Of a DNA stretch of 64,000 nt, positions 1 through 64,000 are shown piece by piece (positions within the stretch are counted from its first letter, which is position 1; each line of letters opens with the position of its first letter). This stretch comes from Patescibacteria group bacterium. GTDB lineage: Bacteria; Patescibacteriota; Patescibacteriia; S139-126; S139-133. Location of the stretch: contig JBMYTV010000003.1 of the NCBI GenBank assembly GCA_049604715.1, positions 4,228 through 68,227 of the forward strand. The letters run 5' to 3'. The notes beneath the pieces were generated by a model. It was given only the letters and a program-made list of their open reading frames with translations, had not been told where the DNA came from and did no database searches. The translations under genes and the position numbers were made by a program.

Positions 1-491
1 AGAAACGAACCTTGCCTACCATCTGACGGTTCACCATTTTGGTAACTGACCTTATTGACTAGGCCGGTTGCAAAAAACATAATTTTGTCCGGGTCGTTCA
101 TAATAAGGTTTTGCACCAAACGGTGTTCCGGTTTGGAAGACAATTGCATAAGCCAGCGCTCAAATGACCGCTCAATTGCAGTCTCAGAGGCACCGGTAAA
201 TGTTCCGCTCCATCCCAGGTCTAACTGCGACTTGAGCGGGGTCTTCCACGTAGCAAGTACCTGATACTGTGCAGCGCGAACGCTATCCGGAATCTGGTAT
301 TGCTGTCCTAAGAATGCTTCAGGGCGAAGCAATCCTAAGGATACTGCTGAGGAGGGAGTTGATGAGGTGGGACGGGTCACGACCGGTCTATCTACTCTTT
401 TACCAGTAGAACGGTCAATGACGATAACTTGTGCCGATAAAAACACCGGCAACAGAAAAACAAACAACAAAAACATCCGCTTCAGTTTCAT
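1..491 (-). CDS. Secreted hypothetical protein (3'-partial; runs off window start)
   Basis: Manual reverse-complement translation: ATG at 489-491 gives MKLKRMFLLFVFLLPVFLSAQVIVIDRSTGKRV..., with a signal-peptide-like N-terminus. There is no stop codon through position 1. It is missing from the ORF track because it runs off the window edge. Confidence 0.55.
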   Translation of the reverse strand, partial: MKLKRMFLLFVFLLPVFLSAQVIVIDRSTGKRVDRPVVTRPTSSTPSSAVSLGLLRPEAFLGQQYQIPDSVRAAQYQVLATWKTPLKSQLDLGWSGTFTGASETAIERSFERWLMQLSSKPEHRLVQNLIMNDPDKIMFFATGLVNKVSYQNGEPSDGRQGSF

Positions 492-761
492 ACATATCTC
501 CTTATGAGCTTGAATTCATATTTGACTAATACCTATTTATTTTTCAATGATCTGTCCAGCGATATTGAAAGCTGGTGGCTTTGGACTATTTATAATCCAA
601 AAATAACAAGCTTTCAAAAACAAAAAACTGCTAAGAGAAATAGCAGACATAGCGTGTATTTCTCTCCTCATACTTATTTAGTTGATTGTGAAAAATAGCA
701 TATTTCTGCATATATGTCAAGTGTTTTAGATAAAAAGCTCCCCTTTTTACCTAATATTAGC

Positions 762-786
762 AAAACTACCCTTATGAGGTAGTTTT
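762..786 (-). terminator. Possible hairpin terminator downstream of mltG
   Basis: 9-bp inverted repeat aaactacc/ggtagttt with a 7-nt loop. It lies between the mltG stop (818) and the next minus-strand gene. The U-tract is poor. Confidence 0.25.
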
Positions 787-817
787 GATCTAATAATACG
801 TAATTTTAGAGAAGAAA

Positions 818-1897
818 TTACTGTAGATATTTTGCCTTATTTGCTACATGCTGATCAAAGGTTTCAGCAAAGTGCGTATTTCCAGCTGGATCATGCAAAA
901 AATACAAAAATGAAGTCGTATCCGGATAAACTGCTGCAATCAAAGAATCCAGCCCAGGACTTGCGATAGGTCCCGGTGGCAGACCTGGATACATATATGT
1001 ATTGTACGGTGAATCCACTTCTAAATCCTCAAATGTGACTGCGGGCAAACGTTTGCCTGTTACATAATTGACTGTACTATCCATCTGCAGTGCCATACCT
1101 ATATCAAGTCTATTTTGGATGATACCTGCACCAACCTTTTTATCTTCAAGTGTCTGAAACTCTCGTTCCAGTATTGACGCTATTGTTACTACTTCATATA
1201 TAGTCCTACCTTGTGCAACTACATCACGCCTCATTTCTTCAGAAAACTTAACATCAAAGTTATCAAATGCTTTTCGAACAACATCTTCTACTGTGGCAGT
1301 TTCTTTTACTATATAAGTATCTGGAAAAACATATCCTTCATACCCAGTACCTTCAGGTCTATCTTGTAAAAATACATACTCTTCCTCATATACAGGATTG
1401 GAATATGTCTGACCGTTGGCATTGTTTTTGGTAGTTTGCGGAAAGCCAATCTCAACATAAACATCTTGCAGAGTTACGCCTTCAAGCGTTTCTGATACAG
1501 TTTCTGCTATTTCATCAACTGACCATCCTTCTATAAGTGTAATCCTTATACTGTTATCAATCGTGTTATGCGATGTGAGTATGTCCACCAAATCCTTTTG
1601 ACTCATGGTTTCAGGAAGATCAAACACACCCGCTATAAAATCTTCTTCCAAACCTTTTTGCCACACATATGTACGAAATACAAAGTCATTATGAATAAGT
1701 CCTGCCAGCTCAAGCTCTGCACTGATCTGCTTGACCCCGAGTCCAGGACTTATCTCAACTTGTTGCTGCCGGACAGTATAGTCTTTATTCATTTCATACG
1801 AGTACCAGATGAATCCAAGTACCGCTGCCACGACTCCAAGTGTGACAATGAATTTAATAATCCCTTTGATTGTACCCTGAACAAATTTTGTAATCAT
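818..1897 (-). CDS. mltG: Endolytic murein transglycosylase MltG (YceG family)
   Basis: N-terminal TM helix. C-terminal region YNTYMYPGLPPGPIASPGLDSLIAAVYPD...YFLHD is the characteristic YceG/MltG signature. Confidence 0.8.
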   Translation of the reverse strand: MITKFVQGTIKGIIKFIVTLGVVAAVLGFIWYSYEMNKDYTVRQQQVEISPGLGVKQISAELELAGLIHNDFVFRTYVWQKGLEEDFIAGVFDLPETMSQKDLVDILTSHNTIDNSIRITLIEGWSVDEIAETVSETLEGVTLQDVYVEIGFPQTTKNNANGQTYSNPVYEEEYVFLQDRPEGTGYEGYVFPDTYIVKETATVEDVVRKAFDNFDVKFSEEMRRDVVAQGRTIYEVVTIASILEREFQTLEDKKVGAGIIQNRLDIGMALQMDSTVNYVTGKRLPAVTFEDLEVDSPYNTYMYPGLPPGPIASPGLDSLIAAVYPDTTSFLYFLHDPAGNTHFAETFDQHVANKAKYLQ

Positions 1898-1906
1898 CTT
1901 TTAAAA

Positions 1907-2404
1907 TTATTTTTCGTGTTTACTTTTCCAATCATTGTATTTCTGAACCAGCCATGAACTTGATTGGACCTTGCCACCATGACCAACATTGAAAACCATT
2001 TTGATACCAAGATCTTCACACGTCTTAATATCCCAATAAAGAGATGATTCAGGATCTGCAGCATTTTTTTCATCACGGTCACCACCGTTTGCAAAGATAT
2101 CAGGCTTAATTTTTTCAAGCTCACGAGCAACACTTCTATGATAAGCATCCGTACTAGGGTCATCTTTACTATGCGAACTAATAACTACATCACTAACAAA
2201 GTCGTATGCAGCTAGTATCTCAGCGCGCTCTTGCTCAGGCATAAAAGGAACGCCCTTTTTATCAGCAAGCCAATTGTCATTATTTAGTATAACAACCAAC
2301 TTATCTCCAAGTGCTTTTGCTTCTTGCATCAAACGAACATGCCCTATATGTAGTGGATCAAAGCCGCCACTAACAGCAACGACAATAGGCTTTTTTTCTG
2401 ACAT
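1907..2404 (-). CDS. Cytidylyltransferase-like nucleotidyltransferase (RfaE-II/TagD-like, HIGH motif)
   Basis: VVAVSGGFDPLHIGHVRLMQEA is the (H/T)IGH nucleotidyltransferase signature. The likely start is the internal Met (MSEKKP). Confidence 0.65.
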   Translation of the reverse strand: MSEKKPIVVAVSGGFDPLHIGHVRLMQEAKALGDKLVVILNNDNWLADKKGVPFMPEQERAEILAAYDFVSDVVISSHSKDDPSTDAYHRSVARELEKIKPDIFANGGDRDEKNAADPESSLYWDIKTCEDLGIKMVFNVGHGGKVQSSSWLVQKYNDWKSKHEK

Positions 2405-2461
2405 AAAATACAATTAGTTGTTGAATATTTATATTGTAACATGTTAAAGCACGCTACCCAA

Positions 2462-2490
2462 TTGACTTTTGCTAAAAACTATGCTATAAT
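2462..2490 (+). promoter_or_regulatory. Near-consensus sigma70-type promoter
   Basis: TTGACT at 2462-2467, a 17-nt spacer, and TATAAT at 2485-2490. It lies ~60 nt upstream of the 2553 CDS. Confidence 0.5.
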
Positions 2491-2552
2491 ACCTGTAGTT
2501 ACGCTAAAAAAGCGTACACCCCTGCCACCAAAATTAGTGGCCAAAAACAAAA

Positions 2553-3188
2553 ATGAAAAATCAAAATACCACAATCACCTTGTCAGTAGCAAGTAGTGAC
2601 ACCACCCGTGAGATTCCAGTTCGCACTGGCTCACAAAACGGTTTTGTCGCTTTTATCAAAAATCTTTGGAATGTAATGCCAAAGACTCTTGCTGCTATTC
2701 TCGTGTTCGAAGTAATCGCTGTCTATGGGTTACTTTTTTTTATTGCCCCTACTTCAGCGACTTCTGCAACACTACAAAGCGAGTCTTATGCTATTACTGA
2801 TGATAGTATTATCGCTCTTACAAATAACGAGCGTAGTACATATGATATTGCACCACTTCGTTACAATACTGAACTCTCAAAAGCAGCAAGTGCTAAGGCT
2901 CAGTATATTCTAGATAATGACTCATTTAGTCATGAAGGCGAAGCTGGAGAAACCTTTTCTAGCTGGATTCGCTCAACAGGCTATACCTATACACGTGTTG
3001 GTGAAAACCTAGCTATTCATTTTGATAATCCTGATGATATTTTAGAAGCTTGGCTTGATAGCCCTACACACCGGAAAAACTTATTAAATCCCCTATTTGA
3101 AGACATCGGACTTGCAGTAGTTACTGGAGAGTATAAAGGCAAAACAACAACTGTTGTTGTGCAACTCTTTGGTACTGAAGTCCAATAA
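2553..3188 (+). CDS. Membrane-anchored CAP/SCP (YkwD-like) domain protein
   Basis: N-terminal TM segment. Motifs FSHEGEAGE...GENLA...WLDSPTHRKNLLNPLFEDIGLAV are typical of the bacterial SCP/CAP domain. Confidence 0.7.
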   Translation: MKNQNTTITLSVASSDTTREIPVRTGSQNGFVAFIKNLWNVMPKTLAAILVFEVIAVYGLLFFIAPTSATSATLQSESYAITDDSIIALTNNERSTYDIAPLRYNTELSKAASAKAQYILDNDSFSHEGEAGETFSSWIRSTGYTYTRVGENLAIHFDNPDDILEAWLDSPTHRKNLLNPLFEDIGLAVVTGEYKGKTTTVVVQLFGTEVQ

Positions 3189-3246
3189 TATTCCCTTACT
3201 TAAATAGGCCATAGTTGATATACTATGGTTAGAATTAATTGTATAT

Positions 3247-3675
3247 ATGATCTATTTTGCACTCTCTATTCCTATCATTGTAGCGCTTCTCGCTCAGCTA
3301 ACTAAAGTATTTACCGACATGGTAAAACGAGGCTTTTCGTTTGAAAGCTTTTACGCATATGGCGGTATACCCTCAGGACACGCTGCGTTTGTGAGCTCTA
3401 CTGCCCTCCTCACAGGACTTCTTACTAGCTTTTCTAGCCCTGTATTTATGTTATCAGTAGTATTAGCAATCGTAGTAATACGTGACGCTGTTTCGCTGCG
3501 TAACTATATTGGCTTGCAGGCTCGTACCATCAACAAAATCGCTACCACGCTTCCTGATACAGAAGAGTATAAACTACCTATTATGCAGGAACGAGTTGGT
3601 CACACACCCCTTGAAGTAACTGCTGGTATATTCTTTGGATTGATTATTACCTACTTTCTATTTCAGCTAGTTTAA
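3247..3675 (+). CDS. Divergent PAP2-like membrane protein (DUF212/YuiD-like)
   Basis: Multi-TM protein with a YGGIPSGHAAFVSSTAL motif resembling the acid-phosphatase/DUF212 signature. Confidence 0.55.
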   Translation: MIYFALSIPIIVALLAQLTKVFTDMVKRGFSFESFYAYGGIPSGHAAFVSSTALLTGLLTSFSSPVFMLSVVLAIVVIRDAVSLRNYIGLQARTINKIATTLPDTEEYKLPIMQERVGHTPLEVTAGIFFGLIITYFLFQLV

Positions 3676-3703
3676 GACTCGAACAACTATTTAGTTCAAC
3701 AAG

Positions 3704-3732
3704 CAACCACCCTAACTGGGTGGTTGTTTTTT
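3704..3732 (+). terminator. Rho-independent terminator
   Basis: caaccaccc-taact-gggtggttg hairpin followed by TTTTTT, directly after the 3247-3675 CDS. Confidence 0.6.
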
Positions 3733-3758
3733 AGTGAATACAAATTGTGTTCAGGAAA

Positions 3759-5330
3759 TTATACGAGTGACTGTCCAGACATTTGCTCTGGTTTTTCTAT
3801 ATTAAATAATTTCAAAATGGTCGGCGCAACATCAGCAAGAACTCCAACTGGAGTATTTAAATATAACTCTTTATATTCTGATACAGTTGCCTGCCCTTTC
3901 CACTGCTCCCCTATCATCATGAGTGGCACTGGATTAGATGAATGCTCTTTGTCAATTTTACCACTCTTGAGCTTGATAAGTTCTTCAGCATTTCCATGAT
4001 CAGCGGTAATGAGCACCACACCATTTTGGTTAAGTGTGAGTTCAATAATCTGACCCACACACTCATCCACGACCTGTACTGCATCAAGTGTTGCGTTCAA
4101 ATTGCCAGTATGGCCAACCATATCTGCATTCGCAAAGTTTATTAGAATAAATTCATAATACTGACTTGCAAGAGCATCTAATACTTTTTTTGTAATCTCT
4201 CGAGCGGCCATTTCTGGTTTGTCTGCATATGACTCTACTCGCGGAGATGGTACAAGAACATGTTCTTCATTATCCCATGGCTCCTCACGACCACCATTAA
4301 AGAAATATGTCACATGAGCGTACTTCTCTGTCTCTGCTATATGTAGTTGCTTAATATTGTTTTCACTCAAAACCTTTGCGAGTGGATTCCCTATCATAAG
4401 CGGTGGGAACGCAACCTCAACCGGTAGTCCCTTTTCATACTCAGTCATAGTAACCATAAACATACCCTCAAGATAATCCCGCTTAAAGCCATCAAACTCA
4501 AGTACAGTTAAAGCTTTGGTTATTTGGCGAGCACGGTCAGGTCTAAAGTTAAACATAACAACTGCATCATTCTTTTGAATGCCACGAAACGGCGTCTCTT
4601 CTGAAGTTATAACTGTTGGGATAAACTCCTCATCGAACACACCGCTCTCATATGAAGCCTCCAGAACTTGTATAGGATCTGAAGCTGTTATATCTGATTG
4701 ACCAAGCACCATGGCATTATATGCCTTTTCTACACGATCCCAGTGATTGTCACGATCCATGGCATAAAAACGACCTGACATTGACACTATATGACCAATA
4801 CCAAGCTTGGTAATAACCTTTTGTAGCTTTTTAATATATTTTACAGCAGAATCCTTTGGTGTATCACGACCATCCAAAAATGCATGGATATACACTTCCT
4901 TAAGGTCTTTCATCTTACACATCTCAAGTAATGCATATAAATGCTCCTCATATGAGTGCACACCACCATCACTAACCATGCCAATAATATGCAGTGCTGA
5001 TTGGTTACCTTGAGCATGATTGATAGCTTTTATAAAAGTCTGGTTTTCTACAAATTCGCCGTCAGATATTGCTTTAGTAATACGTGGGAGATTTTGATAA
5101 ATAATACGACCAGCACCCAAGGATAAATGCCCTACCTCTGAATTACCCTGCTCACCCCATGGTAAGCCAACTGCTTCACCAGCAGCCTGTAGAGTATAAA
5201 TAGGATAATGCCTGGCTATATTCTCGAAATGCTCCAAAGGTTTTGCAGTAATAGCATTACCTACAGATGGTTGCGCTACGCCCCAACCATCTAAGACCAT
5301 AAGAACTACTTTTTGTGTTGTTTGTGCCAT
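3759..5330 (-). CDS. gpmI: 2,3-bisphosphoglycerate-independent phosphoglycerate mutase (paralog 2)
   Basis: DGWG N-terminal motif, GNSEVGH (catalytic Ser region), ITADHGN and SNPVP C-terminal motifs, and an iPGM-typical length of 523 aa. Confidence 0.9.
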   Translation of the reverse strand: MAQTTQKVVLMVLDGWGVAQPSVGNAITAKPLEHFENIARHYPIYTLQAAGEAVGLPWGEQGNSEVGHLSLGAGRIIYQNLPRITKAISDGEFVENQTFIKAINHAQGNQSALHIIGMVSDGGVHSYEEHLYALLEMCKMKDLKEVYIHAFLDGRDTPKDSAVKYIKKLQKVITKLGIGHIVSMSGRFYAMDRDNHWDRVEKAYNAMVLGQSDITASDPIQVLEASYESGVFDEEFIPTVITSEETPFRGIQKNDAVVMFNFRPDRARQITKALTVLEFDGFKRDYLEGMFMVTMTEYEKGLPVEVAFPPLMIGNPLAKVLSENNIKQLHIAETEKYAHVTYFFNGGREEPWDNEEHVLVPSPRVESYADKPEMAAREITKKVLDALASQYYEFILINFANADMVGHTGNLNATLDAVQVVDECVGQIIELTLNQNGVVLITADHGNAEELIKLKSGKIDKEHSSNPVPLMMIGEQWKGQATVSEYKELYLNTPVGVLADVAPTILKLFNIEKPEQMSGQSLV

Positions 5331-5335
5331 ACCTT

Positions 5336-6901
5336 TTAGGTCATTATGCTATCAAATACCATTTGCCATGGCTTCTGCACTTCCATGCAGTGAAGAACCG
5401 TAGGTGCAATATGCCCTAGCACTCCTTGCCCTAGCTTCTTCTGCTCATGCGGATGATTTGAAACAATAATAAATGGTACTGGATTAGTAGAGTGCTCTGT
5501 ATCAACACCGCCTGTACCTGTGATTATTTCTTCTACATTACCATGGTCAGCTGTAATAAACAAATGACCGTTTTTTGCTAGCACTGCCTTAACTAAACGG
5601 CCAATATTCTCATCAATAGACTTTACCGCAGCGAGACTGGCCTCAAGGTTTCCAGTGTGACCAACCATATCTGCATTGGCAAAATTAGCAGCTATAAAGT
5701 CATACTCATCATTTTCTATCTTCTCTATGATGGTATCGGTTATCTGAGGAGTTGCCATCTCAGGAGTCTCATCATAAGACTTCACATTTGGCGATGGTAT
5801 AAGCATGCGTTCCTCTCCAGCTACAGGATCAGCATGTCCGCCATTGAAGAAAAAAGTAATATGAGCAAACTTCTCACTCTCAGCTATATAAAGCTGCCGC
5901 AAATCACCAAGCGCATATGGGAGTGTTCCTTCTAAGTCTTCTGAAGGAAATGCAGTAAGTATACTATCTAGATCAGGACCAAAATCAGTCATAGCCACAA
6001 ATACCAAGTTTTCTAATGTCTTTTTTCTAGTAAAACTTTTTGGGTTTTTTTCAGTAAAATCTGGTTGGACAAATACCTTTGATAACTGACGTGCTCTGTC
6101 AGATCGAAAATTGAAAAATATAACCGCGTCATTGTCATGTATACGCGATGGCTTACTGCTATCTGATGCTATGATCCTTGGTGTAATAAACTCATCCGAC
6201 TCTCCTTCTTCATATGCTTTTCGTATAGCCTCTTCAGAAGAACTGAACTTTGGAATGTTTGTCCCAAGTGTAAGTGTGTCATACGCAAGCTCAGTACGAT
6301 CCCAAGACTTACGTCTATCCATACCATAGAACCGTCCCATAATGGTTACAATCTGCTCGTTTGGTTGTAGCTTTTTCTCAAGCTCTGATACAAACGTCAG
6401 CCCTGAGAACTTCTCAGTATCCCTTCCATCGGTAAACAAATGCAAATAGACATGTTCTATTTTGCGTTTGCGAAATAACTCAACCAAGGCTATAAGATGC
6501 TCTGGATTTGAGTGACCAGAGTTAAAATCTGTCAAAAGACCAACCAAGTGAACTGATGATTCATGCTCTGTTACGTGCTGGACTGCTTGTTCAAAGGCAG
6601 CGTTTTTATAAAAAGTACCCTTTTCAATGCTATTTGATATTTTAAGAACGTCCTGCTCTACTATCCTACCTGCACCGATATTAAGGTGACCCGCCTCTGA
6701 GTTACCATCTTGATGTGGAAGCAAACCAACTGCTGAACCAGATGCACCTAGCATGGCATGGGGATACTCCTCCCACAGATGATCCATAATAGGAGTTTGT
6801 GCGAGTTTGATAGGATTTTTTTCTTGTTTTGGGGCTAGTCCCCAGCCATCAATAACCACTAACACTGCTGGACCTGCCTTTTGCGTAGAACTCATATGCA
6901 A
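5336..6901 (-). CDS. gpmI: 2,3-bisphosphoglycerate-independent phosphoglycerate mutase (paralog 1)
   Basis: VIDGWG, GNSEAGH, ITADHGN and STNPVP motifs. It is a divergent tandem paralog of the adjacent gene. Confidence 0.85.
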   Translation of the reverse strand: MHMSSTQKAGPAVLVVIDGWGLAPKQEKNPIKLAQTPIMDHLWEEYPHAMLGASGSAVGLLPHQDGNSEAGHLNIGAGRIVEQDVLKISNSIEKGTFYKNAAFEQAVQHVTEHESSVHLVGLLTDFNSGHSNPEHLIALVELFRKRKIEHVYLHLFTDGRDTEKFSGLTFVSELEKKLQPNEQIVTIMGRFYGMDRRKSWDRTELAYDTLTLGTNIPKFSSSEEAIRKAYEEGESDEFITPRIIASDSSKPSRIHDNDAVIFFNFRSDRARQLSKVFVQPDFTEKNPKSFTRKKTLENLVFVAMTDFGPDLDSILTAFPSEDLEGTLPYALGDLRQLYIAESEKFAHITFFFNGGHADPVAGEERMLIPSPNVKSYDETPEMATPQITDTIIEKIENDEYDFIAANFANADMVGHTGNLEASLAAVKSIDENIGRLVKAVLAKNGHLFITADHGNVEEIITGTGGVDTEHSTNPVPFIIVSNHPHEQKKLGQGVLGHIAPTVLHCMEVQKPWQMVFDSIMT

Positions 6902-6922
6902 AATATTAGACCAATGACTCCT

Positions 6923-8167
6923 CTACGATCGTGTTAATCGCTCTTCAATATAAAGCAAGCGGTTGTACTTTACCACGCGTTCTCCACGTGATGGAGCTCC
7001 AGCTTTTATAAATGGCGCATTGATAGCTACAGATAAATCTGCAATAAAGTCATCAGTGGTCTCACCAGATCGATGAGATACCACAGGCGTTAGATTATGT
7101 TTTTGAGCTAGTTGTACAGTCTCAATAGTCTCCGAAACTGTACCAATTTGATTAAGCTTGATAAGCACGGCATTTGCTGCTTCCATATCAATTCCTTGCT
7201 CAAGACGAGTCTTATTAGTCACAAACAAATCATCGCCAACAATAAGCATATTATCCTTGAGCATACGATTCATAATCTGCCAGTTTGCCCAATCATCTTC
7301 ACCTAGACCGTCTTCAATGGAAATAATCGGATAATGCTCTTGCCACTTTTTATAAAGTTCAATAAGCTCAGTTGCATCAAGCTTTTTACCTTCAAACTCA
7401 TATGTACCACCTTTCATAAATTCAGAAGCTGCTACATCAAGCGCAATAGACACATCAATACCTTGTCGATACCCAGCATGATCAATTGCTTGCATCAAAA
7501 GCTGCAATGCTTGGTTGTTGTCTTCCAAGTTAGGCGCAAACCCTCCCTCATCACCAAGTCCGGTTGCATAACCTTGTTCATGTAAGATTGTTTTTAGAGA
7601 CCGAAAGGTCATTACACAAAACTCAAGTTGCTCTTCAAAGGTATCAGCGCTTGGCACAATCATAAACTCTTGAATTGAAAGTGAGTTGTCAGCGTGCCGT
7701 CCTCCATTAATAATATTCATCATTGGACGTGGGATAGCACCCTTTAGTGTAGTTCCATACACGTCCGCTAAATGCCTATAAAGTGGTTTTCCAGCAGATA
7801 GTGCACCTGCTCTAGCACAAGCCATTGAAACTGCTAAAATTGCATTGGCGCCTAATTTTTTCTTATTAGAAGTACCATCTAGAGCGATCATAGTTTCATC
7901 TATCTTTTGTTGATCTTCAGCGTCCATATCAAGCAGCTCATCTCTGATATCCTTTAGGATGTGTTTGATAGCTTTTTTTACACCATCTCCTCCATAACGA
8001 TCATCCTTATCTCGAAGCTCTAAAGCTTCGTGACTGCCAGTAGACGCTCCTGACGGAACTTGAGCAGAAGCCTCTAAACCAGATGAAAGCACAACAGTTG
8101 CTTGAACAGTTGGCCGACCTCTAGAGTCAATAATTTCTCTTGCTGTAATATCGTGTATATGTGCCAT
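6923..8167 (-). CDS. eno: Enolase
   Basis: N-terminus IIDSRGRPTVQATV. Full-length enolase motifs including SHRSGETTD near the C-terminus. Confidence 0.95.
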   Translation of the reverse strand: MAHIHDITAREIIDSRGRPTVQATVVLSSGLEASAQVPSGASTGSHEALELRDKDDRYGGDGVKKAIKHILKDIRDELLDMDAEDQQKIDETMIALDGTSNKKKLGANAILAVSMACARAGALSAGKPLYRHLADVYGTTLKGAIPRPMMNIINGGRHADNSLSIQEFMIVPSADTFEEQLEFCVMTFRSLKTILHEQGYATGLGDEGGFAPNLEDNNQALQLLMQAIDHAGYRQGIDVSIALDVAASEFMKGGTYEFEGKKLDATELIELYKKWQEHYPIISIEDGLGEDDWANWQIMNRMLKDNMLIVGDDLFVTNKTRLEQGIDMEAANAVLIKLNQIGTVSETIETVQLAQKHNLTPVVSHRSGETTDDFIADLSVAINAPFIKAGAPSRGERVVKYNRLLYIEERLTRS

Positions 8168-8169
8168 AA

Positions 8170-9357
8170 TTATTTAACTAATGGTAGTAATCCAGGTTGG
8201 CGTCTATCTGAAATAAAAGATAATAACGCCCCACCTCCAGTTGATGCAAATGTAACATCATCAAGCAAACCAAGACGAGCAAACACCCGTACTGTTTCTC
8301 CGCCACCTATAAAACTCTTCATTGACCCATCATGAGTACGCGCTGCAATAAATTCAGCAATTGCCTCTGATGCATGAGAGCCTTGTCGCTGTTCAATCAT
8401 ACCAAGTGGCCCATTCCATAGTACTGACTTGGCTTTGCGCAGTTGAGATACATACTCTAGTACCGTGTTCATACCAAGATCTACGATTGCATCTTTTTTC
8501 AAAACGCTTTCAATGTCTTTTAGTTGTGACTCAATTTTCTTAGTACTTGTATCATCACAAATGCAGTCTGTAGGAAGTAGTACTTTTTTGTGACGTGCTA
8601 ACACCTTGCCCTCAGTAACAAAATCTTTTTCATAAATTGATGCACCTACTTCTTGCCGTGCGCTCTTAAGTATTGTGTTAGCAAGTACACCCCCAACTAA
8701 TACTCTTTCTGCTTTTGGCATTAGTTTTTGTATAAGTGGAAGTTTTGTAGCAGCTTTTGCACCTCCCATGATCAAGAAATGTGGTTTTGTTGGCTTGGCA
8801 ATAAACTTATCCAATGTACTAACTTCTTTATCCATCAGAAGCCCAGCATAGCTTGGCAAAAACTCTGGTATACCAGTCATACTTGCGCTGTCACGATGAA
8901 TAGCTCCAAATGCATCATTAATAAACACATCACCAAGGCTTGCTAGGTCATGTGCGAATGTATTGTCACTAACCTCCTCACCAGGATGAAACCGCAAATT
9001 CTCCAAAAGGACAACTTGGCCTGGCTTCATCCTGTCGAGGTGACGGCGGGCCCCCTCACCCTCATGCAAGGGTATCATTTTTACTGGTTTACCCAGTAGC
9101 TTTCCCAGCGTGATAGCAACTGGTTTAAGCGATAAGTTTGGATCTTCCTTTCCATGCGGACGTCCACGGTGCGATAAGATAATAACTTTTGCACGCTTCC
9201 GTATCAGATAACGAAGTGTAGGGATAGTAGCCTCTATCCGGTACCGTTCATCAGCATGCACACGTCCTTTTTCGTCTGTCTCAACATTATAATCAACACG
9301 ATATAAAACGCGTTTAGCCTGAAGTGTATGGAGTTGTGTGCAAACCCGTAGCTTCAT
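8170..9357 (-). CDS. pgk: Phosphoglycerate kinase
   Basis: RVDYNVE near the N-terminus, GGGA/GGGETV glycine-rich motifs, and typical 395-aa length. It sits 2 nt upstream of eno. Confidence 0.9.
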   Translation of the reverse strand: MKLRVCTQLHTLQAKRVLYRVDYNVETDEKGRVHADERYRIEATIPTLRYLIRKRAKVIILSHRGRPHGKEDPNLSLKPVAITLGKLLGKPVKMIPLHEGEGARRHLDRMKPGQVVLLENLRFHPGEEVSDNTFAHDLASLGDVFINDAFGAIHRDSASMTGIPEFLPSYAGLLMDKEVSTLDKFIAKPTKPHFLIMGGAKAATKLPLIQKLMPKAERVLVGGVLANTILKSARQEVGASIYEKDFVTEGKVLARHKKVLLPTDCICDDTSTKKIESQLKDIESVLKKDAIVDLGMNTVLEYVSQLRKAKSVLWNGPLGMIEQRQGSHASEAIAEFIAARTHDGSMKSFIGGGETVRVFARLGLLDDVTFASTGGGALLSFISDRRQPGLLPLVK

Positions 9358-9392
9358 GGGGATAGATAATACTATCTGTAGTATAGCATATC

Positions 9393-11012
9393 TCAGGCAT
9401 TTTTTGCCTGCTTCTTCAAAGGCAATTCAACAACAAATGTTGTTCCTTTGCCCTCACCTTGGCTTTTGGCAGCAATTGAACCACCATGACCTTCTATAAT
9501 CTTCTTTACAATAAATAATCCAAGGCCCGTGCCACCTGCGTCAATTTGTGCAATGCCCTTGGCGCGAGAAAACTTTTCAAACAAATGCTCAGCATACTCA
9601 GGATCAATACCAACACCAGTATCATGCACTTTGACAATAACAGAATCAGGTTTTTTCTCAGTTGTAACCCATACCTTACCCGCTGGTGTGTATTTGATAG
9701 CGTTATCTACTAGATTAACCATCACATCTTTGAGCTTATCTGAGTCACCAGTAAACGGCAGACTTTCACCAGCACCAACATAGTCTAGTTCTAGGCCTTT
9801 TTTCTGAGCGATCGGATGTAGCTGGTTTACTACATCAGTAATAAGATCTTTTACATCAAAGTCTACCTGTGCAATTTTTAGTCTTCCTGATTCAATACGC
9901 GATACATTGAGGAAAACTTGCACCAAACGCGCCAAACGCTCCACTTCATCATATACACGCGTCAATGACTCATTTTGTTCTTTATTAAAGTTGCCAAAGT
10001 CACCAGCAATGATCATAGAGAGATAGCCCTTGATACTTGAGAGTGGTGTACGGAGTTGGTGTGAGGTGATTGATAAAAACTCTGTCTTGGCTTCATCTAG
10101 TTTTTTGAGTTTTTTGTTTGCGGTCTCTAATTCCTTTGCTAGAGATTCGATTTGCTTCCTTCTTTCAATTTCACGTACAACACTCCTAACAAGCATAACA
10201 CCAATAACTATAGTAGTGGTTAGAATTAACCCGTTTCCAATAAAATCTACCAAAGTTGGCGAAGTGATAAATTCCAATAGAGATACTAGTATCAGAGCAC
10301 CTACTAGTAATTCTGTTGCGATAACTCTTATATTAAGCAAATGATGTCGGATTATTGCGTATGAAGTAAATAATACAAACGGCAGTGTATATAAATGACC
10401 ATACCTGACACTTGATAAGTCTTGCAGAGCAACTGGATAAATAAAATTAAATATTAACACCAAGGTCACCGTGGTAATTAAACCGATCCCCAAGAATTTC
10501 CACTGTTGACGAACTATACCCTTTGCTAACCGCCATGACCTCACCAAAGTTACTATGGCCAGAGAAATAAATGCTAAAGAGTAAATAGCAAACAATAACA
10601 TACCTGGACCAGCAACAGGCGTAGGGACATGTCTAGTAGTATCAAGATGAGTAAATAAGAAAGGAGAACGGGCTATAAATACCATTAAAACCATTAAAAA
10701 CAGAAATAAGAACCCCCTTTTAAGACCGATCACACTCTTATTGTGTAGAAAACTCTTGGTTAATAGATAAAACAATAACGGGTGAGGTATTGCAGCTGCT
10801 ATTGTCCACTTTGCAAAATTTAATATAGATTCATGCGTACTATTTATCGCAAAAAAGTTTACCATAATCCAAATTGTCTGGGAAATGCCAAATAGTGCGA
10901 AAAAAATAGCGTCCTGTCTTCTTGCGCGAGACCTAAGCACTAGGGATACCAAAAAAAGATTAACTAAGGCTACTAAGACTAATAGAGCAAATTCGACTTC
11001 TCCAAATGACAT
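9393..11012 (-). CDS. Sensor histidine kinase (multi-TM N-terminus; HisKA + HATPase_c)
   Basis: About 6-7 N-terminal TM helices, a coiled linker, the H-box SITSHQLRTPLSSIKGY, and N/G-box motifs (DNAIKYT, DTGVGI, GGTGLGL). No response regulator is adjacent. Confidence 0.85.
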   Translation of the reverse strand: MSFGEVEFALLVLVALVNLFLVSLVLRSRARRQDAIFFALFGISQTIWIMVNFFAINSTHESILNFAKWTIAAAIPHPLLFYLLTKSFLHNKSVIGLKRGFLFLFLMVLMVFIARSPFLFTHLDTTRHVPTPVAGPGMLLFAIYSLAFISLAIVTLVRSWRLAKGIVRQQWKFLGIGLITTVTLVLIFNFIYPVALQDLSSVRYGHLYTLPFVLFTSYAIIRHHLLNIRVIATELLVGALILVSLLEFITSPTLVDFIGNGLILTTTIVIGVMLVRSVVREIERRKQIESLAKELETANKKLKKLDEAKTEFLSITSHQLRTPLSSIKGYLSMIIAGDFGNFNKEQNESLTRVYDEVERLARLVQVFLNVSRIESGRLKIAQVDFDVKDLITDVVNQLHPIAQKKGLELDYVGAGESLPFTGDSDKLKDVMVNLVDNAIKYTPAGKVWVTTEKKPDSVIVKVHDTGVGIDPEYAEHLFEKFSRAKGIAQIDAGGTGLGLFIVKKIIEGHGGSIAAKSQGEGKGTTFVVELPLKKQAKNA

Positions 11013-11029
11013 GGGTCGTATATTAAAGA

Positions 11030-12100
11030 TTAATAATAAGTTGGTTCCGACTTATAACTTCGTGAAATTGAATCTGTATCATTCACTGACTTCCCTATCC
11101 TAGAAAGCATTAAAATCTCCTCTTCGTCTTCGAGATTAAATATCCCTTTTATAGAATCATATATGCTCAGTACTTTTTCTGATTGTGCCCTAGACAAAAA
11201 GTCAACACTCCGCCTATTTTCATTTATCCTATGACGGAGATATATCAGAGCAGCTACTGGTTGTAGTGATAGTTGTTTGGAGGTTAAATGAAGCCAAATT
11301 CTTTGAAGTAATATCCCTACATCAAGATAAAGTTTTTGTTTTTTCACATTTTTAGTAGTACTTAACAAGATATAGGAATCTGTTTCAGAATAGAGCCCTG
11401 CCGAATCTTTAGAGATTAATTTCGTTAAACCTAGAATCTTAGCTAATCTAGCTAAACCGTCAAAATTGAGTAGCAACCTAAAAACAAATTCTTTTTCTTT
11501 TTCCAAGGCTAATGTTCTTATGTACAAACCCTTTCTTTTTTCTTTATGTACCCTCTCTTTCCAAACTATAGATGACAATAAAGAACTTCGAATGAATTTG
11601 TTCTCTAAAATCAGCATCTCATTATAAGACAATAATTTTGCAATCTCATTTACTTTAGTGGATTGACTTACCACTTTAACGAACACCTTCTTGTCAGAAA
11701 AACTTTTAAGTGTGTTAATGACCGAATCTTGAACACTATTCTTTAAGTATGGACGTCTATCTGTAAATCTATTTTTTATACTTTCATAATTTTCATCGAG
11801 TTTTTTTTCAGACTTTGTAAATTCAACCTTTGCAACAATATCACTACATTTATCAGGAAAATAAAACAAATTGCAACCATATCCCTTATATGAAGAGATA
11901 ATCCTTATATTTTCTAATAACGCACCTACAGCCACTAAGCTACCTCTTTTTTGGTAATTGTAAGCTTCGTTATCATTCGATGCAGTACATTTAATAAACA
12001 ACACATCATTCTTGATTCTAAATCTCCAAGGCTGAGAATTGTCACCTGAAGGAGCTTCAACAGCTTCTACGAGTATTTCTTTTATCTTCTGTTCTAGCAT
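11030..12100 (-). CDS. Nitroreductase-superfamily (FMN-dependent, SagB/McbC-like) oxidoreductase
   Basis: APSGDNSQPWRF motif (nitroreductase family S-x-N-x-QPW-F). A second RRPY-type segment suggests a two-lobed architecture. It is the last gene of a 4-gene operon. Confidence 0.55.
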   Translation of the reverse strand: MLEQKIKEILVEAVEAPSGDNSQPWRFRIKNDVLFIKCTASNDNEAYNYQKRGSLVAVGALLENIRIISSYKGYGCNLFYFPDKCSDIVAKVEFTKSEKKLDENYESIKNRFTDRRPYLKNSVQDSVINTLKSFSDKKVFVKVVSQSTKVNEIAKLLSYNEMLILENKFIRSSLLSSIVWKERVHKEKRKGLYIRTLALEKEKEFVFRLLLNFDGLARLAKILGLTKLISKDSAGLYSETDSYILLSTTKNVKKQKLYLDVGILLQRIWLHLTSKQLSLQPVAALIYLRHRINENRRSVDFLSRAQSEKVLSIYDSIKGIFNLEDEEEILMLSRIGKSVNDTDSISRSYKSEPTYY

Positions 12101-12107
12101 AAATAAG

Positions 12108-13550
12108 TTATTTTTTGGTAATTATTTTTGGTTTACCTGTAGAATCTAGGTATACTCCATTAACCTGCTTTGGATAAAAGTTCTTTTCATTATATTCTTT
12201 GAATACGATACTTGGCAGAGCCTTGCTCTTTATCATCTCTAATAACTTACTATACTCTATATTCAGCCTTTTTAAATTCCTTACTATACTTTCCAGTATA
12301 ATGACTTTATCAGCATCTGTTAAATCAGCTACTTTTAAATTCTTTGAAAGCTCTAAAACTAATGTGAAAATTTCTTCTTTGCTTTTATTCTTTAACTTCG
12401 AATATGAGAAAAACTTACCGGTTAAGAATTTCTTACACTCTCTGGACTCAATGCCTGCCAAAATATGTTCTGGGTATATGTGTAGTGCGTAGAAAGTCAC
12501 ACAAACATTAGACCTACCTGTAACTGCTACAATTGGTAGATTCCAAGCTGGAAATTTTTCAACAATATTCCTTATCAACTTTGAGTCACTCTTTTTTAAT
12601 AACTCGTTTATTGTTAGCACACAGCCCTTATCTTTAATGTTGTATCTAACCAAGGGAATAGGCGTGTTGATAGTAATGATCAATTGTTTATTAACACGTT
12701 CAAAGAAAATAGATCTGGGATGGAATTGGTATAACCCAGGCACAGCATCAACGCTATCGAACAACGTCATTAACAATGAAGTGGGGAGTTTTTTTCTTAA
12801 ACTGATGGTCAGCGGTGTTTCGTAAGCCATTTTACCAGCATCAGTAGACCCGTAAACGCTACATATAGAAAAAGGGTCTCTTTGTCCCAAAACAGTTAAC
12901 AAATCATCTCTCCATTCTTCAGAAATTTTACTTCCCGTAACTAAAACTTTGTATTTCTTATTATTGTCAAGCAACTTTAATTTTTTAGCCTCTAATACTA
13001 TATCCATTACAAAAGCTGGGTGGCCTGCAAGTACTATATTTTTATAAAAATTACCTAAAGATGACAAGACTGACAATGTTCTTTCAACCGAGTATCCTGG
13101 GGTAGCTGTGGTTATATTAAATCCTTGCCTAGATAGCCCACGGCATGCAGCTAATGTATGGTGACCAGCCATCCAAAGGTCCATTGCAAAACTAATTACC
13201 ACTAAAGTGGGCTCACCTTTTTTAATGTTATACAGCCCACTAAATAACTTTTTATGTGATAATAAACTAAGCGCCTCTTGTTGATCACTTCCAAACCAAA
13301 ACGTAGGACTACCTGTTGAGCCTGAGCTGGCATAAACAATAGGAGGCTTGCTTAATTTATCCTGTAACTGATCCACTGAGTACTTCAAAATGTAACTTTC
13401 TTTCGAAGTAAGGGGTATTTGCGACCATTCTATGTATGAGCCAACCGATTTTCTTGTATTATAATCGCTTAACTCCAGGTAACTAGCGTAGGCTGGAACA
13501 TTCTTTATAGCATGATAATAAGTTTGTTTTGCGTTTACAAATCCTTGCAT
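12108..13550 (-). CDS. Adenylate-forming enzyme, PaaK / coenzyme F390 synthetase-like (ANL superfamily)
   Basis: YASSGSTGSPTFW matches the PaaK/F390-synthetase P-loop (SSG[ST]TG.P). 480 aa. Confidence 0.6.
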   Translation of the reverse strand: MQGFVNAKQTYYHAIKNVPAYASYLELSDYNTRKSVGSYIEWSQIPLTSKESYILKYSVDQLQDKLSKPPIVYASSGSTGSPTFWFGSDQQEALSLLSHKKLFSGLYNIKKGEPTLVVISFAMDLWMAGHHTLAACRGLSRQGFNITTATPGYSVERTLSVLSSLGNFYKNIVLAGHPAFVMDIVLEAKKLKLLDNNKKYKVLVTGSKISEEWRDDLLTVLGQRDPFSICSVYGSTDAGKMAYETPLTISLRKKLPTSLLMTLFDSVDAVPGLYQFHPRSIFFERVNKQLIITINTPIPLVRYNIKDKGCVLTINELLKKSDSKLIRNIVEKFPAWNLPIVAVTGRSNVCVTFYALHIYPEHILAGIESRECKKFLTGKFFSYSKLKNKSKEEIFTLVLELSKNLKVADLTDADKVIILESIVRNLKRLNIEYSKLLEMIKSKALPSIVFKEYNEKNFYPKQVNGVYLDSTGKPKIITKK

Positions 13551-13552
13551 TG

Positions 13553-14566
13553 TTACTTAGTAAAACTATTATAATTAATTAGATAATTTCCACAAATCTG
13601 TTTCGTTAAGAGTATGCTTCTGACAGCATCACTTGCCACCGCACCAGCCACCATTGAAGTTGTTCCTAACTGTGGTATTGAAACCAATGTACTACCAACT
13701 TCCTTTAGGGAACTCCGTAACCTATCTCCTGGCTCAAAACCTATTATTTTATTAGCAATTCTAATCCAATCTTGCTTGTTTAATAAATGCCCAGCATCTA
13801 CTATCTTCTCATCTTTTAATACGCCGTGAAACAACTCTTGGTCTTCACTGATGTCATACCTTTCAATGCTAATTACAACTTCTTCACCAAAGTCAGTAGC
13901 CATGACTACTGGAATTTTGTTCACTTTACAGTATTTTCTCAACTCAATTTTTATACTTATGTCATCGACAGCGTCTACTAAAACATCAATATTTTCGTTT
14001 ATCACAAAATCATTAATATTACTTTTCTGTACTCCACAATCAAAAAACTTCATATCTATAAATGGATTTACCTCCCAGGATTTTCGCATAGCAACCTCAC
14101 CTTTTAAAGAACCATAATCAACCAGGCCAGCGTTTATCCGGTTTAGGTTAGTAACCTCTACCGTGTCAAAATCTGCTAAAACAAACTTGTTTCCAACAGC
14201 CGATCGTAGTAAACCATCTAATACTTTCGAACCTACTGACATCCCTGCTATTCCAATCTTTGAATTGTATACCTTTACCTGCTCAGCTTGTCGAATCAAG
14301 TTTTTATTCCGTGAGGTAATTAAATCGACATAAAAATCTTCGCCGGGTAAACAGAAAACCCTATCTAACCAATCGTAATGAGCCCACACTCTTTTAATAT
14401 TATGGTGGCACACAAATTCACTTACCAAACTGTCACTTATACTATTCTTTAACTTTGGATTATCAATTAAAACCAACTCCCTTATACAATCATTGAAAAT
14501 ATTAACAATTTCAACTTCTGTATTGAACTTTGGTTTTTCTTCATATATTGTAGGCTTCTCAATCAC
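13553..14566 (-). CDS. ThiF/MoeB/E1-like adenylyltransferase with ~100-aa N-terminal extension
   Basis: Rossmann nucleotide-binding motif KIGIAGMSVGSKVLDGLL at about residue 105. The N-terminal extension precedes the E1 fold, as in MccB/PaaA-type peptide-binding E1-likes. Confidence 0.6.
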   Translation of the reverse strand: MIEKPTIYEEKPKFNTEVEIVNIFNDCIRELVLIDNPKLKNSISDSLVSEFVCHHNIKRVWAHYDWLDRVFCLPGEDFYVDLITSRNKNLIRQAEQVKVYNSKIGIAGMSVGSKVLDGLLRSAVGNKFVLADFDTVEVTNLNRINAGLVDYGSLKGEVAMRKSWEVNPFIDMKFFDCGVQKSNINDFVINENIDVLVDAVDDISIKIELRKYCKVNKIPVVMATDFGEEVVISIERYDISEDQELFHGVLKDEKIVDAGHLLNKQDWIRIANKIIGFEPGDRLRSSLKEVGSTLVSIPQLGTTSMVAGAVASDAVRSILLTKQICGNYLINYNSFTK

Positions 14567-14569
14567 TTG

Positions 14570-16120
14570 TTAATAGATTAGGGTATTAAAGTTCTTTCTA
14601 AATGCCTCTAAATTACTTGTGAAGTCCTTATCTTTATACCAAACAGGAAATACAGCTCTTACTTTTTTATAGAGTTTATCAGAAGATTTTGAGATTTCTT
14701 CATTTACACCCATCACATCGGTAGCCTGTGCAAGAGTAATCAATCCAACCCCGATAATTTGTTTTATAGCCTCAATAACCTGATAACTTAATAACGAAGA
14801 ATTAGTGCCCATGCTAACAATATCTTGATTGTCAGCATTTGTTGTTATGCTGTGTACATAATTAGGAAAACACAAGGTCTGTATTTCAGCGGTTGTGGAT
14901 GTGGCAACAAATTGCAACCCTTGTAAGGCTATATCAAATCCTGGCTTACGTAGATTTAGGAATGGAGGTAAGTGGTCTCGGACATTTGGGTTGAGAAAGA
15001 TATTAACATGTCTTTCTACAGTCATCGCGATACGTGATAGTCCAATCTTTACTTTATCCATCTCGAATGACACGTAATCCCCATGAAAATTTCCTCCATG
15101 TAATAGGGTATCAGCCTTTCCATTGGTTATTGGATTATCTGTTACTGAATTAATCTCGACTTCTATAACTCGTTTTGCATTTTGTATAACTTCCCAAATA
15201 GGACCGTATATCTGAGGCAAACAACGTATTGAGTATACATCTTGAACTTTATGATCAATTTTTCTCACATCGTGCTTTCCTACGTCAATTTTTTTTGCTA
15301 AATCTAATCTATGCTGTAGTAATTTTGACGTACTAAGTGCATTTCTCATTTTCTTAGCAACAAAAATCTGACCTTTATGTGGACGTAGCGCCTGGATTTC
15401 ACTACTTATAGGGTCATCAAACCCAGCCATAAGTTCATATGTGTATGCTCCTGCAACTATAGCCAAATCGATTATCTTACGTGCCTCATATAAAACCAGC
15501 GATCCAATTCCGGACATGGCCGCCGTACCGTTTATTAAGGCCAAGCCTTCCTTTGATACCAAGTTGCTAGGTTTAATTTTTAATCTTTTTAGTACGCTAC
15601 TTGTTTTTTTTACTCTACCTTTATAATAAACCTTTCCCTCTCCAATCAAAGCTAATGCAACGTGTGCTAACTGGACAAGGTCTCCGCTTGCTCCTACAGA
15701 ACCATAGCGTGGAACAGCTGGGACAATACCTGAGTTGATATATAGCTCAATTTGTTTAATAAGCGACCACCTAACCCCAGACCTACCTTTCAATAGCGTA
15801 TTTAATCGCACTAACATAACTGACATACACTGCTGTCTAGTTAAGTATTCGCCCATTCCAGTCGCGTGACTACGTATTAGGTTATATTGCAATTGATTAA
15901 TTTGCTTCTTACTCAACACGTACTGCGCCATAGGACCAAATCCTGTATTCACACCGTATGTTAAAACCGATTCGCCGATTTTCTCAACAAACTTTCTTGA
16001 CTTATCTACTTTGATTTTACATTTCGCATCTACCCTTACCAACACTCCGTTATTTGTAACCTGCCATATTTGATCAATGGTTAAATCCCCTCCCGTTAGA
16101 ACAACAGGTTTACTTGGCAT
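14570..16120 (-). CDS. MIO-dependent aromatic amino-acid ammonia-lyase/aminomutase (HAL/PAL/TAL family)
   Basis: GSVGASGDLVQLAHVAL contains the Ala-Ser-Gly triad that forms the MIO cofactor, and the context is HutH-like. The 516-aa length matches the family. Confidence 0.8.
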   Translation of the reverse strand: MPSKPVVLTGGDLTIDQIWQVTNNGVLVRVDAKCKIKVDKSRKFVEKIGESVLTYGVNTGFGPMAQYVLSKKQINQLQYNLIRSHATGMGEYLTRQQCMSVMLVRLNTLLKGRSGVRWSLIKQIELYINSGIVPAVPRYGSVGASGDLVQLAHVALALIGEGKVYYKGRVKKTSSVLKRLKIKPSNLVSKEGLALINGTAAMSGIGSLVLYEARKIIDLAIVAGAYTYELMAGFDDPISSEIQALRPHKGQIFVAKKMRNALSTSKLLQHRLDLAKKIDVGKHDVRKIDHKVQDVYSIRCLPQIYGPIWEVIQNAKRVIEVEINSVTDNPITNGKADTLLHGGNFHGDYVSFEMDKVKIGLSRIAMTVERHVNIFLNPNVRDHLPPFLNLRKPGFDIALQGLQFVATSTTAEIQTLCFPNYVHSITTNADNQDIVSMGTNSSLLSYQVIEAIKQIIGVGLITLAQATDVMGVNEEISKSSDKLYKKVRAVFPVWYKDKDFTSNLEAFRKNFNTLIY

Positions 16121-16123
16121 ATA

Positions 16124-17119
16124 CTACAATCGTTCAATAGCAATTTCTACAAGTCGATTCGCATACCCCCACTCATTGTCATACCAAGCAACAACTTTCA
16201 ATAAGTTGCCACCAACAACATTGGTGAGAGATAAATCAACTATGCATGATGCGGGATTGCCAATAATATCTGACGATACAATCGGTTCAGAGGTGACTTC
16301 CATGACTCCTGATAAATCACCCGCTGCCGCAGCGTTTAATACTTCGTTCACTTCCTCCACAGTGACGTCTTTTTTGGTAACAAAGGTCAGATCTGACAGT
16401 GACCCGGTAATAACTGGCACTCGTATTGCCATTCCATCAAATGATCCTTGCAAACTTGGGATAACTTTCGTAGTTGCAATCGCAGCTCCTGTAGTTGTTG
16501 GCACAATATTGTGAGCTGCTGCTCGAGCGCGCCGTAAATCTTTGTGCGGTCCATCAACTAATCTTTGATCAGCAGTATATGCATGTACTGTAGTCATCAT
16601 AGCCTTGTCGATCCCAAATGCATCTTCAACAACCTTTACAACAGGTGCAATACAATTTGTAGTGCATGATGCATTGCAAGCAACATTTTCTTTATCATCC
16701 ATACTATCAGCAACACCCTTCACCAGTGTGGTTGTAACTTCGTCCTTAGCTGGCGCTGAAATAACTACGCGCTTAGCACCTGCTTTGGTGTGTGCAGCTG
16801 CTAACTCCTTTGTTCTAAAAATACCTGTACACTCCAAGACAACATCCACGTCTAAATCACCCCAAGGAAGTTTTGCGGGGTCTTTCTCACTGTAGACTGG
16901 GATACTCGCACCATCTACGATCAAATGTGTATCATCACTCTTAACTTCGTGTGTGTATTTGCCATACACAGAATCATACTGCAAAAGATGCGCTAGTGTT
17001 GCCTTATCTGTCAGGTCATTTACACCAACTACCTCAACATCATCGCGATCATACATCACACGAAAAGCCGCCCTCCCTATTCTTCCAAAACCATTAATGG
17101 CAATACGTTTTTTTGACAT
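16124..17119 (-). CDS. gap: Glyceraldehyde-3-phosphate dehydrogenase
   Basis: INGFGRIGR NAD-binding motif, and SCTTNC containing the catalytic Cys. Confidence 0.95.
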   Translation of the reverse strand: MSKKRIAINGFGRIGRAAFRVMYDRDDVEVVGVNDLTDKATLAHLLQYDSVYGKYTHEVKSDDTHLIVDGASIPVYSEKDPAKLPWGDLDVDVVLECTGIFRTKELAAAHTKAGAKRVVISAPAKDEVTTTLVKGVADSMDDKENVACNASCTTNCIAPVVKVVEDAFGIDKAMMTTVHAYTADQRLVDGPHKDLRRARAAAHNIVPTTTGAAIATTKVIPSLQGSFDGMAIRVPVITGSLSDLTFVTKKDVTVEEVNEVLNAAAAGDLSGVMEVTSEPIVSSDIIGNPASCIVDLSLTNVVGGNLLKVVAWYDNEWGYANRLVEIAIERL

Positions 17120-17182
17120 TGTGAAAAATTTAGATGATCAATAACCTTAGTATAGCAAAAAAACCAAACTCACAAAAGTTTT

Positions 17183-17875
17183 TTACGAAATTGTTGTACC
17201 AACTGACACCCCTTCAAGCAATGACTTCATAGACTCATCACTCCATTGAAACACTACAATCGGTAGTGCGTGTTGCTTTGCCATGGCAAATGCAGTTGCG
17301 TCCATAACCTTTAAATCTTTTTTCAAAGCTTCGTCATAATCAAGAGTGTCATAGCGGTTTGCGTCTGGATTTGTATGTGGGTTATCATCATACACACCAT
17401 CAATATGTGTGCCTTTCAACACCGCATCAACCCCGAGCTCCAAACCAAACAAAACCGCAGCTGTATCAGTGCTGAAGTATGGCAATCCAGTACCGCCTAA
17501 GATAATAACCTCACCATCTTCAAAACGGCGACGCGCCTCAAGGGGTTTATGTGGCTCAACAACAGGATCAATCTGAAATGACGACTCAACTCGAGCAACA
17601 ATGCCGCGCTGCTGCAATACCATTTTGAGCATTAGTCCATTGATTACTGCACCTAACATACCTGCATGATCTGGAATCACAGTTGAATACTTGGCAGGAT
17701 CAACAATACGACCACGCATAATATTTCCCGCACCAACAACTACGGCAATTTTTGTGCCCTGTTTTACAAATGACTCAACATGATCAGCAAGACGCTCGAT
17801 CTTTTCTATGGCGATTGCATTTTCATCGCCTTTAAAAAACTCACCTGATAATTTTAGTAAAATTCGTTGGTACAT
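17183..17875 (-). CDS. pyrH: UMP kinase
   Basis: ILLKLSGE N-terminus and full amino-acid-kinase fold motifs. Confidence 0.9.
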   Translation of the reverse strand: MYQRILLKLSGEFFKGDENAIAIEKIERLADHVESFVKQGTKIAVVVGAGNIMRGRIVDPAKYSTVIPDHAGMLGAVINGLMLKMVLQQRGIVARVESSFQIDPVVEPHKPLEARRRFEDGEVIILGGTGLPYFSTDTAAVLFGLELGVDAVLKGTHIDGVYDDNPHTNPDANRYDTLDYDEALKKDLKVMDATAFAMAKQHALPIVVFQWSDESMKSLLEGVSVGTTIS

Positions 17876-17889
17876 AAAGAAATAAAATA

Positions 17890-17915
17890 ATACTCATAAA
17901 AACAGCCGCTTGCTA
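17890..17915 (-). terminator. Hairpin terminator/attenuator between tsf and pyrH
   Basis: acagccgc-ttgcta-gcggctgt hairpin. On the minus strand it is followed by TTTATGAGTATTATTTTATTT. Confidence 0.45.
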
Positions 17916-17930
17916 GCGGCTGTTTGGAAA

Positions 17931-18518
17931 TTAAATAGAAAAACGATGGAATTCAGTAACCTGAATATTTTCACCGAGCTTTGCGATCATCTCAGTGAAC
18001 CATTTCTCAATGGTTAGTTTGTCATCTTTGATAAATGACTGCTTCATCAGACAAACATCAGAATAGTATTTATCAAGCTTACCTTCTGCGATCTTCTGGA
18101 TTATATCTTCTGGTTTTCCTGACTCTTTCATCTCTTCTTTATAAATAGAAAGCTCTTTGTCTTTTACATCTTGTGGAACCTCATCTGAAGTAATGTATTG
18201 TGGATTCATTGCAGCTACTTGCATAGCAAGATCATTTGCAAGTGCTTTAAAGTCATCAGTGCGTGCAACAAAATCTGTTTCGCAAAGCACTTTTACCATT
18301 GCAGCGATCTTTCCATTGCTATGTACATACATACCAACAATACCTTCACCAGTTGATCGATCTGCCTTTTTTGCGGCAATCTTCTGACCAGCTTTCCGAA
18401 GATACTCAACTGCGGCATCCATGTCACCGTTTGTTTCTTCAAGTGCTTTCTTGGCATCCATCATGCCTGCACCAGTAGCTTCACGAAGCTTCTTTACTGC
18501 TTCTGCTGTAATACTCAT
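17931..18518 (-). CDS. tsf: Elongation factor Ts
   Basis: N-terminal AVKKLREATGAGMMDAKKALEE (UBA-like EF-Ts signature). Confidence 0.9.
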   Translation of the reverse strand: MSITAEAVKKLREATGAGMMDAKKALEETNGDMDAAVEYLRKAGQKIAAKKADRSTGEGIVGMYVHSNGKIAAMVKVLCETDFVARTDDFKALANDLAMQVAAMNPQYITSDEVPQDVKDKELSIYKEEMKESGKPEDIIQKIAEGKLDKYYSDVCLMKQSFIKDDKLTIEKWFTEMIAKLGENIQVTEFHRFSI

Positions 18519-18535
18519 AGTAGTATGTATGTTAA

Positions 18536-19294
18536 TTATTTCTTTGGTTTATTCGGCTTGTCAGCTTTTTGTGCGCTTTCAGCCTGTTTTTTTGCATATA
18601 CTGCTTGTGCCTCATTGATAGTATGAGCAACACATGAGCAGAAAAGTTCAAGTGAACGAACCGCATCGTCATTTCCAGGTACTGGATACTCAATGCCAGT
18701 TGGGTTGATATTGGTGTCTACCACACCTACAACTGGTACTTTCTTAGTATGTGCTTCAAGACGCGGTGTTTTGTCTTCTTTCAAATCAATCATAAAGACA
18801 GCTCCAGGTAGAGTCTTCATGGTACGAATACCACCAACAAGATAGGTCAAACGATCAATCTCTCTTTGGAATTCTAGCTGTTCTTTTTTGGTATATTTTT
18901 CGTGCTTACCTTGATCACGCTCTTCTTCGAGCTTTTCAAGTTTCTTAATCAAATTTTGAATAGTATCAAAATTAGTAAATGTACCACCAAGCCATTTATC
19001 TACAACATATGGACTTTGTGTTTCGCTTGCGTACTTTCGTACAATATCGCGACCTTGTTTTTTGGTACCGATCCAGAGAACTGATTTGCCGCTGGCAACT
19101 GTATCAAATAAAAAGTCCAAGGCTTGTTCAAGACGCTTGGCTGTTTGCTCAAGATCAATAATATGAATACCCTGGCGCACAGCATAAATATACTGCTCCA
19201 TCTTAGGATGCCATCGTGAGGTAGTATGTCCAAAATGGACACCTGCCTGCATCATATCCAGAAGCTCTGGGATCTTGTGTTCTTTCTTTGACAT
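18536..19294 (-). CDS. rpsB: 30S ribosomal protein S2
   Basis: MSKKEHKIPELLDMMQAGVHFGH S2 N-terminus, so the start is at the internal Met and not the track's upstream Met. It carries a Lys-rich C-terminal tail. Confidence 0.9.
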   Translation of the reverse strand: MSKKEHKIPELLDMMQAGVHFGHTTSRWHPKMEQYIYAVRQGIHIIDLEQTAKRLEQALDFLFDTVASGKSVLWIGTKKQGRDIVRKYASETQSPYVVDKWLGGTFTNFDTIQNLIKKLEKLEEERDQGKHEKYTKKEQLEFQREIDRLTYLVGGIRTMKTLPGAVFMIDLKEDKTPRLEAHTKKVPVVGVVDTNINPTGIEYPVPGNDDAVRSLELFCSCVAHTINEAQAVYAKKQAESAQKADKPNKPKK

Positions 19295-19669
19295 ATAGTG
19301 TTTTCCTTTCTGTGGCCAAAATGGCCCCTCTACACACCTTAAACTCAAGATTTTAATGTCAGACTAGCCAACACGAGGAAATACCTTGATAAGTGTGTAT
19401 GTGTGATTATGTTTAATAAAACCTCTACATAGACATAAAAATGCCCATGCTGCATAGGTATGCCAATACAATACTACAAAATACAACTTTTTGCAAGTAC
19501 CTATTTGATACTTAATATACACTATAATTGATTAAGCAAAGTGGCATAGTAAGCTCTAAATAGTCATGGTGAGCATGCCGAACCATATTATTTTTAAAAA
19601 ACACCCTTCGACAAGCTCAGGGCGACCACTCACCAACTCTAAAGTCCTCTTTTTAGCAGCATTTGGGGT

Positions 19670-19757
19670 CTGGGGTGGCAACTTGTTTGAGCGTCATTGC
19701 TAGAGACGGCTAATGGCAAATTGGCTAATCTAGCGAGTTTTGCCACCCCAGTGTTTT
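19670..19757 (+). other. Nested inverted repeat / candidate structured RNA element in the rpsB-rpmE divergent intergenic region
   Basis: A perfect 12-bp stem (ctggggtggcaa 19670-19681 / ttgccaccccag 19740-19751) encloses an inner 6-bp stem (gctaga 19699-19704 / tctagc 19729-19734). It is followed by a TTTTT run. The intergenic region is ~510 bp. Confidence 0.3.
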
Positions 19758-19795
19758 TGGATACTTTTGACAACAAAAGTATCTATCATTTAGTC

Positions 19796-19824
19796 TTGTC
19801 AAAAAAACCATTTTATGCTATTAT
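19796..19824 (+). promoter_or_regulatory. Putative sigma70-type promoter of rpmE
   Basis: TTGTCA at 19796-19801, a 17-nt spacer, and TATTAT at 19819-19824, ~40 nt upstream of the rpmE start. Confidence 0.4.
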
Positions 19825-19862
19825 GGCAGCACTGTATTGAATTATTTGTATATCAGAAATAT

Positions 19863-20147
19863 ATGAAAAAAGATCTACATCCAGAATGGCATCCAGATGC
19901 AACTATTACCTGCAACGGCGAGGTTATTGCTACTGTGGGTTCCACAGTAAAAGAAATGGAAGTTGAGGTATGGGCTGGTAATCACCCATTTTTCACTGGA
20001 CAAAGTAATGTCGTTGACACCGCTGGCCGAGTTGATCGTTTCAAGCGTTTGCAAGAAAAGCAGTCAGCTGTATCAAAGCAGCGTTCTACCAAAACTGTAA
20101 AAAAGGCAAAACAAGCAAAAGCTCGATCAGACAAAGACGAGAAATAA
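19863..20147 (+). CDS. rpmE: 50S ribosomal protein L31 (Cys-less type B form, with basic C-terminal extension)
   Basis: MKKDLHPEWHPDATITC...VWAGNHPFFTGQ L31 core without the Zn-binding Cys pairs. The likely start is the internal MKKDLHP. Confidence 0.8.
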   Translation: MKKDLHPEWHPDATITCNGEVIATVGSTVKEMEVEVWAGNHPFFTGQSNVVDTAGRVDRFKRLQEKQSAVSKQRSTKTVKKAKQAKARSDKDEK

Positions 20148-20162
20148 CCTTATTTTTTGACA

Positions 20163-20196
20163 AAAACCCCGCGAGTGTATTAGACCCGGGGTTTTT
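20163..20196 (+). terminator. Probable intrinsic terminator after rpmE
   Basis: aaaaccccg...cggggttttt: a 9-bp stem with a ~15-nt loop followed by a T-run. Confidence 0.4.
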
Positions 20197-20210
20197 GCTA
20201 TGATACATGT

Positions 20211-21284
20211 ATGGATATCAAACCAAACAAACGAATACCAGAACTTGAAAAGACTATCACTGATCTTGAGCGTGATATGACTGAAGCTGCGCATGATGCA
20301 GTCAAAATGAAAAAATTTGGCAAAGAGTACAACAAGGCAAAAGAACTACATACTCTCTACGTGCAGTACCAAGATACTACAGCCGCACTCAAAGAAGCAG
20401 AAACCATGAGTGTAAGTGATGATATTGAAATGCAGCAACTTGCTGAAGAAGAAATAAAAGAGCTACAACCAAAGGTAGGAGAACTTGCAATGCGCATCGA
20501 TGAACTTGAACATCCTGCTGACCCTATGGATGAGAAAGATATTATTGTAGAGATCAGAGCTGGCACTGGAGGTGATGAGGCTGCATTATTTGCTGGTGAC
20601 CTATTTCGCATGTACTCACGCTTTGCAGAGCGTCGTGGTTGGAAAACTACACTACTTTCAAGTAATGCCATTGGTATTGGTGGATATAAAGAAGTTGTAT
20701 TTGGGATTAGTGGCGAAAACGTATACTCGCTTCTAAAATTTGAATCTGGCACTCACCGCGTACAACGTATTCCTGAAACAGAAAAGTCAGGGCGCGTACA
20801 TACCTCAGCTGCAACAGTAGCAATTCTACCTGAAGCTGATGAAGTTGATGCTGAGATTGACGCAAATGACGTTAAGGTTGAGACATCAACCTCAACTGGT
20901 AATGGCGGTCAGTCAGTAAATACTACTTATTCCGCTATTCGCATCACCCACTTGCCTACTGGTATTGTAGTAAAATGTCAGGACGAAAAATCGCAACAAC
21001 AAAATCGTAAAAAGGCCATGCAGGTATTGAGCGCACGTGTATTGGCGCACAAACAAGAACAAGCCCAAAAAGAACGTAGCTCTATGCGCAAGTCACAGAT
21101 AGGCTCAGGTGATCGTAGTGAAAAAATTCGAACATATAACTTCCCACAGGACAGAGTAACTGATCACCGCATTAAGCAAAACTGGCATAACCTAAATGGC
21201 ATTCTTGATGGAGATATTGATGCTGTTATAACTGCACTCAAAGCAGTTGAACGCAAAGAACTGGAACAAGCCCGAAACGAATGA
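20211..21284 (+). CDS. prfA: Peptide chain release factor 1
   Basis: GGQ motif ([25 protein letters not shown]). RF1-type tripeptide region [24 protein letters not shown]. The stop TGA overlaps the prmC ATG. Confidence 0.9.
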
Positions 21285-22147
21285 CATACAAAAAAGCCCT
21301 TGCCTGGGCTGCTGCAACTTTAAAATCATCCGACTCACCTCACCTTGACAGTGAGGTGCTTTTGGCTTTTGTGCTAAATATAAATCGTGCACATGTACTA
21401 AGCCATTTAGATGATTCCCTAGGGAGAGCAGAACAAAAGAAATTCAAAAAACTTATCCACAAGCGTTTACACGGCACACCTGTTGCCTATTTAACCAAGA
21501 ACAAGTCATTTTATGGTCATGAATTTTATGTAAATAAACATGTGCTTGTCCCCCGTCCTGATACTGAGTGTATTGTTGAATTTCTAAAAAATAAAAACGT
21601 ACATCCAAGAGCTACATATATTGACATAGGCACAGGCTCAGGATGCATTGCTATTTCTATAAAAAAACTTTTCCCTTACAGCACAGTGCTTGCTTCAGAC
21701 ATATCACGTAGGGCACTTAAAGTTGCAAAGAAAAACGCAAAGACGCTTAATGCAGATGTAATTTTTTATACTGGCAACTTATGGAAGCCATACGAAAAGC
21801 TTACCTCAATACGAGCACCACACCATCCGCTTATTGTTATTGCCAATCTCCCCTATCTTGAAAAAAAATACATAACTGGCGACCTTGAGTCAGAACCTCG
21901 CCACGCACTTTTTGCAAAAGACAAAGGACTTAAGCTATACAAGAAGCTACTCAAACAAATACATCACAGCTATATCAAACCCGACATGATCTGTATGGAA
22001 ATATTGCCTGAGCAAGTACAAGGTTTAAAACGTGCAAGCAAACACTCTTTACCAAATTATGCTCCACATATAGTCAAAGATATTAGCAACAAAGAAAGAT
22101 ATGTAATTTTAGAGCGGAAACTTGACGACTCTGATGAAGAGGCGTAG
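21281..22147 (+). CDS. prmC: Release factor glutamine N5-methyltransferase PrmC/HemK
   Basis: SAM-MTase motif [11 protein letters not shown] and substrate motif VIANLPY (an NPPY variant). It is translationally coupled to prfA (ATGA overlap). Confidence 0.8.
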
Positions 22148-22196
22148 GGTAGATACGTAGTCCTTTAAGTTAAACCAATAAACAGGATGGTGTATT

Positions 22197-22598
22197 ATGA
22201 TGAAATACTTGTCCGTTTTACTCGTCGCGCTGTTGCTGATTACAGCGTCAACCTTTGCCCAAACAAAAACTAATGAAGGAAAGGTTGAAACCTTAAAGTC
22301 AGCCACCGGCGAAATCGTTTCAAAGACGTATAGTGATGTTTCCATCACGATTACATGCCCCTGGTTGGATCCCGAAACATACGCCGAGGCCAAGGCAGAA
22401 GTACTCTACGCAAAGGCAGACTCCACCAGCACTACCGCAACACCTTATCGGTTAAACCTCTACCTGAAAGACCAAAGCAAAGCGCACGGCGACTATAACC
22501 TCCGGAATTTGGAAAAGACTGAAATGAAAATTATCATCTCCGACCCGGACAATGGCAACAAAGTATTAGTTCGATTTCCACCTGCAGCCACATCCTAA
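22197..22598 (+). CDS. Small secreted hypothetical protein
   Basis: Signal peptide MMKYLSVLLVALLLITASTFAQT. No recognisable domain. Confidence 0.5.
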   Translation: MMKYLSVLLVALLLITASTFAQTKTNEGKVETLKSATGEIVSKTYSDVSITITCPWLDPETYAEAKAEVLYAKADSTSTTATPYRLNLYLKDQSKAHGDYNLRNLEKTEMKIIISDPDNGNKVLVRFPPAATS

Positions 22599-22605
22599 CC
22601 CTGGC

Positions 22606-22629
22606 AACCACTACAACGTAGTGGTTTTT
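22606..22629 (+). terminator. Rho-independent terminator (plus-strand gene)
   Basis: aaccactac-aac-gtagtggtt hairpin followed by TTTTT. Confidence 0.6.
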
Positions 22630-22640
22630 GTACATTATAA

Positions 22641-22663
22641 AACCTCGCTCTTTGAGCGAGGTT
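22641..22663 (-). terminator. Hairpin terminator for convergent giant gene
   Basis: aacctcgctc-ttt-gagcgaggtt, a 10-bp stem. The minus-strand reading is followed by TTTATAAT. Confidence 0.45.
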
Positions 22664-22681
22664 ATTAAAAGAGTCATTAAG

Positions 22682-25600
22682 TTAACGAATCAAAAGCATC
22701 TTTTTCACCTTGTGAAACGACTCTGTTGATATGCGGTAAAAATACATACCGCTCGCAACATTTCGTGCGTCCCACTGCACATGGTGATATCCGGCATTAT
22801 GCCGCTCATCAACCAAACGAGCAACCTCCTGTCCTAGGAGATTGTATACCACGATTTTCACATGAGTATCATGAGGTAAATCAAACGCTATAGTCGTCAT
22901 TGGATTAAAAGGATTGGGGTAATTTTGATGGAGATTGTACTCTGTTGGCAATAGTGAGATGACTTCATCGTCACCAGCGCTTTGCTTAGCAAGTAGATTA
23001 GCATCATACGGAAGACCACTGCCATCTGCATACAGATCTGTAATCTCACTACTACTCAGCATCCGAGACCACATACCAAGCTGATCAACAGCGCCATTGG
23101 CATAGGGCGCATTACCGTTTTCCCAAGCACCAACCCTGAATACAGCTGCGCTGGTATTGATCGTAGTTGGCAAACCGCCAAGACTGTCGGTAAGAACACC
23201 ATCCTTGTACACGCGAACACTTCCAATTGACATATCATATACCCAGACAAAGTGGTACCACGCATTACTACTGATAGCACCAATATCCAGATATACTTGT
23301 GATGTAGTGTTATTTGTACCGTCTGCAGAAATTACTACCTGAGCCTTGTTACCACTACTAAGTTTCCTAATACATACCATATAGCTTCGATTGGGCTGGC
23401 CATCATCCTTGTAGACAACTGGAAACTTTGTTTTTGTTTCCCATGACTTTGGATGCAGCCATGCTGATATCGTAAAGCTACTGGCTAGATCAAGGCCATA
23501 CTCTGTGCCTGGTTGAATTGACAAATACTCACTGTTACTTGCTGTAAAATCAGCCGCAACATCCTGGATGCCAGCAAGCGACGTAACAGTGTTGTTGTCA
23601 GCCAAATCATTTGAACCATGGGCATCGTATCGCGTGCCACTGGTCTCATTCATCTCCCAGAAAGAAACAAGATCATCAGTCAGTGTCGCATGGTGTGCAA
23701 TATCAGGCTCACTCGGAACCATCACCGTGTCATTACTTGCTGCACGATACACCACCTGCAGCACCGGCCGTTTTGCTACATCAACATGATCAGCAGTAGC
23801 AACCTGCACGTACGATCCGCGTCCCCACACACCGGCATACTCATTCACCGTCATATCGAGGATGTCATCACCTTGCCGCAGAGCAAGTGTAGTCATGCTA
23901 CTCAGATCGATCCATGACCTTCCAGCAGAATCAAGCTCTATCACCACTGTGCTATCAAGATGCAGTGCAAAATCCGTTGGTGCAAAATACAACCGCTCAG
24001 CACCTTCGATAGGGTTAGATATTGCACCCATGTGGCTGTAATCACCTGCTGTAACCGGCAAATCGTACGTCCCGCGTGTTACCCCGAGAAAGTGCGACTG
24101 ACCTTGAGAATTCCGGTAATCAACCACATGCATCTGCAGCGTCGCAGCTACTATTTCAACAGTATCAGGCAACACTGAGGTATCAAATGGCAATGCATAC
24201 CGCCGAATATCACCCCATGCCGGCCCATCAAACTGACTTACGCCAATCTGAACCACTGTAGCATCAACCGATTCAACCACGCCAGTTGCCAGGTCATGAT
24301 GATATGACCAAGAGGTCTGGTAACCATAATTACCATCCTGCACCACTACATCAGCGGCATCAGCATAGATCAGCACGGTATCGCAATCAGCACACGCAGT
24401 TGTTGTATCATCCATGACTGTTGTGACAGTTGTAAGCACTGCTTCTGCACTTGGTGTTCCACCACGCTGGTGCGTAGATACATCAGTCAGGTCATCATTA
24501 AACGGCCAATATCCGATGAGTCCACTATCAGCGGTCGCATAATACTCTGTACTGAGCGTCACGTCTTTAGTTGCATTAATCTGGCTTTGCGTGCGAGTAC
24601 GATTCCACACACGCACTTCATCAACATAGCCATTGATCACAGCGCGATTGTAATAGTACATATTGTCATCCGATCCACCAATATACCATGGATAGTCTGC
24701 CTGCCAGGTTGACCCGCAATTACCAGGCTTTGTAGAAACTAGGTTACCATCAAGAAAAAGCTGAATACCAGCAGAGCCATTATAAGTAGCTACGATATGG
24801 TACCAACGATCAAGCTCTAAACTCACAGGATACTCTGCAACATCAGCCGTACCGCTAATAAAGCAATAGATCTTGGATGGTGTCAGACCAAGCTCAAACA
24901 CAGGATTGTTGTGCTCGTTATGCCAGTTGCTAATAATCGCACCTGTTGAAAGCGCATTCAAATACACCTTGCCTTCAAAGGTAAACTGATTACCACTCAT
25001 ACCACCAGATGCCGCCTCAACACGATCCTTATGCCCATCAAAGGCAGCGACTGTATCTATCACTGTTGTGGTTTGCTCTGCCTGCGGATTTGCAACAGTC
25101 ACTGTATATGGATACCGCACTGTTGCCAAAGTACTTAGGTTCTCTCCTTGACTAAGTACTTGTACTTCATAGCGTGAGACATCAGTTGGTAGTGTGAATA
25201 TAGGACTGAGCCATACTGTATCTTGCGCAAAAGACAGTGTGTCATCTGCAGGATTCACATTCCAGTACGACGTTCCGTACGAATCATATAGCCGCACACG
25301 GAAATTAGGCAGTACTACTTTCTGGCCATCATCTTCATCGTGATCAAATGCCACGCGCACGTACACCTGACTTTCAGGTGTATGTTCACGCTTGATTGAA
25401 TCACCAACAGCGTTACTTAAGAACACGCTCGACACATGCACAGAATCAATACCCCAGGGTTGATACACACTAAACCCAAGTGGATTTTGTGCGCCATCAA
25501 TATCCTGGTAGTCCAGTCCATCATGTGCAGACACCCATAGCTCGTGCGCACCCAGATTGTACATTGGATCCATCACTGCGCTAAATGTCAGACTGTCATA

Positions 25601-27280
25601 CGGCATTAGCGTCACACTGGTATCACCAAACATGGTAAACCGCTGATCCTGAGTCTCAAGCTCAAACCGCACAATCTGCTCGGTAGTATCGCCGCTGGTT
25701 GACGCAACAGTTGCTGTAACAACTGCACTATCATACTGCAGCGGTACTGACCCTGGCACAATACTCACTGCCGTTACTTCCAAAAGATCTGGGTTGTAGG
25801 TTGTGTTTGGGTTACCTGCAAGTACAGGAAATAAACGCTCTTGCACTTCAGGTGCAATTGCACCAATCTGCCAACTCTGACCATCTTTGGTGACAAACAC
25901 CTTGAAGGTGTAGTTGCCACTATCAGCAAACGTGTGGTTCACCGTTTGCTCATAAAAGGCATCACCCGCAACCGTCACGTTATTCCATTCCCAGGATGCG
26001 ATTGTGGGGCCGTAGGCACGCAAACGAATACTCTCGTACGTCACTGACTCACTCTCTAAATTCTTGAGCTTCACCGTAAAATCGTACGGGATGTTCTCCA
26101 CGCCAGATGACGGAATCGTCCATTGGTAGATGGATACTGCACCAGTTCCGTTGCCAGAACCACCACTTCCGCCTATACCCGCTATTGTCATCAAAGCGGT
26201 ATTACTAGCGATCTTTGTGCTACCTAACCACACCTCTACAACACCGGGCGTATTTGAATAATAGCTGGGCACATACTTCATATACCCATGATCAAAATAC
26301 TGGTATGTGTTTCCATCTAACTCATTAAACTCTTCATCGCTGGTTGGCGCACCAAGATCGGTAGGTCCGAAATACTGACCACCTGTTTTGTCAGAAAGGT
26401 TCATGTAAAAATCACGAAAACCTTCTTTCAAAAGAAATGCTTCAGTACCAGCAGAATTCAGCATAATAGCCGTGTGGCCATCATAGAATCCAGTATTGTC
26501 TCCATAAAAATCCTGGAGGGTGATACCGGACCAGTCGTGGACGAAGTATCCACCGCCGTTGTCGTTGGGTAATCCTAAATTACCAGTAAGATAAGCGAAC
26601 AAATTAGAGATTGGTTTTGACTGCTTGGAATATGAGCTTGTATGCCAGGGTGGAAAGTCGCCATATTGAGCAAGTCCCAACACCCAGGGCATAGGGTCTG
26701 TGAAATCTGATCCCATACCTGAACCATTTTCATACCCCCTGAGCCATGCAGAGCCATCATTACTTTTAGCTGTCTGTTCATCAGACAGTCGAAAAGCTAA
26801 ATGAAGATGCTCTGCTCCATCACCATTATGCGCATCATCATTGATATAACCCAAAACATCACCCGGATTAACAACGTCGCCATAGCTGTAAGAAAGTGCT
26901 GCACCACCTCTCTCCTGACTACTTCTTAGGTGACCATAGATTATTAGCAACTTAGTTGCCTCGACTAGCTCACCATAGCTATTAACAAACATAAGCACTT
27001 CCGGTAAAACAGACTCTGTTGCAGCAACTAATTCCCCATAACCCACCGCTGGACCGTAATAAACAATCTTACCCGAGGCGATTGCTTCTACAGCTGTACC
27101 TTCTAAAAGGTCAATATCTGACCCTAGATGATTCTGATTGTAGTAAAAACTACGGCCTTCGTAATAATTCCAACCGGAAGACATGGTCTGATTCGGATAA
27201 TTAAAACCCGAAACAGGACTTTGAGCAAAAAGAATACTCGAAACAAAAATGAGCGCCAACAACAAATACGAAATCTTCAT
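22682..27280 (-). CDS. Giant secreted multidomain protein: N-terminal M23 (LytM-type) peptidase, beta-sandwich repeats, two LamG-like (concanavalin-like) domains, C-terminal T9SS-type sorting domain
   Basis: Signal peptide MKISYLLLALIFVSSILFAQS. M23 motifs HLGSDID ... HLHLAF. LamG-like motifs VDEVRVWNRTRTQSQI and DQLGMWSRMLSSSEITDLY. C-terminus NYPNPFNPMTTIAFDLP...VKIVVYNLLGQEVARLV...SGMYFYRI matches the Por/T9SS C-terminal sorting domain consensus. Confidence 0.75.
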   Translation of the reverse strand: MKISYLLLALIFVSSILFAQSPVSGFNYPNQTMSSGWNYYEGRSFYYNQNHLGSDIDLLEGTAVEAIASGKIVYYGPAVGYGELVAATESVLPEVLMFVNSYGELVEATKLLIIYGHLRSSQERGGAALSYSYGDVVNPGDVLGYINDDAHNGDGAEHLHLAFRLSDEQTAKSNDGSAWLRGYENGSGMGSDFTDPMPWVLGLAQYGDFPPWHTSSYSKQSKPISNLFAYLTGNLGLPNDNGGGYFVHDWSGITLQDFYGDNTGFYDGHTAIMLNSAGTEAFLLKEGFRDFYMNLSDKTGGQYFGPTDLGAPTSDEEFNELDGNTYQYFDHGYMKYVPSYYSNTPGVVEVWLGSTKIASNTALMTIAGIGGSGGSGNGTGAVSIYQWTIPSSGVENIPYDFTVKLKNLESESVTYESIRLRAYGPTIASWEWNNVTVAGDAFYEQTVNHTFADSGNYTFKVFVTKDGQSWQIGAIAPEVQERLFPVLAGNPNTTYNPDLLEVTAVSIVPGSVPLQYDSAVVTATVASTSGDTTEQIVRFELETQDQRFTMFGDTSVTLMPYDSLTFSAVMDPMYNLGAHELWVSAHDGLDYQDIDGAQNPLGFSVYQPWGIDSVHVSSVFLSNAVGDSIKREHTPESQVYVRVAFDHDEDDGQKVVLPNFRVRLYDSYGTSYWNVNPADDTLSFAQDTVWLSPIFTLPTDVSRYEVQVLSQGENLSTLATVRYPYTVTVANPQAEQTTTVIDTVAAFDGHKDRVEAASGGMSGNQFTFEGKVYLNALSTGAIISNWHNEHNNPVFELGLTPSKIYCFISGTADVAEYPVSLELDRWYHIVATYNGSAGIQLFLDGNLVSTKPGNCGSTWQADYPWYIGGSDDNMYYYNRAVINGYVDEVRVWNRTRTQSQINATKDVTLSTEYYATADSGLIGYWPFNDDLTDVSTHQRGGTPSAEAVLTTVTTVMDDTTTACADCDTVLIYADAADVVVQDGNYGYQTSWSYHHDLATGVVESVDATVVQIGVSQFDGPAWGDIRRYALPFDTSVLPDTVEIVAATLQMHVVDYRNSQGQSHFLGVTRGTYDLPVTAGDYSHMGAISNPIEGAERLYFAPTDFALHLDSTVVIELDSAGRSWIDLSSMTTLALRQGDDILDMTVNEYAGVWGRGSYVQVATADHVDVAKRPVLQVVYRAASNDTVMVPSEPDIAHHATLTDDLVSFWEMNETSGTRYDAHGSNDLADNNTVTSLAGIQDVAADFTASNSEYLSIQPGTEYGLDLASSFTISAWLHPKSWETKTKFPVVYKDDGQPNRSYMVCIRKLSSGNKAQVVISADGTNNTTSQVYLDIGAISSNAWYHFVWVYDMSIGSVRVYKDGVLTDSLGGLPTTINTSAAVFRVGAWENGNAPYANGAVDQLGMWSRMLSSSEITDLYADGSGLPYDANLLAKQSAGDDEVISLLPTEYNLHQNYPNPFNPMTTIAFDLPHDTHVKIVVYNLLGQEVARLVDERHNAGYHHVQWDARNVASGMYFYRISTESFHKVKKMLLIR

Positions 27281-27333
27281 AGCTTACTCCTTCTCTCCAA
27301 TGAGAGTTTTTAGTTATTAATGAACTTTTATTA

Positions 27334-27347
27334 GTGCTTATAAGCAC
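27334..27347. promoter_or_regulatory. Perfect 14-bp palindrome upstream of the giant gene
   Basis: GTGCTTATAAGCAC, ~55 nt upstream of the start codon. A shared motif AAGTTCATTWATAA follows it, and that motif is also present upstream of the 28060-29283 paralog. Confidence 0.3.
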
Positions 27348-27419
27348 ATATTGGCCGGATACAGATCCAAAACTTGATTATAAACACTTGTCTCGTAATT
27401 TCGCCTATAATATTAGGTG

Positions 27420-28025
27420 CTAAAAAACTTCCAAGGTTGTTAAAACTTTTATATAATTCTTATCTTCATTGATACTACTAACACCATACAAAGTAACTTC
27501 AATGAGCCTGTCATCAAAAGAAGCCACAATTGCTGTAGTCTCTATAATACCCAGAATATTAATGTAATTAACTCCTTTTATCTGTCCAATTGAAATAGTT
27601 TCTTTATCAGCTGCCAATTCTTCCAAATTATAAAGGAGAAGATCATTGCCCGGATGTAGTTTCTGCTTTGCAATGGCTTTATAAAAATCAGGGACTGATA
27701 GCTTTTCTGGATTATTAAAAACTTTAACCTTAAAGCTTCCTTCATCAAGGGGATCATTACTAACAAACAAATTCACAAAAGATTCTCCTTCCAATACAAC
27801 CCCCCACCCCTCCGGATACATAAACTCAAACCCATACTCCTCATTCCGGTACGTCTGCCAGTCTGAGGTGTCGATGTCTGATGCGATCAACTCTCCTTCT
27901 TGAGGCGCTTGGGTTGTGTGATCCTCGTTATCCGGTTGGTTATTTTTTTGAACATACCAAACACTACCTCCAATAAGGAGAATACCTAAAATTGATATTA
28001 TTACTATTATATTTTTTTTATTCAT
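27420..28025 (-). CDS. Small N-terminally anchored secreted protein, paralog family member A
   Basis: MNKKNIIVIISILGILLIGG TM/signal anchor plus the conserved block SDIDTSDWQTYRNEEYGFEFMYPEGW shared with two neighbours. Confidence 0.7.
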   Translation of the reverse strand: MNKKNIIVIISILGILLIGGSVWYVQKNNQPDNEDHTTQAPQEGELIASDIDTSDWQTYRNEEYGFEFMYPEGWGVVLEGESFVNLFVSNDPLDEGSFKVKVFNNPEKLSVPDFYKAIAKQKLHPGNDLLLYNLEELAADKETISIGQIKGVNYINILGIIETTAIVASFDDRLIEVTLYGVSSINEDKNYIKVLTTLEVF

Positions 28026-28059
28026 GTACTTTTTAATAATTTATAAATATATACAGTTA

Positions 28060-29283
28060 TTATATAACTCCACATATGTATAAACTATATTCACTCTCTA
28101 AATTCTTGAGCTTCACCGTAAAATCGTACGGGATGTTCTCCACGCCAGATGACGGAATCGTCCATTGGTAGATGGATACTGCACCAGTTCCGTTGCCAGA
28201 ACCACCACTTCCGCCTATACCCGCTATTGTCATCAAAGCGGTATTACTAGCGATCTTTGTGCTACCTAACCACACCTCTACAACACCGGGCGTATTTGAA
28301 TAATAGCTGGGCACATACTTCATATACCCATGATCAAAATACTGGTATGTGTTTCCATCTAACTCATTAAACTCTTCATCGCTGGTTGGCGCACCAAGAT
28401 CGGTAGGTCCGAAATACTGACCACCTGTTTTGTCAGAAAGGTTCATGTAAAAATCACGAAAACCTTCTTTCAAAAGAAATGCTTCAGTACCAGCAGAATT
28501 CAGCATAATAGCCGTGTGGCCATCATAGAATCCAGTATTGTCTCCATAAAAATCCTGGAGGGTGATACCGGACCAGTCGTGGACGAAGTATCCACCGCCG
28601 TTGTCGTGAGCGTGGCCAATATTACTGAGTAATCTGTGTTTTTCTCGAAAGAACTGAGAAGGCTTGTCATGATTCTGATCATGCCAAACTGCTTCATTAT
28701 TTTCCCAAAAAAAACCAACATTTGGATATGGCGACTCACTCTCTAACCAAGCTACAGGATCGACAAAAGAGTTAGTAGATGGGGAATCTGAACAAGGCAT
28801 TCTGCCCCATGGACTGTTGGGAATGACTTCACCAGACACAACACCAAAGTGAAGGTGGTTGCCTGATGGCCAATACCCTATTGATCCAATCGCTTCTCCA
28901 GCGTACACTAAATCATTTTCTTGCAGAGTTGACTCAACATGACCGTAAAATGAAAGAAAATACTCCGAGGTACCTTCCAGGCGATGTTTAACAATCAAAG
29001 CAACATTACCACCGCCCCAACCATTTGTACTCACCAAAAGAACAACACCATCGGCTACAGCGTATACGGAACTACCCAAGGCAGTTTCATAATCATGTCC
29101 GATATGGTATTCATCAGGAAAATAGCCCGTACCACCATTACAGCCACTAGCCAACCAACCTGCAAAATTTCCCAAACTACTACTACCTGTAGGATAATAA
29201 CAACCCGTCGCTGAATGCTGCATACTTTGTGACCAACAAAAACAAGACCAAAAAAATACTAGCGTTATTACAAACCGTTTCAT
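28060..29283 (-). CDS. Secreted M23 (LytM-type) metallopeptidase with C-terminal domain duplicated from the giant protein
   Basis: Signal peptide MKRFVITLVFFWSCFCWSQS. M23 motifs HIGHDYE...HLHFGV. The C-terminal ~180 aa are identical, at the nucleotide level too, to residues ~230-410 of the 1532-aa protein. Confidence 0.75.
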   Translation of the reverse strand: MKRFVITLVFFWSCFCWSQSMQHSATGCYYPTGSSSLGNFAGWLASGCNGGTGYFPDEYHIGHDYETALGSSVYAVADGVVLLVSTNGWGGGNVALIVKHRLEGTSEYFLSFYGHVESTLQENDLVYAGEAIGSIGYWPSGNHLHFGVVSGEVIPNSPWGRMPCSDSPSTNSFVDPVAWLESESPYPNVGFFWENNEAVWHDQNHDKPSQFFREKHRLLSNIGHAHDNGGGYFVHDWSGITLQDFYGDNTGFYDGHTAIMLNSAGTEAFLLKEGFRDFYMNLSDKTGGQYFGPTDLGAPTSDEEFNELDGNTYQYFDHGYMKYVPSYYSNTPGVVEVWLGSTKIASNTALMTIAGIGGSGGSGNGTGAVSIYQWTIPSSGVENIPYDFTVKLKNLESEYSLYICGVI

Positions 29284-29404
29284 TGCTGTCTCCTTCCTCT
29301 AACGAGGATATTTGATTATAAATGAACTTCTTAACCAACTTATTTGTTGTTGGTACAAGTAGAAAAAAGTATTGTTTCTACCTAATCAACAACAAATCAA
29401 TGTT

Positions 29405-29995
29405 TTAATATACTATTTTCTCGTTTTCAAAATTTAAAGTAAGTAATATCCTATCATATACAGCTAACAAATCATCTTCAATGGCTGCTACTGCGAAATT
29501 TAAGGTATAGCCATTACGATTGATGAGTGTTTCGAGTCCTCCTGTTGTGGATCCACGTAATGCATTTAGCTCCCCAATCTTTACATCAAAACTATCTTGG
29601 TACACTTTTCTATTACCCTTCCAAGTTTGAACCCATATTTTCTGTAAACTTTCTGTATCATACTCATATACCGCTACTGACAACGAGTATGTTTCAGTCC
29701 CTTCTAAATAACGCCTTTTCTCAGTCTCGTAAAAACGTATAATTCCAGGATTATTTCTTCCAATCTCCCACCCCTCAGGATACTTGAACTCAAAACCATA
29801 CTCTTCATTCCGATACGTTTGCCAGTCTGATGTGTCAATGTCAGACGTGATCAACTCTTTGTCATCTTGAGTTTGGGTTGTAGATTGTTGCTCACTTAGC
29901 TGTCCACTATTCCCAACATACCAAACATACCCAGCACTTCCGGCTGCAAAAATGACAAGAATTATAATTGCATAAATAAGTATTTTTTTATTCAT
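29405..29995 (-). CDS. Small N-terminally anchored secreted protein, paralog family member B
   Basis: MNKKILIYAIIILVIFAAGS anchor plus SDIDTSDWQTYRNEEYGFEFKYPEGWE. Confidence 0.7.
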   Translation of the reverse strand: MNKKILIYAIIILVIFAAGSAGYVWYVGNSGQLSEQQSTTQTQDDKELITSDIDTSDWQTYRNEEYGFEFKYPEGWEIGRNNPGIIRFYETEKRRYLEGTETYSLSVAVYEYDTESLQKIWVQTWKGNRKVYQDSFDVKIGELNALRGSTTGGLETLINRNGYTLNFAVAAIEDDLLAVYDRILLTLNFENEKIVY

Positions 29996-30143
29996 ATTTT
30001 TATAATAATGTTACTATATATACCTTTATTGTAACGAATAAAAACATATATAGTAATATTAGCGTTTCATGACTACCTCCGTTGATGTAAAGGAACCTTC
30101 TTGATCTTATGACCAAGCTATTCTTGTCTGGTCACAAAACTAA

Positions 30144-30755
30144 TTAATCGATTTTAAATGTACTCATAACAGCATCTAGGTAACCGCTATTTCTAGTATG
30201 TAATGGCGCTTGAATATTAATCGTTTCAGAATCACTAAACTGAATACAATAACTACTGTAACCTGGAAACTTATATTGAGTTGAACCACCTATCGAAATG
30301 TTTTGATCTAATTCGTAGTAATAGTATCTTCTCCCATACAACTCTCCTTTCCTTTCATTTTTTACTTTACTCTGTAAATCCATATAATAATCACCCCCTA
30401 AGCTAAATAAGCTATCTATACACGCTTCGAAAGACGGGAGACTTACTTCGATAACATAAACATCATCCTCTAAATAATCCCCGATAATTATTTCATTTAA
30501 AGTACCATTCGAGTAACTCAAATCTACCTCCCACCCCTCCGGATACATAAACTCAAACCCATACTCCTCATTCCGATACGTCTGCCAATCTGATGTGTCT
30601 ATATCAGATGTGATCTCCTTAACATTATCTTGAGTTGTTGTTTGTCCTATATCACTTGGCTGTCCATTATTCCCAATATACCAAAGATACCCTACAGCCA
30701 AACCTGAGAGGATGATGATATTGAGAAGTAAAAATAAAAATATTTTTTTATTCAT
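30144..30755 (-). CDS. Small N-terminally anchored secreted protein, paralog family member C
   Basis: The likely start is the internal MNKKIFLFLLLNIIILSG, since the track's upstream Met extension is unlikely. Conserved block SDIDTSDWQTYRNEEYGFEFMYPEGWE. Confidence 0.65.
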   Translation of the reverse strand: MNKKIFLFLLLNIIILSGLAVGYLWYIGNNGQPSDIGQTTTQDNVKEITSDIDTSDWQTYRNEEYGFEFMYPEGWEVDLSYSNGTLNEIIIGDYLEDDVYVIEVSLPSFEACIDSLFSLGGDYYMDLQSKVKNERKGELYGRRYYYYELDQNISIGGSTQYKFPGYSSYCIQFSDSETINIQAPLHTRNSGYLDAVMSTFKID

Positions 30756-30995
30756 GGTATTAGTAAAAATAGTTAACTTTAGCACGAGTATTGCGAGCGT
30801 GAAGCTGCTTGCATGCAATAATGCTCAAACAATAATGACCATTACTAATTCCATGATATAAGACAAATGATAAAGTTTGTTTCATACCTTTTTGAATACT
30901 CGTTATACTCTCTCCACAAACATAACTAGTATACCAAAGATATTTGGTCTGAAGGCCCCGCCCATGCTCTATGACAAAAGCGGGGCTTGCAGGTT

Positions 30996-31217
30996 CTATC
31001 CAATGTCAATAAGTGCCACGCGTACAGATCTTCCATTTGGCAAATCAACTTGTGCACTTGAACCAAGCTCGAGTGAAAGCAGTGCCTGTGCTATTGGCGT
31101 CTCTGATGAAATCTGGCCGCAAGCCGGATTTGATTGGCGAGAATCTACTACTGTAAACTCTGCCACTGTACCATCAAGTAGTACTTTATAGCGTTTTTGT
31201 GGATTTACTTTCCGCAT
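30996..31217 (-). CDS. Stand-alone GreA/GreB C-terminal (FKBP-like) domain protein
   Basis: ISSETPIAQALLSLELGSSAQVDLPNGRSVRVALIDI parallels the GreA C-terminal domain (ISxxSPLAxALLGKxxGDxVEV..PxG...YEIxxI). Only 73 aa, with no N-terminal coiled-coil. Confidence 0.5.
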   Translation of the reverse strand: MRKVNPQKRYKVLLDGTVAEFTVVDSRQSNPACGQISSETPIAQALLSLELGSSAQVDLPNGRSVRVALIDIG

Positions 31218-31343
31218 AAACTAATTGCTTTTTTGGTAGCTTCAGACCCCCTCCTCCTGCAATGTTAGCTAAAAACATCTTTTAAATATTGTCAAACTAA
31301 AATGGCAAATCTGTCCATGTTTTCTGTGGATAACTTTTTTTTA

Positions 31344-31372
31344 TTGACAAATTAGCTAAAAAAAAGTATGAT
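31344..31372 (+). promoter_or_regulatory. Sigma70-type promoter of TrmB-family regulator gene
   Basis: TTGACA at 31344-31349, a 17-nt spacer, and TATGAT at 31367-31372, ~28 nt before ATG 31400. Confidence 0.5.
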
Positions 31373-31399
31373 TTTGTTGTAGCGTTTATTGGACAAAAT

Positions 31400-32152
31400 A
31401 TGAAAAATACTACCCTACTTCGTAAAATAGGCCTTAATGATACAGCAATTGCTATATACCTGTATTTACTTGAGCAAAAAAAAGCCACTATCTTAGATGT
31501 TTCCCGCGCAACCAAAGTTGCGCGTACCAGTGTGTACAATAATATTGAGCTACTCAAAGAGTGGAACCTAGTTGGTGAGGCTATTGAAGGGACGAAAAAG
31601 TATTTGTATGCAGAGTCACCAAGCAATTTGGTGAATGCCGTGCGTATGAAAGAAAAAATAGCCCAACAAGCTGCTGAGCTACTACTACCAACCTTTGAGA
31701 AAGATCGGTATGAATCAAAGATTCAGTTTGGATATGGTGAGGAGGGGTTTAGGAAATTTGCCTATGATATGTTGGAAAGCGGCGAAAAAGATGTGAGGCA
31801 AATCATTAATAGCAAGTCATTATTTACCTACTCAAACAATAAGTTTTTACAAAAACACTGGGATGAAAGAAAAAAAAGAGGCATTGCTGTCAAAATACTA
31901 ATGAAATCTTCAGATAAAAAATTTATCTCCGCCGATACTAATACAATAAAAAACATAGAATATTTAAGGCAAATCAAATTCTTACCTACACAAATTACAA
32001 TTGACACTTCCTTTATTATCTATGGCGACTACATTACTTTCTTTGCACCACCTGAGGAAGGCTATGTTTTTAGATTTCAAAGTAATAGCTTTGTGTCGAC
32101 TATAAAAAGTATATTTGACTACTTATGGGATGTCTCGGAAGAATTTGAATAG
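31400..32152 (+). CDS. TrmB-family wHTH transcriptional regulator
   Basis: N-terminal LGLNDTAIAIYLYLLEQKKATILDVSRATKVARTSVYNNIELLKEWNLV is the TrmB-type winged helix. Confidence 0.65.
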   Translation: MKNTTLLRKIGLNDTAIAIYLYLLEQKKATILDVSRATKVARTSVYNNIELLKEWNLVGEAIEGTKKYLYAESPSNLVNAVRMKEKIAQQAAELLLPTFEKDRYESKIQFGYGEEGFRKFAYDMLESGEKDVRQIINSKSLFTYSNNKFLQKHWDERKKRGIAVKILMKSSDKKFISADTNTIKNIEYLRQIKFLPTQITIDTSFIIYGDYITFFAPPEEGYVFRFQSNSFVSTIKSIFDYLWDVSEEFE

Positions 32153-32154
32153 CG

Positions 32155-32811
32155 TTAACACCCAAAAACAATTTTACCTGAGTGGCCGGTACAAATTACT
32201 TTTGGGTTTAAGCTAACCATTTTTTCATAACTTTGTTGTAATTTTTTAGAATCTGCAGCTATAATTGATGGCGAAGGAGCTACTCTACCGTCTTTCTCTA
32301 CTATTAAATCCCCTGAGAACAAAATACTCTTTTTTTGTAAATAAAATGAAAGGTGACCATCACAGTGACCCGGTGTTGAGTACACGTGGATGCCCCCGCA
32401 GTAATCTATATAGTCATTATCAGTTACTATATTCTCTATTTTTATACTCGGCACTGAGTAAAAGTAGATAACCCTTAACAACCCATTTAACCGACCATAG
32501 TGTTCAGGCATCTCACGATGAAGTAGATAGGAGCATGTTTCCTCACTAGCAAATATAACAGGATTACATCTTCTTAATATATGGACTAGCCCACCTACAT
32601 GATCCCCATCTGCATGAGTAAGCAAAATAGACTTAATGTCTTTATATTCCTTCCCTATGGTATTTAAACATTTATTTATTCTATATTTTGAAAATTGCCT
32701 CAACCCAGTATCTACAAAAACTATTTTTCCATCATTATCTTTTAACAAGTAGAACGCTCCATTTGATACAATACACCCCCACACGTTCTCCTCAATTTGA
32801 ATAAACTTCAT
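32155..32811 (-). CDS. Metallo-beta-lactamase fold hydrolase
   Basis: LLTHADGDHVGG (HxHxDH), later YSTPGHCDGH and CTGHSG metal ligands. Confidence 0.8.
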   Translation of the reverse strand: MKFIQIEENVWGCIVSNGAFYLLKDNDGKIVFVDTGLRQFSKYRINKCLNTIGKEYKDIKSILLTHADGDHVGGLVHILRRCNPVIFASEETCSYLLHREMPEHYGRLNGLLRVIYFYSVPSIKIENIVTDNDYIDYCGGIHVYSTPGHCDGHLSFYLQKKSILFSGDLIVEKDGRVAPSPSIIAADSKKLQQSYEKMVSLNPKVICTGHSGKIVFGC

Positions 32812-32823
32812 ATAAACAATTCT

Positions 32824-33915
32824 TTAATAAACCACCTCAACGCTTTCTGGAACCACCTCTACCCATACATTTCCTGGCACAAAAGACATTTCATTCCCTT
32901 CATTATCATAAAATCGCGTAGGCAAGTCCTGCTCTTCTTTTTTCCAGGTTCCCTTTACTACCCGTCCATTCATAAAGAATACTGCCTCCCCATTTCCTAT
33001 AATCTCAAGGGCAATGCGCAGATCAGCATCAAGCACATCTTCTGGTGGCACCCTTTGGATAACAACATTATCAATGCCAATTACCTTGCCATTGTAAGCA
33101 TCTACCTGCGGCTCATCAACGCGCAAGCGCATATATGCACCCTGGTCTTCATTCCACACATAAGTTGCGTCATAAGTGCGTTTATCAGAATAATCTATCA
33201 AAATCTCCTCAACTTCAGTTGGGGCTGGTTTTGGCTTTTCAAACAAAAAGCTAAAGTGTGACACATCAAGGTGCTCCTCATTAAAAAGTCCTCGCTCAAG
33301 CAGAGCCTCACGTATATCAGGAGCTGTAGTAAAAGTACTATGAGGTGCTATATATCTATCATCACGATAAAAATAAAGCGGACCATAGCTAGTCATTTCA
33401 TTGAGATTATCTACTGCTCCAGCTTGAAGTAAAGCCAATGCATCAGGAGAACCACCAACATGCACAAGTAGAGCATCATACTCTGCTGCCCATGGGATAT
33501 AATACGGCCTGACTGACCTCACTGGACCAATCACAGCATCAGACGCAACTGACAAATCAAACACAGCCATAAAACGCGTAGTCCCACCCTCAACAAGTGT
33601 TGAATAAACAACAGGCGCAAATGAAAGCCCATACTGATGATCCCATACCTCAAAGTGATTATCTATCATCACTGCTACAGGATGACTTGGGAATGTAGCA
33701 GTAAATTCAGAATCATCAAAAAACCACTGCCTATTTTCAGTATCAGTGTTCGGAGTTAGTGCATCATCAAGACTACCTGGGTTGGCATTAAAGTACTGAA
33801 TAAGAGAACTAACCACCACAAGTAGTATACCCGCGACAACAAGCAGAAAACCTACAAGCAATTGCCAGTAGGTACGTCTAGGTGGTTGCTCTGATGATAT
33901 AACCTTTTTAACCAT
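32824..33915 (-). CDS. Membrane-anchored hypothetical protein (possibly DUF3048/YerB-like)
   Basis: N-terminal TM helix. A weak resemblance to DUF3048 (…RPYYIPWAAEYDALLVHVGGSPDAL…). Confidence 0.35.
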   Translation of the reverse strand: MVKKVISSEQPPRRTYWQLLVGFLLVVAGILLVVVSSLIQYFNANPGSLDDALTPNTDTENRQWFFDDSEFTATFPSHPVAVMIDNHFEVWDHQYGLSFAPVVYSTLVEGGTTRFMAVFDLSVASDAVIGPVRSVRPYYIPWAAEYDALLVHVGGSPDALALLQAGAVDNLNEMTSYGPLYFYRDDRYIAPHSTFTTAPDIREALLERGLFNEEHLDVSHFSFLFEKPKPAPTEVEEILIDYSDKRTYDATYVWNEDQGAYMRLRVDEPQVDAYNGKVIGIDNVVIQRVPPEDVLDADLRIALEIIGNGEAVFFMNGRVVKGTWKKEEQDLPTRFYDNEGNEMSFVPGNVWVEVVPESVEVVY

Positions 33916-33918
33916 GTC

Positions 33919-34446
33919 TTACTGGAATCTAAAGATAGTAAAACCGTTTGGTGCTTCGCTAATAAAGTCTCGTTCCGGACAATCGCCAGAGCCATGCCCT
34001 TCTTGAATTGTTTCAAAGTTAAATATTTGAAAAACAACAAATGCGCGCGTGCAGCCAAACGAACCTCGCGGAAAACTCTGATACCGGTAATAATACACAT
34101 TATCATTAACTGGATCTGCTGGATGACCACTCAAAAGCCCTTCCTTAACCAGCTCAGCCATAAATTGCTGAGGATGACCTTCTGGTTCAATAGTTGTATC
34201 CCATCCACCATAATCTGAGTCAATCGTATCTGGATATTTTCCAAACCGATCATAGTACAAATCCATTGCTTTGACAATATCTTGTACATCTGACTGCCGT
34301 GTTGCATCCCGAGCCTTAGCCTGAATGTCATCAAAGCTAGAAAAAAAGATAATAGCAATACAAGCTACAATAACTATTGCGAAGCTTTTTTGTAATTTTG
34401 ATGTTCGTTTTCGTCCATCTCCCATAAATATCTTGGTTATTTCCAA
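33919..34446 (-). CDS. Type IV pilin-like (pseudopilin-fold) membrane protein, non-canonical N-terminus
   Basis: Hydrophobic helix followed by AKARDATRQSDVQDIVKAMDLYYDRFGKYP, the pilin-domain A.ARD..R.SD...I..A...YY...G.YP signature. No G/FTLIE prepilin site. Confidence 0.45.
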   Translation of the reverse strand: MEITKIFMGDGRKRTSKLQKSFAIVIVACIAIIFFSSFDDIQAKARDATRQSDVQDIVKAMDLYYDRFGKYPDTIDSDYGGWDTTIEPEGHPQQFMAELVKEGLLSGHPADPVNDNVYYYRYQSFPRGSFGCTRAFVVFQIFNFETIQEGHGSGDCPERDFISEAPNGFTIFRFQ

Positions 34447-34889
34447 TCTCGAGCACCAGTGCTATATAACTCAAACCATTCTGAGCTAGCACCACCATCT
34501 TGCTCCATACTAAAATTATTTTTTTCTAGTGCCGCTCTGAGCTTAAACTCTTGCCCATCAGAGCGATAATTATAACATCCTTTCTTTGGCTCATCTGGCT
34601 CCAAACCTGCAAGTGGATCTTGCGGAAGTGTTACTAGCCATGGCACCAGCGCCTCAAACAATCCTTCTATATCAGAAAAACACGTAAACTGATTTATAGT
34701 TGGATACGTCTCATACAATTCATAATGATAATGCAGCATGGTCTGCATTTGCTTGAGATCAGCTAGTCTGCGTAAATCTCGCTCTCGTGACTGCCTGCCT
34801 TGCAAAAGTACAACAATAACAATGGTTAATAGAATAACTACTATAATCCAAAACCATGGTATGTGGGGACGTTTTTTATGGAATAACAT
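34437..34889 (-). CDS. Type IV pilin-like membrane protein, non-canonical N-terminus
   Basis: TM helix followed by RERDLRRLADLKQMQTMLHYHYELYETYP, the same pilin-fold signature. It overlaps its downstream neighbour by 10 nt. Confidence 0.4.
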   Translation of the reverse strand: MLFHKKRPHIPWFWIIVVILLTIVIVVLLQGRQSRERDLRRLADLKQMQTMLHYHYELYETYPTINQFTCFSDIEGLFEALVPWLVTLPQDPLAGLEPDEPKKGCYNYRSDGQEFKLRAALEKNNFSMEQDGGASSEWFELYSTGARDWK

Positions 34890-34974
34890 ATGTATTATTA
34901 TACCACAAAATAAAATTCACCCACAATAAAACCCCTTCCAAATATATGAAAGGGGTTTTGTAAAAAATGTAAGA

Positions 34975-35658
34975 TTATTCTTTCTTTTCTTCAGCTTCTG
35001 ATGTCTCGCCTTCTGGCTTTGCCTCACCTTCTGCTTGTTCACCTTCTGCTTGTTCACCTTCTGCTGTTTCTTCAGATGGTTTTTCAATCTCTTCAACTTT
35101 ACGTGGCTCAGATACATTAAGTACTGATACAGTAGAGTCATTTAATACTTCAATTCCTTCGGGAAGCTTAAGGTCGCTAACCAATACAGAAGAAGTAAAG
35201 TCTACCAAGTTTGAAACATCTACCTCAATCTGTGCTACCAAATCACCAGGCAAACAAGATACTTCAACACTATCAAGATGTTTCACCATAATACCACCAA
35301 GCTCTTTAACTGCTGGCGCAACACCAACAAATGAAAGTGGAATCTCAGTAGTCAATTTCTGGTTCATATCAATCTTATATAGATCAGCATGAATAATGTG
35401 ATCTTTTACAGGATGACGCTGAATGTCCTTAATAAGTACTTTACCAACATCCTTGCCATCAATTTTCAAATCAATAAGCGCACTCTCACCAGCTTCTGAA
35501 GCAACGCGAGAAAATGGCTGTGCACCAGCAACTATGTGTAAGTTTTCTTCACCACGTCCATACAATACAAGTGGTACATTTTTCTGCTCGCGAACCTTAG
35601 TAGCATCAATACTTGTATCTCGGGTGGTTGTTTCTAATGAGTATGTTTGTCCTGTCAT
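34975..35658 (-). CDS. rplY: 50S ribosomal protein L25 / general stress protein Ctc form, acidic repeat tail
   Basis: MTGQTYSLETTTRDTS...VPLVLYGRGEENLHIVAGAQPF L25 N-domain, a Ctc-type C-domain, and a C-terminal AEGEQAEGEQAEGE repeat. The likely start is the internal Met. Confidence 0.8.
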   Translation of the reverse strand: MTGQTYSLETTTRDTSIDATKVREQKNVPLVLYGRGEENLHIVAGAQPFSRVASEAGESALIDLKIDGKDVGKVLIKDIQRHPVKDHIIHADLYKIDMNQKLTTEIPLSFVGVAPAVKELGGIMVKHLDSVEVSCLPGDLVAQIEVDVSNLVDFTSSVLVSDLKLPEGIEVLNDSTVSVLNVSEPRKVEEIEKPSEETAEGEQAEGEQAEGEAKPEGETSEAEEKKE

Positions 35659-35735
35659 ACGGGTATCTTTAGTAAAAAAATAACAAACTGCCAATCAGTA
35701 TGCTCATTCGATTGTAACTAATTTTACAAAATTCG

Positions 35736-36842
35736 TCAAGTCGCTCGCTGATACCGGATGTAGATACTTTGTACTAATCCTAGCGCAATAAGTACAGACC
35801 ATAAAGAGCTACCACCCTGACTAACCAGTGGTAAAGGAATTCCAGTCACAGGAAATAGACTAATATTCATAGCTATATTCATATATGTTTGGATAGTCAC
35901 AAAGGCCATAACACCAATAACTACATAAAATCCAAATGGCTCGCGTATTCTCCGGGCTATTCTAAGCATCCGATAAAGCAGCACTGCGTATAGCAAAATC
36001 AGTACTACAGCCCCAACAAAACCAAGCTCTTCAGCAATCACTGAAAAAATAAAGTCAGTTCTATTTTCTGGCAAAAAACTAAGCTGAGACTGAGGCCCAA
36101 GTCCAAGCCCTCTCCCAAACAGCTCACCAGAACCCACAGCTGTTAAAGCCTGGTTGATATTATACCCCTGCCCCAAAGGATCACGTTCAGGATCCAAAAA
36201 TGTTGTCAGACGAGCTTTTTGATAGTCTGCCATAAATTGCCAACCAATCACTGCCAAAACCAGCATCACCCCAGCAAGCAGTGCTAGCTGTTTACGTTGA
36301 ATCTTTGTAAAAAATAACATAGTCGCCCAAATAACACCCACTATAAATGCACTACCTAAGTCAGGTTGAATAAATAGCAACAGCAAGAGTGGCGCAATGA
36401 GGCCAATACTTACCCCTATATATCGCCACTGATTCATAAACTGATGGTATTGGGCAAAAAATTGCGCAAAAAACAAAATCATCAAAACTTTTACAAACTC
36501 AACTGGCTGAATACTAACAGGACCAATCACAAACCAACCACGCACACCTCGAATCTCAACCCCAAACGCAATCACCAGTATAAGCAACAACACCCCAAGT
36601 ATATACACGTACCAGTTGTATGAAGAAAAATGTATATAGTGCATCGACACCATCATACTAAACAATCCAATACCCACCACAAAAAAGATCAGTTGCTTAT
36701 AAAAAGTTACCAACCCCTCACCTGTGTTTGCATCCAGACTATATAGAATAATAAGTCCGTATGTCACCAGAAGCAATGAACTGGCAATCATAAGCCAGTC
36801 CAGTTTTGTTATGGTCTTTTGCCTAAAAAGTCGAAAAGGCAT
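35736..36842 (-). CDS. SEDS-family peptidoglycan glycosyltransferase (RodA/FtsW)
   Basis: About 10 TM helices. GSGELFGRGLGLGPQSQLSFLPENRTDFIFSVIAEELGFVGA is the SEDS signature. Confidence 0.85.
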   Translation of the reverse strand: MPFRLFRQKTITKLDWLMIASSLLLVTYGLIILYSLDANTGEGLVTFYKQLIFFVVGIGLFSMMVSMHYIHFSSYNWYVYILGVLLLILVIAFGVEIRGVRGWFVIGPVSIQPVEFVKVLMILFFAQFFAQYHQFMNQWRYIGVSIGLIAPLLLLLFIQPDLGSAFIVGVIWATMLFFTKIQRKQLALLAGVMLVLAVIGWQFMADYQKARLTTFLDPERDPLGQGYNINQALTAVGSGELFGRGLGLGPQSQLSFLPENRTDFIFSVIAEELGFVGAVVLILLYAVLLYRMLRIARRIREPFGFYVVIGVMAFVTIQTYMNIAMNISLFPVTGIPLPLVSQGGSSLWSVLIALGLVQSIYIRYQRAT

Positions 36843-37727
36843 TTACTCAAATTGCTCAATAGTGAATGGCAAAATATTATCAGGATCAAGCAAGTTTGTC
36901 GACAGCTCTACTCGCCATCCTGTCACCTGCGGGATACTATAAAACCACCGAACACTCATGGGCTTAGCTTGCCCTGACCGCACCTCTGATGCTTGTAGCT
37001 GCGCTACTCCCACAATTCTCTGCCCACTCAACAAAATAGCCCTAACATCTACATTGCGATAGTTATACACAGAGTCATTCATAATATCAAAGGAGAGCTC
37101 ACGTGTTGTTGGAGTTAGCTGCTTGGTTGTGACTGCGTCTGCAGATAGTCCAATGTCAATAAATCTACCATCAACATAAAAAGTATTATCACGAATACGC
37201 TTCCACTGTTCAGATACTGTCACTACCTTTACACCTTGCGAATTACTAAATGCATTAACAAGATCTGGATCATCAACACTCAAAAGCATCAGTGTCTTTT
37301 GTTCACGTGGCAAAATATACTCACTCAGTTCTTCACTTTGCCATGAGCCAGCGGTAAATGCTACGCGAAGCTCTGGCATCCAATGTTTTTCATTTGGATT
37401 TACTACTTCTACCAAAATATCATACACCCCTTGTTCGCGTGTCACGATCTGTACGGTTCTCCACTGAAGTGGGCGCGGACTGTACCGCTGTAGTTGATCA
37501 CCGCTCAAAAGTGATGTGTCAGTAATCTGCTGCTGAATCGTTCCAATCTCATCAAGTCCGTAAAAATCAATAAACTGCTTGATGTTGTAAAATACCAAAC
37601 CACCAGCTAATAAAAATCCAAGTGACAAAGCAATAGCCTTGATCATTACCCGGTTACGAGTAAACCAATACCCGAACTTAAGCTGGCCTTCTGTAAAGTC
37701 TTCAAATTGTTGTGGGGATTGAGCCAT
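36843..37727 (-). CDS. Bitopic membrane protein of unknown function (upstream partner of SEDS gene)
   Basis: Cytoplasmic N-terminus, one TM helix (IKAIALSLGFLLAGGLVFYNI), then a periplasmic domain. It abuts the SEDS gene with no gap. Confidence 0.4.
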   Translation of the reverse strand: MAQSPQQFEDFTEGQLKFGYWFTRNRVMIKAIALSLGFLLAGGLVFYNIKQFIDFYGLDEIGTIQQQITDTSLLSGDQLQRYSPRPLQWRTVQIVTREQGVYDILVEVVNPNEKHWMPELRVAFTAGSWQSEELSEYILPREQKTLMLLSVDDPDLVNAFSNSQGVKVVTVSEQWKRIRDNTFYVDGRFIDIGLSADAVTTKQLTPTTRELSFDIMNDSVYNYRNVDVRAILLSGQRIVGVAQLQASEVRSGQAKPMSVRWFYSIPQVTGWRVELSTNLLDPDNILPFTIEQFE

Positions 37728-37863
37728 GAGCGCAAAAATATACGTTATCTATATTGTATCGCATTTGCTCTTGATTGTGAACGTATCACCTTGACAATTC
37801 ACTAACTTTCTACTACAGTAGTATGCAACGAACCAACCAAAACGTTCATTTAAAACGGGAGAT

Positions 37864-38547
37864 GTGATGGATATTGAAACCATCTTGAGGGCATTTTCAA
37901 AATTTAAAAATCGGAACGACTATAATGAAATGGCATTCGTTCCATGGGGTAAAAAGAATGTAAGGGGCAGTACTGTCTTTGAATGGAAGAAAAAAGGTAA
38001 GAGATCTGCGTATTGGCGAGTCAAGATCAGACACAGACCTGCAAAAGTGAAGACTATCTACTGCATGACAATGAACAAGGGTAAAACAATCCAGAAACCT
38101 TCGATCATTGTCTCATTTAATTTCTTCATAAACGTAGACAAGATCAATGCACGAGAGCTGGGACTGACCTACACTAAAGGTAAGTACAAGCGTGTGTACT
38201 ATGCTGGTGGCGTTGTTGTCGCAGAAATCACCTCTTTGTTGAACCGAATTCGTATTAGAAAAGTCTGCGATGAGACAGTGGATTTGTTAAATACAATTTT
38301 AGGCAAAACACAAAATGACTCACTGTCTTTCAAAAAACGTGACATCGGAGCCAAAGTTGCTTCTCCATCATCAAAAAGAGAAGATCAAGCCAGAATACCA
38401 ACGCTTGATATCCGAGGCGATGTAGCAGTTGCCAATCGGATGGAGCTTATCCAAAAATGGCTTCTTGTCAGAAGGATTCAGCGAGCTAAGCTACTAGAAA
38501 TGTCAAATACCCAGCTAATTATCTGGATCCGTAACAATTGTTTGTAA
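37864..38547 (+). CDS. Hypothetical basic protein
   Basis: 227-aa ORF with a clean terminator downstream. No recognisable motif. Confidence 0.4.
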   Translation: MMDIETILRAFSKFKNRNDYNEMAFVPWGKKNVRGSTVFEWKKKGKRSAYWRVKIRHRPAKVKTIYCMTMNKGKTIQKPSIIVSFNFFINVDKINARELGLTYTKGKYKRVYYAGGVVVAEITSLLNRIRIRKVCDETVDLLNTILGKTQNDSLSFKKRDIGAKVASPSSKREDQARIPTLDIRGDVAVANRMELIQKWLLVRRIQRAKLLEMSNTQLIIWIRNNCL

Positions 38548-38562
38548 ACATCTACACCCCCT

Positions 38563-38586
38563 CCTACCAAAATGGTAGGATTTTTT
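38563..38586 (+). terminator. Rho-independent terminator
   Basis: cctacc-aaaat-ggtagg hairpin followed by ATTTTTTATT. Confidence 0.6.
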
Positions 38587-38638
38587 ATTGGTTTTTGAGA
38601 TCTGGTATACTATACGTATAACCATTTATTATATTTGT

Positions 38639-38959
38639 ATGGGTTTATTTGAGTACGCACAAGAAATCATGTACTTAAGCTTTGCGCTCGGAGCTTTGCT
38701 GATTGCTGGTGCATTTACTTGGCTTGTTGCTACTGTTATCAAAATAGTACGTGACATCCAAGTAGTAGTTGATAAAACCAAAACCGCTGTCACCATGCTT
38801 CATGATGTCAGTGCAGTTGCAAAAGAAAAAATAAGCGACTTCTCCACTCAGTTCAATGTTGTCACAACTGGTGTTGGTGCGATCCTTAAATGGATTGATA
38901 ACCGCAATAGCAACCATGCACCAACGCGTGATAAAGAAGACACTGAATCCGAAGAATAA
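38639..38959 (+). CDS. Small membrane protein (hypothetical)
   Basis: A TM helix ([22 protein letters not shown]) and an acidic C-terminus. The start is placed at the internal Met, because the track start abuts the upstream terminator. Confidence 0.35.
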
Positions 38960-38982
38960 CACAAGCACACCCCAAACACCTA

Positions 38983-41900
38983 ATGAGTTTTGTTCACCTG
39001 CATGTACATAGCCACTATTCCCTGCTCGATGGATTATCCAAAATCGATCAGATAATTGATACTGCCAAAACTCACAACATGCCTGCTATTGCCTTGACTG
39101 ACCATGGTGTCATGTACGGAGCAGTAGAGTTTTATAAAAAAGCTAAAAAAGCTGGTATTAAACCCATTATTGGTGTTGAAGTATATTTAGCACCAAATGG
39201 ACGTTTGAATAAAAGATCCAAAACTGACACCACTCGTTACCACTTGGTGCTGCTTGCGCGTAATTTTACTGGATATAAAAACCTAGTAAAACTTACTACA
39301 GAGGCTCATCTTAATGGTTTTTACTATAAACCACGCATTGACTGGGAGTACTTATCTGAGCATGCAGAAGGACTTGTTGCGCTGTCTGGTTGTATGGGTA
39401 GTGAAATTCCCCAAATCATATTGTCAGGCAACATAGAAAAAGCCACGAAGCGCGCCCGTGAGTACCAAGAACTATTTGGTAAAGATAACTACTTTCTAGA
39501 AGTACAGCACCACCCAAACATACCAGACAATCAAAAACTCAATGACGCCCTATTTGCACTTGGCAAGGAACTAGATATACCAGTAGTTGCAACTAATGAT
39601 GCCCACTACCCAGGTACAGATGATAATGAAGCGCATGATATTCTAATATGTCTCCAAACTAAGAAAAAGAAGAACGATACTGATCGTTTGAACTTTTTGG
39701 AAAACAATTTATCTATACTCTCCCCTGATGAAATGCGTGCTGCATTTCCAAATAACCCTGAAGTTATTTCAAACACACTAACTGTGGCTGAGCGCTGCGA
39801 TATTGAGCTTCCGCTTGGTGAAATTCAACTACCCCACTTTGAGCTTCCAGACAATGTAACAGCTGATCAGTACCTGAGGCAGTTGTGTGAGAAAAACATT
39901 GCCAAACTCTACCCAAACGAACCAGAAGAACTACGAGAACGCCTTGACTATGAGTTATCTATTATTGAAAAAACTGGCTATGCGTCTTACTTTCTGATTG
40001 TGCAAGACTTTGTCATCTGGGCAAAAGACCAAGGAATTGTTGTCGGACCAGGCCGTGGATCAGCTGCAGGGTCAATTGTCGCATATCTTACTCGTATTAC
40101 AAATATCGACCCCCTCAAGTATGAACTTCTATTTGAGCGTTTTCTCAACCCCGAACGTATCTCTATGCCTGATATTGATCTTGACTTTGCTGATACCAGG
40201 CGTGATGAAGTCATCGAATACGTGGGTGAAAAATATGGCCATGATCATGTTGCTCAAATCATTACCTTTGGAACCATGGCTGCGCGTGTGGTGGTACGTG
40301 ATGTAGGCCGCGTACTTGGCGCGTCATACTCGCTCTGTGATCAAATAGCAAAAATGATCCCTATGTTTGCATCACTTGATGAAGCACTCTCAACTGTACC
40401 AGAGCTTAAAAATATTTATGAAGAAGATGATCTTGCAAAACAGATTATAGACTCTGCTCGCAAACTTGAAGGTGGTGTGCGGCATACATCAGTACATGCC
40501 TGCGGTGTAGTAATCACAAAGGACCCACTCACTGAATACCTGCCACTGCAACACTCTGCAACTGACGACAATGCCATCATCACTCAGTTTGCAGGTGGTC
40601 CTGTAGAAGATATGGGTCTTCTTAAAATGGACTTTTTGGGACTGAAAAACCTCAGTATTATTGAGCGTACACTTACCATTGTAGAAAAAGTACATGGCGA
40701 CAGTATTGATATTGAAACAATTCCACTGGATGACCAAAGAGCTTTTGAACTTTTGCAGCGCGGCGCCACGACTGGTGTGTTTCAACTTGAATCTTCTGGC
40801 ATGAAGCGCTACCTCAAAATGCTTAAGCCAACTGAACTTGAAGATATCATTGCTATGGTAGCACTATACCGTCCAGGTCCTATGGAATTTATTTCTGACT
40901 ATATTGACGGTAAGCATGGCAAAAAGAAAATTACCTACCTTGATAAACGACTTGAACCTATTTTGAAAAAAACATACGGCATTGCGGTGTACCAAGAACA
41001 AATCATGCAAATCGCCCGTGATCTGGCTGGCTTTACTTATGGCGAAGCTGATGTTTTACGTAAAGCTGTGGGTAAAAAGATTAAAGAACTTCTTGATGAA
41101 CAAGAAGGTAAGCTAATTGATGGATTAGTACAAAATGGTCTTGATAAAAAAACAGCAGAACACATCTGGGAGTTTATCTTGCCGTTTGCCCGATATGGTT
41201 TCAACAGGTCTCATGCTGCTTGCTATGCTATGATCGCCTATCAAACTGCATATCTTAAAGCAAACTACCCCGTTGCCTTTATGGCTGCTCTACTGACTGC
41301 AGACCAAGGTAATCTTGAACGCGTTGCGATTGAGATTCAAGAATGCCGTGAAATGGGCATTGAGGTTTTACCGCCTGATGTCAATGAAAGTTTTTCTGAC
41401 TTTGCTGTAATTGCAAATAGCATACAGACAGACACCCCGCGCATTCGTTTTGGGTTTAAAGCTATTAAAAACGTTGGCAGTGGCATTATTAAAGCTATTC
41501 GTGATGAAATAAAAGAAAATGGACCATTTACCTCAATTGCAGACTTCTTGTTCCGCGTGCAAGATAAAGACATGAACAAAAAATCACTTGAAAGTTTGAT
41601 TAAGTCAGGTACATTGAACTCGCTTTGCGAACAAAAACAGTTACTTGAGAATCTTGATATGATGCTGAACTACAACCGTATTGCCAAACAAGAATCATCA
41701 AGTGGGCAGACAAATCTTTTTGGTATGATGGATGACACACTACCCCCTCTCACACTTACACCAACTGAAGAACTAGATACAGAGACGCAGCTTTTATGGG
41801 AAAAAGAATATTTGGGACTTTATATTACTGATCACCCAATGAATGCATATGCGCCATACCTAAAAGACATCTCCATTGTCCCCTGCGCTGAACTTAGTGA

Positions 41901-42444
41901 ACATGTTGATGCTGTTGTACGTATAGCAGGTGTGGTGACCAAATTACAACGTATTTTGACACGTAAAGGCGATAGTATGTTATTTGCCTCTCTTGAAGAT
42001 CACACTGGACTTACAGAAGCACTTATATTCCCCAAGCTCTTAGCTAAAACACAACATATCTGGATTGAAGGTACGACTATTTTTATACAAGGCAAAGTAT
42101 CTGACAAAGATGGAGAGATCAAACTACTTGCTGAAAGTGTACAACCTATTAACCTTGAAAAACTCAAAAACGTAACAAATGAGAAAATTCAACATGCAAC
42201 CCAGTCATCATTTGTAATTGATGATAAAGGCGACCGCATAGTGTTGCATTTACCAAAAAGGCCCCAACCAGAACTACTTGAAAAACTAAAAAACCTATTT
42301 GTAGAGCATCCTGGTGAGCATCAAGTACACCTGCGTATTGTTGAGCATGATGATGCAACCACGATTGCCACCCAATTTTCCATTGGGTATAATGAATATG
42401 TAGGTGAGAAAATAAAAGTTCTCATGTTTGAACACTTAGTATAA
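38983..42444 (+). CDS. dnaE: DNA polymerase III alpha subunit
   Basis: PHP domain N-terminus [17 protein letters not shown], polymerase core motifs, and a 1153-aa length. Confidence 0.95.
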
Positions 42445-42452
42445 GCAAACAT

Positions 42453-43607
42453 ATGCCTAAAAAAGCACGAAAAAACGTACGACAAAACCAAGTGTCTTCA
42501 TTTCACCAACGAATGACTATTGGCTTTTTAGTGGTGAGCTCATTGCTTGTATTACTTATCTTTTACTTTACTGTTGCAGAGGTACATATAAAAATAGTAC
42601 CCGAATCATCAGATTTAATGACTGAGTTTAGTGTTGAGCTTCTTCCTGATGTAGAAACAACTCTTGCTGGTACCAACATCATTCCTGCAACCATTACTAC
42701 AGGCACAGAAACACGTACCCAGACCATCAGACTTGAAGGCGGCACTCCTGTTCCAGCTGTTGCAACCGGAATGGTGACTATTATCAACAATTATTCTCGT
42801 TCGCAGCCACTTATAGCAACAACACGTCTGCTCACACCAGATGGCAAGCTCTTCCGTATCAGCGAAGGCGTAACAGTCCCAGCTGGTGGAAGTGTTGAAG
42901 TTGAAGCATATGCAGATGAAGCAGGAGCTGAGTTTGAAATTGGACCTAGTACCTTTACCATCCCTGGACTATGGGAAGGCTTGCAAGATGATATTTATGC
43001 AGAAAGCAGTGCTGACTTCACTGGTGGTACTGTTCTTGAGAAAACAGTTAATGAAAATGTCATTGACAGTAAATCTCAAGAATTTGTTGACCAGCTAACC
43101 CAAGACATCGAGCGTACTACTTACCCAGAAGAAGGATATGTACAAATTGCACGAGTAACTGGCGACGCAACCTGGGAAGCTAATGTAGAACCAGGCGCAA
43201 CTGTTGAAAACTTCCAAATCACAGTTAATATTCCAGTCACAACAGTAATGTTTGCTCAAAGTGACCTTGATAGCGTTGCAGTAAACACTTTGGTAAGCCA
43301 AACTCCACCATACCAACAGTTCCTATCTGCAGACCTCTCTCAGCTTACCTATGACATTGTTAATGTAGAAAATGATGGTAGCGGTGCAACGATTGAAGCT
43401 CAAGTAAGGGGCAAAAGCGCAAGTAGACTACAACGTGATAACCTTGATATCTCAGAACTAAAAGGCAAACAGTACGAAGAACTTATCGAACATGTAGAAA
43501 ACATCCCAGGTGTAGCTGATGTACAAATATCATTTACCCCGTCATGGCTCAAAAAGGTCCCGTCACTGCAAGATCATGTGTTTATAGAAATTATTGATAG
43601 TAATTAA
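42453..43607 (+). CDS. Membrane-anchored hypothetical protein
   Basis: N-terminal basic segment plus TM helix (MTIGFLVVSSLLVLLIFYF). The extracytoplasmic domain has no recognisable motif. It lies immediately downstream of dnaE. Confidence 0.4.
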   Translation: MPKKARKNVRQNQVSSFHQRMTIGFLVVSSLLVLLIFYFTVAEVHIKIVPESSDLMTEFSVELLPDVETTLAGTNIIPATITTGTETRTQTIRLEGGTPVPAVATGMVTIINNYSRSQPLIATTRLLTPDGKLFRISEGVTVPAGGSVEVEAYADEAGAEFEIGPSTFTIPGLWEGLQDDIYAESSADFTGGTVLEKTVNENVIDSKSQEFVDQLTQDIERTTYPEEGYVQIARVTGDATWEANVEPGATVENFQITVNIPVTTVMFAQSDLDSVAVNTLVSQTPPYQQFLSADLSQLTYDIVNVENDGSGATIEAQVRGKSASRLQRDNLDISELKGKQYEELIEHVENIPGVADVQISFTPSWLKKVPSLQDHVFIEIIDSN

Positions 43608-43624
43608 TCTTTTCATTTTTAAAC

Positions 43625-43657
43625 CCCACTTACATTTAAGTGGGGTTGATTTTTGCA
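43625..43657. terminator. Bidirectional hairpin terminator between convergent genes
   Basis: aaccccactt-acattt-aagtggggtt, a 10-bp stem flanked by T-runs (plus strand) and A-runs. Confidence 0.65.
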
Positions 43658-43665
43658 TTTTAATC

Positions 43666-44031
43666 TTATATTTCAGTTAACATCTCCTTAATACTGGGTA
43701 AAGTGAACTGGAACATACCATCTTGTGCCCGGGATTTCCGTGACTCCTCATCAATACTGACAAAATGATGCCCGATAAGATTTTTGAGCTTTTTGACTGG
43801 CTCGGTGTATTGGTCTATAGTATTAATTTTCAAACCAACATCTATTGGCCGTTCAAGTCGTAGTTCTTCAACAAGCTTGCCTATGAATGTGCCTCTACCA
43901 CAACCAAGGTTAGAATTGCCTTTGGTTGAATCAAGCACAAAATAACGAGTTCCTCTTAAGAGAAACGACTTAACTATTTTGCGCTTTTGCTTCTTTTTCT
44001 TTTTACTTGGAATAAAATCCATATCACTCAC
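43666..44031 (-). CDS. Hypothetical protein (possible truncated SAM-MTase-like fragment)
   Basis: 121 aa. A VLDSTKGNSNLGCGRGTF glycine-rich segment and a Lys-rich N-terminus. Confidence 0.3.
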   Translation of the reverse strand: MSDMDFIPSKKKKKQKRKIVKSFLLRGTRYFVLDSTKGNSNLGCGRGTFIGKLVEELRLERPIDVGLKINTIDQYTEPVKKLKNLIGHHFVSIDEESRKSRAQDGMFQFTLPSIKEMLTEI

Positions 44032-44122
44032 CTCTTTAGATTAAACAAAGCATTAGAAGAGAATCATTACTTGATTCCCCTTGATTTCTTGACCAAATAT
44101 ATCTCCATGCTATACTAGCTCT

Positions 44123-44328
44123 GTCAGAATACATGTGTATACAACCTTTATACAGGGAGAAGCAACCATAGACTGAGAGTTGTTTTATAAATAAGGTATA
44201 CATATACCACCTGATGCACATTTGTGCTACAACCTCATACATAATGAAGTGTCTCATTTTTTGAGAAATTCGGGTGGAACCGCCCATGTGGGTCCCGGAA
44301 AGCTGTATAGCTTTGTCGGGATTTTTTG
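44123..44328 (+). ncRNA. T-box riboswitch leader of thrS
   Basis: Promoter TTGACC (44089-44094), 16-nt spacer, TATACT (44111-44116). Conserved T-box sequence AAATTCGGGTGGAACCGCCC at 44266-44285, against the consensus AANNNGGGTGGNACCGCG. Terminator hairpin cccggaaagc...gctttgtcggg (44294-44320) plus ATTTTTTG. It is directly upstream of an aminoacyl-tRNA synthetase gene. Confidence 0.6.
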
Positions 44329-44407
44329 TATCTAATGACAGAATTCTAAAATGCACTATACACTTTATAAAGGAACATAACTAACCATTTAACACATCAG
44401 CTGCTTT

Positions 44408-46183
44408 ATGTCAAAGAAACCAGATTTACATAATCTATCTGACCTAGACAAAATTCGACACTCAGTTGCCCATCTTATGGCGGCCGCAGTGCTCAAACTA
44501 TGGCCAGATACCAAAATGACACTTGGTCCACCTATTGAAAATGGCTTCTACTATGACTTTGCTTTTAGTCAGCCAATCTCTGATGACGACCTACCAAAGA
44601 TTGAGAAAACCATGAAAAAAATACTTCCAACATGGAAGTCATTTGATGGTAAAAAAATATCAGCAGAAGAAGCGCAGGAGCTCTTTAAGGGAAATGAGTT
44701 TAAACTAGAAATGATCAACCAACTTGATCAAGAGAACGAAACCATTACCGTTTATACATCAGGAGATTTCACTGACCTCTGTCGTGGCGGTCACGTAGAG
44801 CAACCCAACAAGGAAATGAAACACTTCAAGCTTCTATCTGTAGCAGGTGCGTACTGGCGTGGTGATGAAGCAAACCCTATGCTTACCCGTATTTATGGCA
44901 CTGCATTTGCTACCAAAGAAGAACTTGAGGAGCATCTTTATTTACTTGAAGAAGCTAAAAAGCGTGATCACAGAAAACTAGGAAAAGATCTTGATCTATA
45001 TACATTCTCAGAAGACGTTGGGCCAGGCCTTACCCTTTGGAAGCCAAAAGGCACTGTTATACGTGATGAGCTAGAAAACTGGGGCAAAGAAACTGAACGT
45101 GCATGGGGATATGAGCGAGTTGCTACACCCCATATTGCAAAACACACGCTGTTCGAAACTTCAGGCCACCTCCCCTACTACAAAGACGATATGTACAGCG
45201 CTATGGATATTGATGGCGAGGACTATTACCTCAAAGGTATGAACTGCCCATTGCATCATGAAATCTTTTTATCTAGTGCACACTCATACCGTGACCTACC
45301 ACTTCGCTATGCTGAATACGGCATGGTCTATCGCTATGAACAATCAGGTACCTTATTTGGACTTATGCGTGTACGTTCAATTGAACAAAATGATGCACAT
45401 ATCTACTGTACTATGGACCAAGCAGAGGAAGAATTCTTGCAAGTACTCAAACTTCATGAGTATTATTACCAAAAACTTGGCCTAACTCCAGATGACTATT
45501 ATATTTTGATTGGCCTCCCGGATGAAAGTAAACGTGATAAATATCATGGCGACAAAGAACTTTGGGACAAAGCAGAAGCCATGATGCGATCAGCTATTGA
45601 GAAATCAGGCATCAAAGCCGTAGATGATATTGGCGGCGCTGCCTTTTATGGACCTAAAATTGATATTGTCATCAAGTCAGCTATTGGCCGCGAATTTACA
45701 ATCTCAACTAACCAGCTTGACTTGTTTATGCCGCGCCGGTTCAACCTCCAATACACCAATGATAAAGGTGAAAAAGAATACTGTGCGGTTATTCACCGAG
45801 CCCCGCTTGGATCACACGAAAGGTTTGTTGGCTTTTTGATTGAGCACTTTGCTGGCGAGTTCCCGCTATGGCTCTCGCCTGTGCATGTTAGCCTACTTTC
45901 AGTAGGCGCTGATCACCATGACTTTGTCAAAGAGCTAGCCAGTGAACTTAAGAAAAGCGGACTTCGAGTTGAAGTTGATAATTCTGATGAAACAGTTGGT
46001 AAAAAGATTCGCCATGCTGCAACACAAAAGATTCCGTATGTTCTCGTCATAGGAGATAAAGAAATGAACTCAGATAAACTGCATGTACGTGTTCGTGGAC
46101 AAGAAGAGCTCCTTGAAGTCGACAAAGATACTTTTGTTAAAGGCATACAAAAGAAAATCCAAGACAAAGAGCTATCACTATAA
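44408..46183 (+). CDS. thrS: Threonyl-tRNA synthetase (lacks N-terminal TGS domain)
   Basis: The editing domain starts at HSVAHLMAAAV. Class II motifs are present (FRVRSIEQNDAHIY; GERFVGFLIEH), and so is a C-terminal anticodon-binding domain. 591 aa. Confidence 0.9.
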   Translation: MSKKPDLHNLSDLDKIRHSVAHLMAAAVLKLWPDTKMTLGPPIENGFYYDFAFSQPISDDDLPKIEKTMKKILPTWKSFDGKKISAEEAQELFKGNEFKLEMINQLDQENETITVYTSGDFTDLCRGGHVEQPNKEMKHFKLLSVAGAYWRGDEANPMLTRIYGTAFATKEELEEHLYLLEEAKKRDHRKLGKDLDLYTFSEDVGPGLTLWKPKGTVIRDELENWGKETERAWGYERVATPHIAKHTLFETSGHLPYYKDDMYSAMDIDGEDYYLKGMNCPLHHEIFLSSAHSYRDLPLRYAEYGMVYRYEQSGTLFGLMRVRSIEQNDAHIYCTMDQAEEEFLQVLKLHEYYYQKLGLTPDDYYILIGLPDESKRDKYHGDKELWDKAEAMMRSAIEKSGIKAVDDIGGAAFYGPKIDIVIKSAIGREFTISTNQLDLFMPRRFNLQYTNDKGEKEYCAVIHRAPLGSHERFVGFLIEHFAGEFPLWLSPVHVSLLSVGADHHDFVKELASELKKSGLRVEVDNSDETVGKKIRHAATQKIPYVLVIGDKEMNSDKLHVRVRGQEELLEVDKDTFVKGIQKKIQDKELSL

Positions 46184-46186
46184 AAC

Positions 46187-46218
46187 AAAAGTGCTACTTG
46201 GATATTTGTAGCACTTTT
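46187..46218. terminator. Bidirectional hairpin terminator
   Basis: aaaagtgctac-ttggatattt-gtagcactttt, a 10-11-bp stem between convergent thrS and the membrane-protein gene. Confidence 0.6.
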
Positions 46219-46793
46219 TAAAGCTTTTTGATGATGGATTTTGCTCGCTTACTGCGATGGTGAAAATAATATCCAACCACAATCGCTGTTGCGGCAATAA
46301 CTAACCATGGGATATCTGAGAGAAAATTATAAATCGCTGTGTACGCAGCAAGTCCTGCCTTCAGTATAGAACTCAACATCATAGCCCACATACGAGCATC
46401 ACGGAAAAATACTGCAGCTTTTGTTATCTCTGGATGCACTAAGGCAATTACTGTAAGAAGTGTGAGCTCAAATCCTGTGACAGGTAAAAGACCAAAAACG
46501 AAAATCAATAAAGCAAAACCTACTCGAGAACGCTGATCAAGGTCCAAAATCAAATCAACGACAAATCCACAATGATTATGCAGTAGTGTTGACGGACTGT
46601 CTCCATTTTGTTTGGATCTATGTAGTGTTCGAAAGTACTTGCTCCACAGCATAGTATACTTTAGGAACGAAAGTGCAATCAGCGCCATACAAAACCCAAA
46701 CAAACCAATATGTGGTACCAGCATTTTCTTTGCTGACTCTGGGATACCAAAAAGTCTGATAAAGATTTCAACTAAATCTAGCTGCTCTACCAT
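46218..46793 (-). CDS. Integral membrane hypothetical protein
   Basis: 4-5 predicted TM helices. No confident family assignment. Confidence 0.4.
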   Translation of the reverse strand: MVEQLDLVEIFIRLFGIPESAKKMLVPHIGLFGFCMALIALSFLKYTMLWSKYFRTLHRSKQNGDSPSTLLHNHCGFVVDLILDLDQRSRVGFALLIFVFGLLPVTGFELTLLTVIALVHPEITKAAVFFRDARMWAMMLSSILKAGLAAYTAIYNFLSDIPWLVIAATAIVVGYYFHHRSKRAKSIIKKL

Positions 46794-46849
46794 CTCGATA
46801 TCTCCATTTGTTTTGTTAATCTACATTTGTTTTGATATAACCACATCAC

Positions 46850-47776
46850 ATGCAAAAAGAAAAGCCACAAATCATCTGCATAGTCGGCCCTACAGCATCT
46901 GGTAAAACCAGCGCTGCAATCGACTATGCCAAAAAACACAGTGGATACGTGATCTCAGCTGACTCAAGGCAGCTGTACCGTGGTATGAATATCGGCACTG
47001 CCAAACCAGTTGGCAAAATGCATAAACTCCCTGATATGGATTTGGAAGCGTATGTGGTTGAAGATGTTCCTCACTTTATGATTGATATCGCTGATCCAGA
47101 CAACCCTCTCACACTTGCCGACTACCAAGAGCAGGTGTATACAATTCTACAAAATGAGAACTTACAAAAGCACTACAAGACCCCACTCCTTGTTGGTGGC
47201 ACAGGACTATACATACAAAGTATTGTTGATAACTATACACTACCACATGGCGAGCCAAACCAGGACCTCAGAGTCAATCTAGAATCAAAGGACCTAGAAG
47301 AGCTACAAACTATGCTGCAAGAGCAAGATCCACAAAGTTATAAGGTTATTGATATACAAAATAAACGCCGTCTTATCCGGGCTCTAGAGCATACACTCAC
47401 AACAGGTGATTCATTTGCAGATGCACAAAGGGCTAACAAATCACCATATACATTTATTTTATATGGCATATCTGTACAAAAAGATATTCTGCATACTCGT
47501 ATAAATACAAGGGTTGATGAGATGATCAAAAGTGGACTTATAGAAGAAGTACGATCACTGTATACAAAATATGGCAAAATTCAAACCCTCGACACTATCG
47601 GATACACTGAGGTTATCAACTACCTTAATGGTAACTTAGAAAAACAAGAAGCAATTGAGCAAATAAAAGTTCACACTAGGCAATATGCCAAACGGCAAAT
47701 GACGTGGTTCAAACGAGACAAACGTATTCAGTGGACAGAGGATAGTAGTACAATTAGTAAAACACCTACATTGTAG
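46850..47776 (+). CDS. miaA: tRNA dimethylallyltransferase
   Basis: P-loop ICIVGPTASGKTSAAIDYAKK, the ADSRQLYRGMNIGTAKP motif, and an IPP-transferase-typical length. Confidence 0.85.
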   Translation: MQKEKPQIICIVGPTASGKTSAAIDYAKKHSGYVISADSRQLYRGMNIGTAKPVGKMHKLPDMDLEAYVVEDVPHFMIDIADPDNPLTLADYQEQVYTILQNENLQKHYKTPLLVGGTGLYIQSIVDNYTLPHGEPNQDLRVNLESKDLEELQTMLQEQDPQSYKVIDIQNKRRLIRALEHTLTTGDSFADAQRANKSPYTFILYGISVQKDILHTRINTRVDEMIKSGLIEEVRSLYTKYGKIQTLDTIGYTEVINYLNGNLEKQEAIEQIKVHTRQYAKRQMTWFKRDKRIQWTEDSSTISKTPTL

Positions 47777-47788
47777 GTGTTTTTAAAT

Positions 47789-48676
47789 TCACTTTTTCGG
47801 TCTAATAAGGCCGCCTTTTTTCCGGCCAACTTTTGACTTCATCTCGCCGGTTGAAACCACATCGGCATTGACAGGCATGCCAACCCAATAACTTCCACGC
47901 GATTTCTTTCCTGATCCCGGTCTCCTTTCAGCAAGACCAGTTCGGTAAAAGTTGCTTAAGAAGTTTGAGACATCATGGGGAGTAGGAAAACAGTCTGTTT
48001 TCCCAGCTAGTTTCTTACGTAAGCCAAGCGTCTTAATCTCATAAAAAAGAACCTTAACGCCCCGAACCTCTTTGCCATTCACAACTAATGGCTTTTCTTC
48101 AGCAGACTTTGGATTTGTGTTAACCCGACAATTTAATAACGCCTGATAACCGTAAAAATTGCACTTGCTGATTTTGATCTGGATCCTGTCCTTTTCACGT
48201 GTAACTTCTACTTTAGTGTCCGACTTTTGGCGGGTAACCTGTACCGGTTTTATGAAGTTAACCTTTCTTTTCTTTTGAGCCGACTTACGGTCCTTTGCTT
48301 TAATGGCAGTAATTCTCCTCACAATACCAGGATACCGGACTGGAACTGCATCGTCCTTGATGCCGAGTAGTTGGCAGGCCACGGAAAAAGCTTCCTGGGC
48401 TTGCTCTGCATCCAAATATTTGCCGCCACCATTCTTGATGGTGATTTTGCCATCCCTCAAGCTGGATAGCCTGTTACCTTCAAGAAACCATCTTACAACT
48501 TGCGTGAGGTACATCTTTACATGATGCCCTCTACCCCGCTTCGTTGACATAATAGCAAGAATCCGGTCAGCATCACCGATGATCTTCTGCCAATTCTTGG
48601 ACTCAATGTCCTTAGCGATTCTATTCCTGTCTGTATCTGCAGCAGGCGCAATCAAAATATCAACTTGTCTTAACAT
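47789..48676 (-). CDS. Hypothetical highly basic protein (island orf1)
   Basis: 295 aa, Lys/Arg-rich C-terminal tail. The local GC is visibly higher than in neighbouring genes. No recognisable family. Confidence 0.4.
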   Translation of the reverse strand: MLRQVDILIAPAADTDRNRIAKDIESKNWQKIIGDADRILAIMSTKRGRGHHVKMYLTQVVRWFLEGNRLSSLRDGKITIKNGGGKYLDAEQAQEAFSVACQLLGIKDDAVPVRYPGIVRRITAIKAKDRKSAQKKRKVNFIKPVQVTRQKSDTKVEVTREKDRIQIKISKCNFYGYQALLNCRVNTNPKSAEEKPLVVNGKEVRGVKVLFYEIKTLGLRKKLAGKTDCFPTPHDVSNFLSNFYRTGLAERRPGSGKKSRGSYWVGMPVNADVVSTGEMKSKVGRKKGGLIRPKK

Positions 48677-48769
48677 AAGTCTTTCCCTCTATGTTTTACA
48701 TTGTACATGAGCCAATTAGTAACAGCATACTTTACTAATTTTACGTAAAATTGTCAAGGCAAAATTAAA

Positions 48770-48790
48770 ACACCTACTTTTTGCAGGTGT
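48770..48790 (-). terminator. Hairpin terminator after island orf2
   Basis: acacct..ttttt..aggtgt hairpin. The minus-strand reading is followed by TTTAATTTTG. Confidence 0.45.
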
Positions 48791-48809
48791 CCTATAATTC
48801 TAAATATCA

Positions 48810-49952
48810 CTAACCTTTCAATGTTTTGATAGCCTTTTGCAGGTCTGCCAAAGATTTTGTCCGGCGTCCTATGGAATCCTCTACAGCTGCCGGCATATCA
48901 TGACCATCAGACTTAAGGAGCATACCTACTTTCCTTAGCCCGTTACGCTCGATGCAAAGCTTACACATAGCTGTTGCAAGAGTGAAAATTGCCCCGGGTA
49001 CACTCGGTTTGACTAAGCTTGATTCAGATCGTTTCTTCGGCCTCTTCTTTTTCTTGTCTTGACCCGACACTATCAAACCTGTCTTACCACTAGACTTAAT
49101 CGGCTTGATCAGCGAAGTGGCAGCTTCCTGCTCACCAGATTTCGGCAAGAGAACATAAACACGGGGGTTATTTTTCTGACTCGGCTGGTAAAGTAATCCG
49201 GTTTTCTTGAGCCGGTTAACCAAAATGCGGGCTGACTCTGTGGTCTTTGCAAAACCTGCATCAACCAACTGCTGAAGAACTCCCTTCAACACCCACGGAA
49301 GTATCTTATACTGACGTGAATTATGAGTAGTCTCGTAACCAGAAGCCTGAACTTTACCTCGCAAAAATACCAAAATCCTTTTATCTTTTTCCGCGGTATC
49401 CTTTCGTTTCTTGCGACTCTTTTTAGCGCTTGGCTGGATCAATGTCTTTTCCTGACTACCGGATTTGGAATATAGATCATGCAAGCTATTGAGGATGAAC
49501 TGATCTCCAGGCAGAATATTGATGGTATCCTTGTCAGTTACACCCACAATTGCGCAGGCGATTCCAATAGACCGCTCAATTTCGTGCGGGGTCATGTCCG
49601 GACAGGCGCTTATCTGAGACTTTTTTCTCTCATCAAAGATATGGCCATGTAAAAACATCTCCATAACATCCTTGAAACAAAGCGGTGGGTGCGAAACCTT
49701 TCTTGAACGCGCGCCGCCACCGGCTTTGACCTTGACCTGCTTAAGAAGATCATCGCACCGACTTAACCGTCGCCAAAATTTTTCTTCATTACCAATAATT
49801 TTGAACTGCTTGTACAACAAGTTGTATAGCCTAATACGATGACGAGAGCTCGGGTTGTCCGCAGCGTCTGGATGGTAAATTACCACGTTTCTGTTACTAG
49901 GGAGACCTGGCATAGATCCTCCTTGTGAATTAATCAGTGGATATTGAATCAA
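48810..49952 (-). CDS. Hypothetical highly basic protein (island orf2)
   Basis: 380 aa with KK/RK-rich stretches (SAKKSRKKRKD, DKKKKRPKKR). No recognisable catalytic motif. Confidence 0.4.
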   Translation of the reverse strand: MIQYPLINSQGGSMPGLPSNRNVVIYHPDAADNPSSRHRIRLYNLLYKQFKIIGNEEKFWRRLSRCDDLLKQVKVKAGGGARSRKVSHPPLCFKDVMEMFLHGHIFDERKKSQISACPDMTPHEIERSIGIACAIVGVTDKDTINILPGDQFILNSLHDLYSKSGSQEKTLIQPSAKKSRKKRKDTAEKDKRILVFLRGKVQASGYETTHNSRQYKILPWVLKGVLQQLVDAGFAKTTESARILVNRLKKTGLLYQPSQKNNPRVYVLLPKSGEQEAATSLIKPIKSSGKTGLIVSGQDKKKKRPKKRSESSLVKPSVPGAIFTLATAMCKLCIERNGLRKVGMLLKSDGHDMPAAVEDSIGRRTKSLADLQKAIKTLKG

Positions 49953-50012
49953 TTAATGTGCTATCTACATCTTGTGACTATAAATGATACCTAATATTAG
50001 CCAAAACGTCAA

Positions 50013-50035
50013 CAAATCCGCCCAGGGCGGATTTG
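50013..50035 (-). terminator. Hairpin terminator after SPFH gene
   Basis: caaatccgccc-ag-ggcggatttg GC-rich stem. The minus-strand reading is followed by TTGACGTTTTGG. Confidence 0.45.
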
Positions 50036-50072
50036 CTGTATTTGGATAAACTATGTAAATTCTTCTCTAATA

Positions 50073-50813
50073 TTAGCCCTTTGCAACCTTTTCAAATGCC
50101 CTTAGTACCTCAAGTGGGAGAGCAAAAATCACTGTATTTGACTGATCAGAACTCAAGTCATTAAGCGTATTTAGTGTACGCAAGTGAAGCGCTCCAGTTT
50201 GCTCATGAAGCATTTGTGCTGCATGCGCAAGATTACCTGCTGCCTCAACCTCACCCGATGACTTAATCACCACAGCTCGTCTCTCACGTTCAGCTTCTGC
50301 TTGTTTTGCAATCACACGTTGCATTTCATCTGGTAGTATCACATCTTTGAGCTCTACAGTCTCAACGCTAATGCCCCATGGATCAGTTGCTTTATCTACA
50401 ATCTCTTTAATACGCTGTGCAGCTGCGTCACGGTTTGCCAAAAGCTCATCAAGCTCAAGCTCACCACATACGTTACGCATAGTGGTTTGCGCTAACTGCG
50501 ATACTGCAAAACGAAAATTCTCTACCTCAAGCACAGCCTTTGCAGAATCAACTACCTTGTAATAAATCACTGCATTTATCTTTGCAGATACATTATCTTT
50601 GGTAATAGCTTCTTGAAAAGGTACATCTACTGCTTTGACGCGGATATCTACCTTTGTCATGCTCTGAATAATCGGGAAAATCAAACGCCAGCCTGGGTTT
50701 ATGGTTTTGACATACTTACCCAGTTGAAATTTAACTCCTCGCTGGTATTGATTGACTTGTCTGATGCTGATAATCAGTAGAAAGACAATAATACCTAAAA
50801 TTGTTTGCCACAT
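50073..50813 (-). CDS. SPFH/Band-7 (stomatin-like) membrane protein
   Basis: N-terminal TM helix, an SPFH core (VDIRVKAVDVPFQEAITKDNVSAKINAVIYYKV), and a coiled-coil region AKQAEAERERRA. Confidence 0.85.
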   Translation of the reverse strand: MWQTILGIIVFLLIISIRQVNQYQRGVKFQLGKYVKTINPGWRLIFPIIQSMTKVDIRVKAVDVPFQEAITKDNVSAKINAVIYYKVVDSAKAVLEVENFRFAVSQLAQTTMRNVCGELELDELLANRDAAAQRIKEIVDKATDPWGISVETVELKDVILPDEMQRVIAKQAEAERERRAVVIKSSGEVEAAGNLAHAAQMLHEQTGALHLRTLNTLNDLSSDQSNTVIFALPLEVLRAFEKVAKG

Positions 50814-50845
50814 ACTGTTTTGGCTAATAATTATAGATGAATGGA

Positions 50846-51439
50846 CTATCCTTCAAAATTAATCCATTCGTTATTTTTTTCAAAATTTTTATAATACTTA
50901 CTTGCTTGCGGCTTTGTTGCTCCATAGTATTTACTATTGAGCTTATCCTTTCCATAGGCAACTGATGCTGGGCTAGATAGAGGACTAAATGAAATCTGCG
51001 CTATCGGCATCTTATAATACAACTGAACGGGCAAATTGGCAATATTATGAAGCTCTAGAGTAATTTTGAGCTTATTACCTGGATCAATATACCCAGCAGT
51101 TGCGTGCACAATAATACCTACGCGCCCAAGTGAGCTCTTTCCCTCTAGCCTTCCTACCATATCTTCAGGAACACCAATAATCTCATATGTCATGCCAAGT
51201 GCAAATTCACGCGGATGCAGCACAAAAGGCCTATCCTTATCAATACTCACCTCCTCCATCATATCATCAAGTGGCTCTCTGAGATCAATAGATGTGTGAT
51301 TGTCATTACGAAAAACCAAGAAGTCACTACCTAAGTGCAGATCTACAGATGCTGGCTGGATGCTATTTGGAAACAATGGATCAATAACGATCTTGCCTTC
51401 GTCAATACTTTTTTGAATGTCTTTGTCAGATAAAATCAT
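50846..51439 (-). CDS. dcd: dCTP deaminase
   Basis: MILSDKDIQKSIDEGKIVIDPL N-terminus and the dUTPase-fold motif GxIDPGN (AGYIDPGNKL). Confidence 0.85.
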   Translation of the reverse strand: MILSDKDIQKSIDEGKIVIDPLFPNSIQPASVDLHLGSDFLVFRNDNHTSIDLREPLDDMMEEVSIDKDRPFVLHPREFALGMTYEIIGVPEDMVGRLEGKSSLGRVGIIVHATAGYIDPGNKLKITLELHNIANLPVQLYYKMPIAQISFSPLSSPASVAYGKDKLNSKYYGATKPQASKYYKNFEKNNEWINFEG

Positions 51440-51499
51440 AAATTACATGTCATTAATACGTTGTTTTAAGATATTCTCTTCATTTAATTCAATTAAGCC

Positions 51500-51961
51500 C
51501 TAGTTAACCCTTGAATCTATGTGACTATTTTCTCTCTTATCTCCTGATATATGATCAATAAAAGGCTTGGTTGTTGGTAAAAACGTCAAACTTTTAGCAT
51601 CTTTAAGTTCGACCCATTTCAGCTCATTTATCTTCGGGTCATTGTTGCTTAATTCGCCACTAATCAAGTCACAAAGATAACAAATGACAACTGTATGCAT
51701 AGAATATTCTGTATGATGCCAAGTCCTCGAAGTTGTTAATGGTAACAAACTCTTTACACTCACCCCTAACCCTGTCTCCTCTTTTATTTCACGAACAACC
51801 GTTTCTTCTAAAGACTCGCCAAATTCATTTTTGCCGCCAGGAAAATCCCACTTTAAGTGTGCAGTAGATACAGCTGGATCAAACCGTTGGCTTACCAATA
51901 TAGCACCATCAGAATTAACGACAGCCCCTAAAACTACAAAAAAGTGCTTTCTATTCTCCAT
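51500..51961 (-). CDS. Nudix hydrolase
   Basis: Nudix box GGKNEFGESLEETVVREIKEETGL. Confidence 0.85.
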   Translation of the reverse strand: MENRKHFFVVLGAVVNSDGAILVSQRFDPAVSTAHLKWDFPGGKNEFGESLEETVVREIKEETGLGVSVKSLLPLTTSRTWHHTEYSMHTVVICYLCDLISGELSNNDPKINELKWVELKDAKSLTFLPTTKPFIDHISGDKRENSHIDSRVN

Positions 51962-51966
51962 AATAA

Positions 51967-53463
51967 CTATACTAATTTACTTTGTAACAAATCTTTCACT
52001 GCTTTAGGGTCAGCCTTACCTTTTGATTCCTTCATAACCATACCAAGCAAAAACTGTATCACTGGCTCTTTACCACCCTTGTACTCCTCCACCTGATCTG
52101 GATAAGCAGCAATAACCGCATCTACCCATTTTTGCAAGTCATCTGCATTGTCAGACTGAGCTAAATCTTTCTCTGACATAATATCAGATGGGTCAGTGCC
52201 ATTTTCGAACATTTCTTTTAAAATAATCTGAGCATTTGTTGAGTTCACTTTATTGGTAAATACAAGTGTCAAAAACTCAGCAAAATTCTCAGGTGTTATA
52301 GGAATACTACCAAAGTTCATCTGCTTTTGGTTAAGTAGTTTGAACATGTTTGTCAACACCCATCCTGACACAAGCTTACAGAGTTTCTTTTTGTGAGCTT
52401 CCCAAATCTCATCAGCTGTTCCCTCAATAGTATCTTGCGCCTCTATCCACGCTTTAAGCTCTGAGATAACTTGCTCAACATAGCTTGTCAGTTCTCTATC
52501 TTGAGCTATGACCATAACGTCCTCGAGTGAGAACGCGTATTCCTCAAGCAGACGTAAACGACGCGACTGTGGCAACTCTGGTAATGACGCTCGTATTTCT
52601 TGTATATAGTCTTCAGTAACATGCAAAGGAGGGATATCTGGCTCTGGGAAATACCGATAATCGCTAGCCTCTTCTTTTGTCCGCTGCTCAACTGTCTCGC
52701 CCACATCATCATCCCACCCACGAGTTGTGAGTATATCTGGTGGTGTTCCTTCATCCCAAAGCCGCGCTTGCCGTTTTTGCTCAAACAAAAGCGCCTTCTC
52801 AACCGCCTTAAATGAGTTAATGTTTTTTATTTCCGTCTTTGCGTATAGTTTTTTGTCGCCTACTGGTCTAAGTGAAATATTTGCATCACATCTGAGCTGA
52901 CCTTTTTCCATATCTGCATCAGAAACACCAGTCTGCCGCATAATCATACGAAGTTCTTGTAAAAACAGTTTGGCTTGTAGTGGATTTTCAATATCAGGCT
53001 TGGTAACGATCTCCATCAAGCTCATTCCTGATCTGTTAAAATCAATTTTTGCCTTGCCAGATTCATGAATATTCTTAGCTGTATCCTCTTCCAAGTGAAG
53101 CCTCTCTATAGCAACACGCTTTATATCACCACCCACAAAAAACTCTACAAACCCCTCCTCAGCAAGTGGTTTGTCATACTGTGAAATCTGATAACCTTTT
53201 GGCAAATCAGGATAAAAATAACTCTTACGATCAAACTTTGAAAATTCGCGTACCTGGCAGTTGATAGCAAGTGCTGCTTTTACGCCAAAAGCTACTGCCT
53301 GCTTATTTAAAACTGGCAGTGTCCCAGGGTGTCCAAGTGAAATCGGAGAGATTGATGAATTTGGCTTATCTGGATCAAAAATAGTTGGATCAGCACAAAA
53401 CATCTTTGACTGTGTTTTGGGCTGTACATGTATTTCCAATCCTATAACTGTTTCATATTGCAT
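51967..53463 (-). CDS. gatB: Asp/Glu-tRNA amidotransferase subunit B
   Basis: MQYETVIGLEIHVQ N-terminus, a C-terminal YqeY-like helical domain, and a 498-aa length. Confidence 0.9.
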   Translation of the reverse strand: MQYETVIGLEIHVQPKTQSKMFCADPTIFDPDKPNSSISPISLGHPGTLPVLNKQAVAFGVKAALAINCQVREFSKFDRKSYFYPDLPKGYQISQYDKPLAEEGFVEFFVGGDIKRVAIERLHLEEDTAKNIHESGKAKIDFNRSGMSLMEIVTKPDIENPLQAKLFLQELRMIMRQTGVSDADMEKGQLRCDANISLRPVGDKKLYAKTEIKNINSFKAVEKALLFEQKRQARLWDEGTPPDILTTRGWDDDVGETVEQRTKEEASDYRYFPEPDIPPLHVTEDYIQEIRASLPELPQSRRLRLLEEYAFSLEDVMVIAQDRELTSYVEQVISELKAWIEAQDTIEGTADEIWEAHKKKLCKLVSGWVLTNMFKLLNQKQMNFGSIPITPENFAEFLTLVFTNKVNSTNAQIILKEMFENGTDPSDIMSEKDLAQSDNADDLQKWVDAVIAAYPDQVEEYKGGKEPVIQFLLGMVMKESKGKADPKAVKDLLQSKLV

Positions 53464-53576
53464 GATTCAATTGTACCTTATTTTAAGCCTAAAAAAAAGC
53501 TTTTTTGACAGAAAAGCAGAAGTATACTCTAATTAAGAAAATAATATATTGTTGCATATAAAATGGGTCAAAATGG

Positions 53577-54242
53577 TCAGTTTTTTATATGCTTTCGGAT
53601 ATCATCTTGTATATCATCTGGCGTTCGAAGAACACCTTCTTGATCACATGGTATGCGTATCCATTCTTTTTGACGCTCAGCCACAAAAGCATACCCTGCT
53701 CGGGCTTTTTCTAAATGATCAGCATTTTCTAAGCCATCCAAATCACCATCTATGTATGCCTTTTCATCCCGACCATGTAGCAACTTCATTGCGAGCTCAA
53801 CTGGCATATCAAGCCAAAAAACTTTAGCTGGTCTTGGAATGCCAAATATATTGTACTCAACCTTTTCCAGCCAGTGCAAAAACGCCAATTTTTCCTCATC
53901 ATCTTGTAGCTTGCCTAGTTGGTGTCCCATATTTGCGGTTGCGTAACGGTCAAGCAGTACCCAATAACCATCTTCAAGCCATGCCTTGAGCATTGTTTTT
54001 GTCTCAAACCTGTTAAATGCGTACAAAAGTGAAGCAAGCTTGGGATCTATTTCACTTGCAGGCCCAAACTCATTATTTAGATACGATGTAACCAACTCAC
54101 CGCTTATACAATCATCATACTGCGGATACTTAAATGACTTGTACTTCTGCCCCCTAGCCTCAAGCCAGGCAACAAACAAGTCATATTGCGTAGACTTACC
54201 AGATCCGTCAATACCCTCGAATACATAAATACCTGGTTTCAT
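53577..54242 (-). CDS. tmk: Thymidylate kinase
   Basis: P-loop YVFEGIDGSGKSTQ, and a LID/DRY-like region LDRYATANMGHQ. Confidence 0.85.
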   Translation of the reverse strand: MKPGIYVFEGIDGSGKSTQYDLFVAWLEARGQKYKSFKYPQYDDCISGELVTSYLNNEFGPASEIDPKLASLLYAFNRFETKTMLKAWLEDGYWVLLDRYATANMGHQLGKLQDDEEKLAFLHWLEKVEYNIFGIPRPAKVFWLDMPVELAMKLLHGRDEKAYIDGDLDGLENADHLEKARAGYAFVAERQKEWIRIPCDQEGVLRTPDDIQDDIRKHIKN

Positions 54243-54243
54243 A

Positions 54244-54711
54244 CTAGAGACGTTTATATGTTACAAAAGAAAAGTCAGTATGATCCTCTCGCTTTGTTTC
54301 AGTCCATTCATTCCAATTAAGCTTCGGGAAATGAGCATCACCTTTTGGCTTATCATGAACCTCTGTGATTTCCATCACTTCAGCCAGTGGAAATAATAGT
54401 TTATAAACAGAAGTCCCGCCAATAATATATACATCACCTTCAAGCTGCTGCACATCTTCTGGTGTGTGTATGATCTGTACTGTTGGTGGTACTGGTAAAT
54501 TCTGTTGCCTAGTTAGCACTACATTGTGCCGTCTAGGTAGTGGCTTACCAATGCGATCATAAATGCTCTCATAAGTTTTTCTACCCATAACAACAGTGTT
54601 ACCAGTTGTCAGTCGCTTAAAACGCTGCAAATCCTCTGGTAAATACCATGGTAGATCATTATCTATTCCAATAACCCCGTTGTCAGCAACGGCTGCAATA
54701 AGTGTAATCAT
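54244..54711 (-). CDS. folA: Dihydrofolate reductase
   Basis: MITLIAAVADNGVIGIDNDLPWYLPEDLQRFKRLTTGNTVVMGRKTYES is the canonical DHFR N-terminus. Confidence 0.9.
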   Translation of the reverse strand: MITLIAAVADNGVIGIDNDLPWYLPEDLQRFKRLTTGNTVVMGRKTYESIYDRIGKPLPRRHNVVLTRQQNLPVPPTVQIIHTPEDVQQLEGDVYIIGGTSVYKLLFPLAEVMEITEVHDKPKGDAHFPKLNWNEWTETKREDHTDFSFVTYKRL

Positions 54712-55580
54712 ACGGCAATATCAAATTTAATTCGTGGATAACTCTCGTACCCCACTACTTTTGAGTCAGTATACTCCCAATCAAAAATTGAGGTAAAATT
54801 TTCAGTTTCTAGTTTTGGTAGTGCGTGCTTTTGTGGATCACGGAATAACTGTTCTTTTGCTCCTTTAACATGATTTTCATATATATGCACATCACCTAAA
54901 AATCCTATGAGCTTACCCTCCTCCAAGCCAGACTCCTTTGCAAGTAAGTGAAGCAATAAAGCGTAACTAGCAATATTAAACGGCAGACCAAGCATCACAT
55001 CTACTGATCGTTGATTCCAGAGTAGATTGATCCTGTTATTTATAACAGTTACCTGAAATCCATAGTGACAAGGAGGTAATGCCATTTCATCTAACTGAAG
55101 TGGATTCCATGCACTTACAATCATCCGCCTATCATGTGGATTACTTTTTAGCGTGTCAACTACCTTTTTTAGTTGATCAATGCCTTGGTTTGTATAGTCA
55201 CTATCCCATGACTCATACTCAGCGTTAAAGTGGCGCCATTGAAACCCATAAATTGCACCCAAGTCCCTCTCCTCCATCATTTTCTTTTTACGCATCGAGT
55301 CATGACCATATGGGGCTTTTTTCGGGTATGCCCATTCATCCCAGATGTGGTTGTTTCTATCAATAAGCCACTGCTTATCAGTTATTGCTTTTATAAAAAA
55401 CTCTAACTCAGACGAAATCAACCTAAAAGGCATCTTCTTTGTAGTAAGAAGTGGAAACCCATCCTTCATGTCATGTTCAAACATTTGCCCCGCAATAGCT
55501 ATGGTATCAATACCAGTACGGTTTGATTTCTTTTCTCCAGTATCGATAATTTTTTGTACAATATCTAAATATGCTTTCAT
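54708..55580 (-). CDS. thyA: Thymidylate synthase
   Basis: MKAYLDIVQKII...NRTGIDT...PFRLIS motifs, and the catalytic region ALPPCHYGFQV. The internal Met start is preferred. A 4-nt overlap with folA. Confidence 0.9.
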   Translation of the reverse strand: MKAYLDIVQKIIDTGEKKSNRTGIDTIAIAGQMFEHDMKDGFPLLTTKKMPFRLISSELEFFIKAITDKQWLIDRNNHIWDEWAYPKKAPYGHDSMRKKKMMEERDLGAIYGFQWRHFNAEYESWDSDYTNQGIDQLKKVVDTLKSNPHDRRMIVSAWNPLQLDEMALPPCHYGFQVTVINNRINLLWNQRSVDVMLGLPFNIASYALLLHLLAKESGLEEGKLIGFLGDVHIYENHVKGAKEQLFRDPQKHALPKLETENFTSIFDWEYTDSKVVGYESYPRIKFDIAV

Positions 55581-55590
55581 AAAAATTGTA

Positions 55591-56022
55591 TTAACCTGTT
55601 GAACCAAACCCTCCGCGACTTTCAGTCTTAAAATCACCCTCAATCTCCTCCCATTCAGCCATATCTACCCGTATAAATACTCCCTGCCCAAGCCTGTCAC
55701 CTCTCTTCACTTCTATAGACTCACTAGTAGGGTTATAGACAAGAAGCTTTGCTTCATCTTCGGGCCCATGATAATCCTGATCCAAAACACCAAATCCATG
55801 GGGGATGATAAGACCAGTCTTTTTGTTCAAAGATGAACGTGCCATCACTGCAAGCATATACCCTTGTGGTACTTTTACAATGACATTAGTTGGAAGTAGT
55901 GCATATCCATGGGGATCAATAGTAGCGCCTTCGCGTAAAACCAAGTCAAAACCACAGGCACCGTCAGTTTCATACTGTGGGAGTGGTAATTCTTTATCAA
56001 CTCGTTTAATTTCTACTTTCAT
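55591..56022 (-). CDS. dut: dUTP diphosphatase
   Basis: Trimeric dUTPase motifs (ARSSLNKKTGLIIPHGFGVLDQDYHG; final RGGFGSTG). Confidence 0.85.
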   Translation of the reverse strand: MKVEIKRVDKELPLPQYETDGACGFDLVLREGATIDPHGYALLPTNVIVKVPQGYMLAVMARSSLNKKTGLIIPHGFGVLDQDYHGPEDEAKLLVYNPTSESIEVKRGDRLGQGVFIRVDMAEWEEIEGDFKTESRGGFGSTG

Positions 56023-56026
56023 ATAT

Positions 56027-56530
56027 TTATATTAAAGCAACAGCCTTATTAATTATTGAAACACTATCAATGGAATTATAGAACTTTAAATTCTCTATTT
56101 CACTAAGCGGTATCCACTCGGGCATATCCAAATACTCTTGCTCATTCTCAGCTATATTTTCGATAGAAAGTTTGCCGCTTGCTTTTTCAATAATATAATA
56201 AACCAATACTGAGTTTATAGGAGACTTGTACTTGTTTGATGTTGGCTTGTAAAAAGAACTCTTACACTCAACTATTTTACCAAGACTTTCAATATTCATA
56301 CCGGTTTCTTCAAAAAACTCGCGCCTAAGTGCCTCGTCAATTGTTTCATGAATATCAATACCACCACCCGGAAAATCATACCCATCCCACTGTTTTGATA
56401 ATAATATCTTTTCATCCTGTATATATACACCATATACGGAGGGACGCCATACCAAATCTTTGACATCAACTTCATGCTCATTCTTATCTTTATCTACACA
56501 TATTACCGTTTTTTTATCCATGTGACTCAA
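56027..56530 (-). CDS. Nudix hydrolase (second copy)
   Basis: Nudix box GGGIDIHETIDEALRREFFEETGM. Confidence 0.8.
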   Translation of the reverse strand: MSHMDKKTVICVDKDKNEHEVDVKDLVWRPSVYGVYIQDEKILLSKQWDGYDFPGGGIDIHETIDEALRREFFEETGMNIESLGKIVECKSSFYKPTSNKYKSPINSVLVYYIIEKASGKLSIENIAENEQEYLDMPEWIPLSEIENLKFYNSIDSVSIINKAVALI

Positions 56531-57089
56531 TTATACTATTTAACTCACTATAGAAATCATCCTCTAGCCCATCATTCTGTATTAATATATCAACTCTTTC
56601 CATGACTTCACGCAATCGCATACCAACACCCTCTGTAACATTCTCCTTTTCTTCCTGAGTTTTAAACTCTTCAAATGTTACTTTATCAGCCTTTTTTCCT
56701 CTACCAGTGATGCGTTCATACCGCATCTCGATCGGCGCATCAATACCAATAAGCTCGAGATCAGAATACGCATTTCGCAGTATATCAACCTCTCCTGGAT
56801 GACGAAATGATGTAATTACGATATTTTCATCGTCTACTTCTGCTAGTTTCTGGACCATCTTCTTGGCTATAACATCATTACCATGCTCAGCTCGCAAAGC
56901 ATCTGCCGTGTTTCTCCAATTATCCCGATTATGTTCAAGCCCTAGCTTCTCTGTTTCATCTCGGACAATATCAGACAAAGAAAAATGTACAAATCCATGT
57001 GATTCAAAAAAACGAGCAGCTGTATCTTTACCTGCTCCTTGGGTGCCGACTATACCAATAATGCGCTTAGTAAAATTCATCGTATTCAT
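56514..57089 (-). CDS. P-loop nucleoside/nucleotide kinase-family protein (dNMP/AAA_17-like)
   Basis: Walker A IGIVGTQGAGKDTAARFF. Small kinase fold, likely starting at the internal MNTMNF. It is adjacent to the dTMP pathway genes. Confidence 0.55.
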   Translation of the reverse strand: MNTMNFTKRIIGIVGTQGAGKDTAARFFESHGFVHFSLSDIVRDETEKLGLEHNRDNWRNTADALRAEHGNDVIAKKMVQKLAEVDDENIVITSFRHPGEVDILRNAYSDLELIGIDAPIEMRYERITGRGKKADKVTFEEFKTQEEKENVTEGVGMRLREVMERVDILIQNDGLEDDFYSELNSIIESHG

Positions 57090-57438
57090 GATACTTTTGT
57101 GTGCGTCTGCGCTGCTTGCTTCGAGTTGGTATATCAACCCAACTCCAAATCAATGAGATAAAGTAACCGTACAAAACAACTGAAACCAAATACACAGGCC
57201 CCATTACATCAGCTCCTGCGTATTCGCGTGTAACACAATAGTCCATTGCATCACATATAACATTCAAAAACCACGTAGCTGGCGCAAACAAAGTATTCAC
57301 AATAAACTGCATTTGATCGCTTACAAATACCCCGCCAAGAAGCAATCTCCCAGCAGAATAAAATGGATATAAAACAAGTGCAACTACTGCAACACTTTTA
57401 ACAAAAAACCATACCTGTTGTTTTTTCACACGTGGCAT
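57067..57438 (-). CDS. Small multi-TM membrane protein (hypothetical)
   Basis: 3-4 hydrophobic helices. It overlaps the downstream kinase gene start by ~20 nt. Confidence 0.35.
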   Translation of the reverse strand: MPRVKKQQVWFFVKSVAVVALVLYPFYSAGRLLLGGVFVSDQMQFIVNTLFAPATWFLNVICDAMDYCVTREYAGADVMGPVYLVSVVLYGYFISLIWSWVDIPTRSKQRRRTQKYHEYDEFY

Positions 57439-57510
57439 ATATATACTATAGCAAACAACACAGCCTCCCACAAAATGTGGGAGGCTGCTGTAACAATACA
57501 GTTGTATTGA

Positions 57511-58188
57511 CTATACTTTTACCTTAATACCAGGACCCATGGTAGTTGTCAGCGTGATACCGAGCATATAACTACCCTTCAAGCTATCTGGCTTCAATCC
57601 CTTTATAGTATCAAGGAAAAGAGTAATATTTTCATTTAGAGCCTCTGTGCCCATACTTACCTTTCCTACTGCTACGTGCACATTTGCAGTTGCGTCATTC
57701 TTAAAGGTAATTTTACCTTGTGAGAGTTCCTTCACTGCTTTCTCAACATCAGGTGTAACTGTTTCTGCTTTTGGTGAAGGCATAAGACCTTTTGGACCAA
57801 GCACCTTAGCAACTTGCGCCAAGTGCTTCATCATCTCAGGTGTTGCAATAGCAATATCAAAATCAGCTTTACCTGACTTTTTGATATCTGCAATCAAATC
57901 TTCACCACCCACCAAAGCTGCTCCAGCTGCTGTTGCCTTTTTCTGATCTGCTTCATTTGCAAAAACTGCAATACGTTTTTGCTTACCAAAACTATGCGGG
58001 AACGTTAATGTTCCTCTGACTTGCTGATCACCCTTCTTCGGGTCAATACCAAGTCGAATATGCAATTCTACAGTAGAATCAAAAGATGTTGTTGCTGTCT
58101 CTGGCAATAGAGCCAGCGCCTCCTCAAGTGTGTATACATTCTGAGCTGTAATCTTCTCAGATGCTTTCTTGTACTTCTTTCCTTTAAA
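57511..58188 (-). CDS. rplA: 50S ribosomal protein L1
   Basis: TLEEALALLPETATTSFDSTVELHIRLGIDPKKGDQQVRGTLTFPHSFGKQKRIAVF is the canonical L1 sequence. The internal Met start is preferred. Confidence 0.9.
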   Translation of the reverse strand, partial: FKGKKYKKASEKITAQNVYTLEEALALLPETATTSFDSTVELHIRLGIDPKKGDQQVRGTLTFPHSFGKQKRIAVFANEADQKKATAAGAALVGGEDLIADIKKSGKADFDIAIATPEMMKHLAQVAKVLGPKGLMPSPKAETVTPDVEKAVKELSQGKITFKNDATANVHVAVGKVSMGTEALNENITLFLDTIKGLKPDSLKGSYMLGITLTTTMGPGIKVKV

Positions 58189-58258
58189 CATAATATTTTT
58201 TCTTACGTGGTCCAATCGGCTCTTAGCTTATGCTTTCTGCCTCCCACGACTAATTAAT

Positions 58259-58708
58259 TTACGCTTTCTTTGAATCACCGCGTCTGCGATCTCGCTTGAT
58301 AGTAGCCCAGTGATACAAATATAATGGCACACCTACGATAATCATAGAAAGTGCTGTTGATGCCTGCTGCTGACGACGGCGTTTCTGAAAATCTGTTTGA
58401 TCATTTTTGTTGTTTTCAAGCCACCATTCATAATCTGCAAGCCAAGCATCAATTTGTTTCAGCTGCGCATCTGTAAGTTCGCAGCCTTCATCACAATTTT
58501 GTAGTGATTCAACTAATTCTACATCTCGGTCAATAACAAGTGACGGCGGACGCTCGTTATAATAGTACGTATCTGAGTCTGCTTCAGTAAAAATCCACGC
58601 CTTAAGCGCAAGATTCACAAGCATAGTCGCACCAATAACGGTGATAGCAAGCCCGACAAGTGCAAATAAATACAAATACACTGTTCGGATCCATGATGTA
58701 GCTGACAT
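58259..58708 (-). CDS. Two-TM membrane protein inserted between rplK and rplA (hypothetical)
   Basis: 149 aa with N- and C-terminal TM helices. No known domain. Confidence 0.45.
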   Translation of the reverse strand: MSATSWIRTVYLYLFALVGLAITVIGATMLVNLALKAWIFTEADSDTYYYNERPPSLVIDRDVELVESLQNCDEGCELTDAQLKQIDAWLADYEWWLENNKNDQTDFQKRRRQQQASTALSMIIVGVPLYLYHWATIKRDRRRGDSKKA

Positions 58709-58730
58709 ATAGTTATTGTCAATTATTAGT

Positions 58731-59153
58731 TTATTCGACAGTCAAGCCCATTTGGCGGGCTGTACCCTCGATAATCTTCATTGCTGCATCAATATCAGCA
58801 GCGTTAAGATCAGGCATTTTTGTTTCTGCAATTTCCTTTACCTGTGCTTTTGTTACTTTACCTACTTTATCTTTAAGTGGGTTGCCAGAACCTTTCTTAA
58901 TTCCAGCTGCTTTTTTCAAAAGCTCAGCTGCAGGAGGTGTTTTTAGTTTAAAATCATAACTGCGATCCTCATAAATAGAAATCTCTACAGGTACGATGTT
59001 TCCTCGCTGATCTTGGGTAGCTTCGTTAAATTTGGTACAAAACTCCTGAATATTTAAACCATGCTGTCCAAGTGCAGGTCCAATTGGCGGTGCTGGATTA
59101 GCTGCGCCACCTGGAATTTGTAGTTTTAAAACTGTTTGTACTACTTTACTCAT
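58731..59153 (-). CDS. rplK: 50S ribosomal protein L11
   Basis: [36 protein letters not shown] is the canonical L11 sequence. Confidence 0.95.
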
Positions 59154-59253
59154 AAAATTTCTTTAACATACAGGATGAACCTCACTTTTGTGAGAAGCAA
59201 GTTTGTTATACAACAAACTACACAAAGATTAAGTGAAACTCAATACTATATAC

Positions 59254-60054
59254 TTAAGATGTATGTAATTTTTCAAAAAGCTGGTCAGCTGTTTTTTTGT
59301 ATTCAACTGCTACATCTGGTGAATCCGCTTGCAGCAATCTTGCTAATTGTTGAGCAAGTCGGGCTTGATAATATACCCATCCATTGTCAGCTGCACGCTG
59401 ATATGCCTTTTTAGCAGTGGATAAAACATCTGAATTAACCTCATTATCTATACTTAATCGAGCAATAACTGCATCAAACCAAACTGCTAACCAACGAGAA
59501 GCGCTTCTTTCAAGTAAGTCGTCAAGAGCTTTTCGCTGTGTATCAATATCAGACTCAAGACAAGCAATACATATTTCAGCACTAGCTAGTCTTTCAGAAA
59601 AATGAGCATCAGCAGCTAGTTGTTTAGCTTCTTCAAAAGCTTCTCTAGCCTCATCTAGACTTTCAGCTAAAAAAAACACATTACCAGCTACAACTAGTGC
59701 GCTGGCGATTATTTCGGGTTGCCCAAGCCGACGAGCAGAATCCACAGCCATACTTGCATATTCACGAGCAGTTTCAATATCACCTTTCATTAAAGAAAGT
59801 TCTGCGCGAATACGCTTAGCAGTGACATGCGCTGCATTTTCTTCTGTTGCAAGAGTCAAAATATCCTTAACTGTCTCGTTTGCTTGTTGTAACTTACCAA
59901 GATCACGTTCAATAATTGCCTTTTGCAACAATACAGATGTATTCTTTTTGTCAAAATCCAAAACTGTACCAATCTTTTCTAATGCACCTGATAAATTCCC
60001 CTGACTGTTTCGTAATTTATCTGCTTCCTCAAGTAACTGCGAAGCTTCAACCAT
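59254..60054 (-). CDS. TPR-like helical repeat protein
   Basis: Alpha-helical repeat composition with Ala/Leu-rich pairs of helices across 266 aa. It sits between nusG and rplK. Confidence 0.5.
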   Translation of the reverse strand: MVEASQLLEEADKLRNSQGNLSGALEKIGTVLDFDKKNTSVLLQKAIIERDLGKLQQANETVKDILTLATEENAAHVTAKRIRAELSLMKGDIETAREYASMAVDSARRLGQPEIIASALVVAGNVFFLAESLDEAREAFEEAKQLAADAHFSERLASAEICIACLESDIDTQRKALDDLLERSASRWLAVWFDAVIARLSIDNEVNSDVLSTAKKAYQRAADNGWVYYQARLAQQLARLLQADSPDVAVEYKKTADQLFEKLHTS

Positions 60055-60063
60055 ACAATTCGT

Positions 60064-60639
60064 TTAAGAAACTTTTTGAATTTGAAGAAAATCAAGCTCT
60101 ACAGGTGTTTCACGTCCAAACATTGAAACAAGTACGCGTACTTTTCCACGTGCTTCATCAATATCAGCAACTTTTCCTTCGTATTCTTTAAATGGACCAT
60201 CAATAATCTGCACAGCCTCACCTACTGACACGTTGATCTTAAACTTAGGCTCTTCAACGCCCATGCGTCTTCGTAGATTATCAATTTCTTCTTTAGAAAG
60301 TGGCGCTGGAGTTGTTCCAGTTCCAATAAATCCAGTTACATTAGGAGTATTTCGTACAACATACCATGAATCATCTGTAACAATCATGCTTACAAGTACA
60401 TATCCTGGGAAGATTTTTTCACGAACAGTTTTACGCTTACCATTTTTAATCTTGATCTTTGTCTCTGTTGGAATCAACACATCAAAAATCTTATCTTCCA
60501 TATCCATAGATTCAATACGCTGCTTAAGATTGCGAGCAACGTTTTCTTCGTATCCTGAGTATGTGTGAAGCGCGTACCAACGAGCCTCATTCGTGACCTG
60601 TTGTTGAGACATAAATTTTATTTTATCTATTGATAACAA
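60064..60639 (-). CDS. nusG: Transcription termination/antitermination factor NusG
   Basis: NGN domain ARWYALHTYSGYEENV and KOW motif GEAVQIIDGPFKEYEGKV. Confidence 0.9.
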   Translation of the reverse strand: MLSIDKIKFMSQQQVTNEARWYALHTYSGYEENVARNLKQRIESMDMEDKIFDVLIPTETKIKIKNGKRKTVREKIFPGYVLVSMIVTDDSWYVVRNTPNVTGFIGTGTTPAPLSKEEIDNLRRRMGVEEPKFKINVSVGEAVQIIDGPFKEYEGKVADIDEARGKVRVLVSMFGRETPVELDFLQIQKVS

Positions 60640-60811
60640 ACTGCAATGCGGTGTTTAAAACATAATCAATTCCCCCTAAAAACAACGCAACAAATGCAGA
60701 AATGACAATAACCGTAATTGTTGAGTTTACGGCTTGCTTTCGTGTAGGCCAAGTAACTTTACCAAGTTCTGCCTTTGACTCCTTAAAATAGTTAACTAAT
60801 CGTGCAAACAT
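60623..60811 (-). CDS. secE: Preprotein translocase subunit SecE
   Basis: 62-aa single-TM protein (KVTWPTRKQAVNSTITVIVISAFVALFLGGIDYVL) immediately upstream of nusG. Confidence 0.8.
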   Translation of the reverse strand: MFARLVNYFKESKAELGKVTWPTRKQAVNSTITVIVISAFVALFLGGIDYVLNTALQFVINR

Positions 60812-60959
60812 AAGTCATCTAAAAAATTCGTATATTAAAACCACTTTTAAAAGCCCTTTCCGGGCCATTAGTTTAGTGGCTCAATTATACTAAAAGAATA
60901 CAAATAATGCAAGTTCTTTATACTTGACAAAATCATAATAAGATTGTTTTTTATAAATC

Positions 60960-60986
60960 AAAAAAACCGCCATTTCTGGCGGTTTT
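60960..60986 (-). terminator. Rho-independent terminator after gyrB
   Basis: ccgcca-tttc-tggcgg hairpin. The minus-strand reading is followed by TTTTTTT. Confidence 0.6.
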
Positions 60987-60988
60987 GG

Positions 60989-64000
<3,012 letters not shown>

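Follow-up and report, generated by a model that had tools for sequence, protein, structure and literature searches.

Gene Content of the Window and the thrS Locus

The 64-kb stretch of DNA analysed here (64,000 nt, referred to below as the window) belongs to a Patescibacteria MAG, and the impression of an earlier sequence-only reading, that it came from a reduced and non-Firmicute genome, was right. The gene of main interest is thrS. Its 591-aa product carries the Pfam domains tRNA_SAD, tRNA-synt_2b (class II core) and HGTP_anticodon (anticodon-binding), in agreement with the assignment made in that reading, and an exact protein match is annotated as threonine--tRNA ligase of a Patescibacteria group bacterium. 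The gene order dnaE, a gene for a 384-aa protein of unknown function (p384), thrS and miaA extends over positions 38983-47776 and is kept across distant lineages of the Candidate Phyla Radiation (CPR), with or without a T-box (contigs L001, L038, L043, L045, L073, L135 and L140). The only other aminoacyl-tRNA synthetase locus near the window is pheST, of which pheT crosses the right end, and the pheST leader lies beyond it.

Elsewhere the window encodes a histidine kinase and, at 22682-27280 on the reverse strand, a 1,532-aa protein combining Peptidase_M23 and Laminin_G_3 (concanavalin-like) domains with a C-terminal Por_Secre_tail, which is a type IX secretion sorting signal and unexpected for a Patescibacterium; a second M23 protein is encoded at 28060-29283. 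Four adjacent genes at 11030-16120 (reverse strand) encode an aromatic amino acid lyase (516 aa), a ThiF-like protein, a 480-aa protein lacking a Pfam match and a nitroreductase-like protein for which the matches are weak, and they may constitute a small biosynthetic cluster. Two tandem paralogues of cofactor-independent phosphoglycerate mutase (3759-6901, reverse strand) adjoin enolase and phosphoglycerate kinase. Just past the left end of the window, a contig from the same sample ends in a gene for a 23S-rRNA intervening-sequence protein (L082:16153-16386), and another gene of this kind occurs near thrS in the related contig L165.

Judged from its sequence, the intergenic region 5' of thrS is a genuine but divergent T-box riboswitch, and all the sequence features that the sequence-only reading had named within it were found where it had placed them. 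The elements of the leader and the regulated gene are as follows.

44089-44116 (+): sigma-70-type promoter; -35 TTGACC at 44089-94, 16-nt spacer, -10 TATACT at 44111-16
44108-16 (+): extended -10 of the leader promoter, TG-n-TATACT, with TG at 44108-09
44123-44215 (+): Stem I
44123-27/44211-15 (+): Stem I lower helix, GUCAG/CUGAU
44135-42/44196-44203 (+): Stem I upper helix, above the internal specifier loop
44148-50/44188-90 (+): Stem I 3-bp helix
44151-60 (+): Stem I AG bulge, UACAGGGAGA
44161-66/44179-84 (+): Stem I distal helix, 6 bp
44167-78 (+): Stem I distal loop, CAUAGACUGAGA
44206-44209 (+): specifier ACC (Thr) with the conserved 3' purine A44209, predicted to pair with anticodon GGU
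44216-44227 (+): mini-hairpin GCAC-AUUU-GUGC, 12 nt, in the place of Stem II
44228-44246 (+): single-stranded linker, 19 nt, 3' of the mini-hairpin
44247-51 (+): purine string AAGUG of the discriminator domain
44252-66 (+): Stem III, UCUCA-UUUUU-UGAGA
44266-44285 (+): T-box sequence, AAATTCGGGTGGAACCGCCC
44267-68 (+): AA following Stem III
44269-44299 (+): antiterminator, UUCGGG-UGGAACC-GCCC...GGGU-CCCGGA, -12.2 kcal/mol
44269-74/44294-99 (+): antiterminator helix A1
44275-81 (+): T-box bulge UGGAACC, 7 nt; UGGA at 44275-78 predicted to pair with the tRNA 3' NCCA
44282-85/44290-93 (+): antiterminator helix A2
44286-89 (+): antiterminator loop AUGU
44294-44327 (+): intrinsic terminator; hairpin at 44294-44320, -16.6 kcal/mol, then U-tract
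44294-44304 (+): terminator 5' arm, followed by loop GUAU at 44305-08, 3' arm at 44309-20, A, and TTTTTT at 44322-27
44408-46183 (+): thrS, 591 aa, directly downstream of the leader

The promoter, TTGACC and TATACT separated by 16 nt, scored 10 of 12 in a promoter scan, with the TG, and it is conserved in the nearest relative, L001, the ThrS of which is 76% identical to that of the window and which carries TTGACA-16-TATACT at the aligned position. Transcription is predicted to start near G44123, the first base of Stem I, about 7 nt past the -10 hexamer.

Match to the T-Box Family

Using cmsearch, the Rfam T-box model RF00230 matched positions 44112-44300 of the forward strand over its entire length (model positions 1-219) with 36.8 bits, corresponding to an E-value of 1.2e-6 on the 531-nt intergenic region and of 1.5e-4 on the whole window. 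With E-value reporting, it was the top match among 4,227 Rfam families across the 64 kb and the sole notable one; at gathering thresholds, none of these families matches anywhere in the window. The search that the sequence-only reading had proposed as a check was thus significant and full-length, yet the score falls short of the gathering score of 93 in the Rfam release used, such that standard annotation pipelines would miss the T-box. The inclusion cut-off of TBDB is 15 bits, which the leader clears, and the thrS leaders of four of the 12 further CPR contigs described below score 27-54 bits against RF00230 under Rfam scoring. We attribute the low bit score to departures from the canonical T-box in the K-turn, the S-turn, the distal loop, Stem II and the frame of the specifier.

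Stem I and the Specifier

Stem I was delineated from the Infernal alignment to RF00230, the MFE fold and a consensus structure that RNAalifold, unguided, derived from the window and L001. The last of these recovers Stem I with ACCAC unpaired, Stem III and the terminator, and 12 of its 46 pairs show double compensatory changes; six Stem I pairs, three of them in the distal helix, are changed on both sides between the window and L001 with pairing kept, and the distal helix contains no disruptions. As anticipated in the sequence-only reading, folding of Stem I yields a specifier loop 5' of the T-box which carries the Thr codon ACC followed by the purine A, and ACC-A is unpaired in both the MFE fold and the unguided consensus. 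C44210 sits between A44209 and the lower helix, and the 3' side of the loop thus reads ACC-A-C (44206-10). The three long-stem leaders (window, L001 and L036) share this ACCAC without variation. The ACC lies in the '-1' frame of TBDB, one nucleotide farther from the lower helix than the default '+0' frame; the Infernal alignment has CCA at the position of the codon, with low posterior probability. In TBDB, the specifiers preferred for Thr are of the ACC and ACA types (TBDB preprint).

Farther up the stem, the AG bulge ACAGGGAGA and the distal loop CAUAGACUGAGA align, as sequences, to AGAGA and GGUGaaA of the model with high posterior probability, and both are conserved in L001 and L036; the distal loop reads ACUG where the consensus is GNUG. 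No K-turn is visible on inspection of the sequence, in which UCUG stands opposite a single U and tandem G.A pairs are absent. This UCUG/U site lies between GC/GC pairs and the Stem I lower helix, an arrangement that is identical in L001, and if transcription begins near 44123 as predicted, the basal GC pairs would not be part of the RNA. The AGUA/GAA consensus of the S-turn (loop E) is likewise absent above the specifier, both in the window, where the two sides read AAUACAU and AUAU, and in L001, where they read ACCAUAG and AC.

Discriminator Domain, Antiterminator and Terminator

Stem II is missing or vestigial and no Stem IIA/B pseudoknot was identified in the leader. The counterpart in L001 of the mini-hairpin at this position is GUCA-CAUUC-UGAC, in which three of the four pairs are changed on both sides, as read by hand because MAFFT misaligns the mini-hairpin. 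The discriminator domain shows the arrangement of RRRxG, Stem III and AA (PMC7583486), here AAGUG, Stem III and AA, and the same arrangement occurs in all nine CPR leaders that have a Stem III.

The T-box sequence AAATTCGGGTGGAACCGCCC is present at 44266-44285, as the sequence-only reading had it, and the terminator that it had described downstream is borne out as a hairpin of 11 pairs, CCCGGAAAGCT-GTAT-AGCTTTGTCGGG, with one bulged G (44315) on account of which a simple terminator scan had missed it. The proposed alternation between the two structures also stands, in that 44294-44299 forms both the 5' arm of the terminator and the 3' strand of A1, and the folding energies of the terminator and the antiterminator (-16.6 versus -12.2 kcal/mol) suggest that the terminator would be the default state.

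The UGGA of the bulge predicts U73 as the discriminator base of tRNA-Thr. ARAGORN found no tRNA genes in the 64-kb window, nor in contigs of the same sample which end within the window or 4.6 kb past its left end. Across 163 loci (1.55 Mb) it detected no tRNA-Thr in CPR contigs, the only examples among 169 loci being in the non-CPR contigs L157 (U73) and L160 (A73), and four loci added later to the survey carried no tRNA genes of any kind.

Distribution among CPR Relatives

In 185,579 species genomes, Patescibacteria MAGs (WWE3, Woesebacteria, Saccharibacteria, Magasanikbacteria and other lineages) account for nearly all of the nearest ThrS proteins, with a best identity of 76%, and searches of genomes, metagenomes and 5.8 billion proteins yielded none closer. 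Twelve further distinct CPR contigs have a T-box core on the coding strand just 5' of thrS (L001, L036, L038, L043, which equals L141, L045, L070, L073, L135, L137, L140, L164 and L168). In all 13 leaders, including that of the window, the bulge UGGAACC is invariant, the specifier is a Thr codon followed by A (ACC throughout, but ACA in L043), and the leader ends in a terminator hairpin and a U-tract. Most close relatives are without a T-box, among them L165 (69% ThrS identity), L166 (67%) and L002-L035, and retention of the element is therefore patchy; among five extra contigs, a short-stem T-box is present in two and none in three.

Stem I is very short in 10 of the 13 leaders (L038:2792-2975, L045, L140, L043/L141, L070, L073, L135, L137, L164:100-345 and L168:2500-2790), where it consists of a hairpin following GUGAUUG with the specifier in an apical loop of 7-9 nt. 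The loop reads CUACCAA, or CUUACAAAA in L043, and holds ACC-A or ACA-A. All ten of these short-stem leaders nonetheless finish in an intrinsic terminator and U-tract; hitherto, an ultrashort Stem I has been reported for the translational ileS T-boxes of actinobacteria.

Some of the loci show peculiarities of their own. In L001 (2665-3000), about 335 nt separate the end of the T-box terminator from the thrS ATG, and a small ORF may lie in this interval on the opposite strand, which makes direct control of thrS less certain there. For L164 (260-2197), the public ThrS call (645 aa) begins 5' of the T-box core at 286 and swallows the antiterminator and terminator as coding sequence, an annotation artefact arising because the leader went unrecognised. 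L043 (2467-3000, equal to L141:9467-10000) has a 62-nt insertion in the A2 loop of the antiterminator, and its terminator is separated from thrS by about 500 nt of palindromic repeats rich in G+C.

Covariation

A structural alignment of 11 leaders covering Stem III, A1 and A2 was made by hand and padded with N, because MAFFT put the helices of the discriminator domain out of register. Standard pairs occupy 96.6% of its cells, with 93.9% for A1 and 96.7% for A2, percentages which are biased upward, for Stem III especially, because the alignment was built around the structure; the A1/A2 register is fixed by the invariant bulge. Double changes occur in 15 of the 21 pairs, comprising 7 of the 8 in Stem III and 8 of the 13 in A1 and A2. 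None of 500 shuffles reached the observed pairing and double-change values, and in controls on the whole structure, for which the partners were displaced by 1-3 columns, 33-59% remained paired. Covariation thus supports the predicted leader helices, and the compensatory changes between the window and L001, which keep every helix, point to continuing selection on structure.

Comparison with Known T-Boxes

T-boxes on thrS are conserved in nearly all Firmicutes (PMC2494555) and, outside that phylum, T-boxes have been reported from Actinobacteria, Chloroflexi, Deinococcus-Thermus and a few Proteobacteria (PMC2494555; TBDB preprint). A full-text literature search found no paper linking a T-box to Patescibacteria or the Candidate Phyla Radiation; the five papers in which riboswitches and Patescibacteria both occur touch on them in passing, and one of these, PMC11665869, names riboswitches as a possible genetic tool only.

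The leader shares with the class I, Thr-specific leaders of Bacillus subtilis thrS and thrZ the regulated gene, a Thr specifier ending in C, a UGGN bulge, competition between antiterminator and terminator, and the order Stem I, Stem III, discriminator. It differs from them in its Patescibacteria host, in that the consensus sequences of the K-turn and S-turn are not evident, and in that a 12-nt hairpin and a linker replace Stem II and Stem IIA/B.

In architecture, the leader is closest to the minimal glyQS type of B. subtilis, G. kaustophilus and O. iheyensis, in which Stem I is likewise long and bears an AG bulge and a distal loop, a functional Stem II or IIA/B is lacking, a linker connects to Stem III and the discriminator, and regulation acts at the level of transcription (PMC7583486). 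The base of Stem I forms a canonical K-turn in the glyQS leaders and their specifier is for Gly, whereas in the window a small hairpin is kept at the Stem II site, the specifier is for Thr and the K-turn is not evident.

Two further systems provide partial parallels. The ileS T-boxes of actinobacteria (Mycobacterium, Nocardia) also occur in a non-Firmicute phylum on a single aminoacyl-tRNA synthetase gene, and their ultrashort Stem I resembles the apical-loop specifier hairpin of 10 of the 13 CPR leaders, the window's not among them, its Stem I being long. In contrast to the ileS T-boxes, which regulate translation by means of a sequestrator, the CPR leaders, short and long, all end in an intrinsic terminator, and transcriptional T-boxes are considered generally to require a long Stem I (PMC7583486). 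The ileS T-box of Staphylococcus aureus, according to work cited in PMC7583486, has been proposed to be without a K-turn; it resembles the window leader as a T-box candidate in which a K-turn is not recognisable, and differs from it in amino acid and phylum.

Proposed Mechanism and Alternative Readings

The leader is, in our view, very probably a class I, transcription-attenuating T-box through which tRNA-Thr(GGU) specifically regulates thrS in this Patescibacteria (CPR) bacterium. Transcription would begin near 44123 and Stem I would fold first, presenting the specifier ACC (44206-08), stacked on A44209, for pairing with the GGU anticodon, while the tRNA elbow is expected to stack on a platform, in T-boxes an interdigitated double T-loop, made by the AG bulge and the distal loop. 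The UGGA of the bulge could then pair with the 3' NCCA of a tRNA-Thr that is uncharged and has this end free, and this pairing, together with the purine string of Stem III, would stabilise A1/A2 and allow RNA polymerase to read into thrS. Threonylated tRNA would be unable to dock, in which case the more stable terminator would form and transcription would stop about 80 nt before thrS.

It is unlikely that the leader is a decayed relic unresponsive to tRNA and left with the role of a leaky, constitutive terminator or of an inert 5' UTR. Such decay would be consistent with the low Rfam score, with the reduced Stem II and the K-turn and specifier S-turn that are not evident, and with the loss of the element in most close relatives, so that selection for the T-box is not universal; against this, the UGGAACC bulge, ACC-A, RRRxG-AA and the overlap of antiterminator and terminator are intact and conserved on a diverged background, every helix is maintained relative to L001 despite 76% ThrS identity, and glyQS-type T-boxes function without Stem II (PMC7583486). 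The downstream gene being thrS already speaks for a Thr specifier, and a T-box of other or dual specificity, reading CCA (Pro, default +0 frame) or CAC (His), is very unlikely. With the lower helix as folded, the default frame of TBDB (positions 2-4 counted from the loop's 3' end) does give CCA, which the Infernal alignment also has in the codon slot, and a T-box with two codons is known; but only Thr fits all 13 leaders, since ACA-A-A of L043/L141 would read CAA in the other frame, the expected purine follows ACC (A) and not CCA (C), and TBDB admits the -1 frame where this agrees with the gene downstream.

The alternative helix is a G+C-rich hairpin with six U's directly after it, a design common to all the homologous leaders, and it ends 80 nt before the ATG and overlaps no Shine-Dalgarno-like sequence. 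A translational T-box with a sequestrator hiding the ribosome-binding site is consequently highly improbable, even though such T-boxes dominate in Actinobacteria, the best-studied other non-Firmicute phylum. The probability that there is no RNA element at all, the region encoding a 106-aa protein on the opposite strand (44036-44356) or resembling a T-box fortuitously, is in our estimation negligible. There is indeed an open reading frame of 106 codons beginning with GTG, which the sequence-only reading dismissed. We also regard it as spurious, given that it has no Pfam match and, across 1.5 Mb of related loci, no tblastn match with an E-value below 4, is missing from an independent gene call, and is broken in L001, where the homologous region has stops in all three reverse frames; a chance resemblance we consider excluded by the Infernal E-value and the 12 further independent occurrences 5' of thrS. 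We therefore retain the reading of the leader as a real, divergent tRNA-Thr T-box attenuator that is probably functional.

A broader proposal, which we put forward tentatively and hold to be possible without favouring it, is that the leaders represent a divergent and hitherto unrecognised T-box lineage of Patescibacteria, seen only on thrS and distributed patchily over several CPR classes within the conserved dnaE-p384-thrS neighbourhood. Its long-stem form (window and L001) would work without a K-turn, and the commoner form would combine an ultrashort apical-loop specifier hairpin with an intrinsic terminator, a combination unforeseen by the current view that a transcriptional T-box needs a long Stem I with a double T-loop.

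Significance

The mechanism proposed is that of the textbook T-box; the novelty lies in the phylum, in a lineage that escapes the Rfam threshold and in some structural economies. T-boxes have been regarded as essentially a Firmicutes system and the finding adds a large and poorly understood phylum to their distribution. The phyla that bear T-boxes belong mostly to the Terrabacteria and the CPR is often placed near Chloroflexi, which together render an ancient origin of the T-box plausible. Because of the gathering threshold, the entire CPR T-box lineage stays hidden from routine annotation. The CPR leaders offer natural test cases for a T-box without a K-turn and for a short Stem I coupled to transcriptional control and, in organisms that are obliged to import amino acids, the thrS leader would be one of very few predicted cis-regulatory RNAs.
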